From a virus, in IMG/VR virus record IMGVR_UViG_3300046820_001014, positions 1 through 64,000 of that record: a stretch of 64,000 nt of DNA. One strand, 5' to 3'. The position numbers and the translations under genes were made by a program. The notes beneath the pieces were generated by a model. The model saw nothing but the letters and a program-made list of their open reading frames with translations. It was not told where the DNA came from and made no database searches. Within the stretch, counting starts at the first letter, position 1; each line of letters opens with the position of its first letter. This document shows, one piece after another, positions 1 to 64,000 of this stretch.

Positions 1-100
1 GTTGTATTAATAGGAAGTGAGATTTTCTTGCTTTCTATTTTTTTTCAATAGATATTTGTAAAATTAAATTATTAAAAAACAACAAAAGATTTAAAACATT

Positions 101-961
101 ATGAAATATAGATTAAAAAGTTCTCCTAAAAGCTCATGGGGTTTTGTTAAAGGAGGTAAAAAGTATACACAGTTTGATAAAACTAAATATAGAGTAGTAG
201 CATATAAAGATATGTCTAATAACTTTATTACAGGCTTATCTAAAGACGATGAAAAGTATTTTGAAGAGAAACTAGGTAAACCTATGGGTTACTTTTCTGC
301 TAGAAGTAATTTTTGGTATGATAGTCCTATTGATTGTTTTGGTGAGATGCACCCAGGATTTTGGTATGATTATGAGGTAAACTTAGATGCTGAAGGAAAA
401 GATCAAGGTAAGATTATTGAGACAGGAGAAGCTGATATTGAGGAAGTATGGAATGAGTTAAGAATTAAGTTCTTAATGGTTAATCCTTCTGTAGCTTATA
501 ATAACTCTAACAATGCACAAGCTATGCTAGAACTATCTTCTCTTGCAGAAGTATCTAAACAGAAAGTTGAAAACAGAAGACATAAAGCTGAGGCTTATGC
601 TAAGTATCTCACCCTTACTCCGGAAGATAAGAGAAAATTCTTTACAGTTATTACTGGTAAAAGTGCTGCTAATCTTTTAGATTCTGCTATTGATGAGAGA
701 CTTACAGATTATATTGAGGGTTCTCCTACACAATCAGATACTCTAGTAGCACTTATTAATGATCCTTCTGTAGATGAGAAATATAAGTATAACCAACTAT
801 TCCTTGCAGGAAACATCATTAAAGATGCTAATGGTTATAAGTTTAATGGTATTCAATTAGGTTTTACATTTGATGAGGTTTATAAGTTCTTAAAAGATAA
901 GAAAAATCAAGAACTTAAAGATCTTATTAGTAAAGCGTATGATAAGATGCTAACAGTATAA
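101..961 (+). CDS. Conserved crAss-like protein of the capsid/tail module (function unknown)
   Basis: 286-aa ORF with an A-rich leader; first gene of the co-oriented structural block. Confidence 0.6.
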   Translation: MKYRLKSSPKSSWGFVKGGKKYTQFDKTKYRVVAYKDMSNNFITGLSKDDEKYFEEKLGKPMGYFSARSNFWYDSPIDCFGEMHPGFWYDYEVNLDAEGKDQGKIIETGEADIEEVWNELRIKFLMVNPSVAYNNSNNAQAMLELSSLAEVSKQKVENRRHKAEAYAKYLTLTPEDKRKFFTVITGKSAANLLDSAIDERLTDYIEGSPTQSDTLVALINDPSVDEKYKYNQLFLAGNIIKDANGYKFNGIQLGFTFDEVYKFLKDKKNQELKDLISKAYDKMLTV

Positions 962-964
962 GGT

Positions 965-1621
965 ATGAATATTATAGAATGGCATCAAGCATTTAAGGTA
1001 CAACTAGATACTCTAGATACACAGAGTGCTTTACGTTTACAACCTGAAGTGGTTGATGTCTTTCTAAATAAAGCTATCAATAAGATAATGATAGATCTTT
1101 ATGATTCTTATGAAGAGTCTCAGGAAATGTCTGATGCTATATCTTCACAAACAGTAATCTTAGAAATACCAAACCCAAGTTTTCCCTCACTTACTATAAC
1201 TCCAACCGGAGTTCCTAATCAATGGAAAGTAAGTATTCCTGATGAGTATTATCACCACTTACAATCTTATGCAACTCTTAAGATAGGTAATGCTACAGGA
1301 GTAGTAAGAACAGTTAAACAATTACTTGATACTGAGAATAAAGTATTAAGTAATCCCTTTGAGAGAGCTGATGATACAGAAGTTCCAATCTTCTTTAAAA
1401 ATGGTGGAATATATGTTTATACACCAGATGGATCTACTCTTGATAAATTTTCAATAACTTATCTAAAGAATCCTATTATTGTCTCGTATAAACAGAATAT
1501 CAGTAGTGATATTGATGAGTATCTTCATGAGAGAATCATTAATCTTGCAGTGATATATGCACTTGAGACTTATGGTTCTGAAAGGACACCATCTAAAGTG
1601 CAAATTAAAGATGTCAATTAA
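965..1621 (+). CDS. Putative ring/head-tail connector protein (crAss-like)
   Basis: N-terminal 'EWHQAFKVQLD..PEVVDVFLNKA' and C-terminal 'YLKNP..HERIINLAV' resemble Crassvirales ring proteins; synteny. Confidence 0.6.
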   Translation: MNIIEWHQAFKVQLDTLDTQSALRLQPEVVDVFLNKAINKIMIDLYDSYEESQEMSDAISSQTVILEIPNPSFPSLTITPTGVPNQWKVSIPDEYYHHLQSYATLKIGNATGVVRTVKQLLDTENKVLSNPFERADDTEVPIFFKNGGIYVYTPDGSTLDKFSITYLKNPIIVSYKQNISSDIDEYLHERIINLAVIYALETYGSERTPSKVQIKDVN

Positions 1622-1655
1622 AATAAATTTATAACTAAAAAACAAATTAAAAAAA

Positions 1656-2921
1656 ATGGAACTTTTAAAAGTTTTCGTAGGTGATGGGGCCAATACTGGA
1701 ACTACTGTTGCTACAATGGTAAAAGGAGACCTTCTGCTTCTTGATGCCACAACTTATGCTGCAGCTACTTCTGGTAGTACTGCAGTTGTAATTGCTGGTA
1801 AAAACGATAATGGGGTTTATTATTCTTCTCCAATTACTAACGCTAATGTACTTTACGCAAATCTTAAAAATGATGTTGCTGCAGTTGAGAAAGTAGTTAC
1901 TGCTGTTGTTGGTACTCTTGATGTAGTAGCTAATACTACTTACACTATTGGAGTACAAATTAAAGAAGATTTGAGGATGGGTACTTACAACAAGAATACT
2001 GAAATTCTTTCTTCTTATGTAGCTCCTCCTTCTATTGCTGGTCTTACTGACATTGTACTTAAAGCTGATATGGCTAGTACTATCGCTAAAGGATTTTCTG
2101 CTAACCCACTTACTTCTGCTGGCAGTCCTTCTCAACTTGTAAGGGCTATGAGAGTATTCACTGCTCTTCCAACTGGAGCTGAAGATACTGCAGCTACTTT
2201 TACATTAACGCCTGGTAGTAAACAAATTACTTGGGTTACTGGAACAGATACTCTTGCTGCAGGTGTTGTTGCTGGTGTTATTCTTAATCTTGGAGATAGT
2301 TGGTATCTTGTAGATAAAGTTGATAGTACTAATGGTATTATTACTCTTGATACTGCTTATCAAGGAACTAATACTACTGCTACAAAAAATGCTACAGAAG
2401 CTATTACTACTGCTTTTTATGTACCTGTTGCTAATTATCCTGATGGATTCACTTTTAAATTCACTGCAATTGCTCAAACTCAGCAAAACAGATATGATCA
2501 ATTTAGAATGACTGAATTTATAGTTATCACTCCTAAAGGATTTGATACTTCACTTGCTACTTCACTTGTAGTTACAGAAACAGCTGCAACTCAGCCAATT
2601 GGTTCTTATCGTCAAGTTAGGGATCTTGAAGAAAAAGCTTATACTAATAGTAATCCTTTGATTAACTATAGAGAGTTTCCTTTTCAAGATTTTGCTCTTA
2701 ACGCAAATCCTACTGTAAATACTTATGATATTTTTACAATTACTTATAATGCTGCATCAGGTTATAATTATTTGCAATCTTCAGGAAAAGTATTTCCACA
2801 AACTGTAGTGGTTGCTGCTCCTGCTCAATCAAGTGGTCAATTTGATAGAGGAGCATCAGGAAGTTTTGCAAATCTTTTTGATGCTTGGTATTCTGGTGCA
2901 AATATTTTTGCAGATATCTAA
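1656..2921 (+). CDS. Abundant virion structural protein (auxiliary capsid-type)
   Basis: Thr/Ala/Val-rich, beta-rich 421 aa; followed by a strong terminator; lies between ring-protein genes. Confidence 0.55.
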   Translation: MELLKVFVGDGANTGTTVATMVKGDLLLLDATTYAAATSGSTAVVIAGKNDNGVYYSSPITNANVLYANLKNDVAAVEKVVTAVVGTLDVVANTTYTIGVQIKEDLRMGTYNKNTEILSSYVAPPSIAGLTDIVLKADMASTIAKGFSANPLTSAGSPSQLVRAMRVFTALPTGAEDTAATFTLTPGSKQITWVTGTDTLAAGVVAGVILNLGDSWYLVDKVDSTNGIITLDTAYQGTNTTATKNATEAITTAFYVPVANYPDGFTFKFTAIAQTQQNRYDQFRMTEFIVITPKGFDTSLATSLVVTETAATQPIGSYRQVRDLEEKAYTNSNPLINYREFPFQDFALNANPTVNTYDIFTITYNAASGYNYLQSSGKVFPQTVVVAAPAQSSGQFDRGASGSFANLFDAWYSGANIFADI

Positions 2922-2944
2922 GAAATAACGTAAACTCAAAATTT

Positions 2945-2977
2945 AAGAGGGAGGAGAAATCTTCCCTCTTTCTTTTT
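2945..2977 (+). terminator. Rho-independent terminator
   Basis: Stem AAGAGGGAGGA / TCTTCCCTCTT (one G-U pair), GAAA loop, then TCTTTTT. Confidence 0.85.
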
Positions 2978-2986
2978 ATATACTTT

Positions 2987-2993
2987 CGTATAA
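2987..2993 (+). promoter_or_regulatory. CGTATAA motif (putative phage promoter), 6 nt before ATG 3000
   Basis: Directly after the terminator; same motif and spacing recur at 33067 and 34496. Confidence 0.6.
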
Positions 2994-2999
2994 AAACAT

Positions 3000-3656
3000 A
3001 TGTTACTATCTAAGATAATATATACCATTCAAGAACTTAGAAGCAAGTTCTCTCAATCAGATGATAACCCACTCTCTGATAGACAAGTACTATTTATCTT
3101 GAATTACTACAGATCTTTTCTTATTAGACAAGATATGGAAAAAGGTAGACCTTTATCTCCATTTATTATACAAGAGTTAACTTTAGATTTAGAGAAGGTA
3201 GATAAGGGTATTGGCTTTGTTACTAAGGATATGATTCTTAGAACTAAGATTACTATACCTAAGCCTATTGAAGGTCATATGCATGATTACTTAACTTATG
3301 TAGGTAGAGCAGATTTTGAAGATAGATGGACACAATTAGATTTACAGTCTCTAAAGTCAGTAAGCTATACTAGACACGCAGGTAGGTTTCCTAGATGGTT
3401 TGCTAGAGAGAACTTTATATATGTTAAGTTTCCTCCTACATGTACAACTAGTAAAGTATTAATTAGAGGAGTATTTGAGGAGCCAGAGTTAGTTGCAAAG
3501 TTAGCTGGTAAGATAACTCCTTTTGTAGGACAAGAGTGGGACTATCCTATCTCTAATAATATGTTATCTACTATCATTAGAATGCTTGAGGAATCAGAGT
3601 TTAAGTTTACCTTTGCTATTCCTAAAGACCATGAAAATGATGGAAGTCAACAGTAA
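3000..3656 (+). CDS. Putative ring/tail protein (crAss-like)
   Basis: 'SDDNPLSDRQVLFILNYYRSFLIRQ' and 'IRGVFEEP..DYPIS' are typical of Crassvirales ring proteins. Confidence 0.6.
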   Translation: MLLSKIIYTIQELRSKFSQSDDNPLSDRQVLFILNYYRSFLIRQDMEKGRPLSPFIIQELTLDLEKVDKGIGFVTKDMILRTKITIPKPIEGHMHDYLTYVGRADFEDRWTQLDLQSLKSVSYTRHAGRFPRWFARENFIYVKFPPTCTTSKVLIRGVFEEPELVAKLAGKITPFVGQEWDYPISNNMLSTIIRMLEESEFKFTFAIPKDHENDGSQQ

Positions 3657-4098
3657 GGGAAATTTCCTTGCTGTACACCCTAACCTAAAAGATCTGCCTT
3701 ATGATAAAATCATTAAGGAGTTTCAGAAAGTATTATACTCTCACCTATTTAAAGGTAAGACTATAGAAACTTATATAGGTACTTTTGAAGTAATAAGGTT
3801 TAAACCTATGAGAGAGTTTAAGAAGAAACCTATAGACTTTAAAGCAACTAGAGAAGAAGGGTTTACTATCAGGCACTTAAATGAGCATACTAATGGTTAT
3901 GCTTGTATGCTAAACTTTACTCCTAAACCTTTCTTTAGTAGATATAAGTTTAAGACAGTTAGAGTCTTAGCTAGGTCTCTTGCTGCTTATATACTTCAGA
4001 ATACAGAAGCGTATAAGTTATATTATGAAGTTAGCAAATATAAATACAGTAATATACAGGCTGGAACAACTGGTAGTGGAGCCACTCCCAATAGCTGA
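3637..4098 (+). CDS. HU/IHF-like DNA-binding protein (start uncertain, ATGs at 3631-3640)
   Basis: Basic protein with a helix then 'GKTIETYIGTFEV' (HU-like beta arm); usual crAss position before the tail-tube gene. Confidence 0.5.
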   Translation: MMEVNSKGNFLAVHPNLKDLPYDKIIKEFQKVLYSHLFKGKTIETYIGTFEVIRFKPMREFKKKPIDFKATREEGFTIRHLNEHTNGYACMLNFTPKPFFSRYKFKTVRVLARSLAAYILQNTEAYKLYYEVSKYKYSNIQAGTTGSGATPNS

Positions 4099-4834
4099 TT
4101 GTTATGAATGGATAGCTGCTGCATTACAGCATATTGGTGGAGATTATCCACAAGTTCTAAAAGATAAAGATCTTGAGATTGTTGATTATAGGGCAGAACT
4201 TCCTTGTGATTTAGTTAATTTTTTAAGACTATTAAAGGTTGAAACTCCTGATGGACAACAAGAAACTTTTGTAGAAGAAACTAGGCTTCCTAATTATCTA
4301 GAGACTTCTTATATCTATGCTAATAGGAGAGTAAACTTTTATGATCCTACACAACAGTATAATCCCTTTAATAACTCTATTAGACACTCAGTTAATAACT
4401 GGTTAACTCCTGAGAATGATTTAACTTGGAACTCAGTTCTTGATTATAGAATTGAGAATAACCACTTCCTATTTAATCTTGAGAAAGGAACTATTACTAT
4501 ACAGTACTGGGCTATTCCTACAGATGAGAATGAGTTACCAATGATTCCAGATACAGAAGCTTTTATAGAAGCTCTAATGTGGTATTGCTGTAAACAATTA
4601 TCCTATCAAGGATACAAGTTTAAGAACCCAGAGTTTAAGATGATGTTCTTTGAACAGAAGTGGAATAGGTATTGCTTACAAGCTAGAACAGAAGGTAGAA
4701 TGCCAGACATTCACATGCTACAAAGACTCTCTAATGAGAACATGAGGTTACTACCTATTACTAACCATTACTATACCTCATTCAGGTACTTGGGAATTAT
4801 GCAACAACAAAATAGACATGGTAGATTTAGATAA
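4025..4834 (+). CDS. Tail tubular / ring protein (P22 gp4-like)
   Basis: 'IQYWAIPTDENELPMIPD..EALMWY' motif; ATG 4025 preceded by CGTATAA (4010-4016). Confidence 0.65.
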   Translation: MKLANINTVIYRLEQLVVEPLPIADCYEWIAAALQHIGGDYPQVLKDKDLEIVDYRAELPCDLVNFLRLLKVETPDGQQETFVEETRLPNYLETSYIYANRRVNFYDPTQQYNPFNNSIRHSVNNWLTPENDLTWNSVLDYRIENNHFLFNLEKGTITIQYWAIPTDENELPMIPDTEAFIEALMWYCCKQLSYQGYKFKNPEFKMMFFEQKWNRYCLQARTEGRMPDIHMLQRLSNENMRLLPITNHYYTSFRYLGIMQQQNRHGRFR

Positions 4835-4837
4835 GAT

Positions 4838-7800
4838 ATGGAAGGAGTAAATAGTTTTGAGAAAGGTTTACATAGGACTAATAGTCCTGTAGAACAACCA
4901 GAAGGTAGCTATGTAGATGCCCTTAACTGGATTAGAAATGATAGTGGTAGATTAGTTAATGAAGAACTAGAAGAGCTTGTTAGAACTCTTCCTAACTCTA
5001 ATTATGAGCTGCTAGGACATACTCCTGTTAATGATTTATTTGTATGTTTATTTAGTGTTGGTCAAACATATTCAGAAATAGGTACTTTTAAAAAAGGAGT
5101 TTACGTACCTATTTTTAATGATATTAATCATAGTTATAAATTAAACTTTCAAAAAGAAATAGATTGTGTAGCTAGAATAAATAATCAAAATCAAACAATT
5201 GTATATTTTGTAGAAGAAGGTAATCCTATTAGAAGGTTTAATTTAGATACTTATAGTCCAACAAATAATACATACAATACTCTAGAAGATTTTAATCTTC
5301 AGTTAACCTTTAAAATGCCTTATTGTACACTAAAAGTTACTGAAGATACAGGAGGGTTATCCTCAGGAGTATACTCAATAGTTTTAAGGTATAGAGATGA
5401 AGCTAATAATAAAACTACTTGTAATATTCCAACAAAGTTTATCTCAATAACAGATGATGCTGCACCAATTATTAATGGTAAAAACTTTAGTGATTCTATT
5501 GATGGCTGTGCACCTGAGACTATTACTTCTAAAAGTATAGACATTACTTTAAAACATGTTGATACAAACTATAAGTTTATAGAGGTTATAGTTATTACTT
5601 ATATTGGAATTGCTAATAATCTTACAATTAAAAGTTTAGGTATTTATCCTAATATAAATAATAGTGTAATTAGTTTTTCATCATTACTTCAATTACAAGA
5701 CTCAGTACCTACTGAAGAAATAACTGAGGTTCCAACATTTTATAATACTGCAAAATCAATAGAACAAAAAGATAATGTATTAATACTATCAAACCTAACT
5801 TCTAAAAGATATGATGAAGATTTTCAAAAAGTTGCTGATAATATTGATTTATTCTGGTCTGTAAAAAAATATGACTTACAATCTCCAAGAGCTATAAACT
5901 CTATAGCTAGAACAGAACTAAATAGATCTGATGTTTGGGATTATAGGGTAAATTATAATGGTTATGGTGCAAGTGGTGATAATGCACCAACTATTGAATT
6001 ACCAAGAGATCAAGTAGGTAATAATACAGTTGATAGTACAGATTTTTGGCAAAGTAATATATATCAAGATCCTACTATTCTAAAAGGATTTACTAGAGGA
6101 GAAGTATATTCATTCTCAATTACTCCAATATTTAAAGATGGTAGTGTAGGGTTTGCTTATCATATTCCTGGAAAAGTTTCTAATAATCCTTTATTACAAA
6201 AACTAGAACCTTGGGTATCTTCAGAAGATTATCCTGACTATATGAATAAACCTTCTGGTACTAAAATTCAACATCATAAAATGCCAGATTTTAATAGAAC
6301 TGGTCCATTAGGAGGGCATAATTTTAGTGGATATGATTATACAGGAAGTTTTATAAATGTTTTACAAGTTGAGGCAAAGAATGTAAACTTTGGTTCTTTA
6401 ACTTCTTTAATTCAAGGTTATGTAATTGGTTATCAACAAAGAAATTCTGATTTAAATACTAGAATAATTGATTATGGTTTTATGAGACCATACTTAAAAG
6501 CGAAAAAAAGTGATAAGTATAGAAACTCTTTTTTTACAGGAAACTCATATTATTTTAGTTATTATACACCCGGAGATGTTGGACAATCTGATTCATGGTC
6601 TGCACAAGAATCTTTTAAGGCAAACTCACCATATGCTCAATACTATTCTATTGATACCTTATATTTAAATAAACAATTAACTTCTAGTTATTCTATTCAA
6701 GAAATTGGAAATGGAATAAATCTTATACCTAATTTATATTCAAATGCAGTAAAATCTTCAAGTCTTCCTTTATTAATAGCAAAAAATCAAACAACTGCAA
6801 AACAAGCTTTTTTGTATTTATTTTTTGAAGAAGGGAAAACTACATTTATTAGTAACCCTCCTATTAAAAAAATCGATAATACTGAGTATGTACCAAACAT
6901 ATTTAATGATGCTTCTACAACATTTATAGGAGGTTCTAATCAACCTATTGGTATTAAACAAACTTCTAGATTCTGGCATATAGAAGTAGAAACTGGTTTA
7001 AAAGCATTTAGTGATGTAGCAATTTCAGATCAAAATGCAGCTACTAGATCTCATCAATATAGAGTACATCAAAATGAAGGAGGTACTAGTGATGATGTGA
7101 TGCAAATTAATAATTCTCCAAGTATCAGATTAACTAGAATTGTTAATGATATTGGTTTTCAATATGGAAGACTTGAGAATGCTGAATATATACCATCTAT
7201 TGTAGTATTTGATGATCAAACTTTAAATACTGGAACTACTTCACTTCTTCTTGAGGGAGATACTTATGTATGTAAAACTTTTATGAGAAAGTGGGACTTA
7301 CTTCATAGTGCAGGTGAAAATATTGTTTCTGAAGAAGCTGATGATGTTATTGAATGGTTAGATGCTCATATGCTTATAGGTATGTATACTGAGACTAAAA
7401 ATAATTTAACATTAAGATATAAAGAAATTAATGGACCTGATTATTATCCTAAGTATAGAAAGATATGGGGAGCAGATGCTAATAATGCAGGTATTATGAA
7501 TGCTCCTTATGCTTCAGATACTTTCTCATATAATAAACAATATTCTGCACTTAGTAACATTAAAGTTAATATAGCAGAACCTTTATTTTTTACAGATGTT
7601 ACACAGTATCCTAATAGAAGTATATACTCTAATAAATCTTTTGAGAGTGAGTTAGTAGATCAGTATAGAATATTTCCTACTAATCAGTTTCATGATATAC
7701 CTAAAGATAGAGGAGTTATTACAGATACATTTGTATTTAATAATAACTTCTTTCATCATACAGAATTTGGATTATGGCAATCTTACTTTAATCCTAATAC

Positions 7801-8782
7801 AACTCAATCTACTTCTCAAGGAGAGATAGTTCTTGGTAATGGTGGAATATTTCAAATACCATCTAAGCTTGTACTTGATATTAAAGGAGGTTACATGGGT
7901 ACTAATGATAAGAGTGGTACTAATACCCCATTTGGTAGAGTATTTCTTGATCATTATCAAGGTAAAGTATTCTTATTTGCAGGTGAAGCTCCAGTAGAAA
8001 TATCTGATTTAGGATTATTTGAGTTTTTTAGAGGATTTGTAAATACTAATGATAAGTATTGTATGGGTTATGATTGGGCTAATAAGAGGCTTTTGATTAG
8101 TAACATTAATAAAGATAGAGCAATCTCTTTTTATCCTAAGACCCAAACATGGACATCTAGACATACCTTTGCTCCTACATCTTATCTTACACTTAATAGA
8201 GAATCTTATGCTTGGAGAAATCTTAATACTTCTTTCTACAACTTAACTAATTCTCAAGGAATTAGAAAAGATTCTTATATAACTTTTGTAGAGAATACTC
8301 AACCTGATGCATTTAAAAGATTTGATAAAATAGAAATAAATACTATGTCAGGAGGCAATCAAGGTATATTTGATCCAGGTTCTATTCCTGATGTTAGTAG
8401 TTATACATTCTTAGATAAATCTTTTACTCATATTCATTGTTGGACAGATAGACAAAATAGTACTGAATTGGAGTTTGCATATTCTCATGATTATAATACT
8501 AACTTTTTAAATGGTTATGATAATAATAAAGTACCTCTTGTTTATTATAAAAATTCATTTCATGCTGAGTTTCCATTAGATGCAGTTGTAAATCCTTATG
8601 TTAATATATTTGATAATAATAATTTACAAACTTCTGCAACTTTTAAATCTCATATGAAAGGTAAGTTTTTGTATACTAAGCTATCGTATAAAAATACAGT
8701 TAATAATGGGCTTAATATTCCCCCTGATAAACCTTTAGTATTAAACTACATTAAAACTTACTTTAAATCTACTGTAGCATAA
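4838..8782 (+). CDS. Tail stabilisation / muzzle protein (P22 gp10-like, crAss-type)
   Basis: 1314 aa; 'NSFEKGL..PEGSYVDALN' start, 'GFTRGEVYSF', 'GDTYV' and propeller-like C-terminal half. Confidence 0.75.
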   Translation: MEGVNSFEKGLHRTNSPVEQPEGSYVDALNWIRNDSGRLVNEELEELVRTLPNSNYELLGHTPVNDLFVCLFSVGQTYSEIGTFKKGVYVPIFNDINHSYKLNFQKEIDCVARINNQNQTIVYFVEEGNPIRRFNLDTYSPTNNTYNTLEDFNLQLTFKMPYCTLKVTEDTGGLSSGVYSIVLRYRDEANNKTTCNIPTKFISITDDAAPIINGKNFSDSIDGCAPETITSKSIDITLKHVDTNYKFIEVIVITYIGIANNLTIKSLGIYPNINNSVISFSSLLQLQDSVPTEEITEVPTFYNTAKSIEQKDNVLILSNLTSKRYDEDFQKVADNIDLFWSVKKYDLQSPRAINSIARTELNRSDVWDYRVNYNGYGASGDNAPTIELPRDQVGNNTVDSTDFWQSNIYQDPTILKGFTRGEVYSFSITPIFKDGSVGFAYHIPGKVSNNPLLQKLEPWVSSEDYPDYMNKPSGTKIQHHKMPDFNRTGPLGGHNFSGYDYTGSFINVLQVEAKNVNFGSLTSLIQGYVIGYQQRNSDLNTRIIDYGFMRPYLKAKKSDKYRNSFFTGNSYYFSYYTPGDVGQSDSWSAQESFKANSPYAQYYSIDTLYLNKQLTSSYSIQEIGNGINLIPNLYSNAVKSSSLPLLIAKNQTTAKQAFLYLFFEEGKTTFISNPPIKKIDNTEYVPNIFNDASTTFIGGSNQPIGIKQTSRFWHIEVETGLKAFSDVAISDQNAATRSHQYRVHQNEGGTSDDVMQINNSPSIRLTRIVNDIGFQYGRLENAEYIPSIVVFDDQTLNTGTTSLLLEGDTYVCKTFMRKWDLLHSAGENIVSEEADDVIEWLDAHMLIGMYTETKNNLTLRYKEINGPDYYPKYRKIWGADANNAGIMNAPYASDTFSYNKQYSALSNIKVNIAEPLFFTDVTQYPNRSIYSNKSFESELVDQYRIFPTNQFHDIPKDRGVITDTFVFNNNFFHHTEFGLWQSYFNPNTTQSTSQGEIVLGNGGIFQIPSKLVLDIKGGYMGTNDKSGTNTPFGRVFLDHYQGKVFLFAGEAPVEISDLGLFEFFRGFVNTNDKYCMGYDWANKRLLISNINKDRAISFYPKTQTWTSRHTFAPTSYLTLNRESYAWRNLNTSFYNLTNSQGIRKDSYITFVENTQPDAFKRFDKIEINTMSGGNQGIFDPGSIPDVSSYTFLDKSFTHIHCWTDRQNSTELEFAYSHDYNTNFLNGYDNNKVPLVYYKNSFHAEFPLDAVVNPYVNIFDNNNLQTSATFKSHMKGKFLYTKLSYKNTVNNGLNIPPDKPLVLNYIKTYFKSTVA

Positions 8783-9882
8783 TGAAAAATAAAAGAAAAT
8801 ATAAATTCAATAGTGGTATTCAGCAGATTGCAATGGATACTCCAGACTACAGTAAAGCTTATGAATTGCAAGCTGAAGAAGGAGCTAAGAATCAAAAAAT
8901 ACAAAATGCTGCAGGTATGCTTGCAGGACAATATAAAGGAGTTGCTGATGTTGCTAATATGGCAGGAAGTGTAATTAAGAGTCGTAGTAAAAGGAAAGGA
9001 GGAGCACAACTAGGTGGAGCTGTAGCTACAGGTGGAGCAGCTGGAGCAGCAGGGTTTAATATAGGAAATAAGATAGCACCAGGACTAGGTGGACTTATAG
9101 GAGGAGGAATTGGTTTAATAGGAGGTGGAATTTATGGAGCTTCTAAATCAGGTAAAGAATATACTGAAGGTAAAAGATTACAAGCAGAAGCTGATAGACA
9201 AGCTGAGTGGGATAATTATAATAAAGGTTTTAATATTAATGGATCAGCTACTGATGCACAAGCAAGAGTAGCTAAGAAAGGTAAGTATAAACTTAAGACT
9301 AAAGAACAAGCTAGAAGAATTGAGTTTGAAAAAGATGAACTTATTCTTGGTCCTAAAAAAGCTGATGGTACTAGAGATAAAATATTTATGTCTAAAAATG
9401 GTCCTACACATGAAGAAGGGGGAATTCCTGGTGTAGTTGTACCTAAAAAAATGTATACTAGTGGTACTAAACAACTTATGTCTCAAAGAAAACCTTATAA
9501 AAATCCAGAAATTACACCCCCTACTCCATATGAGTTATTACCTAAACCTCCAAAAAGCAGATATGAAAAAGGAGATAAGTATGTAAAAGTTTATGCTGAA
9601 GGTAGTAAAGGAGTATCCTTAGCTTTTAGTAGGGGAGAAAAAGATCCTAAAGGAGGATTAACTCAGAAAGGTGTAGACAAATATAACAGAGCTACTGGAG
9701 GTAATCTAAAAATGGCTGTTACTACACCTCCATCTAAACTTAAAGCTGGTAGTAAAGCTGCTAATCGTAGAAAGAGTTTTTGTAGTCGAATGAAAGGTAT
9801 GAAATCTAAATTAACTTCTGCTAAAACAGCAAATGATCCTAATAGTAGAATTAATAAAAGCTTAAGGAAATGGAATTGCTAA
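8782..9882 (+). CDS. Basic cargo/ejection protein with a C-terminal small basic phage domain (DUF6321-like)
   Basis: Gly-rich hydrophobic segment, 'GPTHEEGG' motif, C-terminal 'KDPKGGLT.KG..RRKSFCSRM..SRINKSLRKWNC'. Confidence 0.55.
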   Translation: MKNKRKYKFNSGIQQIAMDTPDYSKAYELQAEEGAKNQKIQNAAGMLAGQYKGVADVANMAGSVIKSRSKRKGGAQLGGAVATGGAAGAAGFNIGNKIAPGLGGLIGGGIGLIGGGIYGASKSGKEYTEGKRLQAEADRQAEWDNYNKGFNINGSATDAQARVAKKGKYKLKTKEQARRIEFEKDELILGPKKADGTRDKIFMSKNGPTHEEGGIPGVVVPKKMYTSGTKQLMSQRKPYKNPEITPPTPYELLPKPPKSRYEKGDKYVKVYAEGSKGVSLAFSRGEKDPKGGLTQKGVDKYNRATGGNLKMAVTTPPSKLKAGSKAANRRKSFCSRMKGMKSKLTSAKTANDPNSRINKSLRKWNC

Positions 9883-9892
9883 ATTTGCAAAT

Positions 9893-10501
9893 ATGGAATA
9901 TACACTTAAACATTGTACTCTTTGTGATTTAGATATAACTGAAGATTTTGTAAAATCTTTTAAACCAAAAGATTATGGAAGTCTTCATGGTTTTTGTAGA
10001 AGTTGTAGAAAGAAATTAAGAAATCTACAATTAAAAGTAGGAGGTAAAGTTTGTTCTAAATGTTCAGTAGATAAACCATTTGGGGATTTTCCTGTGCATA
10101 AAAAAACTTATGATGGTTTTGATAGTTGGTGTAAACAATGTAGAAAAGAATATAGCTATGAAGTTAATCAATCATTAGATACACATTTAAGAAAAAAATT
10201 AGCTTCAATAAAAGAAGATAAAAGAAAAATATTTTCAGATTTAACTCTTGAACAGTTAGTTAGTTTATGGAATAAACAGGAGGGCAAATGTGCTATAAGT
10301 GGTGTAGAAATGTCTTATCAAAGAAATAAAAGACAACATAATATGAATAATTGTAGTGTAGATAGAATTGATAGTTCTGGTAATTATACTATAGACAATA
10401 TACAACTTGTATGTTGGATTGTTAATAGAATGAAAGGTGAAAATACTACAGAAGATTTAATTCAATGGTGTAATCATATAATAAATAAACAAAACTGTTA
10501 A
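9893..10501 (+). CDS. HNH-type homing endonuclease
   Basis: Several CxxC pairs, 'QEGKCAISG', 'SVDRIDSSGNYTIDNIQLVC..VNRMK'. Confidence 0.8.
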   Translation: MEYTLKHCTLCDLDITEDFVKSFKPKDYGSLHGFCRSCRKKLRNLQLKVGGKVCSKCSVDKPFGDFPVHKKTYDGFDSWCKQCRKEYSYEVNQSLDTHLRKKLASIKEDKRKIFSDLTLEQLVSLWNKQEGKCAISGVEMSYQRNKRQHNMNNCSVDRIDSSGNYTIDNIQLVCWIVNRMKGENTTEDLIQWCNHIINKQNC

Positions 10502-10517
10502 AACGTAAAATAATATT

Positions 10518-10922
10518 ATGAAATTTAAAATGGGTGGTTCTGGTATACACATTAAGCCAGAGAATAAAGGAAAGTTTACAGCTACTAAAAAAGCTACAGG
10601 TAAGAGTACTGAAGAACTTACTCATAGTAAAAATCCCGTTACTAAAAAGAGAGCTATCTTTGCTCAAAATGCTGCTAAGTGGAAACATGAAGATGGAAAT
10701 AAATCTATAAAAGTAGATAAAAAGATGTGTGGTTCTAAAGGTATGAAGTATGTTGAGGGGACTAAGAGCATTAAGTTTAAAAAGAAAGAGATGATTAAGA
10801 GAGCTGATGGTTCTACTTCTCAAAGAGGTTTGTGGGATAACATTAGAGCTAACAAAGGTTCTGGTAAAAAACCTACTCCTGAGATGCTTAAACAAGAAAG
10901 AAAAATTAAAGCAGGTAAGTAA
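10518..10922 (+). CDS. Small, very basic internal virion protein made of short modules
   Basis: 'IHIKPENKGKFT..KKRAIFAQNA.KWKH' and 'RGLWDNIRA' modules; Lys-rich. Confidence 0.55.
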   Translation: MKFKMGGSGIHIKPENKGKFTATKKATGKSTEELTHSKNPVTKKRAIFAQNAAKWKHEDGNKSIKVDKKMCGSKGMKYVEGTKSIKFKKKEMIKRADGSTSQRGLWDNIRANKGSGKKPTPEMLKQERKIKAGK

Positions 10923-12196
10923 TGAAATATGTATCTGGTGCTAAAAGCGTAAAACAATATAGAGGGGATGAGAATCTTCCAGAAGCTAAAAATGGTATGA
11001 AGAACTGTGGATGTAAACACCCTAAAAGTAAATATAGATATGGTACTAGAGCAGTAGTAATTCCAGAAGGTTCTGCTATTGTTACTGCTAAAAATGGACT
11101 TGGTAGAATAGCTGAAAAACTTTGGGAAGAAGATAAACATGAAGAAGTAGAAAAAATTATTAAAGAGATGCCTGAAGATAAACCTACAGGTAAAAAGTAT
11201 AGATATAAAAATGATGATGGGAATAAGAAATTAAAAAGTTCCTCTGCTCTTGGTTATGTTCCGGCAGGGCAACATAAAGAAAAATATTATGGAAAAGTTG
11301 CAGATGCTGATTTTGATAAATTAAGAGCAAATAATCCTTGGTATGATTGGTCAAATTTTGATCCTTCTAGAAAAGGAGATGTTGAAAAATTTCAATCAGC
11401 TTTTAATAAACTTTCAGAAAGTTTAGGTAGTAAAGCAAAATTAGAAGTTGATGATAAACTAGGAGAACAAACAGCAACTGCTAAAGTAGATTACATGGGC
11501 AATGCTCCTGAGGAAAAAGAAGAGGAAAAAGAAGAAGAAGTTGTTGATGATAAAAAGAAACCTGAATTTAAAATGAAGAAAGGTTTTGATATTCCATCTC
11601 TTGCTGAGGCAAGTGCTAAAGCTTCTTTACTTAGTCAAGGAGTAGAAGGTGTTCCTGAGAATTATCTTAATTTAAAAACTCCTACTTATGTTTCTCAACT
11701 AGATAGAACTTTAAGAGAAAATGCTGTAGCTGCTAATGCTGCTAAAGAAACTATAAGAGATGCATCAGCTGGTAATGCTGGTAGTTTTCTTTCTAATGTA
11801 GCTAATGTTACAGGACAAAGATTTAATGCTAATGCTGCTGCTGTTGGTGATGATACTGTTGCTAGAAATGCTAATATGAATATTGGAGTTGGTATTAAAA
11901 ATACTGAAGCAGAATTTAATACAGGTCTTAAGAATCAATATGCTCAACAAAGATCAGCTAATAGAGGAGCATATAATAATATGTTAGTATCTTTAGGGCA
12001 AAGTGTAGACACTGCTGCTGATGCTTCTAAGTTAATGTCTAATCAAAAAGGAGCTGATAATCAAAGACTTGCTATATTAAAGAGTATGGCAGAAAGTGGT
12101 AATTATGATATTACAACTAATCCTGATGGTACTATGGGCTTCTCAGTTAAAAAAGCCAAAGGAGCTAAAAGATTAAAAACATATAAAAGAAAATAA
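10922..12196 (+). CDS. Cargo/ejection protein
   Basis: Ala/Asn/Gln-rich helical C-terminal half with basic termini; coupled to the upstream gene (TAATG). Confidence 0.55.
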   Translation: MKYVSGAKSVKQYRGDENLPEAKNGMKNCGCKHPKSKYRYGTRAVVIPEGSAIVTAKNGLGRIAEKLWEEDKHEEVEKIIKEMPEDKPTGKKYRYKNDDGNKKLKSSSALGYVPAGQHKEKYYGKVADADFDKLRANNPWYDWSNFDPSRKGDVEKFQSAFNKLSESLGSKAKLEVDDKLGEQTATAKVDYMGNAPEEKEEEKEEEVVDDKKKPEFKMKKGFDIPSLAEASAKASLLSQGVEGVPENYLNLKTPTYVSQLDRTLRENAVAANAAKETIRDASAGNAGSFLSNVANVTGQRFNANAAAVGDDTVARNANMNIGVGIKNTEAEFNTGLKNQYAQQRSANRGAYNNMLVSLGQSVDTAADASKLMSNQKGADNQRLAILKSMAESGNYDITTNPDGTMGFSVKKAKGAKRLKTYKRK

Positions 12197-12199
12197 GAC

Positions 12200-13783
12200 A
12201 TGGGAGTTAATGCATATACAACTAATCTTGGAGTAAGAGAAAGACAAAGTACTTATGTACCTCTACCTTTTGAAGAGATGTACAATGGTTTGCAACAAAA
12301 ACAAGCTATGTATGATAAAGTTGAGGAGTATGAGAGAGAACAGAAGAAAGCTGTTTCTGCTTTATCTTCACCTTTTGCTGCACATAATAACTACTTAACT
12401 TCTTATAAAGATAAGTTTTTAAAAGATGCTATGGCTCTTCATAGTAGTATGCCTGATAAAGGATCTGCAAACTATAGAAGAAAATTAACTGAGTTAGTTG
12501 ATGGTTATGCTGCAGATCCAAAATTGATTACTATAAACAAATCTAATGCTGCTTGGTTAGAAAGAGTAAAAACTGTTACTAAACAAATGTCTGATGGTAA
12601 ATACTCTAAAGCAGCAGATATTCCTTACCTATCATTTACTGGAGAAAATCCTGATGGTACTCTTCAAGAATTTGTTTATGCAGGTAATAGAGAAAAAAAA
12701 GATTGGCAAAAAATGATTAAGGAAACTATTGAGAAGGTTCCTACTCAAAAGTTTAGTAGAGATATTACAGATAAAAATACTGGAGAAAGAAGAAAAATTT
12801 CTACTGAGAGTAAAAGTGCTAGTGCTATTGCTAATAGTCTTTCTACTGTATTAGAAATGGATAGAGAAGCTTTACAAGATATGCAAGTAGAGTTAGGTAT
12901 TACTGATCCTAAAGAATTTAGTAAGTATATTAATGCACTTGCTAAAAACAATGCTCAATATAACTCTGAACAAGTTCTTGGTTATGAGGGGTCTCTTGTT
13001 AAGAGAGCTGATGAGACTGCTGAAAAGAATGCTATGGGAGGAAAAGATTTACTTGGAACTTATGGTAATCCTAATTACAATGCTGATGAGGTAGGTAGTT
13101 TGATTTCTGAAGATGGTAAAATTACAGCTTCTAGAAGTCTTCTTAGTGCTGGCTTATCTATGATTAATCCATTTGATAATGTTAATCCTGTACAAGAAAA
13201 TAGAAAACTATTAAATGAGAAGTATGGTTTGGATAAAGTAATTCAAAACTATAAAGGTCTTGGATATAGTGATGCACAAGCTGAGAAACAAGCTTTGCTC
13301 TCTATTAGAACTAGAGGTTCCTCAATGAATCTTGTAGGAACAAGAATTGCTGATGAGAAAACTAGAACTAATGTTGAGAATAATATTATTGCAGCTTGGA
13401 ATAACTATGGAGTTTATGATGAGAACTCACAACTTTTAGATAGAGAACAAAAAGATGAGTTGTATGCAAAATTAATGGAACAAAAAGGTTTTAATATGCC
13501 ATTTGTTTCTCATAAATTAGCACCTAATTCAATGTTCCCAGAAGGATATAATATTACCTTCAATGATGGGAAATCTTATAAAATTGGTATGCAAAACTTA
13601 GATCCTCTTGCTAAACAAAATCATGAACTTTATAAAGCAGGAGCTAATAGAGAACCAGTTAGATTTGATAATTACTTAAAAGAAGTTAATGGTAAATTAG
13701 TTGATGCTGGTCCTCATACAGTTTACACAGACATTGATGCAAATGGACAATTTGTAGTTACAGAAGTACCTGAGAAAGAATAA
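12200..13783 (+). CDS. Cargo protein preceding the virion RNAP
   Basis: 'YVPLPFEEM' N-terminal motif typical of crAss cargo proteins; synteny. Confidence 0.55.
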   Translation: MGVNAYTTNLGVRERQSTYVPLPFEEMYNGLQQKQAMYDKVEEYEREQKKAVSALSSPFAAHNNYLTSYKDKFLKDAMALHSSMPDKGSANYRRKLTELVDGYAADPKLITINKSNAAWLERVKTVTKQMSDGKYSKAADIPYLSFTGENPDGTLQEFVYAGNREKKDWQKMIKETIEKVPTQKFSRDITDKNTGERRKISTESKSASAIANSLSTVLEMDREALQDMQVELGITDPKEFSKYINALAKNNAQYNSEQVLGYEGSLVKRADETAEKNAMGGKDLLGTYGNPNYNADEVGSLISEDGKITASRSLLSAGLSMINPFDNVNPVQENRKLLNEKYGLDKVIQNYKGLGYSDAQAEKQALLSIRTRGSSMNLVGTRIADEKTRTNVENNIIAAWNNYGVYDENSQLLDREQKDELYAKLMEQKGFNMPFVSHKLAPNSMFPEGYNITFNDGKSYKIGMQNLDPLAKQNHELYKAGANREPVRFDNYLKEVNGKLVDAGPHTVYTDIDANGQFVVTEVPEKE

Positions 13784-13784
13784 T

Positions 13785-16700
13785 ATGATAGAAAATAACA
13801 AACCAACAGTAAGTAAAAGAGTTTTAGATTTTTCACCTGCATCCTTTAATACAGGAATGGAAGGGTCTCAATATAAAAGAGACCTTTCTCCTTTTGAGAA
13901 GTCACAAGATGTACTAGCTAGTTCTCAAGGATTTTGGGATGCTAGTGGTAACTTTCTTGCTAACATTGTAGGTAGCACAGCTATTAATACTGCAGGACTT
14001 GGTGCAAGTTTATATGGTGTAGGTAAAGCTATTGGTACTGGAGAATTTAAAAATATATGGGATAATGAATTATCTCAAGGTTTAGATAAAGTACAAAAGG
14101 GTCTTGATGAGATCACTCCTTTCTACAATTCTGAAAAAGAAGATAAAGCAGGACTCTTTAGTACAGACTATCTTACATCTGCTGGATTCTGGGGTAATAC
14201 TGTAGGTAAAGGTGTATCCTTTATTGCAGGTGCATACCTTGGTGGAGCTTCTTTAGCTAAGGGTGGTAGTATGGCTCTTAAAGGTATGTCTAGAGCATCT
14301 AAGAGTTTTGGTAAACTTGTTAATGGTGAAGAAGCTACTAGTGGCTTAATTAATGCTGCTAAACAAGGTAATATTCCTGGATGGATTGAGAGAGCTGGAA
14401 AATCTTCTACAATTAAAAATGCTGCCTCATTTTATGCTCAAAAAATATCTGGCAATATGTTTGAAGCAGGAATGGAAGCTAAGGGAGTTAAGGAAGAAAT
14501 CCTTAGAGGTAAAGAAGAAGAATATGCTAAATTACATCCTAGTGCTCCTGTAGCCCCTGAGTGGTTAAAGAAAGAATGGGATGAGGATTCTAGTACATTT
14601 GGTAATGTAGCTTTTGGACTTAATATGTTACTTCTTCAAATAGATGGTTTAGGACTTAATAAAACCATGTATGGTTATAAGACTACTAAGAGAAGTATTG
14701 AAGCTGCTAAAGATGCTGCAGGTAAGTTTGTAGAACTATCTGCTAAGAGAAAGATGCTTAATAAAGCAGGTAGAATTATTGGTGGTGGACTAGAAGAAGC
14801 TGCACAGGAAGGTGGCCAATTTATTGTAGAAAAAACTTCTACAGAGTTAGGAGTAAATGATAAAGCTAAGAACTTTGCTGATTATGTTAATGCCGGATTT
14901 AAGGGGTTAGAACAAACTCTTGGTACTAAGGAAGGTCAGGAATCTATGCTTGCAGGTTTCCTTCTTGGAGGAGGAGGTAGAGCAGTAGGTGAACTTAAAG
15001 GAGCAACTGAAAGAAACTTACAGAATAAAATAGGTATTGAAGCATTGAATAAGTATATGCTTAAAGATACTATTAAACCTCTTGTAGACTTAGCAGGTAA
15101 AAGTTTTGATGATGGAAGTGGACAAATTCTTGAGAATGCTACTGAAGTTAATGATAAGAAACTTTTCCATGATACTAAGGCTAAAGACTTCTTTAACTGG
15201 GCATCTACTAGAATAGAAATGGGTAGATATGAAGATGCTGTTGATGAACTTACACAACTTAAGAATACTCCTGTAGATGTTCTTGATGGAATTTATCCTA
15301 ATCATAATCTTACAGAAGCTAAGAAACACATGATGTTTGATGGTCTTCTTAATGATATGAAGGACTTAAATAGTATGCAATCTGATGTAGAAATTAACTT
15401 TGGTAATAGTCCTTATAAAAAAAATATCTTAAATACTGCTTACAGAATTAAGAATATTGATAGAAGGATTAAGGAGATGAGTACTAAGGATAAGAGTATG
15501 CTTGATATTTATCATGATGAAGATCTGCAAAACCTTCTTGCTGAGAAGGAAGAACTCTCAAGAGATCTTGCAATCTTAATGATGACTAGACCTAAACCAT
15601 CTAGTAATACTCAGGAAGAAAAAACTGCTGCAGATAATACAGATACTAATAAGGCTCTTGCTCCTACTAATAATACTCCTACAAGTACTCCTGATGATAT
15701 TGTTAGTAAACAAGAAAGAAAAGAAAATAGTGTAGGTACTAAGATTCCTGGAATGGGAGTTATTACTAACATTAATAATAATATTGCTACTATTAAAGAT
15801 GAGAAAGGAAATATTACTCATGAAGAATTAGATAATCTTCCTAATGAGGCTTTTGATGAGAAGATATTTACTCCTGAACCTACTGAGGATGATGAGGAAA
15901 ATAGAATGCTTCCTGATTATAAACATCCTGATACTAAGAAAAAAGATGTATCTTTTGTAGATCCAGAAATTAATACTGAAGACCCTAACTATCAATTCTC
16001 TGGTAAAGAAGAATTTGTACAAGTATCAGATTTTGGTTTAACAAATCTAGATAAAATGGATGGTGGGCTTTCTGAAAGTGATGCTGCATTAGTTCCAGAA
16101 ATTACTGCTCTTAAAGAAGGTATCTTAGATAAACAAGTTGAGTTTGATAATTTAGATTTTAACTACTCACAAGATGATTCTGGTAGAACTTCTGTTACTA
16201 CTGGTACTAAAGGACAAACTACAAAAAATAAAATAGGATATATTCCTAATATTAATACTCAGTTAGCAGGTAATGCTAAAGAAGGTTCTAAGAGAAGTAT
16301 TCTTCAGTTTATGATGGATTACTTTAATAAACTTGCAGGAACCAATAGAAAGAAAAATAAGAACTCCTTTATTCCTGTTATTCAAGGAATAAGATCTCTC
16401 TTAGAGAAAGCAGGTCTTGATATTACTCCTTATATGAGACCTCATTCTAGAATTAGAAGAGGTGTTACTCAACTTAATGAGGTATTACAAAGTCCTAGAT
16501 TCTTAGTACAAGGTAAACTTGCTATGTCTTTCTTTAAAGATGGTATCTATCAACCTGATCCTAGCTTACCTAAAGATCTTCAAGATCTTATTAAAACACA
16601 ACTTCAACTACCTCATAACCAAAATAATCTTGGTACACAATATGTTCTTATGGTTGAAAGGCCAGGACAAAAAGGTGTATATACTTTTATTGGTGTAAAA

Positions 16701-19700
16701 GGTAGAAAACTTTCTGCTGATGAGAAACAAGCTTATGCTACAAGAATTGCTGAAAACCCACAAGGAGTTGTACAACTATTAAATAAAGAACTATTTATTT
16801 CCTCAGAAGGAGATCAGATTCAAGGTAATGATGGTAAGACTTATCCTCTTCACTATGAGTTTGATAGGTATGAAGAAAAGAATGCTAATGGTGAAGTTAC
16901 TAAAGCAGGTAAGCTTTATGTAAAAAGATTTATTAAGGGTACTATTGATAACTCTCCTATTAAAGATAAGAGAAGAAGTACTATCTCTATTCAAGAAGCT
17001 CTTGATAGAGCATCAGTTAGAACTGCTCCTACAGTAGATGAAGCCTTTACTCCAGAGAATCTTGCTAAACTTCAAATAAATACTGATAAACAACTTTTTG
17101 ATTTATACTTTCAATTTGATGCTAAGAAATTTGTTGCTGAACATCCATTAGAATTTAATGAAGGAGATATTATTAACAAAGCTCAACAAGAGTCTGATGA
17201 GAAAAAAGTTTCTGATAATGTAAAGTATTATAATACTATGACTAACAGACTTAAACAACTGGCTGGTCCTTTATATAATAGTATTAAAGAAAAAATAAAA
17301 ACTTTTCAAGAAAATGGAGAGAAGTTTAAATTTGGTAAAGAAACAGCTTTATTATTTCCTAAAGGACAACAAGAAATTTTAGGTAATCTTCTTTATGAAT
17401 TTGAAGAAAACTTTAATCCAGAAACAAATGAGTTTCCTATATATTTTTATGAAGATGATATTACTACTGAGCAACCACCTGTTAATACAGGTACTAAAGC
17501 TGGTTGGGCAAATAATTTATCTAGTATTAAAAATGAACTTAGTAAATTAAAAAATAAAGAAGAAAAACTTCAATGGTTAGCTGACAATAATTATCTTGAT
17601 CCATTTACTCAAGATGGTAAAACTAGTAATTATTTAAGAAATGCTACTGGTAGAGTTATTACTAAAATTAAAATTGGAAATATTACTATTCCATTTTACA
17701 TCTCAACAGGACAAGGTGGAAAAACTGATGTTGAAGTAGATAAATGGTATGTATTTTTTGGACAAGGTAATAATGGATGGTTTAATAAAACATCTGGTCC
17801 AGATATGAATAAGCAATATGGTGTAAAAATATTTCAAGATATTGCTAATATACTTAATGAAGTAGGTAGTAAAAAAGATGAATATAAAGTTCATCAAGAT
17901 AGTAAAGGTTTTATGGATTTAAAATGGACAAATACTGCTGAAGATCAACTTCAAACAGTTATTGATTTTATAACTCCTGTACAACCTACTATTATTAATG
18001 GAGAACTAAGAGCTACACCTGAACAAATTATTCAATTAAAACAAAATATACAAACTGTAAAAGATAGAGTAACTGCAGAACTAACTGCTTTAGAAAACAA
18101 ACAAGTTACTCAACAACCTACTGAAGATAATAAATTAACTGTTAATGTTGCTAAACAAATAGAAACAGCTTTATTAAATAATGTTGATATTGATAATATT
18201 GTAGACAGAGTTAAAGACGCTAAAGAAATAATAGCAGCATTTGATTGGGCATTAAAAAGTTTTCCAGAATCTGTTATTAGTGAATTTGTTAAAGGAAGTA
18301 TTTCAGCAAGAGATCAATTATTATCTCAAGTAAGAAGTTTTATTAAACAAAATGAACAACCTACTCAAGAACCAGAAGTAATTATTGTAGGTAAAGCTAA
18401 GATTATTAAGAATTCTGATGGTACTTATGCTGTTCTTGATGAGAATGATGAAGTAATGTTAGAAGGAGGTACTATTGAAGAAGCTAACCAAGCAGCAAAA
18501 AACATTAATGATTTTGATGAACTTTTTGGTCAAGGTAATACTCAAGGTAAAGATGATTTAGATCCTGATACTAAAGCTAAACTTCTTAAAGAGATTGAAG
18601 AAACAGCTCCTGAGGAGAAAGAAAAGATTCTTAGAGAAGTTGCAGTATTTGAGAATGAGTTAGCTAGAATACTTCCAGGAATTAAGGTTAATATAGACTT
18701 TACTAAAGGACATTCTTATTATAGAAATGCAGTTATTACTCTAACCTCTGGACAAGTTAGTAGAGCTAAGTGGCATGAAGCTTTTCATGCTATCTTTGAT
18801 TGCTTTAGTCCTGAGGAAAAGAATAGAGCTATTAGGATTGCAGCTGAGAACTTTGCTATTAATCCTACAGAACTCTTAATGTACAAAACATTTTATGATG
18901 AGTTATATAATAAAGAGTTAGCCTTATTTCAAAGTAAGCAAACTAGTAAGGAACCTAAGAAACTAACTGAGGAAGAACTTGTTAGAATTATGTATGAGGA
19001 AAAGATTGCTGATCTTTTCCAAGATTACATGGAAAATAGACCTGTAGAAAGAGGATTGTTTCAAAGATTCTTTGATGCTATTGCTAAGTTTATTATGCAT
19101 ATACTTGGTAGAACTGATGAAGCACCATTTACTGCATTATTTGATAGTATTAATAGAGGAGATTTTGCTAATAGAAATCCTAATCTAGGACAAGAAGGTA
19201 TTAAATTAAAATTACCAAACTCTTCTTCTGCACAATCAAGACAACTTGTTGCTAATCTTGGTGTACAAACTATTCAAGAATTAAGAGATTCTCCTAGAAC
19301 AGATGTAGGAATATTTATTAAGGGACAGATTGAGAAGTACAGAACTATGTACTCTAATAATATTAGTGCTAAAATTACTGATTTAAAAAAGAAATTAGTT
19401 AGTGGAAGTATTACTAAAGAACAACTTATAGAACAAGTTAGAATACTAACTAATACTAGACAGATTATAGATATTAATAATCTATATCCTCCTATGCTTG
19501 CTGCAGAAAATGAGACTTTAATTATTGATGCAGTTAAGAAGTTTGGTAACCTTACTGATAAATATGAGGTAGAACTTGAGGAGAATGATGAAGATAATAC
19601 AGAAGCTATTAAGAATCTTTCCTTAATGGAAAGTAATATGGATGAACTTATTGAAGCTCAAGCTGTACAACAGAGAATCTCTTATCTCCACTATCTTGAT

Positions 19701-22700
19701 GAGAGTGGAATGGTTACTGCAGTTGATGGTAAATCTCTTTATGATAACTTAAAGATGAATCTTGAGGGTCTTGAGAATGAGCAATTTATTCCTGTACTTG
19801 AGAAACTAGCTAGTAGTAAAAAAGAAACTCCTTATACTAAGAGTATGAAAGAGTTCTTAAAACTCTTTAAAGCTGATCAAACATTTAGAACCCAATGTTA
19901 CAATGCATTTTCTAATTACTTTGTACCATCATACTCATCTAAGATTGATATTGCAGCTACACTAGTTGATGAAGAAACAGGAAAATCTACTAGAGGATTT
20001 GAGAGTAAAGTTTATGCTAATAATGCTGAGAACTATGTTGAGACTCAAATGGATACTTGGAGAGCACAACTCTTCGGTAAAACTTTAGAAAGGATTGAAA
20101 GTCCAGAAGACTTATTAAAATACATTACCATTCAGGATGAGGTATTTGATAGTCCTGCAGGAATTCCACTTATTGAATCTCTTATTAACTCTATTAATAA
20201 TAAACTAGCTACTAGAACTTCAGTAGATATTATTAACATGATTACTACTGGTAAGGATAATATTACCTTACAAAAACTAGCTGCTGAGAATATTCAATAC
20301 AGAATGGATCTTGGAGACCTTACTTATAAGTTTGGTGGTAAAAACTTCTACTCTATGCTTAAACAAAATTATGTGTTTAAACAACTTAAGAATTCTGAGA
20401 AGTATAAAGGTAAGTGGGGAGTATTTACTGGTGTAAACTTTAGATTAAAAACTGATAGTAAAGCTGAACAAGAACTTTATAAAGAAATAGATCCTGCTAC
20501 ATATTTCTTAACCAACTTACAACTTTATGGTGACCAAGATAAAAATGGAAATAGCTGGTATATTCCACAACAGATGGAAAATAAGAGTACTGTAGTTATT
20601 GTTAAAGGTAAAGGTAAAAGTAAAACTGACTTAAGTCCTGCTATAACTGAAGAGATTACTAGACAGACTGCATTAATTGATAGGTATATTAAAGAACTTA
20701 AATCCGGTAAATCTCTTATTAAAGGATTTCACACTTATGATAAAGTTCCTGCTGAGATTAAAAGTTTAAAAAACTTTGCTAATACTCCTGAATTTATTTC
20801 TTCTCTTATTGAGAAAGGAGTTAAAAGAGAGTTGCTTCCAAGAGCATATCAGTATATAAATATTGTTGGTGCTAATGAAACTCTTTCTACTCAGAAACCT
20901 ACTTATAATGAAAGTCTAACTTTAAATTTTATTAGAGATGAAGTTTTAGATATTAAAGATATTATTACTGAGTTAGGTCTTCCTGATGAAATATTAGCTA
21001 AAACACTTAAGATTGGTAAACAAGAAGACGTTAATAAAACTTTAATAAATTTTGCAATCTCTCAATACTTAAATAGGATGGAGATGCTTGCTGCTATGAA
21101 TCCTGAGTTAACAAAGTATAAAGACTTTGTAGATATTACTAAGAGAGGTGCAGGTCTTCTTCTTGCTGGACCTTCTCATTATAATGCTGATAGACCTGCA
21201 ACTTTTGGAACAGTAGTTCTTAAAGATGTAGAGTATACTATTAATAAAAATACTATGGAGAGAGATTCTCTTGATGGATTAATAGATGAAGAAGAAATAA
21301 AAGAAAAGAAAAAATTACTTAAGGAAATAAAAGCTACTGATGGTCAGAGTATTGAGACTATTGGTAGAAGATTAGATAGACACCTTAGACTTGGTAGAGC
21401 ATCTGAAGATCCTAATAATGATTTTTATAAGAAAGCAGAAATACTACAAGCTTATAAAGATGATGATAGAGCTAAGATTGCTGAATTAGATAGTGGTGAT
21501 ATGGCTCTAATGGTAGATAAGACTGGAGGATTTGATGGAAAGAAATATATTAAAACTTCCATATTTCCTCTTACTAGAAGTTTTACTTCTATGCAAGTAC
21601 CTGCTGGTACTGAAGGGGCTGTAGTAGATACTTATAATGGTAAATCTTATCTTCCTTATCCTCATAGAATTGAATCTTATAACCAGTTTAATAAGTTACA
21701 AGCTCTTGAAGTTGAGGTAACTAATACTAAAAGAGCTAGTGGTGAGATTAAGAAAACAGATAATATATATTTTGAAGCTCATTTTGCTAGTGCTATTAAG
21801 TTAGGACTAACTGATATTAATCCATTAGATGCTGAGAAATATGAGTACTCAGAATATAATAATGCTGATTACAGACTTCAACAGGAGAATCCATCTGGTA
21901 AAGATGAGATTAAAGATGGCACTCAATTAATTCAACTTATTGGTGCATTCCTTCCTGATGATATACAGTTCTCAGGAGACTTTAAAGAATATATAGGACC
22001 TAATGCTAGACAAGAAATTCTTAAAGATATGTCAAGAATGTTGGCAGATCTTAGAGAGTTTGATAGAAGAATGATTCCTAATGCTTTTAAAAAGCTACAA
22101 CTTCTTGGAGAAAAGAATGGAGGTATTTATGTACCATTTATTAAGTATCTACAAGATAGTAAAGAAACTTCTTCTGGTTCTGATAATGATTCTGAGTTTC
22201 TAGCTTCTAAGGATGGAGAGTTTATCTACTCTCAGAATATGCCAAACCTTATTAATGGTTATGAGCAAGCATTTATATCCTACTTTAATAAGAATCTATT
22301 CTCTCAAAAAACTCCAGGAGGTAAGGCAACTCTAGTAGCTGCTACTTATTCTGAGGTTATGGAACTTAATGGTGAAGTAATTAGTACTTGGGAATTTGAG
22401 AATAAACTTACTGCTGAAGAAAGAGCACAAGTAACTACAAGACCTCTTAAGTGTCATAAACCTAGTGGTAATCTTGAAGATACTTATGCTGAGGTTGTTT
22501 TATCTGAGGAATACCTTGAAGATATTCTTGATATTAGTCTTGAGGAGTACCACAACTTAGCTAGTGAGATGAAGGAGAAAGTTAAAACTATTCTAGGTTT
22601 CAGGATTCCTACTCAGTCTCACCATTCTATGATGCCTTGTAAGGTAGTAGATTTTGCACCTAGACATTATGGTTCAATAGTTATTGCTCCTGCAGAAATT

Positions 22701-25700
22701 ACTTATCTCTCAGGTGCTGATTATGATGTGGATAGTTTATTCTTTCAAAGATATGGTTTCTATAAAAATAAAGAAGGTAAATTAGGTCAAGTACAACTAG
22801 ATGCTAATACTTACTTCTCTACAATTATGGATAACAAGATTGTTAAGGATTACATGAAGATGAATAATCCAGAGTTAGATGTTATTAAAGTAGACATTGC
22901 TAAAAATAAAGCTGCTGTTAAAGCTTATAATATTAAACTTAGAGAATATGAAACTAATCCTCCGTCAAATTTAGAGCTTATAAAAAGTGCACAATTTAAT
23001 TTAGCTGAGGCTAAAAGTTATATAAAACTTAGACAAAGAGATTTATATAATCAAAGTAGACAAGCACTTACAAGTATACTTGAGACATTAGGTTTTCCAA
23101 CTACTGAAAAAGAGTTTAGAGCTTTAGATAGTAAAGAAAAAGCTACTTTTATTAAGGATTATAGTAATAACTCACTTCTTTCTACACGTTTAAATATTCT
23201 TACTTCTAGTTTTGAAGGTAAGTTTGCTCCTGCTATTGATAAGTTTCAAGAAATATCTAAAATAGATGAAGGTAAATTTGCTAAGTATTTTCCTAAAGCT
23301 AAGGAATCTAAGATATATACCTCATTTGTTACATTCTTTAAACACTATCTAAATAACTACTCAGGAGGTAGAGCTATTGGTGCATCAGCAAATGGTAATA
23401 AAGTATTTGCTAACTTGCATGCTACTAATAGTACTATCTCTGAGACTCTTAAAGGTGATCTTGTAAGAAGTATTAATAGAGAACTATTTACTGATACTAA
23501 TCAAATATATGGTGTAGATTGTCCATTTATAGAGGTAGATGGGAAAATAAGATTTGGTGTTTTAGGTAGTGATTCTAAAGCAGATAATCTTTCTTCTGCA
23601 GTATCTATGACTGTAGATAATGTTAAGGAACAGACTCTTGTTAAGTTTAACTTAAATGATAAAACTATGCCACTACTTACTACTGCTTTTGGTATAGGTA
23701 TTGGTAATAATGTAATGGCAGCATTCCTATTAAATCCAATAACAAAACTATTCTCTCAAACTTTCATGAAGAAATCTTCTGCATTTGGAGAGAAAGGAGT
23801 TACTATGAGAACTGTTATTGCTGGTATGCAAACTGATGTACAAACTGAGTATTCTAGACCAGTTGATGCTGAAGGACTTTATCAAATAAATCAATCTAAC
23901 TTAAATGATTTCTTAAGTGATGCTACAGAAGATACTGCTAGAAAACTAGAGATACTTACTAAGTTTGTAAATGGAGATATTAAACTACAACAACTTGAGG
24001 ATGCAGATAAACAATTTATAGAAAGACAATTTGCATTACTTGATTTATACTCAAGTATTGCTGAGATTGCTGAAGACTCATTTGTAATTAATACTCTATT
24101 AAACTTAAATAAAGAACTTGGAGAACAATCTTCTGATGTAGATTATGTTCTTGCTAGATTTGATAAAGCTAAAAAAGGTGATGATCCTGAGGGGATGCCT
24201 CCATCAAGATTCTCATTTGATTATAAAATAACTTCTTCTGTACAAGCTAATATTAATAGTGTTGTTACAGCAAAAAAACTTCTTGATGAGAATTTATTAT
24301 TCTATGGAGAAAACATGCAAGAACTATTTAAGAATGTAGATAATGTATGTTTAGGAACTCCTAATAGTAAATCAGATTTTGAGAGTAGAGTAGAGATGAA
24401 GAAAGAATTCTTGAACTTTCTTACTATTAGAGCTTACTCTAGATTTAATCAAAGTTCTATGGATATTAATAATCTTGATTTGATTAAGGGAGGACTTGTT
24501 AAAATGTATGAGGAAAATAAAGATGCTATTCTTAAATATCCTTTTGGACAAATGCTTAAGCCTCTTGAACCTACAAGACAATATCCATTTGGAAGACTTG
24601 GTGTAGATTCTTTTAAGAAACTAGATCCAAGAAAGAAAGATGATATTATGGATAGTTTTGCAGGTATGCTTATTGATCCAGAAACTAAAGAGTTTGCAAT
24701 TGGATTACTATCCTTTATAGCTTCTCATGATAACTTTAGATTCTTAGGACAATCTGCAGTATCATTTATGAGACCAAGTATCTTTAATGCTCTTAATGAG
24801 ATTGTTAAAGGAACAGATTCTTTAGATGGTGTAGAAGAGTTCTTTGTACAAACAGATAAAGGTAAAGTTATAGATACACAGAAAGTAGCATCTAGTTTAA
24901 CTGATGATGGAAACTTTGATAAACTGTTTAAAGATTATCTCTCATTCTGGTTCTCTGATAATAGAAATGCTAAGAAACTTGATAAACTTACAAGTAAATT
25001 ACTTAAGAGTAAAGGTGGAGAACTTTATATAGAAACTAAAGATATTAAGAATATTCCTTTAGTAACATTCTTTAGTACTGAAGATGGTAGAGTTCCTGTA
25101 ATATTAGAAGGTAAGGCAGGAGGTAAAGCTTACTATAAAGTTATTAGAAGACCTAAGAATGGAACTAGTTTAAAACTTTATCAACTTACTAATACTGATA
25201 GTGCAAACTTTATTGATAGTGCTGCTAAAGCAACAACTCCTAGTCCTGAGGTTACTGCAAAAATCATTAGTATGATTAATAGCATAACTACTCTTCCAAG
25301 ATTAGAAGGATATATAGAAACTCAGAAAACTCAGTTTGATGCTCTTAATGATGAGATTATAAATGCTCTTAATGCTAAAAGAGCTGCATTAGGAAATGTA
25401 ACTACTACTCCAACATCTACTCAACCAAATAATACAAATAAACCTGAATTTGATAAACTTCCAAGTAAGTCTGCAACACCTACTATGACTTATGCAGGTA
25501 TAGGATCTAGACAATCTCCACAAGATGTTCTTAATTTAATGACTGAAGCTGCTAAATATCTTGAAACTAAAGGTTACACACTTAATACAGGAGTAACTTT
25601 TAATGGAAAAGAAGAAGGAGCTGATGGAGCATTCTCTAAAGGAACTTCTAAAAAGAATTTATTTTCTCCAGAAAATCAAGGTTCTAGAACAAAAGAACAA

Positions 25701-27923
25701 ACTATTGCTAAAGAAGTTCATCCTAATCCAAATGCTTTATCAGCTGCTGCATTAAAACTTATGGCTAGAAATACTAATCAAGTATTTGGTGAGAATTTAG
25801 ATACTCCTGTAGATTTTGTTTTATTCTATGCTAAAGAAAGTGGAGGTATCAGACCTGAAGGTGGTACTGGACAAGCTGTAGAAATGGCTAGAAGAAAAGG
25901 TATTCCTACTATTAATATGGCTGATGATAATTGGAGAGATCAATTAAAAACAGTTATTAGTAAAAAAACTACTAAACCATCTGAAGTTAAACCAGTAGTA
26001 ACACAAACTAATATACCTCCTGTACCAACAGGAAAAGCGTCTTTTAGTTATAAAAATAAAGAAATTGCTACTGAGTTTCCTTTATCTCAAGATCAAAATA
26101 CAGCTCTTGGTAAACTTGTAGATTTTGTAAATGCTCCTAGTAAAGATGTTATAACTCTTGAAGGTGCAGCTGGTACAGGTAAAACTACAATCATTGGATA
26201 TTTGCAAAAGTATTTTAAAGACTCTTCAAGTTTTGTTTATATGGCTCCTACACATGCAGCCACTGCAGAACTTGCTTTTGCTACTGTTAAAACAGGTAAT
26301 AACTCTCTTCCTGCAACAATACAAAGTTCTATTACTACTGATAAAATAACTAAACAACCAACTTTTACTGTAAAAATTAGAAGACGATTGGGAATAAATC
26401 CAGTTATTGTTGTTGATGAAAGTTCAATGCTTGGAGAAAAAGAAATCAAAGATCTTTTGATTGCTTCTAAAAATAATGGAGTTAAAGTTATTTTTATGGG
26501 AGATGAGAAACAGATTCCTAAAGTAATGCCTTCGGCAAAAGATGTTAAAGCTCTTTCACCGGCATTTACTGATTTTGATAAAGTTAGTTTACAATATGTT
26601 CATAGAACTAGCAATCAAAATATTTTATCTCTTCTTTCTGAAATGAGGAATAGTAAAACTTTTAATGTTCCTAGACCTGCAGAAAATACTAACTCTTTGC
26701 AATTCTTAGATAACTTTATTGAGTTTAAACAAAAGTTTATTGATGATTTAATGGTAGATCCTGAGAATACAGTAATGATTACTTATACCAATAGAGCAGT
26801 TAAAGATTATAATACTGATGCAAGAAAAGCTTTTGGTAGAGAAGGTGACCCAGTTGTTGGAGATGTTATTACTGGATACTTAGGGTATGCTAGTAAACAG
26901 ATTGAGAAAAAAGATATTGCTAATAGTATTCAATATACTATTACAGGAATCTTAAATAATGGTTCAGCAAAAGTTATTCAAGCAGAATCTTCAAGGTTGA
27001 AAAAACTTGCAGAAAGTGGTATTGAAGTTCCTCATGAGGCAACTACAATTTATTATCAACTATCAAGAAATGATAGTTTTGCTTTTGATGATTTAACTCT
27101 TGATGATTATCAAAATAATAATAAATATGTTTCTGGTATTTTTAGAGATTTACATAATATAACTCAAGCATTCTTAAATAAACAAGCTAGATATGAAGAT
27201 TTACTAGCAGCTCAAGCTAGTGTTTCTGAGCAAATGAGAAAAATTTCTCTTGGTCAAAATTACATCTACAATCCTAAAACTGATAGAATGGAAATATTTG
27301 ATCAGATGACTCATGAAAGTATTGATTCTAAATTAAAAGTTGAGAAGGATATAGATTATGGGCATGCTATAACTATACATAAATCTCAAGGTACAACTAT
27401 TGGTAATGTATACTTTGATTTAGCTTCTGTTAAAAGAATTAGTGATCTTAAAATTGTAGATAAAGCAGGTAACATTGTTACTACTGAAAAACAAGCTCTT
27501 GCTTATGTAGGTTTATCTAGAAGTAAGAATAAACTTATAGTATTTGATGGTGCTGGACAAGTAGGAATTAATTTTTTTAATGAAGATGAAGATGGTAATG
27601 TTCCTTCTAAAGAATCTTATACACCTACTAAAGAAGAACTTACAAACCTAAAACCAGCATTTAATCCTTGGGGAAATATTCCACCAACAGGTAATGGAGG
27701 ACCTATTATGGCAAAACTAAATAGAAGTCTATTTGGATTACCAGAACCTCAAGATGCTGGTCCTAAGCAAGTTAATGTTGATGCTGTTAATATTGTTATT
27801 GATAAAATAAAATCTAACTTTGCATTGTATAAAGATGTTCTAGGTGTTGAAAACGTAGAACAGTTAGATAACATGAATAGCTCTCAAGTAGCTACCTTAA
27901 TTAAAAACTTTTGTAAGATATGA
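13785..27923 (+). CDS. Giant virion protein: crAss-type DNA-dependent RNA polymerase fused to zincin peptidase, SLOG-like and SF1B helicase domains
   Basis: WHEAFH (18771-18788); 'GFRIPTQ' and GADYDVD (DxDxD at 22719-22733); 'YAGIGSR..GGTGQAV' (about 25485-25920); Walker A GAAGTGKT (about 26163), 'VVDESSM', 'HAITIHKSQG'. Confidence 0.85.
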   Translation: MIENNKPTVSKRVLDFSPASFNTGMEGSQYKRDLSPFEKSQDVLASSQGFWDASGNFLANIVGSTAINTAGLGASLYGVGKAIGTGEFKNIWDNELSQGLDKVQKGLDEITPFYNSEKEDKAGLFSTDYLTSAGFWGNTVGKGVSFIAGAYLGGASLAKGGSMALKGMSRASKSFGKLVNGEEATSGLINAAKQGNIPGWIERAGKSSTIKNAASFYAQKISGNMFEAGMEAKGVKEEILRGKEEEYAKLHPSAPVAPEWLKKEWDEDSSTFGNVAFGLNMLLLQIDGLGLNKTMYGYKTTKRSIEAAKDAAGKFVELSAKRKMLNKAGRIIGGGLEEAAQEGGQFIVEKTSTELGVNDKAKNFADYVNAGFKGLEQTLGTKEGQESMLAGFLLGGGGRAVGELKGATERNLQNKIGIEALNKYMLKDTIKPLVDLAGKSFDDGSGQILENATEVNDKKLFHDTKAKDFFNWASTRIEMGRYEDAVDELTQLKNTPVDVLDGIYPNHNLTEAKKHMMFDGLLNDMKDLNSMQSDVEINFGNSPYKKNILNTAYRIKNIDRRIKEMSTKDKSMLDIYHDEDLQNLLAEKEELSRDLAILMMTRPKPSSNTQEEKTAADNTDTNKALAPTNNTPTSTPDDIVSKQERKENSVGTKIPGMGVITNINNNIATIKDEKGNITHEELDNLPNEAFDEKIFTPEPTEDDEENRMLPDYKHPDTKKKDVSFVDPEINTEDPNYQFSGKEEFVQVSDFGLTNLDKMDGGLSESDAALVPEITALKEGILDKQVEFDNLDFNYSQDDSGRTSVTTGTKGQTTKNKIGYIPNINTQLAGNAKEGSKRSILQFMMDYFNKLAGTNRKKNKNSFIPVIQGIRSLLEKAGLDITPYMRPHSRIRRGVTQLNEVLQSPRFLVQGKLAMSFFKDGIYQPDPSLPKDLQDLIKTQLQLPHNQNNLGTQYVLMVERPGQKGVYTFIGVKGRKLSADEKQAYATRIAENPQGVVQLLNKELFISSEGDQIQGNDGKTYPLHYEFDRYEEKNANGEVTKAGKLYVKRFIKGTIDNSPIKDKRRSTISIQEALDRASVRTAPTVDEAFTPENLAKLQINTDKQLFDLYFQFDAKKFVAEHPLEFNEGDIINKAQQESDEKKVSDNVKYYNTMTNRLKQLAGPLYNSIKEKIKTFQENGEKFKFGKETALLFPKGQQEILGNLLYEFEENFNPETNEFPIYFYEDDITTEQPPVNTGTKAGWANNLSSIKNELSKLKNKEEKLQWLADNNYLDPFTQDGKTSNYLRNATGRVITKIKIGNITIPFYISTGQGGKTDVEVDKWYVFFGQGNNGWFNKTSGPDMNKQYGVKIFQDIANILNEVGSKKDEYKVHQDSKGFMDLKWTNTAEDQLQTVIDFITPVQPTIINGELRATPEQIIQLKQNIQTVKDRVTAELTALENKQVTQQPTEDNKLTVNVAKQIETALLNNVDIDNIVDRVKDAKEIIAAFDWALKSFPESVISEFVKGSISARDQLLSQVRSFIKQNEQPTQEPEVIIVGKAKIIKNSDGTYAVLDENDEVMLEGGTIEEANQAAKNINDFDELFGQGNTQGKDDLDPDTKAKLLKEIEETAPEEKEKILREVAVFENELARILPGIKVNIDFTKGHSYYRNAVITLTSGQVSRAKWHEAFHAIFDCFSPEEKNRAIRIAAENFAINPTELLMYKTFYDELYNKELALFQSKQTSKEPKKLTEEELVRIMYEEKIADLFQDYMENRPVERGLFQRFFDAIAKFIMHILGRTDEAPFTALFDSINRGDFANRNPNLGQEGIKLKLPNSSSAQSRQLVANLGVQTIQELRDSPRTDVGIFIKGQIEKYRTMYSNNISAKITDLKKKLVSGSITKEQLIEQVRILTNTRQIIDINNLYPPMLAAENETLIIDAVKKFGNLTDKYEVELEENDEDNTEAIKNLSLMESNMDELIEAQAVQQRISYLHYLDESGMVTAVDGKSLYDNLKMNLEGLENEQFIPVLEKLASSKKETPYTKSMKEFLKLFKADQTFRTQCYNAFSNYFVPSYSSKIDIAATLVDEETGKSTRGFESKVYANNAENYVETQMDTWRAQLFGKTLERIESPEDLLKYITIQDEVFDSPAGIPLIESLINSINNKLATRTSVDIINMITTGKDNITLQKLAAENIQYRMDLGDLTYKFGGKNFYSMLKQNYVFKQLKNSEKYKGKWGVFTGVNFRLKTDSKAEQELYKEIDPATYFLTNLQLYGDQDKNGNSWYIPQQMENKSTVVIVKGKGKSKTDLSPAITEEITRQTALIDRYIKELKSGKSLIKGFHTYDKVPAEIKSLKNFANTPEFISSLIEKGVKRELLPRAYQYINIVGANETLSTQKPTYNESLTLNFIRDEVLDIKDIITELGLPDEILAKTLKIGKQEDVNKTLINFAISQYLNRMEMLAAMNPELTKYKDFVDITKRGAGLLLAGPSHYNADRPATFGTVVLKDVEYTINKNTMERDSLDGLIDEEEIKEKKKLLKEIKATDGQSIETIGRRLDRHLRLGRASEDPNNDFYKKAEILQAYKDDDRAKIAELDSGDMALMVDKTGGFDGKKYIKTSIFPLTRSFTSMQVPAGTEGAVVDTYNGKSYLPYPHRIESYNQFNKLQALEVEVTNTKRASGEIKKTDNIYFEAHFASAIKLGLTDINPLDAEKYEYSEYNNADYRLQQENPSGKDEIKDGTQLIQLIGAFLPDDIQFSGDFKEYIGPNARQEILKDMSRMLADLREFDRRMIPNAFKKLQLLGEKNGGIYVPFIKYLQDSKETSSGSDNDSEFLASKDGEFIYSQNMPNLINGYEQAFISYFNKNLFSQKTPGGKATLVAATYSEVMELNGEVISTWEFENKLTAEERAQVTTRPLKCHKPSGNLEDTYAEVVLSEEYLEDILDISLEEYHNLASEMKEKVKTILGFRIPTQSHHSMMPCKVVDFAPRHYGSIVIAPAEITYLSGADYDVDSLFFQRYGFYKNKEGKLGQVQLDANTYFSTIMDNKIVKDYMKMNNPELDVIKVDIAKNKAAVKAYNIKLREYETNPPSNLELIKSAQFNLAEAKSYIKLRQRDLYNQSRQALTSILETLGFPTTEKEFRALDSKEKATFIKDYSNNSLLSTRLNILTSSFEGKFAPAIDKFQEISKIDEGKFAKYFPKAKESKIYTSFVTFFKHYLNNYSGGRAIGASANGNKVFANLHATNSTISETLKGDLVRSINRELFTDTNQIYGVDCPFIEVDGKIRFGVLGSDSKADNLSSAVSMTVDNVKEQTLVKFNLNDKTMPLLTTAFGIGIGNNVMAAFLLNPITKLFSQTFMKKSSAFGEKGVTMRTVIAGMQTDVQTEYSRPVDAEGLYQINQSNLNDFLSDATEDTARKLEILTKFVNGDIKLQQLEDADKQFIERQFALLDLYSSIAEIAEDSFVINTLLNLNKELGEQSSDVDYVLARFDKAKKGDDPEGMPPSRFSFDYKITSSVQANINSVVTAKKLLDENLLFYGENMQELFKNVDNVCLGTPNSKSDFESRVEMKKEFLNFLTIRAYSRFNQSSMDINNLDLIKGGLVKMYEENKDAILKYPFGQMLKPLEPTRQYPFGRLGVDSFKKLDPRKKDDIMDSFAGMLIDPETKEFAIGLLSFIASHDNFRFLGQSAVSFMRPSIFNALNEIVKGTDSLDGVEEFFVQTDKGKVIDTQKVASSLTDDGNFDKLFKDYLSFWFSDNRNAKKLDKLTSKLLKSKGGELYIETKDIKNIPLVTFFSTEDGRVPVILEGKAGGKAYYKVIRRPKNGTSLKLYQLTNTDSANFIDSAAKATTPSPEVTAKIISMINSITTLPRLEGYIETQKTQFDALNDEIINALNAKRAALGNVTTTPTSTQPNNTNKPEFDKLPSKSATPTMTYAGIGSRQSPQDVLNLMTEAAKYLETKGYTLNTGVTFNGKEEGADGAFSKGTSKKNLFSPENQGSRTKEQTIAKEVHPNPNALSAAALKLMARNTNQVFGENLDTPVDFVLFYAKESGGIRPEGGTGQAVEMARRKGIPTINMADDNWRDQLKTVISKKTTKPSEVKPVVTQTNIPPVPTGKASFSYKNKEIATEFPLSQDQNTALGKLVDFVNAPSKDVITLEGAAGTGKTTIIGYLQKYFKDSSSFVYMAPTHAATAELAFATVKTGNNSLPATIQSSITTDKITKQPTFTVKIRRRLGINPVIVVDESSMLGEKEIKDLLIASKNNGVKVIFMGDEKQIPKVMPSAKDVKALSPAFTDFDKVSLQYVHRTSNQNILSLLSEMRNSKTFNVPRPAENTNSLQFLDNFIEFKQKFIDDLMVDPENTVMITYTNRAVKDYNTDARKAFGREGDPVVGDVITGYLGYASKQIEKKDIANSIQYTITGILNNGSAKVIQAESSRLKKLAESGIEVPHEATTIYYQLSRNDSFAFDDLTLDDYQNNNKYVSGIFRDLHNITQAFLNKQARYEDLLAAQASVSEQMRKISLGQNYIYNPKTDRMEIFDQMTHESIDSKLKVEKDIDYGHAITIHKSQGTTIGNVYFDLASVKRISDLKIVDKAGNIVTTEKQALAYVGLSRSKNKLIVFDGAGQVGINFFNEDEDGNVPSKESYTPTKEELTNLKPAFNPWGNIPPTGNGGPIMAKLNRSLFGLPEPQDAGPKQVNVDAVNIVIDKIKSNFALYKDVLGVENVEQLDNMNSSQVATLIKNFCKI

Positions 27924-28411
27924 AATTAAATAAAAAAATTATAGATCTTCTAAATTATAGAATTCAACAAGAAGAAGCATCAGCTAGAGTTTATGAACAA
28001 TTTGCTTTATGGTTAGATGATAAAGGTTTTAAAAACTTTGCAGCATTGTATTACAAGTATGCTCATGAAGAGTTGACTCATGCTAAATTTGCTAAAGATC
28101 ATCTTCTTGCATTTGGTGTGCAACCGGAGTTAACAAAACTTCCTGCTCCTGATTATGAGTTTAATTCTTTAAAAGATATTCTAGAACTTACCTTAGAACA
28201 TGAGCAAGAAATTACTAGGCAATGTAATGAGTTAACTAAGACTGCTGCTGCTTTAGATGATTTTCCAACTATGACTTTAGGTATGAAGTATTGTGCTGAG
28301 CAAGTAGAAGAACTTGATAAAGCTCAAACTTTTGTAGATCAAATGGAAACCTTTGGTGATTCTAAAGAAGTTATGATTACTCTTGAGCACAATGTTAAAG
28401 ACATGCTATGA
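27920..28411 (+). CDS. ftn: Ferritin
   Basis: 163-aa four-helix pattern with ferroxidase residues 'QEE', 'EELTHA', 'EHE', 'EQVEE'. Confidence 0.85.
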   Translation: MKLNKKIIDLLNYRIQQEEASARVYEQFALWLDDKGFKNFAALYYKYAHEELTHAKFAKDHLLAFGVQPELTKLPAPDYEFNSLKDILELTLEHEQEITRQCNELTKTAAALDDFPTMTLGMKYCAEQVEELDKAQTFVDQMETFGDSKEVMITLEHNVKDML

Positions 28412-31400
28412 TTAGTTGTCCAAATAAAAACTCTAAAGCTTGGAAATCTCTTGTAACTGCAAGAGGTGAGGAGATGTCTTATGTATTATGGAATGCTTAT
28501 GATGGAGATGTTCCTGAAAGTGAGTATTTTGTTGAGGAAGAACCTTCTGTACCTAAGTTTAAATTAGAGAATAAACCTGTATATACCTTAGAAGAAAATC
28601 CTGAAAGGAAACAAAGATTTCTTGAACAACTTAAAGTAGGTAATGCTATCTCATTTGAGTATTGGAGTAATATTTCTAAAGAAAGAGCTAAAAGAAGAAG
28701 TATTACAGTAATGGATTATGATCTGGATGCTGGATTTATTGTAGGATATGAGGATGGTGTTGAGAAGAAATTTTTAATTAATAATATAATTGATAGAACT
28801 AATCCTCTATCTAATAGATTAAATAATGAAGAAGTTGTAGAGTTTACATCATCATTAGAAGTAGGTAAAGCAGTAAGTTTCTTTGATGACTTGAGTGGTA
28901 ATGTTGCAGAAAGAATACTTCTTGTAGAATCTTTTGATGAAGATGGAGTTACAGGTATTGATGTAACTTCTGAAGAAAAAGTTACTATTCCTTATACTAG
29001 TATTGTACAAAGAGATACTATTGAGAATGAGCAGAAAGTTTCTGATTATGTAAGAAAGATTAGAGGTGTAATCTCTACTCAGTTACAATATCTTAAACCT
29101 AGAATTAAAGATGCTGCTGATCAAGATTTATATAACAGTATTCTTGAATCACAAGATGCACTTAATGATTATAAAGGTGTAGAACAATTAGAAAGCTTAA
29201 TTACTTTTCTTAAGGAGATTGATAATAACATTAAGAAGATTAAAGTCCTTATTGATAATATTGAGAATAAAGGTGGAGACATTCCATCTCAACTTAGAAG
29301 AATTGGATTACTAAAAGATTTTATTGATGGGCATAAAGACATTGAGAAGATTCTAAATCCTCTTAAAGAGTCTAATCCTAATAGTCAAATGAATGAGGTG
29401 GTAAATAATATTATTGCTAACATTCACTCAGCTGAAGTATATTACTTTAATACAGCTAGACCAAAGTTGGCTAAGTGGTTATATGATCATATGAGCCCTG
29501 AGTTAAATGATAACCTTAAGAAATATGGAATGGAGGTTATTACTATCTCTTCTCTTGAGAAGTTCTTAGCTAATCCTAATAATGACTTGACATGGATGGA
29601 TACATTTCTTGTAGCATCTTCTAATGTTAATGATAGTGTAACTAGTTTATTCTCACTTGCTCTTAAGAGATTATATAATATGGCAAGAAAGATGAATATT
29701 GCTTATAAGACATATCTTATGCCACTCTTTGATAGTTTTTCTAAACAAGGATATAAAGGTATGGTAGACTCTTATAGAAAAATGTTTTTCTATGAAGTTA
29801 TACAAACTTCTAATGGTCCTATTGCTAAGAGAAGATGGGTTACTGAGTTTAATGATTATATCTATTATGGTAAACTAAATGAGTTTAAAAGAAAACTTAC
29901 AGAATTAAATACAGCTTCATTATCTGCAGAAAATCCTAGACAAGCTGAAGCACTTAAAAGACAAGCTGATTCTTTAAAGTTAGAAAGAGATGCTTATATT
30001 AAGAGATGTAACATTAAACTTAACTTTAATCAAGCTAAAGAAATGATGGAAACTCTTCAAACTGAGGATCCTAATAAATTTAGAGATTTACTTAATAATA
30101 GATTTAACTTTAAATTAGCTGCAGTTACTGAGAAGAGTGTTAATGAGGATGGGTTTAAAGCTCCTGCTAACTCTCTTCTTGTAGATGGTAGATACTATGT
30201 ATATACCGGTGGTATGCAAATTCTAAATAAAGAACTATTTAGAAATACTCAATATGAGGCACTTAAGAATGATGCTACAGCATTCCCTATGTATGAGTAT
30301 CTTAAGAAAGTATATGATGAGTGTGAGAAAAAACTTCCTATAAAACAAAGACTTGGAGGATATGTACCTGCACAAGGTAAGACTAGTACTAAAGAAGATA
30401 TTAAAGAATTTATGTCTCTTGAGGAAAGTGCTAAGTACAGTAGTAATCTAGTAAAATTAGATGGAGATGTTTATAAAGAAATACCTTTATACTTTGAGAA
30501 ACCTAGTGTTAAAGTACTTACAGATAATGTAGATATTAATATGCTTGATGGTAATACAGACTTAATTGATGATAGTAATATTGATAATAATATGATTAAG
30601 GCAGTCCTTAATTATGCTGCACAAGCTAATATGTATAAATCATTAGATACTAGTATAGGTAGTATTACAGCATTTCTTGATACTGTTAAAACAAATGCTC
30701 CTAAGAATCCTGATGGTAGTAACATTGGTACTAATAGAAGATATGATAAATGTGTAAATCTTGCTAACCAACTTGTGTATGGTGAGAAAAAAGAAGCTCC
30801 TACGTTCTGGACAAGACTTGTAGATATTCTTGGAAAGATTACACAGTTTGTAAACTTAGGTTTTAGTCCTGCTGTTTATATCAATAACTTTATCATGGGT
30901 AATGTAGCTAATTTGTCTGAGGCTCAAGGTGGTAGAAACTTTAATAAGAAAGAATTAGCTCTTGCTAATAAGGAATTTTTTAAATTGATTCCAAACTTTA
31001 TTAAAGATAAAGAGAACTCTAAGCTTTATAAGATAATTACTAGGTATGATGCTATTCAAGGAGAGTTTAATACAGAATTGGGTAAAGGATTTGGTAGTAC
31101 TTGGAGTAACTTAAAAGAAGAAAGTTTCTATGCATTTACAGGTAGTAATTTGGGAGAACTTGAGATACAAGGAACTTCAATGATTGCCCTTATGATGGCT
31201 AGAGGTTTATGGAATAAGTTTGATGAGAATGGAAATCCTACTGAAGAAATAGGGGCTAGAGAAGAAGAAACTTTTATGAATGTTCTTCATGAGTTAAATA
31301 AAAGTAATCATGGTGTATACAATGATTTTGATAGATTATATCTACAACCTAATGCAATCTTTAGATTGATGTTACAATATAGAAAATATGTTGTACCTAC

Positions 31401-32037
31401 TTATAGAGCTAAATGGTATGGACTATTTGGAGCTAGAGATCAAGCTAAAAGAATTGATATGGAGGCAGGTACAGTAGAACAAGGTTATTATGCTTCTTTT
31501 AGATTCTTCTTAGAAGATAACTGGAGAAATGCACTTAAACTTCCAACACTTGTTGAGAATTATAATAATCTTTCTGATGTTGAAAGAGAAGGTGTTAGAA
31601 GAAGTTTACTAGATGTAATATACATATTTGCTGGAATGGTTCTCTTAAATGCTCTTCTACCAGATGAGGATGATGAAGATGCAGGATTTATTGCACAATG
31701 GGCAGCACTCTCTGTTAGAAAATCAGTCAGTGAGGTTTCAGCGTATATACCTTTATTTGGTACACAAGATCAATTAAGAACTGTAAGTACTCCATTTGTT
31801 GCTGCAAAAACAGTTAATAACTTCTTAAAAGTTATATCTCAAACTTGCGGTTATGATTTTGAAGATGGAGAATGGAAGATGTTTGAACAGTATGATAGAA
31901 AGTATGGTATGTATGAGAAGGGTGATTATAAACTTGAAGCAGCTGTTAATAAAGTAGTTCCTATACATAATGTTGTTGAAGCTTATTACCCAGGAATACT
32001 TTTAGATAATTTTGAAAAAGCTAATAGAAGAGGTTAA
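28408..32037 (+). CDS. Large cargo/ejection protein
   Basis: 1209 aa, helical; 'MISCPNKN' start; hydrophobic segment near the C-terminus; follows the RNAP gene. Confidence 0.6.
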   Translation: MISCPNKNSKAWKSLVTARGEEMSYVLWNAYDGDVPESEYFVEEEPSVPKFKLENKPVYTLEENPERKQRFLEQLKVGNAISFEYWSNISKERAKRRSITVMDYDLDAGFIVGYEDGVEKKFLINNIIDRTNPLSNRLNNEEVVEFTSSLEVGKAVSFFDDLSGNVAERILLVESFDEDGVTGIDVTSEEKVTIPYTSIVQRDTIENEQKVSDYVRKIRGVISTQLQYLKPRIKDAADQDLYNSILESQDALNDYKGVEQLESLITFLKEIDNNIKKIKVLIDNIENKGGDIPSQLRRIGLLKDFIDGHKDIEKILNPLKESNPNSQMNEVVNNIIANIHSAEVYYFNTARPKLAKWLYDHMSPELNDNLKKYGMEVITISSLEKFLANPNNDLTWMDTFLVASSNVNDSVTSLFSLALKRLYNMARKMNIAYKTYLMPLFDSFSKQGYKGMVDSYRKMFFYEVIQTSNGPIAKRRWVTEFNDYIYYGKLNEFKRKLTELNTASLSAENPRQAEALKRQADSLKLERDAYIKRCNIKLNFNQAKEMMETLQTEDPNKFRDLLNNRFNFKLAAVTEKSVNEDGFKAPANSLLVDGRYYVYTGGMQILNKELFRNTQYEALKNDATAFPMYEYLKKVYDECEKKLPIKQRLGGYVPAQGKTSTKEDIKEFMSLEESAKYSSNLVKLDGDVYKEIPLYFEKPSVKVLTDNVDINMLDGNTDLIDDSNIDNNMIKAVLNYAAQANMYKSLDTSIGSITAFLDTVKTNAPKNPDGSNIGTNRRYDKCVNLANQLVYGEKKEAPTFWTRLVDILGKITQFVNLGFSPAVYINNFIMGNVANLSEAQGGRNFNKKELALANKEFFKLIPNFIKDKENSKLYKIITRYDAIQGEFNTELGKGFGSTWSNLKEESFYAFTGSNLGELEIQGTSMIALMMARGLWNKFDENGNPTEEIGAREEETFMNVLHELNKSNHGVYNDFDRLYLQPNAIFRLMLQYRKYVVPTYRAKWYGLFGARDQAKRIDMEAGTVEQGYYASFRFFLEDNWRNALKLPTLVENYNNLSDVEREGVRRSLLDVIYIFAGMVLLNALLPDEDDEDAGFIAQWAALSVRKSVSEVSAYIPLFGTQDQLRTVSTPFVAAKTVNNFLKVISQTCGYDFEDGEWKMFEQYDRKYGMYEKGDYKLEAAVNKVVPIHNVVEAYYPGILLDNFEKANRRG

Positions 32038-32041
32038 TATT

Positions 32042-32500
32042 ATGAATGGTATAAAAGTAGTAGAGATTGCAGAACAAGAAGTAGGATATCAAGAATCTCC
32101 TAAAGGTTCTAATAAAACTAAATATGGTGAATGGTTTGGTATGGATGGTGTAGCTTGGTGTGGAATATTTGTAAGTTGGTGTTATGATAAAGCAGGTTTC
32201 CCCTTAGGTAATATTGGATTTACTAAAGGGTTTGCTGGTACACAATATGCATTAGCTCACTTTAGAGAAACTAGAAGAACTACTTTTGTTCCTGCTATTG
32301 GAGATTTAGTATTCTTTGATTGGAATCTAGATGGTAGAGTAGATCATGTAGGTATATTTGTCAAGTGGTTAGATAATGATTACTTTGAGAGTATAGAAGG
32401 TAATACCGGTACTACCTCACAATCTAATGGAGGAGAGGTAATGACTAAGAAAAGACATAAGAAGTTTGCCAAGTTTGTACATCCTAAATCATTAGATTAA
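32042..32500 (+). CDS. CHAP/NlpC-P60 endolysin
   Basis: 'WCGIFVSW', 'GDLVFFDW', 'DHVGIF', 'IEGNT'. Confidence 0.85.
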   Translation: MNGIKVVEIAEQEVGYQESPKGSNKTKYGEWFGMDGVAWCGIFVSWCYDKAGFPLGNIGFTKGFAGTQYALAHFRETRRTTFVPAIGDLVFFDWNLDGRVDHVGIFVKWLDNDYFESIEGNTGTTSQSNGGEVMTKKRHKKFAKFVHPKSLD

Positions 32501-33066
32501 TGAGTCAGATAAAAAAAATAACACGGGTAATCTTTTTTATCTATCTTACTTCTTGTAGGATGTTAAGAAGTGATGAGCAAAATGCTATACACGATGTTGA
32601 TAGGTATCAAAGAAAACTTAATAGAATTTATGCTGAGTTTCCTAAATTTAAGAAAGATACTATTAAAGGTGAAGTAGTTATACAAGTACCTATTAGAGTA
32701 GTAGATACTGTAGTACAGTATAAAGACTCTATTACTCAAAGAATTATCTATAAAAAGATTATAGAGAAATGTAAAGATTCTATTCTTGCTAAAGAGATTA
32801 TTAAGAAACTGGACAGGTACAAGTGTATTAAGGACAGCATTGTTGTTAGGGATAGCTTATTTAAAGCAGTTATTACTCAAGATAGTCTTGGTATCCACAT
32901 CAACATAATTCCAAGGGACACAGTTCTGAAAGCCAAATATGCAGTTGCCTGTCCACCAGTTATTTGTAAAGATGATATGTTCTGGGAACACTCAGAGTTC
33001 TGGTTTGTAAGTGGATTATTCTTAGTAATGGTTTTAGGAATACTAATACACTTAAAGCTTAGTTAA
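32500..33066 (+). CDS. Putative unimolecular spanin
   Basis: N-terminal lipoprotein signal ending LTSC, beta-rich middle, C-terminal transmembrane helix; lies between endolysin and holin. Confidence 0.6.
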   Translation: MSQIKKITRVIFFIYLTSCRMLRSDEQNAIHDVDRYQRKLNRIYAEFPKFKKDTIKGEVVIQVPIRVVDTVVQYKDSITQRIIYKKIIEKCKDSILAKEIIKKLDRYKCIKDSIVVRDSLFKAVITQDSLGIHINIIPRDTVLKAKYAVACPPVICKDDMFWEHSEFWFVSGLFLVMVLGILIHLKLS

Positions 33067-33073
33067 CGTATAA
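33067..33073 (+). promoter_or_regulatory. CGTATAA motif, 6 nt before ATG 33080
   Basis: Recurrent intergenic motif. Confidence 0.55.
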
Positions 33074-33079
33074 ACAAAT

Positions 33080-33385
33080 ATGTTAGATCTAGATAAAGTA
33101 TCTCTTAAACAAATGTTAAATAATTCTCAAGGAAAGAGTTCCTTAGGATTACTTATGGCTTTGCTTTGGGGAATTACTGGAGGTCTAATGATGATTACAG
33201 CAGTTGTAAGTGCTTTCTTTGGTATGAATTTTTACTCAGAAGTATTTACTTATGGAGGATTACTAGTAGGTGCATCTGCATCCTTATTGGGAGTACGCAG
33301 ATTAACTGCTGATAAACAGATACTTACAATAGATAAACAAGAAGAAGAAAATGGCGATAACATCAACAGCAACACAATCAACTAA
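33080..33385 (+). CDS. Putative holin
   Basis: Two transmembrane helices and a charged tail; in the lysis cassette. Confidence 0.55.
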   Translation: MLDLDKVSLKQMLNNSQGKSSLGLLMALLWGITGGLMMITAVVSAFFGMNFYSEVFTYGGLLVGASASLLGVRRLTADKQILTIDKQEEENGDNINSNTIN

Positions 33386-34493
33386 TAGTTACACTGTAAC
33401 TTTTAATGGTACTAGTGATCTTTATACTACACAACCTATTAATATTGTTATTAAAAGAAATGGTATTGGTATTAAAGTATTTGATAATGTAACTCAAGGT
33501 TTAAATTATTCACATACATTTGATGAAGCTTCAACAATAAATATAACTTATTCAGTTGAGTATACTGTATATTTTGATGAAACATTATTTGATGATGACT
33601 CATATAATTTTACAGTTAATGAATATAAACCAGTATTTGAATTACCTACAGTAACTTGTGTTGAAAAAGGACAAGTAGCTACATTTAAACCAGCTACTTT
33701 ATCTTTTGGAGATCAAGATTACTGTAAAGCAAGTCCTAATTATGAAAGTATACATTATGAGTACTTTGAATTTAATCAAAATTCTGGAGTATGGGTATCT
33801 AAAAATACTTTTTCTGTTTCTAATACTGCATTACTAACACCAATAGATGTTGATGATGTTGATTTAGATGCATTAGCATATACTTGGACACCTAATGTAC
33901 TAACTATGGTTAAGTTTATAGTTACTGTAACTAATTGTAATACTTCAGTAATACATGAAACAATTTTTCCTGTTTGTGGAGCATGGAAATTAAGAAGATT
34001 ATCTTGTGGTAATTATAGACTTTATAACTATAAAAGCTCAACTATAACATATAATATATATGATGATATGTCTGTAGGAGCTGTTCCTTTTTTAAGTAAT
34101 CAACAACTAGCATCTTTTAGTTATACAGATTTAAAGTTTAATGCTGAAGGTGTATATAAAATTTCAGCTGATGGAATTTCTCAATATTTATTTAATTTTT
34201 GTGAAATTGAAGCATGTGTTCTTTCTTTACAAAAGAAGATTCTTTTAGATGATAGTTTATGTGATGCTTGTAGAATGGATAAAGCTCTTTATCAAAAAGC
34301 TCTTCGTCTTATTCCTATTTATGAAACTTGGAAAAAATTACTAGATAAAGATTGGATATATGATATGCAATACTTAACTACAGATATTGATGATGAATTA
34401 GCTAGAATATATGATGCTCAAGAGTTATATACAGAAATTAAAAAACTGTGTGAAGATTGTGGAAACTCATCAACTAAAAAATGTAACTGTTAA
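33351..34493 (+). CDS. Virion structural protein (tail hub/collar-like)
   Basis: Beta-rich N-terminus, Cys-rich helical C-terminus ending 'CEDCG..KCNC'. Confidence 0.45.
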   Translation: MAITSTATQSTNSYTVTFNGTSDLYTTQPINIVIKRNGIGIKVFDNVTQGLNYSHTFDEASTINITYSVEYTVYFDETLFDDDSYNFTVNEYKPVFELPTVTCVEKGQVATFKPATLSFGDQDYCKASPNYESIHYEYFEFNQNSGVWVSKNTFSVSNTALLTPIDVDDVDLDALAYTWTPNVLTMVKFIVTVTNCNTSVIHETIFPVCGAWKLRRLSCGNYRLYNYKSSTITYNIYDDMSVGAVPFLSNQQLASFSYTDLKFNAEGVYKISADGISQYLFNFCEIEACVLSLQKKILLDDSLCDACRMDKALYQKALRLIPIYETWKKLLDKDWIYDMQYLTTDIDDELARIYDAQELYTEIKKLCEDCGNSSTKKCNC

Positions 34494-34495
34494 TC

Positions 34496-34502
34496 CGTAT
34501 AA
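34496..34502 (+). promoter_or_regulatory. CGTATAA motif, 6 nt before ATG 34509
   Basis: Recurrent intergenic motif. Confidence 0.55.
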
Positions 34503-34508
34503 GTAATT

Positions 34509-35411
34509 ATGGCTACTTTAAAAACTCCAAGTTCTGTAAAGTTTTTTCTTAAAAATCCTGCTACAACAGCAGCATTTAAGAATACAACTTTTAGTTCAAC
34601 ATATCCAAATAGTAACTTTAATAATAGTACTCCTGTTAATCTTGTAACATTAAGTAATGAGAATGAAATAAAGCCACCTACTTTACTTGGCACTGCTTTT
34701 TTTGGAGATGATGCTTCTGCTCTTAATAAAGTTGAAAGTACAACTGCTATTTTTAATACTTGTGCTATTGGTGATTACATTTTATTTAATAATGGTGGAG
34801 GTATAGATGATTTGCAAGTATTAGGACAAATACTTACAATTGATACTACAGGAGATGATGCTTATGAAAATGTTACTTTAGTTAAAAATTCTCCTTTTGA
34901 TTCTGGTGCAACTGCTGTTAATATTTATATTTTATCATTAGCATCAGTTGGAACTCCATTTAAAGTTAGTGAACCTTTTTATATGGTAGTTAAAAATCCA
35001 AATATGTCACTTTCCAGACATGATGGTATTTTAAGTATTGAGGCTTTAATAAATGCCCCAAATGTTGATTTGTTTGGATATGGAGGTATTAGAACAATTA
35101 ATCCAACTTATTTTAAGTTTAGAAAAATTTCTAAAGTTCATTTAGCTGATGAAGGTTTAGATGATACTGAAATTGCTGCAGAAACTAATATTATGTGTAC
35201 AGTTACTGGTGTAAGTACTTTATCTTATCAATTTCAACAACCAGAATTGGATATTCCAGATTCAGCTATTCCTTATTGGTCAGTTTATGAAATAAATCCT
35301 TATGGAGATTCTACAACATATATAGATAAAAGTACTATATATAGAATTGAAGTTGATAATTCATTACCATTTAAAGCAATATTAGTTTCAGGAACTACTA
35401 GCACAGAATAA
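34509..35411 (+). CDS. Structural protein, paralogue A
   Basis: Shares GDYI, R[KR]ISK, CT and PYW..Y..NPYG..DK..Y.IE motifs with the next gene. Confidence 0.55.
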   Translation: MATLKTPSSVKFFLKNPATTAAFKNTTFSSTYPNSNFNNSTPVNLVTLSNENEIKPPTLLGTAFFGDDASALNKVESTTAIFNTCAIGDYILFNNGGGIDDLQVLGQILTIDTTGDDAYENVTLVKNSPFDSGATAVNIYILSLASVGTPFKVSEPFYMVVKNPNMSLSRHDGILSIEALINAPNVDLFGYGGIRTINPTYFKFRKISKVHLADEGLDDTEIAAETNIMCTVTGVSTLSYQFQQPELDIPDSAIPYWSVYEINPYGDSTTYIDKSTIYRIEVDNSLPFKAILVSGTTSTE

Positions 35412-35438
35412 ATTCTTAAAAATTAAAAAATTACAAAT

Positions 35439-36593
35439 ATGTCTTTCTTACAAAATTTTTCTAAAATACTTATATTTAAAAATAGTCCGGAATCAAAATT
35501 TTATTTTGATACAGATGGTACAACTGGACCAAAGATTTTTAATCAAACTTATCCATTACCTAATATAGCAGATGCTGGAGTACCTTGGCCAGATACTCTT
35601 CAACCTAATTTTGTTAGAGATAATCTATTACATACAATAGGTGTAGAAGAAAGTCAAGCTTTAGGTTATGATAAATCTCCTACATCATTTGGTCAAGCTT
35701 ATCTTGATGGTGATGAGATAATTCTTAAAAATGATGATGTTGTTGCAACTATAGGAGATTTGCCTACTGCATCAACGCACTCTGGAGAAACTTATGTAGT
35801 TACAGCTAATGGTATTAAATATCTTTCTGATGGTACAAATTGGATTAATAAAGGAGCTTATGATTTTATTGGTGGACTTAGTTCACCTTTAGTTGCAGGT
35901 GATTATATTTTTTATGGTCCTCCTGATGCTAGTGATCCTAATGATTTATTAATTGCTGGAAAAATAGATACAATTTCTACTACTGCATTTGGTACAGATT
36001 CATCTACTTTAAGAATTACACTTGAAAAAAGTTCAGGTGTATCTGATGATCTTGTAGATTTATATTACTATAGAAAATCTTGGAATGGTAAAAATATTCC
36101 AGTAGATGTTACTGAAGGTTTTTATATTCTTATTGGAGTAGAGCAAAATACTAATATAGGTGCAACTTCAAATAGAAGAACAGTATATCCTTGGTTAGAT
36201 CCATTTGCACCTGCAACTAATTCATCAAACAATCAGATTGTTAATACTTCTACTGGAAATAAAACTGCTTTTACAGATTTAATTAGAATTAGAAGAATTT
36301 CTAAAAAGTATATTTCTGATGAGAATAGGACTACTGATGAGACTATTCCTTGTACTATTAAAAGAACTAATGTATTTGATCCAGGAACTGTAGCAGATTC
36401 ATATTTTTCTAGTACAGATGCTTTTCCATATTGGTGTGCATATTTTGTAAATCCTTATGGAGGTTCTAGTAGTAAATTAGATAAAGGCAGTACTTACATT
36501 ATTGAAATTAATGAAATGCTACCTGCAATAAATTCTAGTGATACTGCAAATGATACAGCATTTTATACTTATGTTAAACAAGGAGTAGTTTAA
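35439..36593 (+). CDS. Structural protein, paralogue B
   Basis: Paralogous to 34509-35411, with an extra internal segment. Confidence 0.55.
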   Translation: MSFLQNFSKILIFKNSPESKFYFDTDGTTGPKIFNQTYPLPNIADAGVPWPDTLQPNFVRDNLLHTIGVEESQALGYDKSPTSFGQAYLDGDEIILKNDDVVATIGDLPTASTHSGETYVVTANGIKYLSDGTNWINKGAYDFIGGLSSPLVAGDYIFYGPPDASDPNDLLIAGKIDTISTTAFGTDSSTLRITLEKSSGVSDDLVDLYYYRKSWNGKNIPVDVTEGFYILIGVEQNTNIGATSNRRTVYPWLDPFAPATNSSNNQIVNTSTGNKTAFTDLIRIRRISKKYISDENRTTDETIPCTIKRTNVFDPGTVADSYFSSTDAFPYWCAYFVNPYGGSSSKLDKGSTYIIEINEMLPAINSSDTANDTAFYTYVKQGVV

Positions 36594-36606
36594 AAACTAA
36601 TAACAT

Positions 36607-37569
36607 ATGGCATTTCCCTTATATCTTTTAACAGAGAGTTCTTATAGCGTATACCTTTTAACTCAGGAATTGCAGAAAAAAGCTGCATACTTCTTTACTC
36701 CTGATTATAAAGCTCGTTATATTTTTTCTCAAGATTTAAAGTATATAGGAAAATATCTATTTACTCCTAACTTTAATAGTAAGTATATATTTACAAAAGA
36801 ATTAAGTTTTTTTTCTAAATATTTCTTTACTCCTAGTTCTAAATCAAAGTATTTTTTTACAAAAGATTTAGATGCAAATCCTGAAGATAATATTTGTATA
36901 TATCCTAAAGAATTAGAAAAATTAAGAAATAAAGCAATTTTATTATATTTTAATGAAGTTATAAAATCTTTAAGAAACTCTATTTATAAAGAAGGTTATG
37001 GTAGAGTTTGTGAAGGAGGTTATAATAGAACAGGAATGTTAAGAATTCTTTTAGATTACTTATCTTCTATATGGCTTGAGAGAGATACTGATAGCCGTTC
37101 TGGATTAGCTAGAGTATCTGATTACTATTATACTAAATATTCAATTAATGATATTATAGTAAACTTTAGAAAATGTGATATTAATATTAAACCAATAATT
37201 GCTCTGTTTAACTTAAATTCGTATAGTATTATAGACAATGATTGGAACAATTATTATTTAATAACTAATATAATTAATCCTCCAACAGAAGAAGTTGTTA
37301 AAACATTGAAACAGTTTACAGATATATTTACAACAGAATTTATTAATGTTGATGCTAATCAAAGGCAATATCCTATTTCTGATTCTCAATATATATTCCC
37401 TGTTACAAAAGGTATAAAATATTTAACTTCTTTTTCTATAAATGGAAATGATTATACAGCTTTTACTGATTATAATTTATCTTCTGTAACTTACTCTCAA
37501 TCAACGTTATTTGGATACACAATCACAAGTTCTGATACTGTAACTATAACATACTGGTATGAAGAGTAA
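36607..37569 (+). CDS. Structural protein with N-terminal Y-x-[FL]-[TS] peptide repeats
   Basis: Eight repeats at alternating 10/12-aa spacing. Confidence 0.5.
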   Translation: MAFPLYLLTESSYSVYLLTQELQKKAAYFFTPDYKARYIFSQDLKYIGKYLFTPNFNSKYIFTKELSFFSKYFFTPSSKSKYFFTKDLDANPEDNICIYPKELEKLRNKAILLYFNEVIKSLRNSIYKEGYGRVCEGGYNRTGMLRILLDYLSSIWLERDTDSRSGLARVSDYYYTKYSINDIIVNFRKCDINIKPIIALFNLNSYSIIDNDWNNYYLITNIINPPTEEVVKTLKQFTDIFTTEFINVDANQRQYPISDSQYIFPVTKGIKYLTSFSINGNDYTAFTDYNLSSVTYSQSTLFGYTITSSDTVTITYWYEE

Positions 37570-38311
37570 ACAAGCATTTTTTGAAGCATTAACAGCTGGA
37601 AGTACAGTAGGAGGAATAACTGCAGGAACTAATTTAGAAGATATGAATCTTTATGAAGTATTTGATATGCTCTTAAATCCTTACCAACCACCTGCTTTTA
37701 CCTCATTTGGTATTACTGGACAATCTCAGACTTTAGAAATTGGAGATAGTATTGCTTCTGGAAGTAAATCATTTGCTTGGAGTATTAGTAACTCTTCTAA
37801 TGTAACTGCTAATACTCTTAGTATTACAGGAGAACCTGGAACTATAGTAAGTGCTGGAAGTATTACTTCTCCTTATTCTTATACTTTAGTATCTCCAATA
37901 ACTAAGACTACTGTAGGAAGTACTAGTACATTTAATATCTCTGCTACTAATACCAATTCTAGTACATTCTCAAGTAGTTTTACAGTTACTTGGAGAGCTT
38001 ATTTTTATACAGGTAAAAATACTTTAACAATTCTTACTGATGATGATGCAGTAGCTCTATCAACATCTTCCTTAGGAGGAGTTCCTACTGGAACTAAGAG
38101 TTACTCAGCAGGAGCAGGTTATATATATTATGTATATCCTTCTAGCTTTGCAAATATTAATACTATGAAAGATGTAGCTACTAACTTAGATGTACCTTAT
38201 ATACAACTTGCTAATATTACTATTAGTAATAGTTTTAGTGTTGGTACAACTTATAAAGTATTTAGAACCCTCAATCAACTTAATGGAGCTATAACCTTAA
38301 TAACTACATAA
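37559..38311 (+). CDS. Tail fibre-associated Ig-like protein
   Basis: Ser/Thr-rich; 'LLNPYQPPAFTSF' and 'YIYYVYP' motifs. Confidence 0.55.
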   Translation: MKSKQAFFEALTAGSTVGGITAGTNLEDMNLYEVFDMLLNPYQPPAFTSFGITGQSQTLEIGDSIASGSKSFAWSISNSSNVTANTLSITGEPGTIVSAGSITSPYSYTLVSPITKTTVGSTSTFNISATNTNSSTFSSSFTVTWRAYFYTGKNTLTILTDDDAVALSTSSLGGVPTGTKSYSAGAGYIYYVYPSSFANINTMKDVATNLDVPYIQLANITISNSFSVGTTYKVFRTLNQLNGAITLITT

Positions 38312-38313
38312 AC

Positions 38314-41307
38314 ATGGCAATACAAGGAACAGTACCAGTAGGAGGAAGTTTTGCTCCAACAGATCCAGCAGATAGTTTTGGAACTCACAATGATAAGTGG
38401 GGTATTGGTGGTTATAGAATAGTTAAGAATCTTGAAGATAGAGCCCTCATTCCTGTTAATGAAAGTGGATTACTAAACTTAGATGATCCTTTAGCTTCTG
38501 GTAGAAAGAAATTAGGTATGATGGTTTATGTCTCTGATGAGGCTAAATTTTATGTATTAACAATAGATACTGCTACTTGGGATGGTTATACAGAAGAAGA
38601 GAAAGTTACTGCACTTGCAGATGATACTAACTTTGTAGAGTTCTCAGGTGGAGGTGGTAGTGGTATTTTATATGGAACTACTACTTATGATGAAATTGAA
38701 ACTTATACTGTTACTGTAGATGGTATAGTATCTTCTTATGAAACAGGAGATTCTTATTTAATTAAGTTTAATGCTAATAATATTGGCAATACTAAACTAA
38801 ATATTAACGGTGTTGGAGAAATAAGAATGTATAAAGATGGTTCAAATACTTTCTTAGAAGCTGATGATATTATTGCTGATAAAATTTATCTTATTACTTA
38901 TGATGGTGAAAACTTTCAATTAGTAACTAGTGGTGGAGGTGGTACTGCAAATACTGGAAATATTAGATTTCAAGGTTCTTGGATTAAGAATGTAAATACA
39001 GGTAATATTTTTATTAGTCCTCAAGATGGAACTACATGGTTAACATTACCTAGTGATACACAAGCTTCTGCAGGATCTTATGTACAATTAGCTTCCTCAG
39101 ACCCTGATAGTGGAGGAGTTTATATAAGTACATTTGATACTTCTTGGCACAATTGGGAATTTAGACCTGATGGAACATTACATGCTCCAGGAAGAATAGC
39201 ATTTGGAGATATAAATTATCAGAGTATTGGTATAGGTAATGTTAATGCTCATGGAGGTTCTTATGGGATATCTTTATATTGCTCAATAGGCTATGAGTTA
39301 AATTGGCAAGGAGGTTTTCTTGCTGCTAGAGATCCTAATAGTCCTTATGATTTAAGACCTATATACTTAGACTCTTTACTTAAGTATACAACTCCAGAAG
39401 ATTACCCTACATTCTATGCAACATTTGATAATGATACTTTAATTACTCAAGGTTATTTAAATGCACAAGGTTATCTTATCTCTTTTACAGAGAGTGATCC
39501 TATTTACACAGATTCTTCTTGGTATAGTACTACTAACAACGCAGGTAATTGGGATACCGCTTATGGATGGGGCAATCATGCTAGTGCTGGTTATCTTACT
39601 GATGCACCTAGTGACACCAAAACTTATGGTAGAAAAGATGGTGCATGGTCAGAGGTAATTTCTGGAGGAGGTTCTGGAGATATGCTTAAATCTACATATG
39701 ATGTAGATAATGATGGAATTGTAGATAAGGCTGAGAGAATAGAAATTATAGTTAGAAACAGTACAGGTTCTACCTTAACAAAAGGTCAGATTGTATACTT
39801 AAGTGGAGCTACTGGTAATAGACCTAATGCTCTACTGGCAGATGCTAGTGATGAAGCAACTTCCTCTAAAACTATTGGAATGGTTGTAGCTGATATTTTA
39901 AATAATGCTGATGGTAATGTTGCTGTAAATGGAACTTTACATGATTTAGTTACTAACTCTTTTGCAGCTGGAGATACTCTTTGGTTAAGTACAACTGCAG
40001 GAGAAATGGTAGCTAATACTCCACCTGCAGAACCTAATCATACAGTATTTATTGGATATGTAGCAAGAGCTCATCCTACTCAAGGAAGAATAGTATTAGC
40101 TATTCAAAATGGGTATGAGTTAAATGAGTTACATGGAGTAGATTTAGTTACTAGTGCTCCTGTAGATGGAGATGTACTTGCTTTTGTAGGAAGCCCTACA
40201 AACTTATGGAGAAATATTTCATCTACTTCCCTCAGTCTAAGTGCTTCTAATCTTAATACTGGTACAGTTCCTCTTGATAGGTTGGGTACTAATTCTCCTA
40301 CAACTAATACATATTTAGCATGGGATAATACTTGGAGAACAGCAACAGCTTCTGGAACTATTGCTTCCGGTACAGCAAGAAGACTTGCTATATACACAAG
40401 TACTACAGGATTAGATGATACTTTAGATGCTGGTAATACTGCTATTGTAGTTGCAGCACATGCTACAGGTAGAGTTTATACTATTGATAATGTTGGAGCT
40501 GCTGCTTCATTTGTAATGACTCAAGGTACTCAAAGTATTGTAGGAACAAAATCATTTACTGGTAGTGCAGGTCCTTTACAATTTACTCAAATAGGAGTTG
40601 GTACATTTACTGCTCCTGCTATTGGAGCAACACCATCTGCTGGAACAAGAATAGTTATAGCTCCTGGAGATGCTTCTAATATAGCTCTCTCATTAGGTTG
40701 GACCACTAATTATGAGTATTGGATAGCAGGAAGAAATATTATATCTTTTTATCCAAGAAATCAAACTTCATCTGTAGGTGCTTTTGAGTATGTTCTTAGT
40801 ACAGCAGGTACAACAGGTCTTACTCTTACTACTGCATATGGTGTTGCCCCAGCATTGAGAACACTTGGTTGGTTACATGTAGCAGGAGCAACTACTGGAG
40901 CTGTACCTACTCTTACAACTGCAAGAAGTGTTGGTACTAAAATTATTTTAAGAGATTCTTTCCTTGCTTCTACTAATTTAGATGCTGCTATAGGTACAGT
41001 TGATGAGCAAGTTGGATCAAGTTTTGCTACCTTATGGTTTACTGCTCCAAGAGATATTACTTTTTATACAAACAGTGGTACAACAGAAAGATTTAGAATT
41101 AATAGTACAGGTTTAAGTTACAATACAACAAAGATTTTAGGTTCTAGAATTACAGGTTGGGGAACTCCAGGAGGTACATTAACAAGGGCAACTATAGCAG
41201 CAGATAGTGCATTAGCTACACCTACACAAGCTGAATTTAATGCATTAGCTCAAAATGTTAGAGCTTTAATAACAGATTTAAGAACTCATGGATTAATAGG
41301 AACATAA
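38314..41307 (+). CDS. Modular tail fibre / receptor-binding protein
   Basis: Gly linkers, 'WDTAYGWGNHA' motif, foldon-like 'GYLTDAPSDTKTYGRKDGAW', 'ERFRI', C-terminal 'LITDLRTHGLI'. Confidence 0.75.
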   Translation: MAIQGTVPVGGSFAPTDPADSFGTHNDKWGIGGYRIVKNLEDRALIPVNESGLLNLDDPLASGRKKLGMMVYVSDEAKFYVLTIDTATWDGYTEEEKVTALADDTNFVEFSGGGGSGILYGTTTYDEIETYTVTVDGIVSSYETGDSYLIKFNANNIGNTKLNINGVGEIRMYKDGSNTFLEADDIIADKIYLITYDGENFQLVTSGGGGTANTGNIRFQGSWIKNVNTGNIFISPQDGTTWLTLPSDTQASAGSYVQLASSDPDSGGVYISTFDTSWHNWEFRPDGTLHAPGRIAFGDINYQSIGIGNVNAHGGSYGISLYCSIGYELNWQGGFLAARDPNSPYDLRPIYLDSLLKYTTPEDYPTFYATFDNDTLITQGYLNAQGYLISFTESDPIYTDSSWYSTTNNAGNWDTAYGWGNHASAGYLTDAPSDTKTYGRKDGAWSEVISGGGSGDMLKSTYDVDNDGIVDKAERIEIIVRNSTGSTLTKGQIVYLSGATGNRPNALLADASDEATSSKTIGMVVADILNNADGNVAVNGTLHDLVTNSFAAGDTLWLSTTAGEMVANTPPAEPNHTVFIGYVARAHPTQGRIVLAIQNGYELNELHGVDLVTSAPVDGDVLAFVGSPTNLWRNISSTSLSLSASNLNTGTVPLDRLGTNSPTTNTYLAWDNTWRTATASGTIASGTARRLAIYTSTTGLDDTLDAGNTAIVVAAHATGRVYTIDNVGAAASFVMTQGTQSIVGTKSFTGSAGPLQFTQIGVGTFTAPAIGATPSAGTRIVIAPGDASNIALSLGWTTNYEYWIAGRNIISFYPRNQTSSVGAFEYVLSTAGTTGLTLTTAYGVAPALRTLGWLHVAGATTGAVPTLTTARSVGTKIILRDSFLASTNLDAAIGTVDEQVGSSFATLWFTAPRDITFYTNSGTTERFRINSTGLSYNTTKILGSRITGWGTPGGTLTRATIAADSALATPTQAEFNALAQNVRALITDLRTHGLIGT

Positions 41308-41311
41308 AATT

Positions 41312-41671
41312 ATGATATACAATATAAGTGATGAGCCTACATATGGCTTTAAAAGAAAAGTAGAATTATCTCAAATATATATAGGGTTTCAAGATTTTGT
41401 AGATAAATCTGTTAGTCTAGCTTTTGTGGTAAATTATTATGAAGAGGATGGAACTACCCTTATTACTCTTATTCCTAAAAAACAAGTGATTCTTAGAGCA
41501 GATGAAAGTACTTGGGTAAATTCAAATGGAACTATTGTACCAGAAGGAGACCCTACTGCAGTAATGACTGAGTATGATTTCTTTATAATGTTAATGAATG
41601 TACCTATAGTAATCTCTGATATTGTAGAGGCTAAGGTAGCTTGGGCAGATAACTTAGGTAGATTTAATTAG
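41312..41671 (+). CDS. Hypothetical protein, possible fibre chaperone
   Basis: Small acidic ORF directly after the fibre gene. Confidence 0.4.
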   Translation: MIYNISDEPTYGFKRKVELSQIYIGFQDFVDKSVSLAFVVNYYEEDGTTLITLIPKKQVILRADESTWVNSNGTIVPEGDPTAVMTEYDFFIMLMNVPIVISDIVEAKVAWADNLGRFN

Positions 41672-41672
41672 T

Positions 41673-42140
41673 ATGAAAGATTGGAGCATTATATTAGTTA
41701 AGAATACTAAAGGTAATATACTACAAGTAGTATACTGGTGGCTTATAAGGTTATGTACAGGGGCTAATTATAATCATGCTCAATTAGTTAGAAAACTTAA
41801 TGGTAGATTATATATCTGTGAGAGTGAGGTAACTGGTTTTAGAGTAACTAAACCTCTTGAGCAGTGGTACTTAGAACAAGAAACTAAACAAAGAGTTTAC
41901 TTAGTTATAGATCTACCAAACCCATCAATTACTAGATTTAATGAGGTACTTGGTAATAAGTATGATTTAGGTTATTGGATATATCTTACAAAAAGATTCT
42001 CAGATATGAAGAGTAGTAATTGTTTTCAAAGTATTTCTTATATCTTTGGGCTTGAAAAGTATTGGATAGCAACAGCTAATACTCTATTAGACTCGTATAA
42101 TAATTTAAATAATATACAACATGACAACAAAGACATTTGA
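41673..42140 (+). CDS. Permuted papain-like (NlpC/P60, YiiX-like) enzyme
   Basis: His before Cys: 'YNHAQL', 'CES', 'KYD', 'NCFQ'. Confidence 0.55.
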   Translation: MKDWSIILVKNTKGNILQVVYWWLIRLCTGANYNHAQLVRKLNGRLYICESEVTGFRVTKPLEQWYLEQETKQRVYLVIDLPNPSITRFNEVLGNKYDLGYWIYLTKRFSDMKSSNCFQSISYIFGLEKYWIATANTLLDSYNNLNNIQHDNKDI

Positions 42141-42429
42141 TTTGACTAAGGGTGAAGCTTACATCCTGTTTACTGCAGTAATGGGTATTTCTGCTAGAAA
42201 CAAACAAGAAACTTTTCTAACCTATGATCTGAGTGTAAAGTTCCTCTCTATTAAGAAAGCTTTACAACTTACTATGGATGCTTTAGAGGAAGCTAAGGTT
42301 ACAGTTAATGAAGTATTTTCTGATGAGACACTTACAGAGTATAGTTTACCTACATTCTCTGAAGATGAATTGAAAGTTTTTATCAAAGGGCCAGATGAGT
42401 TGGAAGCATTTGAGAAACTAGTCAGTTAA
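42121..42429 (+). CDS. Hypothetical protein
   Basis: ORF preceded by CGTATAA (42094-42100). Confidence 0.5.
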   Translation: MTTKTFDLTKGEAYILFTAVMGISARNKQETFLTYDLSVKFLSIKKALQLTMDALEEAKVTVNEVFSDETLTEYSLPTFSEDELKVFIKGPDELEAFEKLVS

Positions 42430-42445
42430 AAAAAACTCCACGTCT

Positions 42446-42868
42446 ATGCAACTATTCCAAGATAATGATTTAGGACCTCTAGCTATACTAGCAACTACTT
42501 TAGTTTCTCTTGGAATAGTTACTAGTATATTCTTATCTCCTGTTGGACAAAAGGTTTACATTGATAAGAATCTAAATATCTCTAAAGATACTATAGTACA
42601 AGAGAGTAGTAGATGGTATTATACTTCTGATTCTAGTAATAAAGAGATTAAAATTAGTGTATATAAAGATAAGACAGGTACTCCTTATGAGGAGGTATAT
42701 ATACAACCTGATGATTATGTAGATTTACATCTAAAAAATGGTGTAAATATTATGCATATAAGAACTTTAGGTAGCTATCCATTCGTATATAAGAGGTATA
42801 AAATCCTTCAATATAAAGAAGAAAAAGTACCCAACTCTTATAAATTAAAACACATAATAGACAAATGA
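42446..42868 (+). CDS. Membrane-anchored hypothetical protein
   Basis: Single N-terminal transmembrane helix. Confidence 0.5.
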   Translation: MQLFQDNDLGPLAILATTLVSLGIVTSIFLSPVGQKVYIDKNLNISKDTIVQESSRWYYTSDSSNKEIKISVYKDKTGTPYEEVYIQPDDYVDLHLKNGVNIMHIRTLGSYPFVYKRYKILQYKEEKVPNSYKLKHIIDK

Positions 42869-43227
42869 CTGGTTTAGAATCATTAGTATTAATTGGTAAA
42901 ATAATTACTCCACTTATAGTACTAGGACTTAGTACAGCTATTAAATTCCTCTGGGATATTAAAATAAACTCTAAACAAGTACAAGAAGAGTTTCATAACT
43001 TTAAGATACAATTTACATCAGAAATCTCTTCTATTAAGAATAAGATTGATGTGCTAGATAGCAAGACAAGAGATTCTTATACCAAGTCTGATAGTGATAA
43101 CAGATTACTTCTATTAGAGAATAAGTTGATGAAGGAGATGACAGATCAATTTACCAAGCTTAGAGATTTGATTTATTCTACATTAAATAGAAGTAAACAA
43201 ACCTCCAAACCTGATAAGGTTGATTAG
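42865..43227 (+). CDS. Membrane protein with coiled coil (holin/anti-holin-like)
   Basis: N-terminal transmembrane helix plus heptads; last gene on the + arm. Confidence 0.45.
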   Translation: MTGLESLVLIGKIITPLIVLGLSTAIKFLWDIKINSKQVQEEFHNFKIQFTSEISSIKNKIDVLDSKTRDSYTKSDSDNRLLLLENKLMKEMTDQFTKLRDLIYSTLNRSKQTSKPDKVD

Positions 43228-43916
43228 TTATTCCAAGCTTCTAAAGTATATTGAAAAGGGTTCCCCTCAATAAACTTAACTAAGTTTAACATTTCTTGTG
43301 CTATCTCTCTAATTTCTAATTGAGCATGCTCACTATTCCTAAGTTTTAAGAAGTTAGCAAAGCTTCTCATATTAAATTGCACATCAGCTTGTATTTGAGA
43401 GTTATAAGTTTTAAAGTATCTAGCAGATTCTTTAGCTCTCTTTCTACCAATAATTGGAGTAAGATCTTCTAATGCTTTATGATATAAAGAATTACCAATT
43501 CTAGTATAGTTATCTAGTAACTCCATCCAACTAACACTTCCCCAATTAGCATCTACTTGAGTACCAATATAATTCATATTATGATGTTTTTCATCTACAA
43601 GAACATCTTTCCAATCTTCAGGTAAATAATACTTATCTTCCTTCAACTCTTTATACCTAGCACTTTCAGCGTTAATAGAGGCTATTCTATGCTTTAGTAA
43701 ATGAATATGAGATGCAATATCACAATTAACTAAGAAGTGTACAGAACCTTTTTCAAAAGGTGTTTCATGACCATTACTCCACAGTGAGTTAATTAATGCT
43801 GGTATTCTAGCTTTCTTATCTTCTGTAAGTTCTCTACTAGTACTTGTCCAAGCTGAGCAAGCTATTGTAGTGTCATCCCCGTAGTAACCTAACAAAATTA
43901 CTGTATTTTTATTCAT
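43224..43916 (-). CDS. thyX: Flavin-dependent thymidylate synthase
   Basis: 'GHETPFE', 'KHRIASINAESARY', 'NFLKLRNSEHAQLEIR'. Confidence 0.92.
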   Translation of the reverse strand: MNKNTVILLGYYGDDTTIACSAWTSTSRELTEDKKARIPALINSLWSNGHETPFEKGSVHFLVNCDIASHIHLLKHRIASINAESARYKELKEDKYYLPEDWKDVLVDEKHHNMNYIGTQVDANWGSVSWMELLDNYTRIGNSLYHKALEDLTPIIGRKRAKESARYFKTYNSQIQADVQFNMRSFANFLKLRNSEHAQLEIREIAQEMLNLVKFIEGNPFQYTLEAWNN

Positions 43917-44472
43917 TGATATAATATTTTTTATTTGTTTTATTAAATTTAATTACACCTAACTCAATAAGTTTAAATGCAATTTCTTGTAATTGGTTGT
44001 GTAAATTTTTATGTTCTATTTCATTATTATATAATAATAAATTATCTAAATCATTATTTAATTTATTACCATCAATATGGTGAATACCTTCTCCAGAACC
44101 TTTAGAATTTCTATTTAATTTTCTACCTAAAAATTCTTCCATAATATATACATGTTCTAATTTATAACAAGACCAACCACTAGTATTGCTAGATATATCA
44201 CCTGTTTGTATATATTTATAACCTCTTCCAGAAATGTATTCTCCTTTACCAGTTCTAAATATATGTTTAGGCTTATAAGAATGCTTTAATCCTTTAGCAA
44301 AAGAATTTCCAAAATGCTTTTTAAAACTTTCTCTATTTAAATAGAAAGTTCTTTTTGCTCTTAATTGTATTGCATCCCAAGTTCTGTTTGGTAATAAATC
44401 TAAAAGCTCTTCTTTACTTAAAGTTTCGTAATTTAATTTTAAAATATTATCTTCTATCGTTGTCCATTTCAT
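43909..44472 (-). CDS. HNH homing endonuclease
   Basis: 'EHVYIMEEFLGR', 'IHHIDGNKLNNDLDNL'; Myb-like N-terminus. Confidence 0.85.
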   Translation of the reverse strand: MKWTTIEDNILKLNYETLSKEELLDLLPNRTWDAIQLRAKRTFYLNRESFKKHFGNSFAKGLKHSYKPKHIFRTGKGEYISGRGYKYIQTGDISSNTSGWSCYKLEHVYIMEEFLGRKLNRNSKGSGEGIHHIDGNKLNNDLDNLLLYNNEIEHKNLHNQLQEIAFKLIELGVIKFNKTNKKYYINE

Positions 44473-44501
44473 ATATTTGATTTTTATACAAATATATGAA
44501 A
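44467..44501 (-). promoter_or_regulatory. Perfect 13-bp hairpin covering the HNH start codon; contains a Bacteroidota -7 element (TATATTTG)
   Basis: TTTCATATATTTG-9 nt-CAAATATATGAAA. Confidence 0.7.
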
Positions 44502-44509
44502 ATTATGGT

Positions 44510-44572
44510 TCAAATAAAAGCTATAACCTCATCAGAACCATAATATCCTAATAACTCTACTTTATTTCTCAT
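44510..44572 (-). pseudogene. Orphaned thyX 5' fragment
   Basis: Encodes MRNKVELLGYYGSDEVIAFI*, against the thyX start MNKNTVILLGYYGDDTTIA; ATGA overlap with the upstream gene. Confidence 0.8.
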
Positions 44573-44844
44573 AATTTAGTTTGATAAACAATTATTGTTT
44601 TTTCTACAGGTTCTACTTCAGTTAAATCAGAATCAATATCATCTTCTTTTAATCCAGCACCTATCCATTGATCATAACCAAAGTTATAGAATTTACCTTC
44701 TATACTTTTAATAATTACTACATGTGGATTAAAATCTCCATCATCTATATAATCATTAACTAAAGTATCTTGAATTATTTCAAATCCTTCAATTTCTCTT
44801 TCATCTATAAATTGTTCTATTTGTTCTTTTGTTAATTTTCTCAT
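44569..44844 (-). CDS. Hypothetical acidic protein
   Basis: ORF coupled to both neighbours by ATGA overlaps. Confidence 0.55.
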   Translation of the reverse strand: MRKLTKEQIEQFIDEREIEGFEIIQDTLVNDYIDDGDFNPHVVIIKSIEGKFYNFGYDQWIGAGLKEDDIDSDLTEVEPVEKTIIVYQTKL

Positions 44845-45638
44845 TCTATTATTTTAAAGTGTTGTAACATCTTTTTTACTTCTTCAATTAATTCTTCAAG
44901 TGATCCGTTATTTTCAATGACATAATCAAAAGCATAATCATCTAATTCATTTTCACTAGGATGAACAGGAATTCCATCAGGGAAAGAAATGTTTGAGTTG
45001 TAAAAAGTTTGTGTTTCAAAATGTCTATTAACTCTAACACAAATACCTCCTCTATCCTTAATAGCTTGATACTCATTAGGAAATCTAAGATCTGTTATAA
45101 TCCATCTACTAGGATTACGCTCACTCATCTTCTGAGGTTTCCAATCAGCAAATAGAGCATTAACCCACACATTAGGATGAAGATTATTTCTCATTGCTTC
45201 TGTACCTACTTTTTGAAGAAGTTCTCTTATTGTAATATTAACTTCTCTAGTTATGTCTGCATAATAATCAGCATATCTATCACAAGCATCTTTATTTGAG
45301 AATACTACTTCTTGTAAATTAGAGTTACGTGTTTTCCATAACCTCCATTCTTCACCAAGATTAGTCATTTTAAACTCTTGGTCTTCAAACTTCTCAATAG
45401 AAATGCCTGTAAGAATAGATGCTATTTGTTTTAATTTACCTGCAAACTTTTTGATCTGCCACCTATTATTTATATCTAATCCTCCAACTTCTAACCAATC
45501 ATTATACTCATTTAAAATGGTACTATTAGTATCATATTTATTTTTAATAGTTTCAAATTCAATAAGAAAATCAATTATCTTACCAACCGTATCTTTACCA
45601 CTACCCATCTTCCCTGAGATGCCTATTAAGTTATTCAT
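44841..45638 (-). CDS. Deoxynucleoside monophosphate kinase
   Basis: 'GISGKMGSGKDT', 'RELLQKVGTE', 'ITDLRFPNE', 'HPSE'. Confidence 0.88.
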   Translation of the reverse strand: MNNLIGISGKMGSGKDTVGKIIDFLIEFETIKNKYDTNSTILNEYNDWLEVGGLDINNRWQIKKFAGKLKQIASILTGISIEKFEDQEFKMTNLGEEWRLWKTRNSNLQEVVFSNKDACDRYADYYADITREVNITIRELLQKVGTEAMRNNLHPNVWVNALFADWKPQKMSERNPSRWIITDLRFPNEYQAIKDRGGICVRVNRHFETQTFYNSNISFPDGIPVHPSENELDDYAFDYVIENNGSLEELIEEVKKMLQHFKIIE

Positions 45639-45879
45639 CTTTTAATTTTTCAATTTTATAAGTACTATATGTAGTCTTAAATATACCTTCTTCATTTAAA
45701 GGTTCTGTAACTATAGATGTATCTAATATATCCCACATTCTTTTACCGTAAACTACAAATCTTTCCCCTACTGTAGGTGGAGTTTTGTATTCTCCAATAA
45801 AAGTATATCCTTCATTTACACCATTAGGGTGATTATTATTAAATACATCATCTGTTATTTTAGTTACTTTTACTTTCAT
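45631..45879 (-). CDS. Hypothetical protein
   Basis: ORF within the co-oriented operon. Confidence 0.5.
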   Translation of the reverse strand: MKVKVTKITDDVFNNNHPNGVNEGYTFIGEYKTPPTVGERFVVYGKRMWDILDTSIVTEPLNEEGIFKTTYSTYKIEKLKDE

Positions 45880-45881
45880 AA

Positions 45882-46517
45882 TTATTTATCATATCTAATT
45901 CTTACAAATCTAGGATGTCTAAATTTACCATCTGGTGTTAATTGCATACATTCTACTTCTAAAGTTTCTCCTATTATATCTTTATTAAAATATAAAACTC
46001 TTTCTTCATCATTTAATCCTGTACCTACATTACCCATTTCAGTAATAAACCCTCCTAGTTTACCTGCTAATCTACCTTTACCTTCAAATATATTTAGTAT
46101 CTTAACATCATAAGTTTCTTCATTCTTAACTTTTAATCTTTTATCTCCTTGTCTAAGAATTAATCCTTCATGTCCTAAGTTATGATATTTATTAAATAGT
46201 GAAGTTATAAACTCTTTAGATGGATTTATATACTCTCCTATTAATAATCTATCATCTATTTCTGGAGAAAGAGTATAAACATGTTCTGATAATATAGTTT
46301 TTTCTTTAGTAAAAGTTCTAACATTTTCTATTGTAGTTTTAAAACTACCACAAAATATTTCAGCTACTTCAAAATCTAAATCTGGTATATTATATAAAGG
46401 TTTATTTTTTCTACTAATATATTGACCATCTATTTTATGACATCTTACACCATCTATCTTAATAGATATTTCCCAACTACCTTTTAAATCTTCTTTTTCC
46501 CAAAGTTTAAATTTCAT
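45882..46517 (-). CDS. Minimal ATP-dependent DNA ligase
   Basis: KIDGVR (motif I), EGLIL, LKVK, GTG, RHPRF. Confidence 0.85.
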   Translation of the reverse strand: MKFKLWEKEDLKGSWEISIKIDGVRCHKIDGQYISRKNKPLYNIPDLDFEVAEIFCGSFKTTIENVRTFTKEKTILSEHVYTLSPEIDDRLLIGEYINPSKEFITSLFNKYHNLGHEGLILRQGDKRLKVKNEETYDVKILNIFEGKGRLAGKLGGFITEMGNVGTGLNDEERVLYFNKDIIGETLEVECMQLTPDGKFRHPRFVRIRYDK

Positions 46518-46535
46518 TTATTTTAATTTTATAAC

Positions 46536-46853
46536 TTAAGTATAGCGTTTATTAGTGCCTTCTACATTTCTAGCAACTCCATCAGCAGTCCTTTTATTTA
46601 ACCACAATAAAGCTTCGTCTAATTTAGTAATAGCAATACTATTTTCTCTACAAGGAAACTTACCATTTAAATAATTAAGTCTATTAATAAGAACTGCTAA
46701 GAGTTCTTCATTAGTAGTACCATCATTTACAGTAATAAGTTCTGTAGAACCTTCTTGTTTAGGTTGTTTTTCAATAAATTGAATTGTTTGTCCATTACTA
46801 GAATTTTCAAAATTCTTGGCAATATATTTATGCCCTTCTGTTAGTATAATCAT
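46536..46853 (-). CDS. tad1: Tad1-like immune-signal sponge (anti-Thoeris/anti-CBASS)
   Basis: 'LL..LINRL...FPCRENSIAITKLDEALLWLNKR..D...RNVEGT' follows the Tad1 C-terminal pattern (RL..F.SRENA.A.T..EEAL.W...R..DR..RNV.GT). Confidence 0.75.
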   Translation of the reverse strand: MIILTEGHKYIAKNFENSSNGQTIQFIEKQPKQEGSTELITVNDGTTNEELLAVLINRLNYLNGKFPCRENSIAITKLDEALLWLNKRTADGVARNVEGTNKRYT

Positions 46854-46857
46854 AATT

Positions 46858-47340
46858 TTATTGTTTTAAATCATTCCAATTAGGTTCAAAGAAGTTAATA
46901 CCTTTAAGTACCTTATTATCTACAGTTCTTTTAATAATAAACTTACCATCAGGTAACTGAGTATAGTAAGTAGATATTTCTTTATCTGTATAAGCTTTAA
47001 CACTCCTTACAGCTTCTTCTTCAGTAAGACAAAGCTTACTCATATTACTAGTATACACTCTATCTATAAGCATCTCTGGATCTAATCCATGAATCATAGC
47101 TGCTTGAGTAACTACAAAGTATAAATCTCCTATAGCATCAGCAATTCCTGCTAAATTAGGTTTATATATTTGATCAGTATTATTAGAAGCTGTATATAAT
47201 TCATCTAAAAGCTCATTAGTTTCTTCTTGAATTAATCTCCAAGCTAATTCTGCTTCTTCTTCAGTAGTTACTTGTGGAGTATTTCTATTTGGCAATCCAA
47301 AACAAGAACGCCAATTTTTTATCTTATTTATTCCAGTCAT
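46858..47340 (-). CDS. MazG-like nucleotide pyrophosphohydrolase
   Basis: 'LIQEETNEL', 'ADAIGDL', 'SNMSK', 'KVLKG'. Confidence 0.8.
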   Translation of the reverse strand: MTGINKIKNWRSCFGLPNRNTPQVTTEEEAELAWRLIQEETNELLDELYTASNNTDQIYKPNLAGIADAIGDLYFVVTQAAMIHGLDPEMLIDRVYTSNMSKLCLTEEEAVRSVKAYTDKEISTYYTQLPDGKFIIKRTVDNKVLKGINFFEPNWNDLKQ

Positions 47341-47731
47341 TTTTTAATCTGTTTTCTAATTCATAAATAAATATTAAATGATAAGCTACCCATTGATTAC
47401 TTGCAGTAGCTTTATTCTCTGCAAGATTTTCAGTAAAGTATCTAAGGATACCTGCAATGTGAGGAGTAGTAAGATCTTTAAGAGGTTTATAAACAGTCTC
47501 AGGAAGCCTATTATTAAACTCATCATAGTTCTGTCCCCATATAAAGACTTCTCTTATCTCAGGCATCAAGTCATAAATAGTACTTTCCTTTAAGTTACCT
47601 ACAACTCTAGTATAATCAAAACCTCCATCTATTAAGATAAAGTTACCTTCATCATCAGTATCTTCTTTAAAATCATGTCTATGGAAAGAAAATAACTTTC
47701 CATTTTTATTCTCTACATATCCTATTCTCAT
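47324..47731 (-). CDS. Hypothetical protein
   Basis: 'RHDF..IDGGFDY' motif; overlaps both neighbours. Confidence 0.5.
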   Translation of the reverse strand: MRIGYVENKNGKLFSFHRHDFKEDTDDEGNFILIDGGFDYTRVVGNLKESTIYDLMPEIREVFIWGQNYDEFNNRLPETVYKPLKDLTTPHIAGILRYFTENLAENKATASNQWVAYHLIFIYELENRLKNDWNK

Positions 47732-48240
47732 TTTGTTATTTCTTTACTTATTCTTATTTCTTTTAGTGCTGGTGCTAATTTCATAAAATCTTCATAACTA
47801 AATATATCTGATTTAAGTCTATTACATGTCCAACAACAAGGGGCAACATTATCTATTGTGTAACCTTTTAAGTTATCTTTTCTATCTAATTGATGTGCTC
47901 TAGAGAAATTTTTACCCCAATTTTTAGAATATTTATTATAAACTAGCTCTTTACCACAGTAAGTACATTCATTATGTAAAATTATTTCTTTAAATTCCTC
48001 AAAACTTAAAGTAAATTCTACTTTTCTGTTTCTGTGATTTTTTAATTCATTATAAATAAATAAATATTCCTCTCCTTTTTGAGTACAACTTCTACATTTA
48101 CAACTGTGAGTTTTTAAACTTCCAGCCTGTAAAGATAATTCTTTACCACAACCTAAACAATTATAGATGTAGATTTTATATCTAACTCCTTTTCCAGTTA
48201 CTCTTGTTTCTTTTCTTAAACAATTTTCTTTTAATAACAT
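47728..48240 (-). CDS. HNH-type homing endonuclease
   Basis: 'CTYCG', 'LDRKDNLKGYTIDNVAPCCWTCNRLK'. Confidence 0.82.
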   Translation of the reverse strand: MLLKENCLRKETRVTGKGVRYKIYIYNCLGCGKELSLQAGSLKTHSCKCRSCTQKGEEYLFIYNELKNHRNRKVEFTLSFEEFKEIILHNECTYCGKELVYNKYSKNWGKNFSRAHQLDRKDNLKGYTIDNVAPCCWTCNRLKSDIFSYEDFMKLAPALKEIRISKEITK

Positions 48241-48283
48241 ATTTGCAGTGTTTTATTATACACTACAATTATACGAAAAATAT

Positions 48284-49999
48284 TTAACCTTCACAAAACA
48301 CACACTCTTCAAATGTGCTACCTTTCATATCTCTAGACAAAATAGATTCTGTCCTTACATAGTATAAACTCTTAAGTCCTTCTTCCCAAGCTGTGTAATG
48401 TACTTTATTAAACCACTTAGGTTCTACATCAGCAGGAAAGAATAAGTTTAAGGATATACCTTGATCTATAAACTTTTGCCAAATAGCAGCTTGTTTAACT
48501 AACTCTAACTGATTAATCTCATAAGCTGTAAGGAAAACCTCTTTTTCTTCATCTGTAAGAAACTCACACCATTGACAAGAACCTTTATGCTCTACTGCTA
48601 ACTTATTCCAAAATTCAAATGTATTATGTTCTGAGTATTTCTTAGATATAAGTCTTTCAAAGTTATAATTTCTTCTGATAAAAGTTCCTTTAGCAGATTG
48701 TTGAGTCCAAGCATTAGCTACAATAGGTTCTAATCCTTGAGATACTCCACTACTAACTAATGAGTTTGTTGTAGTTGGAGCAATAGCAAAGAGTGCTAAG
48801 TTTCTATTCTCATCACACCACTCAGGTTTACTTAATAGATTACCATACTTCTTATTATAAGATTCTCCCTGCTCCTTCATCCAAGATCCTATCTTATAAG
48901 ATAGCCCTCTTGTTTGTAGAGATATAAATGGAATTTTCTTCTTTTGTAAATATGTATGCCAACCAAGTATTCCTAATCCTAGTAATCTACTCTTCTCAGC
49001 AAATCTTACAGCATTCTCAAATCCAGGTTTACCCTTAGCTTGAGATATAAAGTAAGACATATTAGTATCTAAGAATAATAGAGCTAACTCTATAAACTCA
49101 GGATCTTTCATTATATCATCTATATAAATAGCATTAATAGATGCTAAGTCACAAACTACAGTATGAAGCTTATCATGAGGAGCCATAATTTCAGTACAGA
49201 TATTAGTACCATCAATCTTTAAGTTTCTCTTAACCATATCTGCAGGTTTAAACTTATTAGCATTATGATAGTACATAATATAAGGCTGACCAGTCTTCAT
49301 TCTAGCAGATAATGTTTCTGCCCATAGCTCTAAGTTCTCGGAGTTAGTTTTTAAGGATTCCATAAAGTAATCATCAATAGTAAAACAGTGATTTAAGTTT
49401 AAACACTGTCTATTAACATCACCCTTAGGTTGTCTCATCTTTAAGAACTCCTTAGCATCCTTATGTCTAATAGGTAGATTAATAGATGCCGCACCTCTCC
49501 TAACAGAACCTTGATTAGCTGCTATAATAGCACTATCATATACCTTTAAGAAAGGTATTACACCTTCACTAAATCCTCCTACACTAATTGGTTCACCTCT
49601 ACCTCTAATCTTATCTACTGTAATACCAACACCACCTCCCATCTTAGTAAGAAGAGCTAACTCATGAGCTTTTAAGTAAATATTATCTAAGGAGTCTTCT
49701 ACTCTTTCTATAAAACAAGAAATTGTAAATCCTCTTGTAGTACCAGTATTCGCAAGTATAGGTGTGGCTGGGCATAACCAACCTTTCCACATATATTCAA
49801 ACCATTTATCTTTAATTTTACCTCTATCTAAATTAGTAAAAACCTCATGATCTAAATATTGAGATAAAGTAGTAGCAATTCTCCCATACATTTCTCTAGG
49901 AGTCTCATTATCTAAAAGATGTTGTCTTTTTAAGGTTTTTAAACCTTCCTCTTTCATCCATTCAGGATAATCTACACCTTCTTTCCAGTTATCTATCAT
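48284..49999 (-). CDS. nrdA: Ribonucleotide reductase class I alpha subunit
   Basis: 'ISCF', 'GGGVG', 'TNICTEI', 'APTT', 'SLYY', C-terminal CxxC. Confidence 0.95.
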   Translation of the reverse strand: MIDNWKEGVDYPEWMKEEGLKTLKRQHLLDNETPREMYGRIATTLSQYLDHEVFTNLDRGKIKDKWFEYMWKGWLCPATPILANTGTTRGFTISCFIERVEDSLDNIYLKAHELALLTKMGGGVGITVDKIRGRGEPISVGGFSEGVIPFLKVYDSAIIAANQGSVRRGAASINLPIRHKDAKEFLKMRQPKGDVNRQCLNLNHCFTIDDYFMESLKTNSENLELWAETLSARMKTGQPYIMYYHNANKFKPADMVKRNLKIDGTNICTEIMAPHDKLHTVVCDLASINAIYIDDIMKDPEFIELALLFLDTNMSYFISQAKGKPGFENAVRFAEKSRLLGLGILGWHTYLQKKKIPFISLQTRGLSYKIGSWMKEQGESYNKKYGNLLSKPEWCDENRNLALFAIAPTTTNSLVSSGVSQGLEPIVANAWTQQSAKGTFIRRNYNFERLISKKYSEHNTFEFWNKLAVEHKGSCQWCEFLTDEEKEVFLTAYEINQLELVKQAAIWQKFIDQGISLNLFFPADVEPKWFNKVHYTAWEEGLKSLYYVRTESILSRDMKGSTFEECVFCEG

Positions 50000-50003
50000 A
50001 TTC

Positions 50004-50948
50004 TTAAAATAAATCTGTTCCTTTAAAAGTTACATCTGTATAATCACTTACTCTAACAGCAAAGAAATCTCCAAACTTTTGACCAGAACTTAACTCATCA
50101 AACCAACTCATCTCTTGTAAAAGAGTAGGATCTACATAGAACTGAGGATCGTAACCTAATTCCTTAGTCTTCATATTAATTCTATGAGTAATAAAGTTTT
50201 TAAGTTGTTCTTTAGTAAGAGTTCTAATAGAATCTTCAGCAAATAATTGATCTATAAAAGCAAATTCTAAATCTTTAGTTACTTTAGCAGCTTCATAAAT
50301 ATCTTCTCTAACCCAGCCTCTAGTAGAAGGACCTTCTTTACATAAAGTATTAAAGAGATATATACCTCCAATAGAGTGTAAATTTTCATCTCTAATAGAA
50401 TAGTTAACTATTTGAGATACACCCTTAAGTAAGTTTTCTTTCTGAAAAGATAAGAGTACTGCAAAACTAGAGAATAGTACACAACCTTCAGCAAATGCTG
50501 AGAAGATAGCTAAACTTGCTGCTACATCATGTGTGTCATAAGTGTTAGGTACTTCTAAGAAATAATCTAATTTATTCTTAGTTTTTTCATCATGTAAAAA
50601 AGCTTTAAAATCATCCAATCCTAATTCCTCATTAATCATGGCATAGTTATCCATGTGTATTGATTCAAAGTAAGAGAATGCACTAGCCATCATAGCTACT
50701 TCTGGTTTAGGGAACCATTCAGCTACTCTTCTCCAGTAATCTCCTACTAAAATTTCCATTTGAGTAAATCCTTTTAAGATTCCTCCAATAACATTTTTTT
50801 CTCCTTGAGAGAGTGTATTCCAATCTTGAATATCTTGAGAAAGTTTAATCTCATCTTTAGTCCAGTGAACTAATTGCTGCTTGCGATAAAAATCATAAGC
50901 TTCTGGATATTCAAATGGTCTATAATAAGACCTATTATCTGTTAACAT
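50004..50948 (-). CDS. nrdB: Ribonucleotide reductase class I beta subunit
   Basis: 'ESIHMDNY', 'EGCVLFSSF', 'RDENLH'. Confidence 0.95.
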   Translation of the reverse strand: MLTDNRSYYRPFEYPEAYDFYRKQQLVHWTKDEIKLSQDIQDWNTLSQGEKNVIGGILKGFTQMEILVGDYWRRVAEWFPKPEVAMMASAFSYFESIHMDNYAMINEELGLDDFKAFLHDEKTKNKLDYFLEVPNTYDTHDVAASLAIFSAFAEGCVLFSSFAVLLSFQKENLLKGVSQIVNYSIRDENLHSIGGIYLFNTLCKEGPSTRGWVREDIYEAAKVTKDLEFAFIDQLFAEDSIRTLTKEQLKNFITHRINMKTKELGYDPQFYVDPTLLQEMSWFDELSSGQKFGDFFAVRVSDYTDVTFKGTDLF

Positions 50949-50951
50949 ATT

Positions 50952-51179
50952 CTAACTTATTAAATTTTCAAAACTTAAATCATACTTCTCTAAAAGATCA
51001 TTAAACTCTGTTCTAAGAGCTTCTATACTAATATCAGGACTCTCAGAGTAAGAATCTTTATTTATTATAAACCTATTTAAATCCCATAAGCATAAAGCCA
51101 TATCTAAAGCTTTAACACATCTAAAATGAGCCTGAATATCATCAGACTCATCTAGATTAAACTTTAATTCTGCTTGCAT
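50952..51179 (-). CDS. Hypothetical protein
   Basis: ATG 51179 just after the upstream stop codon. Confidence 0.5.
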   Translation of the reverse strand: MQAELKFNLDESDDIQAHFRCVKALDMALCLWDLNRFIINKDSYSESPDISIEALRTEFNDLLEKYDLSFENLIS

Positions 51180-51180
51180 A

Positions 51181-51510
51181 TTAAAATATCCACTTCTTAA
51201 ACCAAGTAGCAAAGAATCCTGGAGTCTTAATAGGTTGTTCTTCTACTACTTCTTCTTCAATACTATGTATATTATATTCTTCCATATGCTTCTCAAAAGC
51301 TGCTACTCTTTCCTTGTAAGCATCTAAATCAAAATCTGATCCTACCTCAACTATTTCTATAACTACCTGTTCTTGTGGAGCATTAAGTTCTGCAGTTTGA
51401 GTATGCTTCCTTCTTCTACTGTTATTCATAATTATCTTATTTTCTTTAGGCTGCAAAGATAACCATTCCTCTTTAGAAATAAATTTTCCTTTAGAATTTC
51501 TGTAACTCAT
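51181..51510 (-). CDS. Hypothetical protein
   Basis: Coupled ORF; N-terminal 'RNSKGKF' motif. Confidence 0.5.
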   Translation of the reverse strand: MSYRNSKGKFISKEEWLSLQPKENKIIMNNSRRRKHTQTAELNAPQEQVVIEIVEVGSDFDLDAYKERVAAFEKHMEEYNIHSIEEEVVEEQPIKTPGFFATWFKKWIF

Positions 51511-51920
51511 TCTACAGTGTATTTAGTGTTGTTAACAATTAAATATTGTATTTTCCTATTATTAACATTCTTAATAGTCTTACTATCTAAATCAAATACT
51601 TTAGAGTATCCAAAATCCTCATCAGCAGATACAAAATAACCTCTGATAGTTCTTTCCTCTTTGTTAATCTTTAAAAAGTTAACCTCAAATACATTCTTAG
51701 TATGTTGTAACACATTAATTATAGTACCTAAAGTTGTCTTTATTTCTTGATTAAAAGTACTAGAGTTAGTACAGTAATTTGTAAACATAGAAGAGTCTTC
51801 TATATAGAACTCTCTACCCTCAGTATCTATACACTTAAATACCTCTACATCTTCCTTCCTTTGCTTAGCAATAACTTTAAATAAAAGTCTACTGCTATTC
51901 CATCCACTCATGCTAATCAT
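51507..51920 (-). CDS. Hypothetical protein
   Basis: Coupled ORF; possible SH3/Sm-like C-terminal half. Confidence 0.5.
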   Translation of the reverse strand: MISMSGWNSSRLLFKVIAKQRKEDVEVFKCIDTEGREFYIEDSSMFTNYCTNSSTFNQEIKTTLGTIINVLQHTKNVFEVNFLKINKEERTIRGYFVSADEDFGYSKVFDLDSKTIKNVNNRKIQYLIVNNTKYTVE

Positions 51921-52147
51921 AACTTATTTCCAATTTTGTTCTCAATTTCCTTTTTAACTTTTACCCAATAAGGTAGTAACATATTTGCATCATGATATTC
52001 TATATTACTTACAAGTTCTAATATCTCATTTACTGCCTCTAGTGCACATTGTTTAGCTGTATACTCATCAATGTTTCCTTGATAGCAATACAACATTATA
52101 TTTATTAAAAGCTTTGCTTTGTCTTCAGGACTAATCTCCATACTCAT
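51917..52147 (-). CDS. Hypothetical protein
   Basis: 'AKQCAL.AV.EI...YW..VKKEIE' small phage protein pattern. Confidence 0.5.
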   Translation of the reverse strand: MSMEISPEDKAKLLINIMLYCYQGNIDEYTAKQCALEAVNEILELVSNIEYHDANMLLPYWVKVKKEIENKIGNKL

Positions 52148-52781
52148 TAGCTAAAATTTTACCTACCAAATCACTTCTGTGGTTATGTTTAAGTTTTACC
52201 CATTCTATACCATCAATTTTTTTAGACAACTCAATAACATAAGCCAATCCATTAAAGGTTTCTCTAATATCTTGTTGTTCTAAATCACCATTAATAATAA
52301 TCTTACCTGTCTTACCAAGTCTAGTAAGAATAGCAAGCATCTCATGTTTAGTTAAGTTTTGAGCTTCCTCAACAACAAGTACATCATCAATAGTCTTACC
52401 TCTAATAAACTGTACAGGATAAGCTGCAATCTTCTTATCTTTTACAAGATCACTAATCTTAAGCTTATCATAACACTTTTCTAGATTCTCTCTAAAAGCT
52501 TCCAAATAGGGATTAAATTTTTCTTCTAAATCTCCAGGAAGAAATCCTAATGAGTTTCCAACCTCAATTGCTGCTCTAGTAACATAAATGTAATCACATT
52601 GTTTCTTCATTAAGAAGTCTAATGCTACTTGTGCACATATTAGTGATTTACCACTACCTGCTCTACCTGTTACTATAACAATTTGATTGTTAATAATAAG
52701 TTGTTTAGCAAGTTTTTGTTCTTCATTAAGAGTTACATTATACTTAATGTCATTCTTTCTTTCCCTATTTGGTTCTTTCAT
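52131..52781 (-). CDS. phoH: PhoH-family ATPase
   Basis: 'GRAGSGKS', 'LGFLPGDL', 'RGKT', 'EAQN', 'LTRLG', 'GDLEQQD'. Confidence 0.92.
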   Translation of the reverse strand: MKEPNRERKNDIKYNVTLNEEQKLAKQLIINNQIVIVTGRAGSGKSLICAQVALDFLMKKQCDYIYVTRAAIEVGNSLGFLPGDLEEKFNPYLEAFRENLEKCYDKLKISDLVKDKKIAAYPVQFIRGKTIDDVLVVEEAQNLTKHEMLAILTRLGKTGKIIINGDLEQQDIRETFNGLAYVIELSKKIDGIEWVKLKHNHRSDLVGKILANEYGD

Positions 52782-52787
52782 ATTTTT

Positions 52788-53726
52788 TTAAATATTAATT
52801 AAATAACTATTATTATACTCCTCAAGAGTATAATTCCACTCATTTTTCTCCATATGCCACTTAATTCTTTTTAAAAGATTGTTATATTCTATCTCTCCTC
52901 TATCAATTTGAGTATCAGAAATCTTATAACAATGTCTTGTAAAGAATTGAGTATCAACTACCGGCATATAACAAGAGAAAGAATAATCTGGAAATACTGT
53001 AGATAATGCAAGTTTATAGAAAGCCATTTGTCTGTAATACTTCCAGAACTCAAAACTCTCTGGAAAGAACTGTGCTCTCTTAGATGTAGTCTTTAGATCT
53101 ACAAGTACACAATACTTCTCCTTATGGTTTATAATAACTCTATCAAGTCTACTTTTACAAGGTATATCTAAGTACTCAAAGTATATCTCATACTCATTAA
53201 ATATCTCACAATTACTCCAATCTTGAAAGAGATACTTAGTACAAGCAGCATGAGATCTTAGAGCATTAACACATCCTTCTATAACTCCTTTCTGCTCTCT
53301 AGTCATAAACTGCTTACCTTGATTAAGTTCCAGTTCTGCTATATACTCATAAATATTACTTTTCTTAAGTGTATTTAAAAGAGTCTCATCTTTATAGTTA
53401 TTATAATAAGATGCTAATCTTGCAGCTTTAATAAGAACTTCATCCTGAGTCTCAACAAGATGAGAATCTTTAATCTGAAAGTATTGTGTAACTACATTAC
53501 ACAAACTCTCATTAGGTTTAGCTACCTCTGATACAACAAACTCTTCAGGACTCTCACAATACAGATGTAGGAGGCTTCCGTTTTCTAGACTTGGGCTTGG
53601 AGCTAACTTTTGTATTGTTCCCTCCAGATACATCTGAAACAGCTTTGGACTTCCTCCTTGCTCTGGGTTTATCAGGGATAGAGTGCTGTTGGCTATCTCC
53701 CTCCTCTCGTAATAATTGGTTATCAT
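52788..53726 (-). CDS. PD-(D/E)xK exonuclease (RecE/ExoVIII-like)
   Basis: 'GSLLH', 'KSRLDR', 'VDLKTT', 'YYRQMAFY'. Confidence 0.82.
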   Translation of the reverse strand: MITNYYERREIANSTLSLINPEQGGSPKLFQMYLEGTIQKLAPSPSLENGSLLHLYCESPEEFVVSEVAKPNESLCNVVTQYFQIKDSHLVETQDEVLIKAARLASYYNNYKDETLLNTLKKSNIYEYIAELELNQGKQFMTREQKGVIEGCVNALRSHAACTKYLFQDWSNCEIFNEYEIYFEYLDIPCKSRLDRVIINHKEKYCVLVDLKTTSKRAQFFPESFEFWKYYRQMAFYKLALSTVFPDYSFSCYMPVVDTQFFTRHCYKISDTQIDRGEIEYNNLLKRIKWHMEKNEWNYTLEEYNNSYLINI

Positions 53727-54087
53727 ATATTTTTTTAATTTGTTCTAATACTTCCCTACATTGTTCTTGATTTCTAGGCATAAAGAATAAGTGGTCAGAA
53801 TACTTAAATTTGAACATCTTATGCTTAATCTTAGCTTTCTCCTCAAGAAGTCCCTTTGTCTCAATAACTATCTTACTATCTGTAAGATAAAAATCAGACA
53901 CATACTCTATCTTTCTAATAGTTTTACCTTCATACTTAAAACTAGGTTGAATCTCAAAAGGTTCTTGTAGTTTTAAGCATGTAAGTAAATTATTACTTTC
54001 TAAGAGTTTGTAAAAATACAACTCTAATCCACTATCAAAGATTAAGTTGTTATACTTAATCTTCTTAGTGGCATAATATTTCCTCAT
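53554..54087 (-). CDS. DUF1064-like PD-(D/E)xK endonuclease (resolvase-like)
   Basis: 'KY..KK....FDS..E', 'YVSDF', 'IETKG'. Confidence 0.75.
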   Translation of the reverse strand: MRKYYATKKIKYNNLIFDSGLELYFYKLLESNNLLTCLKLQEPFEIQPSFKYEGKTIRKIEYVSDFYLTDSKIVIETKGLLEEKAKIKHKMFKFKYSDHLFFMPRNQEQCREVLEQIKKIYDNQLLREEGDSQQHSIPDKPRARRKSKAVSDVSGGNNTKVSSKPKSRKRKPPTSVL

Positions 54088-54098
54088 AATATTTTATA

Positions 54099-54689
54099 CT
54101 AAAATGGTAGCTCAACATGATTTATAAACTTAGTTCTTTCCTTAACTAAGTTCTCAACAAATCCAGCTAATAATTCTTCTTTAAAGCCTTTTACATCTTT
54201 AATACTATCAAACTCATATACTTTATGAAAGATATCATAAAGATTAGTAAATTCCTCATGTATAACCAACTCAGGTGTATAATCCGGATTTCTACCTTCT
54301 ACTCTACCTCCTATACTAGTATAAAATCTTTCTACATGCTCAGAATATGTATTATAAAATGCTTTAGTTACATGTATAACATTTTTTGTATAATAACCAA
54401 TATCTACTTTCTTTTTACACAAAAGAAATACTATGTTACCATCTAAATCATAAATACTATCATAGAATACATAATATGGAAAGAAAGACTTTAAGTACTT
54501 TCTATTATGAGTGCTTTTTGTATTACAAAGTAATTTTGCAAAACAATCAAATAGAGTAGTTCTAGTCTTCTTAATTGAGAATGGTTCATAATTAAAAAGA
54601 TTTACTTTCCACTTATTTATGTGAGGTATTTTAGTGGAAGCATAATACTGTCTTACTAAAGCTCTTAATTCATCTGTTGTTACTGCCAT
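54099..54689 (-). CDS. Hypothetical protein coupled to the E1 gene
   Basis: Overlaps the E1 3' end; ends in ELPF. Confidence 0.55.
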   Translation of the reverse strand: MAVTTDELRALVRQYYASTKIPHINKWKVNLFNYEPFSIKKTRTTLFDCFAKLLCNTKSTHNRKYLKSFFPYYVFYDSIYDLDGNIVFLLCKKKVDIGYYTKNVIHVTKAFYNTYSEHVERFYTSIGGRVEGRNPDYTPELVIHEEFTNLYDIFHKVYEFDSIKDVKGFKEELLAGFVENLVKERTKFINHVELPF

Positions 54690-55351
54690 GTCAAACCATT
54701 AAAAGTATGAAAGAAAGGTACTTCTCTAATCTCTTCACCAATATCTTCAATATGTTTCTGATTAGCAAGATAATTACATAAGAGTGCTACAGCTTGAGTT
54801 GCTACCATAGCTGCATAATGTCCTGTCTGCTTGTAGCTACAAGGTAAATCAGGTATCTCATCATCTCTTCTCAAAGAATCAAGATACATCTGTACATGTT
54901 CTTCCTTATGTACACAGAATATTTGAAACTCTTCTGCTTGCAATCTGGTATCTATAAAGATTTTTCTATCTTCTGTCTTACACCACTCCTCAAACATAAG
55001 TTTTCTAGCTTCCATATTGTCAAACATAGCAAAGCAGTAAGGAGTTACCTCACAACCTTCTTCATATTTACCAAGATCATCTAAGATACCATTAGAATAT
55101 TCTTTAATCATAACAGCAACTGCTGCAGCTTTAGGTTTACCTAAATCATCATACCTAAAGAATTGACAATCTAAATTTACATCCTCTACAGTATCCATCT
55201 CATAAGCAATTAAATGATGCCTAAGTCTGGATAGAAAGAAAGCTACATAAGCACCTACACCACCAAGTCCCCCTAGAATAATTTCTAGGGGTTTTTCTGT
55301 TACAAATGGTGCTGCTGAGAATCTACTAAATTCTAAACGATTATACCTCAT
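54680..55351 (-). CDS. ThiF/E1-like ubiquitin-activating (adenylating) enzyme
   Basis: GLGGVG, 'DTVEDVNLDCQ', 'KPKA', 'DNMEARK', 'IDTR', candidate catalytic Cys in 'PDLPCS'. Confidence 0.88.
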   Translation of the reverse strand: MRYNRLEFSRFSAAPFVTEKPLEIILGGLGGVGAYVAFFLSRLRHHLIAYEMDTVEDVNLDCQFFRYDDLGKPKAAAVAVMIKEYSNGILDDLGKYEEGCEVTPYCFAMFDNMEARKLMFEEWCKTEDRKIFIDTRLQAEEFQIFCVHKEEHVQMYLDSLRRDDEIPDLPCSYKQTGHYAAMVATQAVALLCNYLANQKHIEDIGEEIREVPFFHTFNGLTWQ

Positions 55352-56369
55352 TGCTTAAAAGATATTCTTGCCACTCCTTATCAGTCATTCTGGAAATATC
55401 TTTAACAGGTTTACTACTTCCAAAGGTAACTTCCTCAAAATCATCTTTAAGATCATCTAGAAGAGAATAGATAGCACCTAAACCATCAACAATAAGAGTC
55501 TTATGTTTATGTTTACTATCAACATCATCAATAAAGTTAATTAATTGAAAGAGAGAAGCTTTAGTAGCAATATCTTTACCTTGCTCTACATGATCTATGC
55601 AAAGTTTTTCTACCTGATCTAGGTATACCTCAACATCTTCTGGAGTTCTAATCTCATCCAGAGCTTCTTTTAAAGACCTAAACTTAAAATTAATAGTACC
55701 AATAGAGTACTTAGTAATAGGAGAAACTTTATAGTGGGGAGTATAAAAAGGTAAATGAGTTTGGGCATTAACAACTTTAGTAGCTTCTTTAGCTTTAAAG
55801 ATTGTATCAAACTCTTCTTGAAAATCACTACCATTTGCACCAGAGATACTTACAGGTAAAGAAAACTCCATAATAATTTTACCATCAGTAATATCTTTAG
55901 ATGTATAGTTACTATCCATACCTCTAACACCTACAGTTTGAATAATCATATCAGTAGCAATCCTAGCATTAAAATCTAATTTATTATTAACAATAACAGA
56001 TAGATGAAAAGGAAAGTTACTTATATTATCATATAGATGTTTATCATCTACACCTGATGGGCTTACACCCATATTATGATGAGAGTGAATACTGAAAAAC
56101 ATTACAGGCCACTTCTCTGAGTTATCCTCAAAATAATCAGCTAATGTTGATCCCCAATCATATTCTGTGTAACCAGAAGTACCTACATCTTTAAGTATCA
56201 AATCTATTACATGTAGTTGTAGAGTATCATCATAGATATCTCCCTCAACCTTCATGACACCTACTCCACTCCACTCTATATTAGAGCACCTGGAATTGAA
56301 ATACTTGATTTTCTCCAACACTCTGTTCTCCAGAGTTATTGGATTCTTTAGATTTTTTTTTATAATCAT
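55341..56369 (-). CDS. JAB/MPN+ metallo-isopeptidase
   Basis: 'IEWSG' Glu plus HSHHNMGVSPSGVD (HxH-x7-S-x2-D). Confidence 0.85.
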   Translation of the reverse strand: MIIKKNLKNPITLENRVLEKIKYFNSRCSNIEWSGVGVMKVEGDIYDDTLQLHVIDLILKDVGTSGYTEYDWGSTLADYFEDNSEKWPVMFFSIHSHHNMGVSPSGVDDKHLYDNISNFPFHLSVIVNNKLDFNARIATDMIIQTVGVRGMDSNYTSKDITDGKIIMEFSLPVSISGANGSDFQEEFDTIFKAKEATKVVNAQTHLPFYTPHYKVSPITKYSIGTINFKFRSLKEALDEIRTPEDVEVYLDQVEKLCIDHVEQGKDIATKASLFQLINFIDDVDSKHKHKTLIVDGLGAIYSLLDDLKDDFEEVTFGSSKPVKDISRMTDKEWQEYLLSNEV

Positions 56370-57411
56370 TGTAAATTTTATTTATTAAGTCTTCTTTAGC
56401 ATAATTATTCATAAAATACTGCAACCAATCATCAATATCAGTGTAAAGTACTCTTGAGTTTTTATATATTGTAGTATGTTTTTTATGTTTAATGTGTCTA
56501 CAATCAAACATTACATGACTTGAGAGTTTCTCTAATTTATCTTGTTTAATAGTATTATCCTCAGAAAACAAATGAAAATAATCTTTCTTAAGATCAGAAC
56601 TATTAAGGTTAAGTTTAACTTCATTCTTAAGTACAGAAATAGAGATATACTTATGAATATTATTTAATAGTTCTTCATTATTAAAGATAATACTCTGAAA
56701 TTCTGATTTTGATAAATTTTTACCTTTATTTAACTTATCTAAAGCATAATAATGATCACCATGTTCTGTCTTTTGAGAAACAGTTCTATAGAAATTTACC
56801 CAAAATATATCAGCATCATTCTCATCAAATGTATCATGATCATAATGCAAATTAGTAAGAGACATTGATAGTGGAGAAGATCCCATACAAAAAGAACTAA
56901 AATCACTACTTAAGTGAGGATGTATAAATTTAGGATTATTAATATCTACAGTAGTTCTAAAACCTCTTAGAGAAACAGTATCTATATAAAAATACATATC
57001 TCTAAGCTCAATAGGATTTCTACCAGTATTAACTTCTTGTAACATTATTTTTGGAAAATGAAATCCTAGATAATAATTTCCACTAACAGTAATTAATCCT
57101 ATTTTACAAACACTCTCATCATATAACTCAGAAGCTTTAAGCTTTCTATATTTCTGTATAAGACTAAGTTGAGTGTGATCTAGAGCATTTTTATTAAAGT
57201 TACTTAAGTTTGTAAAAAAACTAGTATCTCTACCATTAATTTTCTCATTAAGACTTGTAAAACCTAATGAGTAATACTCATAAATCCTCCACTTATTATA
57301 TTGTTTGGTATACTCCTCAACATCAATATCTAAACTGAAAATAGGTCTAAGAGCTCGGGGCCTCCTAAGAAGCCCCTTAATCTCTTTAAACTTATTACTT
57401 CTGAGTTGCAT
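56281..57411 (-). CDS. Prokaryotic E2-like conjugating enzyme
   Basis: 'HPHLSSDFSSFCMG' (HPx..C at UBC-like spacing), preceded by 'FHFPKI'; lies between the Ubl and JAB genes. Confidence 0.6.
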   Translation of the reverse strand: MQLRSNKFKEIKGLLRRPRALRPIFSLDIDVEEYTKQYNKWRIYEYYSLGFTSLNEKINGRDTSFFTNLSNFNKNALDHTQLSLIQKYRKLKASELYDESVCKIGLITVSGNYYLGFHFPKIMLQEVNTGRNPIELRDMYFYIDTVSLRGFRTTVDINNPKFIHPHLSSDFSSFCMGSSPLSMSLTNLHYDHDTFDENDADIFWVNFYRTVSQKTEHGDHYYALDKLNKGKNLSKSEFQSIIFNNEELLNNIHKYISISVLKNEVKLNLNSSDLKKDYFHLFSEDNTIKQDKLEKLSSHVMFDCRHIKHKKHTTIYKNSRVLYTDIDDWLQYFMNNYAKEDLINKIYNDYKKKSKESNNSGEQSVGENQVFQFQVL

Positions 57412-57928
57412 ATTTAGCCTCAGCTAAAACTCTCTCATTGAATTGTGTAGCATTAGAAGTATTTCTAATACCTAGTGCATACTCAACCTCAAATAGTCTT
57501 GCCTCAAGAACAGAACTATCAAATTGTCCTGTTGTTCTCCTTTGTAGTGTTTGCAAAACATCCTCAAGTTTTGCCTTCATTTGAGCTAGAGAATCATGAG
57601 TATAATTACCAATAATATCAATGATTACCTCATCATCATTGGTTACAGCATCAAGTCTGTACTGCTTAAGAGCAGCTCTAACTTCATGATACTCAGCCAT
57701 TGCAGCCTTCATATCCTTAGGAGAGATAAATACTTTAAGGTTACCTTCTGGAAGAGCAGCATCAGCATGCTCTAGAGAGTAAAGAGCCTTACCAACAGTA
57801 ACTGTCTTGTTACTGAAATCTACTGCAGGAAGAGCAGCTACTAGTTGAGAGAAGGTAGATACACCAGCTTCTACCTCAAATTGATTAACCTGTGAATTGT
57901 TTGTTGTTACAACAGTTACTTTACGCAT
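57395..57928 (-). CDS. Ubiquitin-like (beta-grasp) protein fused to a helical extension
   Basis: First 76 aa give a beta-beta-alpha-beta-beta-beta pattern ending 'LKVFISPKDMKAA'; first gene of the E2/JAB/E1 cluster. Confidence 0.6.
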   Translation of the reverse strand: MRKVTVVTTNNSQVNQFEVEAGVSTFSQLVAALPAVDFSNKTVTVGKALYSLEHADAALPEGNLKVFISPKDMKAAMAEYHEVRAALKQYRLDAVTNDDEVIIDIIGNYTHDSLAQMKAKLEDVLQTLQRRTTGQFDSSVLEARLFEVEYALGIRNTSNATQFNERVLAEAKYATQK

Positions 57929-57939
57929 AACTTTAAGTT

Positions 57940-58896
57940 TTATAAAATTGAATTTAACAAATCCTCTATATATTCATGCCCGAGGATCTTATAGGCATCA
58001 GAGAAATCTTTAATCCCCATTTCTCTGTATTCTTTAGGGAATAATAATACTGGAATATTGAATTTCTTTCTTATAAGTATAGCAGCTTTTTTACCAGCAT
58101 TATCATTGTCTGCAAGATACAAACAATTATACTTATTTACAAGCCATGCTGGAGGGAGAACACTCTCCCCCTGCATAGCTACAGCTTGTATACCAAATAA
58201 TGATAAACATACTACATCCTTATAACTCTTAGTTATTACTAATAGTTTAGGATCATTAATATATTCTATACCTTGTATACTTTTACTATTACTTATAAAT
58301 CTATACTGTTTTCTCTCAGGAAAATAAGCTTTAACAGATGTGTCTGAGAATATGTATAAGAAACACATTTCCTCACCTCTAATGCAATTGACAAAGTTTC
58401 CTTCATTGTTTTTTACATATAAATGCTTGCATGAGTGTATATTGAATTTCTGTAAAACCTCTAAGCCTATACCATATTGTTGCCAGTATTCTAACTCCTT
58501 ATTAGAGAACTCTTTAAAGTTAACTCTTATTTCTGCACTTTTCTTCTTATCCACAAAGCTCAATCTTGCAATCTGTGTTTTATTATTTTTGTTATTTAAT
58601 AAATGATAAGGAATAGTGCTCTTTAAAGTATTATAAATATCCAACAGTGCTTCTTGGTAACTAAGTTTCTTTAGATACATAACAAAAGATATTGCGTCTC
58701 CACAAAACTCTCCTGGTCTGTTATCATAATAACGTAGTATGTTACCATAATATTGAAATGCACATGTTGGAGACTTATCTCTCCTCAAAGGACTTATAAA
58801 GTTACCTTTAACTACTGGAACGCCATAAGCTTCAAATATACTTTCCTGTGAAAAGGTTTTATAAACATAGTCCCTACTTAAATTAGAGACATACAT
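57940..58896 (-). CDS. dnaG: DNA primase (crAss-type, Toprim)
   Basis: 'SPLRRDKSPTC', 'ITKSYKDV', 'DNDNAG', 'KDFSD'. Confidence 0.85.
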   Translation of the reverse strand: MYVSNLSRDYVYKTFSQESIFEAYGVPVVKGNFISPLRRDKSPTCAFQYYGNILRYYDNRPGEFCGDAISFVMYLKKLSYQEALLDIYNTLKSTIPYHLLNNKNNKTQIARLSFVDKKKSAEIRVNFKEFSNKELEYWQQYGIGLEVLQKFNIHSCKHLYVKNNEGNFVNCIRGEEMCFLYIFSDTSVKAYFPERKQYRFISNSKSIQGIEYINDPKLLVITKSYKDVVCLSLFGIQAVAMQGESVLPPAWLVNKYNCLYLADNDNAGKKAAILIRKKFNIPVLLFPKEYREMGIKDFSDAYKILGHEYIEDLLNSIL

Positions 58897-58899
58897 TTA

Positions 58900-59484
58900 T
58901 TAAAATGGCAAGTCGTCTGCTCCAGTAGGAGCACTAGTAAAGTCAGCACTTACTTCAGGCTTAACTACTACATCAGTAGGAGTAACATTTAGCTTATCAC
59001 TATTAGGAGCAGCAATGTAACCACTCTTTGCAAATTCCAGATATCCAGATTTGCCATAGACAAGCTTAACATCAGCAGTCTTATCACTACCTACTGCAGT
59101 CACAAAGTTCTTGCAGAACTCATTGTAGTTTTTACCCTCTACTACTACATCACCAATAACAGCAGTCAATACTGTTTTGGTATCTCTAATAAAGCCCATC
59201 ATCTCAAGTGCATTAGAAACTTCATCAGTCATTTCTACACCTTTCTGACCTTTAACACCATTAAACTCAAAGTTAAATGGACAAGCTCTACCCATTGGGT
59301 TACCAGCTTGTTTAGGTTCCCACATAATTTTCTTAATGTTGCTATCAACAATTCTAAGAGACAAGACAGGATCACCAGAACCATCTTTTCTAAGAGGTTC
59401 AAAAATAGCTTCTACAGGTACATTAACATTGATACCTGGTTTTACTGAAGCAGCAGGGGCTTTTACACTATTAGTATTAAACAT
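58900..59484 (-). CDS. Putative ssDNA-binding protein
   Basis: Acidic C-terminal tail DDLPF; in the replication cluster. Confidence 0.55.
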   Translation of the reverse strand: MFNTNSVKAPAASVKPGINVNVPVEAIFEPLRKDGSGDPVLSLRIVDSNIKKIMWEPKQAGNPMGRACPFNFEFNGVKGQKGVEMTDEVSNALEMMGFIRDTKTVLTAVIGDVVVEGKNYNEFCKNFVTAVGSDKTADVKLVYGKSGYLEFAKSGYIAAPNSDKLNVTPTDVVVKPEVSADFTSAPTGADDLPF

Positions 59485-59501
59485 ATTTTTTATTTATTTT
59501 A

Positions 59502-59933
59502 TTAAAAGTTAACTTGATAAGCATTTTCTGCAATAGGACCTTCTGTATGAGGCTCTAGTACTTCTACTTCTTCCTCTACTTCCTCTTCTTGAGGAGTAAT
59601 GGCTACAAATTTATAGAATTTACCACTCTCATTATTCTCAAATACCTCTAACTTAAAGGTATTTCCTACAGATGTAAGATACTGACAAAGAGTAGGATTA
59701 GAGAAAGTTTTACTCTTATTTTCTCCTCTAGCAGTCTTCTTATAGAACTGACCATTAGGAGAGATTAATAGCAGATATGTATCATTACTCTTACCAAAGG
59801 TAAGTTCATTGTTCTGCATATTATTTAATCCAAAGAATGTTTGAGAGAACTCAAGTCTATCATTCTTAATGCGAAGATCCCAATTCTGTGTGGTATTCCT
59901 CTTTCTTGTTGTGGTTGCAATTACTTGAAACAT
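59502..59933 (-). CDS. Hypothetical protein
   Basis: Beta-rich ORF with an acidic tail. Confidence 0.5.
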   Translation of the reverse strand: MFQVIATTTRKRNTTQNWDLRIKNDRLEFSQTFFGLNNMQNNELTFGKSNDTYLLLISPNGQFYKKTARGENKSKTFSNPTLCQYLTSVGNTFKLEVFENNESGKFYKFVAITPQEEEVEEEVEVLEPHTEGPIAENAYQVNF

Positions 59934-59953
59934 AAGTTTTTTGTTTTTAAATT

Positions 59954-60637
59954 TTACTTGTTATAAATTTCTATTTGTTTAATGATTTCATTTAAATCAT
60001 TAGGGATTTCAATAGTATTGAAAAGTCCCATCGGAGATTTAGCAGTATTGTTGCCATCATTTTGAGTAACAAAAACATATTCTAAACTTCCATCATCTTT
60101 TTTGTACACTTTTGTATACAGAACAATAGAATATAAACCTTCTAAAGTTACATACTGAGTAAACATTTTACCGATAGTTTTAGCTTGAACTACCTGTTTA
60201 CCAAATTCATCTTTATCTACTTCTATATGATTGTTAACAACAACATATAAATCATCTCTTAGATTTTTAAGAGAATCTGCTAATTTAAAAGCATTCTGAG
60301 AAATATCCAGAAATTTTTGAAAACCTGTTTCTTTAGCTCTCTTCATATACTCATTAGCCATAAGATATTGATTATCATCTATAATAATAACCTTTATCTC
60401 AGGTCTTTTAGTATTAATATGCTCTAAAATATTCATTATAGTAGCATAATTATCAGATGATAACATATTACCTGTAGGGTTTTCTTTACTTATCTCAGTA
60501 TAAACACTCTTCCAACCCTTAAAAGGAAGAGGTTTTTTAGCTACATTTATTATAAATGTAGATTTAGGACTTAAGTTCCTAGCAGCAGTACTTTTACCTG
60601 TACCACTTTGTCCTAATATTAGCATTCCTATTGCCAT
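59954..60637 (-). CDS. AAA_24/Sak4-like ATP-binding protein
   Basis: 'GQSGTGKST', 'KPLPF', 'IIDDNQY', 'KTIGK', 'AKSPMG'. Confidence 0.82.
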   Translation of the reverse strand: MAIGMLILGQSGTGKSTAARNLSPKSTFIINVAKKPLPFKGWKSVYTEISKENPTGNMLSSDNYATIMNILEHINTKRPEIKVIIIDDNQYLMANEYMKRAKETGFQKFLDISQNAFKLADSLKNLRDDLYVVVNNHIEVDKDEFGKQVVQAKTIGKMFTQYVTLEGLYSIVLYTKVYKKDDGSLEYVFVTQNDGNNTAKSPMGLFNTIEIPNDLNEIIKQIEIYNK

Positions 60638-61267
60638 TTATTCTTTATATTTAAAAATCCATTTGTTTTCATAATTACTTTTAACTCTTTTTTCTAATCT
60701 TGGTTTAATTTTATTTAAACTGATATTTAATTTTAAAGAACATTCTTTAATAGAGTCAAACTCATAAATAATATTATCTTCTAGATCTGTAACAATAATA
60801 GCTCTTTTATTATTTTCAGCCATTACCTTACATCTTTCAGATATAATATTTATAAATTCAATATTTTCTTTCAAAGATTTAGATTGAGCTTTTCTATGAG
60901 ATTCTGGTTTATTAGCTAAATATACCTCTAGCTTTTTTCTTCTATCTGCTCCCCAAGTTACTCCTAAAGTATTACCTGCTGTTTTGCAAATATCATAACC
61001 AAAATTATCATCATAAGACTTCCATAAATCTTTATAATATTGTTCTCTTATTAAACAATCCTCTGAGTTGCAAAACTCTACTATTTCAAACTTAAAATTA
61101 CTTTCACCATATTTGTTAAAAGCATTTTGTAAATGAGTACTAGTATGTTTGTTTAATCTTAATCTATAAAGATGTTCCCACAATCTTCTTTTAATAGTCC
61201 TTGTTGAACTTCCAACATAAACTTTACCATCTAGCAAATTTAATATTTTATAAACTCCTGACAACAT
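60638..61267 (-). CDS. GIY-YIG homing endonuclease
   Basis: 'GVYKI..VYVGS', 'REQYY', C-terminal NUMOD1-like HTH. Confidence 0.85.
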   Translation of the reverse strand: MLSGVYKILNLLDGKVYVGSSTRTIKRRLWEHLYRLRLNKHTSTHLQNAFNKYGESNFKFEIVEFCNSEDCLIREQYYKDLWKSYDDNFGYDICKTAGNTLGVTWGADRRKKLEVYLANKPESHRKAQSKSLKENIEFINIISERCKVMAENNKRAIIVTDLEDNIIYEFDSIKECSLKLNISLNKIKPRLEKRVKSNYENKWIFKYKE

Positions 61268-61322
61268 ATTTTTAATACATTCTTGAATATAATGTACTTA
61301 TTATACGTTTAAACAGGTAAGA

Positions 61323-61349
61323 TTAAATTTTACTTTTTGGAAGTTTCAT
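61323..61349 (-). pseudogene. Mini-ORF MKLPKSKI*, probable orphaned gene 5' end
   Basis: ATG directly follows the upstream stop (TAAATG); stops just before the endonuclease control region. Confidence 0.4.
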
Positions 61350-61589
61350 TTATAACTTTAATTTTAAAATACTTTCTTTATTTACTTGTGCAGCTACATC
61401 ATCGTCCCTCATAACATCTGTATAATCAAATATTTCATCAGAAGTTAAATCAACATATTCTACATAAGCATTATCAGCAGCATCTTGTATACCTGTATTA
61501 TAAGCTCGTTTAAGCAAATCAAGAATTAATGCATGTTCCCAAAAATCATGCTTACCAAGTTCTTCTATTATTTTTTTTATTTCTCTCAT
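61350..61589 (-). CDS. Hypothetical protein
   Basis: Coupled ORF. Confidence 0.5.
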   Translation of the reverse strand: MREIKKIIEELGKHDFWEHALILDLLKRAYNTGIQDAADNAYVEYVDLTSDEIFDYTDVMRDDDVAAQVNKESILKLKL

Positions 61590-61810
61590 AATGAAGCTAA
61601 TAAATCTTCTTTAGTTTTAAATAAAGCAATTGGTAAAACTGTGACTTGTTGTTGGCCTACTATTTGTACACAATATTCTATTTTATTACCCCAATCACAT
61701 AAATTATTAGATCTACATATTCTAACTCCATTAATATCACCAACATTAGGTTTATTATTATACATAAACCAAACTCTATCATCTATATTATATTTTGTTT
61801 CTATTGTCAT
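61586..61810 (-). CDS. Hypothetical protein (start 61810 or 61846)
   Basis: 'IETKYNIDDRVWF..LFKTKEDLL' small phage protein pattern. Confidence 0.55.
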   Translation of the reverse strand: MTIETKYNIDDRVWFMYNNKPNVGDINGVRICRSNNLCDWGNKIEYCVQIVGQQQVTVLPIALFKTKEDLLASL

Positions 61811-61832
61811 AAGTTGTTGTAAATTACTTGCA

Positions 61833-62510
61833 TTATTGTTTTTCATAATACCATTTAAAATTTTTACACGTTTGTCTGTTATTTACATTCTTACAACATC
61901 TCGAAATATTAGTTGAATCTATGTTAAAAAATCTAGCTGCTTCTCTGGTGCTTTCCCATTCTTTAATAAAGTTACCTTCTAAATCATATTGATAAACTTT
62001 TTTACTCTTTACTTCTGCTAATCTTTGCATAGTAAATTCAGAAGGTTTATTTCCTTTATTAGCTTTAGATATTTTATCCTTAGTTTCTTGAGATTTACGT
62101 CTACCAGATTTTATAAAACCACAAGCAATTAATTCTTCTGTAGTTCTTGTTTTTCTAGGAGAAGTAATATGTGACATACTAATTTTCTTCTTTGTTTCCT
62201 CTGACACTTTTAAACCACTGTTATTCTCAGCTATTTTTCTAATGTTATATTGAGGATTCAAAGAGTCTAAATAATATTGTTCTCTCTCAATTAATATTTC
62301 TTTGCTACACTCTTCAATTATCTCAAAAATAAAACTTTCTTCTTTATGTTTATTCCAAGATACTTGAATATGTTTATTCCGATGTTTGTTATTTCTTAAC
62401 AAATGTTTATGAAGTGTTACTCTTTTTCTATAATTAAAAGCACTTCCTATGTAAATTTTATTATTTACAGTATTTGTTATTTTATAAATAACAGTAATAT
62501 TTAAATTCAT
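61833..62510 (-). CDS. GIY-YIG homing endonuclease with NUMOD3/NUMOD1 domains
   Basis: 'VIYKITN..KIYIGS', repeated 'S.ETK.KIS', 'VYQYDLEGNFIKEW.S'. Confidence 0.88.
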   Translation of the reverse strand: MNLNITVIYKITNTVNNKIYIGSAFNYRKRVTLHKHLLRNNKHRNKHIQVSWNKHKEESFIFEIIEECSKEILIEREQYYLDSLNPQYNIRKIAENNSGLKVSEETKKKISMSHITSPRKTRTTEELIACGFIKSGRRKSQETKDKISKANKGNKPSEFTMQRLAEVKSKKVYQYDLEGNFIKEWESTREAARFFNIDSTNISRCCKNVNNRQTCKNFKWYYEKQ

Positions 62511-62549
62511 ATAATCATTTTTACTGATTTATACGATTTAAATAGAAAC

Positions 62550-63611
62550 TCAATTGCAGACTGTTATAGGAGGCAACTCATAAAAATGATTAACAGCACC
62601 ATTGAAAAACAAATTAACATTCTTAAAACCTGATCCTTGTCTATTCAAAGAAATAGAGAGTTCTCTATGATTATCTTTTAGTTTTGTTAAATCATAACCA
62701 GACCAACTTTTAATCTCATGTCTATATGGAGCAAAGAGACCAATTAAATAGTTAACATCTCTACCAGTAAGTTTGCTATCTCCTAAACCATCTGGTGATG
62801 GTCTAAGTTTTTGTTCTATTAAACCACCTCCTTTAGTAAATTCTAAGTTTTCTTTAGCAGCAGCTTGTTGCTGTACTCCTACTATATGTGCTTTAAATTT
62901 ATCTCTAAGAGTAAGTGCATAATCAGAACTAAACTTTTCCATAGCATCCTTCAATGTTCCTCCTTTTTCTGGAGTAAGAAGATTATAGTTATCTATAATA
63001 ATAATTGTATAAAGATCAGGATCAGTAGGTTCATAAAAATCCATAATCTTATGTTCCTCATTTCCAATCATTATAGTTTTATAATGAATAGTACCATTCT
63101 TCTCAAACCAATCTCTGCAATATTTATAAATTCCAAAAGGATTCCTAATAGAGTCAATAATAGTAACAGTATCTTCAAACACTTCTATCTTTTCTTTAAT
63201 CTCTTTAACTTTACCTAACACTTCATCTGTTAAAATATAGCTTTGAAATTTACTTTCAAGATTTTGAGAGTCTATGACTATACCATAATCTGTAAATAAT
63301 CTATTAGAAATAATACTTAAGAGTTTTGCACTTTTAGATATTTCTAAACTAAAGTACAATATTTTAATTTTAATATTACTTTCATTTTGCGAAATAAACT
63401 TATAAGGTTGATACATATACATAAAATCAGCTATCTGAGTTTTACCAACTTTACTAGAAGCTGTTACTATAGTGTATCTTTCTTTCTCTATTCCAGGAAT
63501 AACTGTACTAAACTTTGGTAAATCTACCCAAGGAATACATGTATAAAGACCATTTTCTCTTAGAAGTTTATTTTTCTCAATATCTACATAAACTCTTTCA
63601 AAAATACTCAT
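62550..63611 (-). CDS. dnaB: DnaB-like replicative helicase (crAss-type)
   Basis: 'ASSKVGKT', 'YFSLE', 'IIIDN', 'VQQQ', 'LGDSK', 'LNRQG'. Confidence 0.8.
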   Translation of the reverse strand: MSIFERVYVDIEKNKLLRENGLYTCIPWVDLPKFSTVIPGIEKERYTIVTASSKVGKTQIADFMYMYQPYKFISQNESNIKIKILYFSLEISKSAKLLSIISNRLFTDYGIVIDSQNLESKFQSYILTDEVLGKVKEIKEKIEVFEDTVTIIDSIRNPFGIYKYCRDWFEKNGTIHYKTIMIGNEEHKIMDFYEPTDPDLYTIIIIDNYNLLTPEKGGTLKDAMEKFSSDYALTLRDKFKAHIVGVQQQAAAKENLEFTKGGGLIEQKLRPSPDGLGDSKLTGRDVNYLIGLFAPYRHEIKSWSGYDLTKLKDNHRELSISLNRQGSGFKNVNLFFNGAVNHFYELPPITVCN

Positions 63612-64000
63612 TATAAAGTTTCTGATAAATTTGATTTTAACTCAGTCATTTCTAACTTTTCCCACAATTTAGCTTTGATGAAGTTTTCTATCTTCATATT
63701 AATGTTACTATAATTAGCTTTAAGTTTGGCAATTACCTCATTATGAAGATTAATATCCCTCTTAATATTCTTAGCATACAAGATAGACATTAGATTTCTA
63801 TCTGCAGCAGTAAGAAATGCTTGTTTACCATCAATAATAATAAAAGCTGGATAAGCCTCATATAACTCATCAATGTGCTTATCTACCTCAAAGAAAAGTT
63901 CTTTAGCAAGTTTCTCAGTAACCTCAAAGTAATCCAATTGGAATGTACTCTTAGTACTAGGAATTACTTGCTCAATAAGACCTCTCTCTGCAAGGGAAAT
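63611..64000 (-). CDS. Hypothetical replication-associated protein, 5' end outside the window
   Basis: The frame stays open from 63937 to the window edge (ISLAERGLIEQV...). Confidence 0.55.
   Translation of the reverse strand: MSLAERGLIEQVIPSTKSTFQLDYFEVTEKLAKELFFEVDKHIDELYEAYPAFIIIDGKQAFLTAADRNLMSILYAKNIKRDINLHNEVIAKLKANYSNINMKIENFIKAKLWEKLEMTELKSNLSETL

Follow-up and report, generated by a model that had tools for sequence, protein, structure and literature searches.

Bil systems (BilABCD, types I and II) are described as four separate genes for a ubiquitin-like protein (Ubl), an E2, a JAB/JAMM peptidase and an E1, with the peptidase pre-processing the Ubl to bare its C-terminus (Chambers et al., PMC10557695; PMC11601596). 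They are presented as host-encoded, anti-phage systems (PMC10557695). Type II CBASS, as reported for Cap2/Cap3, also uses E1, E2 and JAB components; E2 and E1 are fused in Cap2, and the conjugated item is described as a cGAS-like enzyme, not a beta-grasp protein, with a C-terminus that may be Gly or Ala (Jenson et al., 2023, PMC10097602). Bub systems (types I and II, formerly 6E/DUF6527) are described with a short homodimer-type E1, a JAB that cuts a Ubl-containing pre-protein, an extra fifth-type component, and Ubl-E2, E2-E1 or JAB-E1 fusions; in that account, the E1 is without a catalytic Cys, the E2 has a catalytic Ser, and DUF6527 is a serine protease (Ye et al., 2024, PMC11601596). Operon type 6d was listed as a Ubl, a JAB, an E1-like protein, an E2-like Prok-E2_D protein with an invariant His after its Cys, and an alpha-helical protein (Iyer, Burroughs and Aravind, 2006, PMC1779556). 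The same source reports a Ubl from lambda/T1 phages, TAPI, which has a C-terminal Gly and a C-terminal extension and lies beside the JAB-containing TAPK that is predicted to release it, in a tail-assembly module described without E1 or E2 (PMC1779556).

The window analysed here is a stretch of 64,000 nucleotides (positions 1 to 64,000 of record IMGVR_UViG_3300046820_001014) from a freshwater crAss-like phage. It carries a five-gene cassette whose first four genes, on balance, we read as a phage-encoded ubiquitin-like protein-conjugation pathway, conserved in crAss-like phages and located in the replication block. Its features are:

57940-58896, minus strand: DnaG-type primase, context outside the system (phrog_12622, E 6.2e-34; TIGR01391, 2.1e-9)
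57395-57928, minus strand: ORF1, 177 aa, putative Ubl precursor with a beta-grasp and a helical C-terminal domain (ORF and AF2 model)
57701-57928, minus strand: ORF1 residues 1-76, ubiquitin-fold domain ending in KDMK-A75-A76
57398-57700, minus strand: ORF1 residues 77-177, helical C-terminal domain (AF2 helices)
56281-57411, minus strand: ORF2, 376 aa, candidate E2-like carrier with N- and C-terminal accessory domains (AF2, hhalign)
56767-57177, minus strand: ORF2 residues 79-215, putative UBC/UEV-like alpha/beta core
56922-56914, minus strand: ORF2 H164-P-H166
56889-56887, minus strand: ORF2 C175
55341-56369, minus strand: ORF3, 342 aa, JAMM/JAB metallopeptidase with a C-terminal half (JAMM motif; Prok-JAB in relatives)
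55950-56369, minus strand: ORF3 peptidase domain, N-terminal approximately 140 aa
54680-55351, minus strand: ORF4, 223 aa, single-domain E1/ThiF-type adenylating enzyme (Pfam ThiF, phrog_15670)
54841-54839, minus strand: ORF4 Cys171, invariant in relatives
54099-54689, minus strand: ORF5, 196 aa, clade-specific gene at the fifth-gene position (ORF only)

The five ORFs are all on the minus strand, overlap by 17, 89, 11 and 10 nt in order, and have the primase (58896-57940) immediately upstream of ORF1. The original prediction had described this layout, and its coordinates are exact in the ORF listing; its motif positions in ORF2, ORF3 and ORF4 were all correct when recomputed from the translations. 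All 77 related loci with 4.6 kb or more of flank upstream of E1 keep the order primase, Ubl, E2-like, JAB and E1, which bears out the expected co-occurrence in crAss-like relatives. Because this order recurs in every such locus, the arrangement is not a product of chance. Four of nine loci in the genome collection were long enough, and primase, Ubl, E2-like, JAB and E1 genes occur together in all four. Within the cassette protein families, the Cys and His residues pointed out in the original prediction do not vary. Neighbouring ORFs scanned encode replication and recombination functions (primase, ATPase, DUF1064, PD-(D/E)XK exonuclease), and no thiamine or molybdopterin genes are present among the cassette and these ORFs, so the proposed replication setting holds for the ORFs scanned. 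A published account of such a phage cassette was not found in the literature searched, in agreement with the original prediction.

By membership criteria, the cassette is not a Bil, Bub, type II CBASS or PRTRC system, and it thus belongs to none of the systems named in the original prediction (Bil, CBASS Cap2/Cap3, PRTRC). As in Bil, Ubl, E2-like, JAB and E1 genes are separate and peptidase processing of the Ubl is proposed, whereas ORF4 has only one adenylation domain in its 223 aa, ORF1, ORF2 and ORF3 have no sequence or profile link to Bil, the Ubl tail is Ala, and the cassette belongs to a phage; Bil membership was rejected on the size and single domain of ORF4. The Ala tail is shared with some CBASS conjugates, whereas the E2-like protein and E1 are not fused, and no CD-NTase or effector was found in the cassette and neighbouring ORFs scanned, which excluded type II CBASS. 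Bub was likewise rejected: the cassette has no fusions and no DUF6527 (ORF5 and ORF2 are without Pfam match), and both Cys171 and Cys175 are invariant. The PRTRC cassette is presumably operon type 6d, whose five-part list is identical to that found here. Prok-E2_D and ORF2 have in common an "hCxG" motif around the Cys, whereas His precedes the Cys in the ORF2 family. TIGR03736 (PRTRC_ThiF) matches 59 of 60 E1 relatives below threshold and scores 22.3 bits with ORF4 (cut-off 144.75). Other PRTRC models (A-F) had no match at E<=0.1 in ORF1, ORF2, ORF3, ORF5 or neighbours, ParB is absent, and PRTRC membership was rejected on these grounds. The Ubl precursor resembles TAPI in its extension, whereas the cassette is part of a replication module.

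Ubl modifiers have a beta-grasp fold, and the claim that the ORF1 N-terminal domain is one is borne out by its AF2 model and by Foldseek matches that include the bacterial Ubl chains 8tyx_A and 8tyz_B. Mean pLDDT of the model is 73.5, with medium confidence in the N-domain (block pLDDT 58-71) and pLDDT 90-93 for residues 81-130. The C-terminal helices (73-96, 100-106, 114-133, 138-151 and 157-176) form a domain that had no match in a Pfam search and is encoded as a separate ORF in three related loci (L034, L035 and L073). After HMM iteration, the family is present in 78 of 82 related loci. Its Ubl tail reads K/R-S-G in 53-54 of 61 sequences; the tail residue is Gly in 54 of the 61 and Ala in the seven that constitute the window clade, where Ala75-Ala76 stands in place of the C-terminal Gly expected of Ubl modifiers. 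Natural stand-alone Ubls (L010, L034, L035 and L073) are 82-92 aa long and end 2-5 residues past the tail Gly, which fits a processed Ubl. In the window, a JAB cut is predicted after A76 (between 57701 and 57700), and it would free the helical domain. The last residue of the cGAS proteins conjugated by Cap2 is reported to be either Gly or Ala, and a mutant with Ala in place of the Gly is reported to make the thioester still (PMC10097602); a C-terminal Ala has a precedent there.

ORF3 has the full JAMM motif that had been claimed for it (E32, H95-S-H97-x7-S105-x2-D108). In an alignment of 45 sequences, conservation is complete or no lower than 90% at E32, H95, H97, S105 and D108, and S96 is invariant or nearly so. 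Of 56 relatives, 53 hit the Pfam Prok-JAB model at E<=0.1 (best, 2e-7); the window protein scores 15.5 bits, under the 25-bit cut-off. Profile comparison with solved structures reached CSN5 and an Rpn11-like protein at E 0.24-0.68. The cr111_1 relative is labelled "contains metalloprotease domain [phiCrAss001]."

ORF4 matches Pfam ThiF (PF00899) above cut-off (32.1 bits against 28.1, E 8.1e-8, residues 23-206) and phrog_15670 (3.2e-41), and its PDB sequence matches include MccB (5e-10), UBA5 (6e-8) and the NEDD8 E1 (2e-6). The glycine-rich nucleotide loop is G28-x-G30-G31-x-G33. R10, G28, G30, G31, D53, K74, D111, R116, D134 and C171 are kept in 70-71 of 71 sequences, and Cys171, which by its spacing probably lies in the crossover loop, is invariant in all 71 relatives. 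We take D111 and R116 to be the MoeB Mg-site motif. CxxC pairs and a rhodanese domain are both absent, and the earlier assignment as a ThiF/E1 enzyme with Cys171 and without CxxC agrees with the Pfam match, the E1 structure matches and the family conservation. Strong constraint is indicated by dN/dS of 0.14-0.21. The seven sequences with an Ala-ended Ubl also have Gly62-to-Cys in their E1.

E1-like enzymes also serve sulfur carriers, and the cassette might be a non-conjugating Ubl/E1/JAB set in which a Ubl exposed by JAB and adenylated by E1 acts as thiocarboxylate or acyl donor to modify a small molecule, tRNA or phage DNA, with ORF2 as transferase or scaffold. For every one of the 60 E1 relatives, the best matches are to ThiF and MoeB models (best E 4.6e-21 for PRK08644 and 4.1e-17 for TIGR02354), and the gene is named "thiamine biosynthesis protein ThiF" in public records. 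ORF2 is only weakly assigned as an E2, and Iyer et al. (2006, PMC1779556) describe Ubl, JAB and E1 sets that lack an E2 and act in sulfur assimilation. However, all 60 relatives fall below every NCBIfam cut-off, including the curated ThiF/MoeB ones, and ORF4 did not qualify as a ThiF/MoeB sulfur-carrier equivalog (PRK08644, 36 bits against 159; TIGR02354, 31 against a cut-off of 152.2). The absence of CxxC pairs and rhodanese and the replication and recombination genes in the scanned neighbourhood also speak against it, as does ORF2, which is strictly tied to the cassette with an invariant Cys. ThiS and MoaD tails are Gly-Gly, whereas the cassette Ubl has a single Gly or Ala after Ser or Ala. 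We therefore consider this explanation unlikely.

The AF2 model of ORF2 (mean pLDDT 75.6) suggests a UBC-like topology in which the invariant Cys sits in a loop just ahead of the second long helix; Cys175 may correspond to the invariant Cys in the post-sheet loop that marks the UBC superfamily. ORF2 is homologous to the position-2 protein in other clades (hhalign 95.8%, E 8e-9) and has relatives in 3368 cluster representatives at E<=1e-3. In a wide search, 15 of the 50 matches listed were E2, UEV, FTS or RWD (counted by title), and most remaining listed matches were helical, to residues 1-96. An Atlas feature search placed 20 of the 30 nearest clusters in a set where 15% carry PF14460 Prok-E2_D, which we treat as a lead only. 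Sequence and profile comparisons did not assign ORF2 to UQ_con or Prok-E2: the window protein had no match in Pfam or among PDB sequences, no E2 family was among the 25 listed of 32 families matched by 60 relatives, and hhalign probability against four Prok-E2_D proteins was 0.35%. Foldseek with the whole model returned nothing at E<=0.001.

Canonical E2s have a fixed spacing between HPN and Cys. The ORF2 family is unlike them, with a His-to-Cys spacing of 9 in seven sequences and of 12-37 in the remaining 53, which counts against an E2 reading; the HPH and Cys positions predicted originally are correct, but "HPH-x8-C" is peculiar to the window clade, not a general spacing. ORF2 could instead have an unrelated fold, or be a UEV- or RWD-like adaptor without catalytic activity, with the E1 attaching the Ubl directly, or with the action of Ubl, E1 and JAB confined to the C-terminal domain of ORF1, for instance in regulating the release of a helical effector. 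None of the 60 sequences departs from Cys175, His166 or Gly177, despite an identity of just 11-17% to position-2 proteins outside the window clade; the constancy of Cys175 and His166 argues for catalysis, and we consider this alternative unlikely. Pairwise dN/dS is 0.38-0.66, and variation is concentrated at residues 1-100 and 233-355, outside the core, the pattern that a target-recognising component would show.

ORF5 had no match in Pfam, NCBIfam, PHROG, PADLOC or Atlas, and its relatives form 10 protein clusters only (dN/dS 0.44-0.74). By hhalign, the two position-5 families from other clades reach 96.1% with one another, and 0.5% and 2.6% with ORF5. ORF5 is limited to the window clade and is not a conserved fifth component. 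The fast change of ORF2 and ORF5 (dN/dS up to 0.66 and 0.74) resembles that of arms-race genes and is compatible with counter-defence, in which the JAMM peptidase would strip host Ubl marks (Bil Ubl on virions or conjugated type II CBASS cGAS) and the Ubl, E1 and E2-like protein would be decoys or competitors with no targets of their own. The conserved adenylation residues and invariant Cys of the E1 would be superfluous for a pure deconjugase, and so would a processed Ubl tail. Moreover, ORF3 has no specific tie to Cap3 or BilC, and PADLOC on the five proteins gave only two weak E1-E2 matches, both to ORF4 (16.5 and 12.9 bits). Counter-defence is accordingly given a small chance.

The conjugation pathway that we favour would begin with cleavage of the ORF1 precursor by the ORF3 peptidase behind the beta-grasp domain, between K-A-A and M here and between K/R-S-G and the next residue in other clades, releasing a Ubl of approximately 76 residues and the helical C-terminal domain. 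ORF4, which probably forms a homodimer as other single-domain E1s do, would adenylate the new C-terminus (Ala76), form a thioester on Cys171, and hand the Ubl to Cys175 of ORF2. The UBC-like ORF2 may select the target through its fast-changing N- and C-terminal domains, and the Ubl would end up on a lysine in a protein of the host or the phage, an attachment that ORF3 may also undo. The earlier description as a complete conjugation operon stands for the Ubl, JAMM peptidase, E1 and their co-occurrence; we infer completeness, with the qualifications that the Ubl ends in Ala, not Gly, and that ORF5 is clade-specific.

CrAss-like phages rank with the most abundant viruses in guts and in aquatic habitats. 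We tentatively propose that they may tag host or phage proteins during replication with a minimal E1, a very divergent E2 and their own Ubl, Ala-ended in the window clade, and that the ORF2 accessory domains, together with a swapped fifth gene in this clade, may set the target range. Studies of Ubl-tagging kits have so far dealt solely with those of cells and of bacterial defence against phages; the kit predicted here is a phage's own. If this is true, the window-clade Ubl would be a natural Ala-ended beta-grasp modifier.

Five co-oriented ORFs on the minus strand follow the primase gene in the window, all at the coordinates claimed in the original prediction. The region contains the following genes (Ubl, ubiquitin-like protein; E1 and E2, activating and conjugating enzymes):

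58896-57940, directly upstream of ORF1: DnaG-type primase (phrog_12622, E 6.2e-34)
57928-57395 (-): ORF1, 177 aa, putative Ubl precursor
57411-56281 (-): ORF2, 376 aa, E2-like candidate
56369-55341 (-): ORF3, 342 aa, JAB/JAMM peptidase
55351-54680 (-): ORF4, 223 aa, E1/ThiF enzyme
54689-54099 (-): ORF5, 196 aa, fifth-position gene
53554-54087 (-): DUF1064/resolvase-like ORF, downstream of the cassette
52788-53726 (-): PD-(D/E)XK exonuclease ORF, downstream of the cassette

Recomputation from the translations also gave the motif positions predicted earlier (HPH of ORF2 at 56922-56914, its Cys175 at 56889-56887, and Cys171 of the E1 at 54841-54839). Consecutive cassette ORFs overlap by 17, 89, 11, and 10 nt. 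The 89-nt overlap of ORF2 and ORF3 (56281-56369) is read in different frames, and comparable overlaps are annotated in Flavobacterium phage FpV4 and Steigviridae phage cr111_1. Over its final 21 residues, ORF2 is 71-100% identical between relatives, compared with 29-75% for the preceding domain, as expected from dual coding with ORF3. A scan of 53400-59600 gave promoter and terminator counts not above those of shuffled sequence, and none of the five genes is separated from the next by a terminator-like site on the minus strand. The two downstream ORFs overlap by 173 nt when called from the first start codon, and the true start of the exonuclease is probably further downstream. The replication block also includes a 209-aa ORF (60638-61267, -) with an N-terminus resembling GIY-YIG homing endonucleases when the translation is read by eye.

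The virus record is linear and 88,419 bp long, and the window covers its first 64 kb. A single 4712-aa ORF (13785-27923, +), virion-protein and tail PHROG matches, and the closest named relatives of the cassette proteins (Flavobacterium phage FpV4-type phages, Crassvirales) make the label "crAss-like" reasonable. The full window DNA is present in freshwater metagenome runs (two runs of one sample, possibly the one from which this DNA came), and the sequencing runs listed as containing it include no RNA run.

Nucleotide similarity search of 50,697 phage records gave no match to the cassette. With ORF4 as query, tblastn matched 78 phage records, every one below 60% identity (29 from Flavobacterium, 29 from Bacteroides, 12 uncultured, and a small number of others). 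In FpV4 and cr111_1, the upstream neighbours of the E1 match the order in the window, starting at the primase; two to three hypothetical genes separate the primase from a gene noted "contains metalloprotease domain [phiCrAss001]". Out of 547 pattern matches in IMG/VR, scanning with the E1 alignment identified 194 relatives, of which the 80 best loci were retained for the locus set. After local HMM iteration, 80 of 82 loci had JAB homologues, 78 had ORF1 homologues, and 79 had a gene of 285-692 aa between the two. Wherever the sequence extends at least 4.6 kb upstream of the E1, primase, Ubl, position-2 gene, JAB, and E1 are all present (77/77 loci); the remaining five loci end too early. Because the set includes some near-duplicates, these 77 loci do not represent as many independent lineages. 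In the synteny check put forward originally, the genes co-occur across crAss-like relatives. Scanning the genomes of 185,579 species gave at least nine confirmed loci; all that were long enough have the phage-type order, so the matches listed include no cellular form of the cassette. In a Puia sp. MAG, one such locus (L089; DASYBV010000020.1, 282327-296926) has the primase-Ubl-E2-like-JAB-E1 order within a contig of 373,651 bp, which may reflect either integration of a crAss-like element or chimeric assembly of the contig. Three others (L083, L087, L090) are on contigs binned to archaeal MAGs (Promethearchaeia, Nitrososphaerota, and an uncultured archaeon), which are probably mis-binned phage contigs.

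The ORF1 product is modeled as a small Ubl-like domain with a C-terminal extension. In the AF2 model (mean pLDDT 73.5; 58-71 in the N-domain), residues 3-70 have a predicted beta-beta-alpha-beta-beta order, followed by five helices. In most relatives, the tail after the fold is (I/T/V/M)-(K/R)-S-G; in the family (n=61), positions 74, 75, and 76 are K/R, Ser, and Gly in 60, 53, and 54 sequences, respectively. The window clade (the seven sequences closest to the window) has M-K-A-A instead. Such an Ala terminus is unusual, though not without precedent: in type II CBASS, the cGAS proteins that Cap2 conjugates carry a terminal Gly or Ala, and replacing the Gly by Ala still allows the Cap2 thioester to form (PMC10097602). 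In locus L010 the Ubl gene encodes 82 aa and stops five residues past the Gly, and in L034, L035, and L073 the Ubl is its own ORF of 91-92 aa, with the C-terminal part encoded separately. These natural stand-alone Ubl ORFs (82-92 aa) end two to five residues past the conserved Gly, which supports a predicted cut of ORF1 after tail residue 76. L035 and L073 have an extra 157-171 aa ORF between the Ubl and C-terminal-domain ORFs. Three ORF1 homologues with the KSG motif (L077:3368-4303, L072:3312-4247, L071:3246-4166) carry a ribosomal protein L7/L12 C-terminal domain (PF00542, residues ~157-224; 47.2, 35.6, and 46.7 bits, respectively; cut-off 25.9). These are phage Ubl proteins fused to a ribosomal-protein domain, which the window ORF1 does not have.

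ORF4 is an E1-superfamily enzyme forming a family of its own, since it matches Pfam ThiF (32.1 bits, cut-off 28.1) and solved E1 structures, yet falls far below equivalog cut-offs. A five-sequence profile matched MccB (5e-10), UBA5 (6e-8), PaaA (8e-7), NEDD8 E1 (2e-6), and the short "THIF-type" chains 9egb-9egd (~5e-4). The predicted loop G28-x-G-G-x-G33 is correct, and ORF4 is one short domain that, as claimed, has no zinc-binding CxxC pairs. R10, the Gly loop, D53, N59, Q63, K74, D111, N112, R116, D134, R136, and Cys171 are kept in 70-71 of 71 distinct E1 sequences. All 60 members of the ORF4 alignment (A5) matched the ThiF, MoeB, and PRTRC_ThiF models, but the window ORF4 is far under their curated cut-offs, and its identity as a ThiF or MoeB equivalog was rejected (36 bits against 159). 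Public phage records annotate the homologue as "thiamine biosynthesis protein (ThiF)". That annotation would agree with a non-conjugating role of the Ubl, E1, and JAB, such as sulfur carriage, but the strict linkage of the position-2 protein and its invariant Cys speak against such a role, and we consider it unlikely. E1 residue 62 (55168-55166) is Cys in exactly the seven window-clade sequences and Gly in 63 others. This change and the Gly76-to-Ala change of the Ubl (57703-57701) in the same clade may be linked or may reflect plain shared ancestry.

The JAMM motif predicted in ORF3 (E32...H95-S-H97-x7-S105-x2-D108) is correct, and its residues are invariant or nearly so across 45 full-length sequences. 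Pfam Prok-JAB was matched by 53 of 56 N-terminal domains of the family (best E 2e-7); the window ORF3 itself scored 15.5 bits, under the 25-bit cut-off. Against solved structures, the ORF3 profile gave only marginal CSN5 and Rpn11-like matches (E 0.24-0.68). The C-terminal portion consists of about 200 uncharacterised residues. A mainly counter-defensive role, as deconjugase or decoy, is another reading; a pure deconjugase would have no need of an E1 with an intact adenylation site, and we regard this role as improbable.

Assignment of ORF2 as an E2 is the least secure of the four components. ORF2 matched nothing in Pfam, NCBIfam, PHROGs, or PADLOC, tblastn against 50,697 phage records gave no match, and the profile gave only noise (E ~1) against PDB sequences. 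Its 60 relatives match 32 families, and the 25 of these that were listed include no E2 family. A word-indexed search with the profile returned 75 proteins, all lacking Pfam domains, and BFVD returned uncharacterised crAss-like proteins only. In the Foldseek comparison proposed as a check for a UBC fold, the whole model matched nothing in PDB at E<=0.001. The family is large (3368 cluster representatives at 50% identity, E<=1e-3; the best 150 of the 3368 were inspected), and the window-clade ORF2 is homologous to the position-2 protein of other clades (hhalign 95.8%, E 8e-9). R152, H166, C175, and G177 are invariant in 60/60 sequences, and P120, N128, and G218 almost so. The AF2 model (mean pLDDT 75.6; 81-95 across blocks 81-210) has a predicted helix at 79-92, a four-stranded sheet at 103-152, a loop with H164-P-H166 and C175, and helices at 180-190 and 197-212, an order that we take to be that of a UBC domain. 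The E2-like HPH-to-Cys spacing claimed earlier is found in the window clade (9 residues, 7 sequences) but not elsewhere (12-37 residues, 53 sequences). In an Atlas feature search, 20 of the 30 nearest ORF2 clusters fall in a set with Prok-E2_D on 15% of members. Profile comparison does not support a relationship to Prok-E2_D (0.35% probability), with a thin comparison profile of four rows (four genes, taken from three genomes out of 201 Bacteroidota). ORF2 could be a non-catalytic adaptor and the real product the freed C-terminal domain of ORF1; given the invariant Cys and His, we think this rather doubtful.

ORF5 is not counted as a demonstrated part of the system because it has few relatives and no detectable similarity to the position-5 families of other clades, which are absent here. 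It has no Pfam, NCBIfam, PHROGs, or PADLOC match and no usable Atlas hit, and its relatives are ten protein clusters only, all on short or clade-related contigs. In 71 of 81 other loci, the fifth position is occupied by either of two families that are homologous to each other (hhalign 96.1%) and match no Pfam family. Profile comparison of ORF5 with these two gave 0.5% and 2.6%, and neither occurs among the remaining ORFs of this genome.

Pairwise dN/dS (Nei-Gojobori, against five relatives; values for distant pairs are rough owing to high dS) was 0.14-0.21 for E1, 0.15-0.24 for primase, 0.18-0.38 for the Ubl precursor, 0.19-0.49 for JAB, 0.38-0.66 for ORF2, and 0.44-0.74 for ORF5. Identity to the closest relative (L003) is 85% for ORF2 and 77% for ORF5, compared with 95-97% for the other four genes. 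Most ORF2 changes lie within residues 1-100 or 233-355, and its core is more conserved. New from the window are this difference in rate between the E1 and ORF2 and ORF5, a clade with an Ala-Ala tail, a short spacing of His and Cys, and the swapped fifth gene.

A conjugation pathway is the best fit to the components, and we hold it with modest confidence; probability beyond this reading and its three alternatives belongs to something else. It draws on a putatively processed beta-grasp tail, a peptidase whose active site is intact, an E1 that keeps both its adenylation site and an invariant Cys, and a strictly linked protein of UBC-like topology with invariant Cys and His and fast-evolving accessory domains. 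The nearest architectures are Bil, which likewise has separate Ubl, E2, JAB, and E1 with a pre-processed Ubl (PMC10557695, PMC11601596), and the 6d operons listed by Iyer et al. 2006 (PMC1779556). Of the systems named in the original prediction (Bil, CBASS, and PRTRC), the cassette has the defining features of none. The cassette lacks the tandem-domain E1 of Bil and the Cap2 fusion and CD-NTase of type II CBASS, and it fails the model cut-offs, ParB, and proteins A-F of PRTRC. It also lacks the fusions, Ser E2, and DUF6527 that define Bub. In agreement with the original prediction, no description of the cassette or its function in crAss-like phages was found in searches of the main texts of openly available papers. 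Viral genes of the ThiF/E1-like kind are reported in an Asgard-virus preprint, though not as part of this cassette (10.1101/2021.07.29.454249).

Conservation of the kit beside the primase is strict. To our knowledge, prokaryotic Ubl conjugation has so far been a cellular function or an anti-phage defence (Bil, type II CBASS, Bub). These roles would be reversed by a complete phage-borne kit, which would suggest protein tagging as a tool of viral takeover or counter-defence. Phages already in culture (Flavobacterium phage FpV4 and phiCrAss001-type Bacteroides phages) have the same cassette, which puts the question within direct experimental reach. The very small E1 and Ala-ended Ubl of the window clade would widen the presumed minimum for such a pathway.
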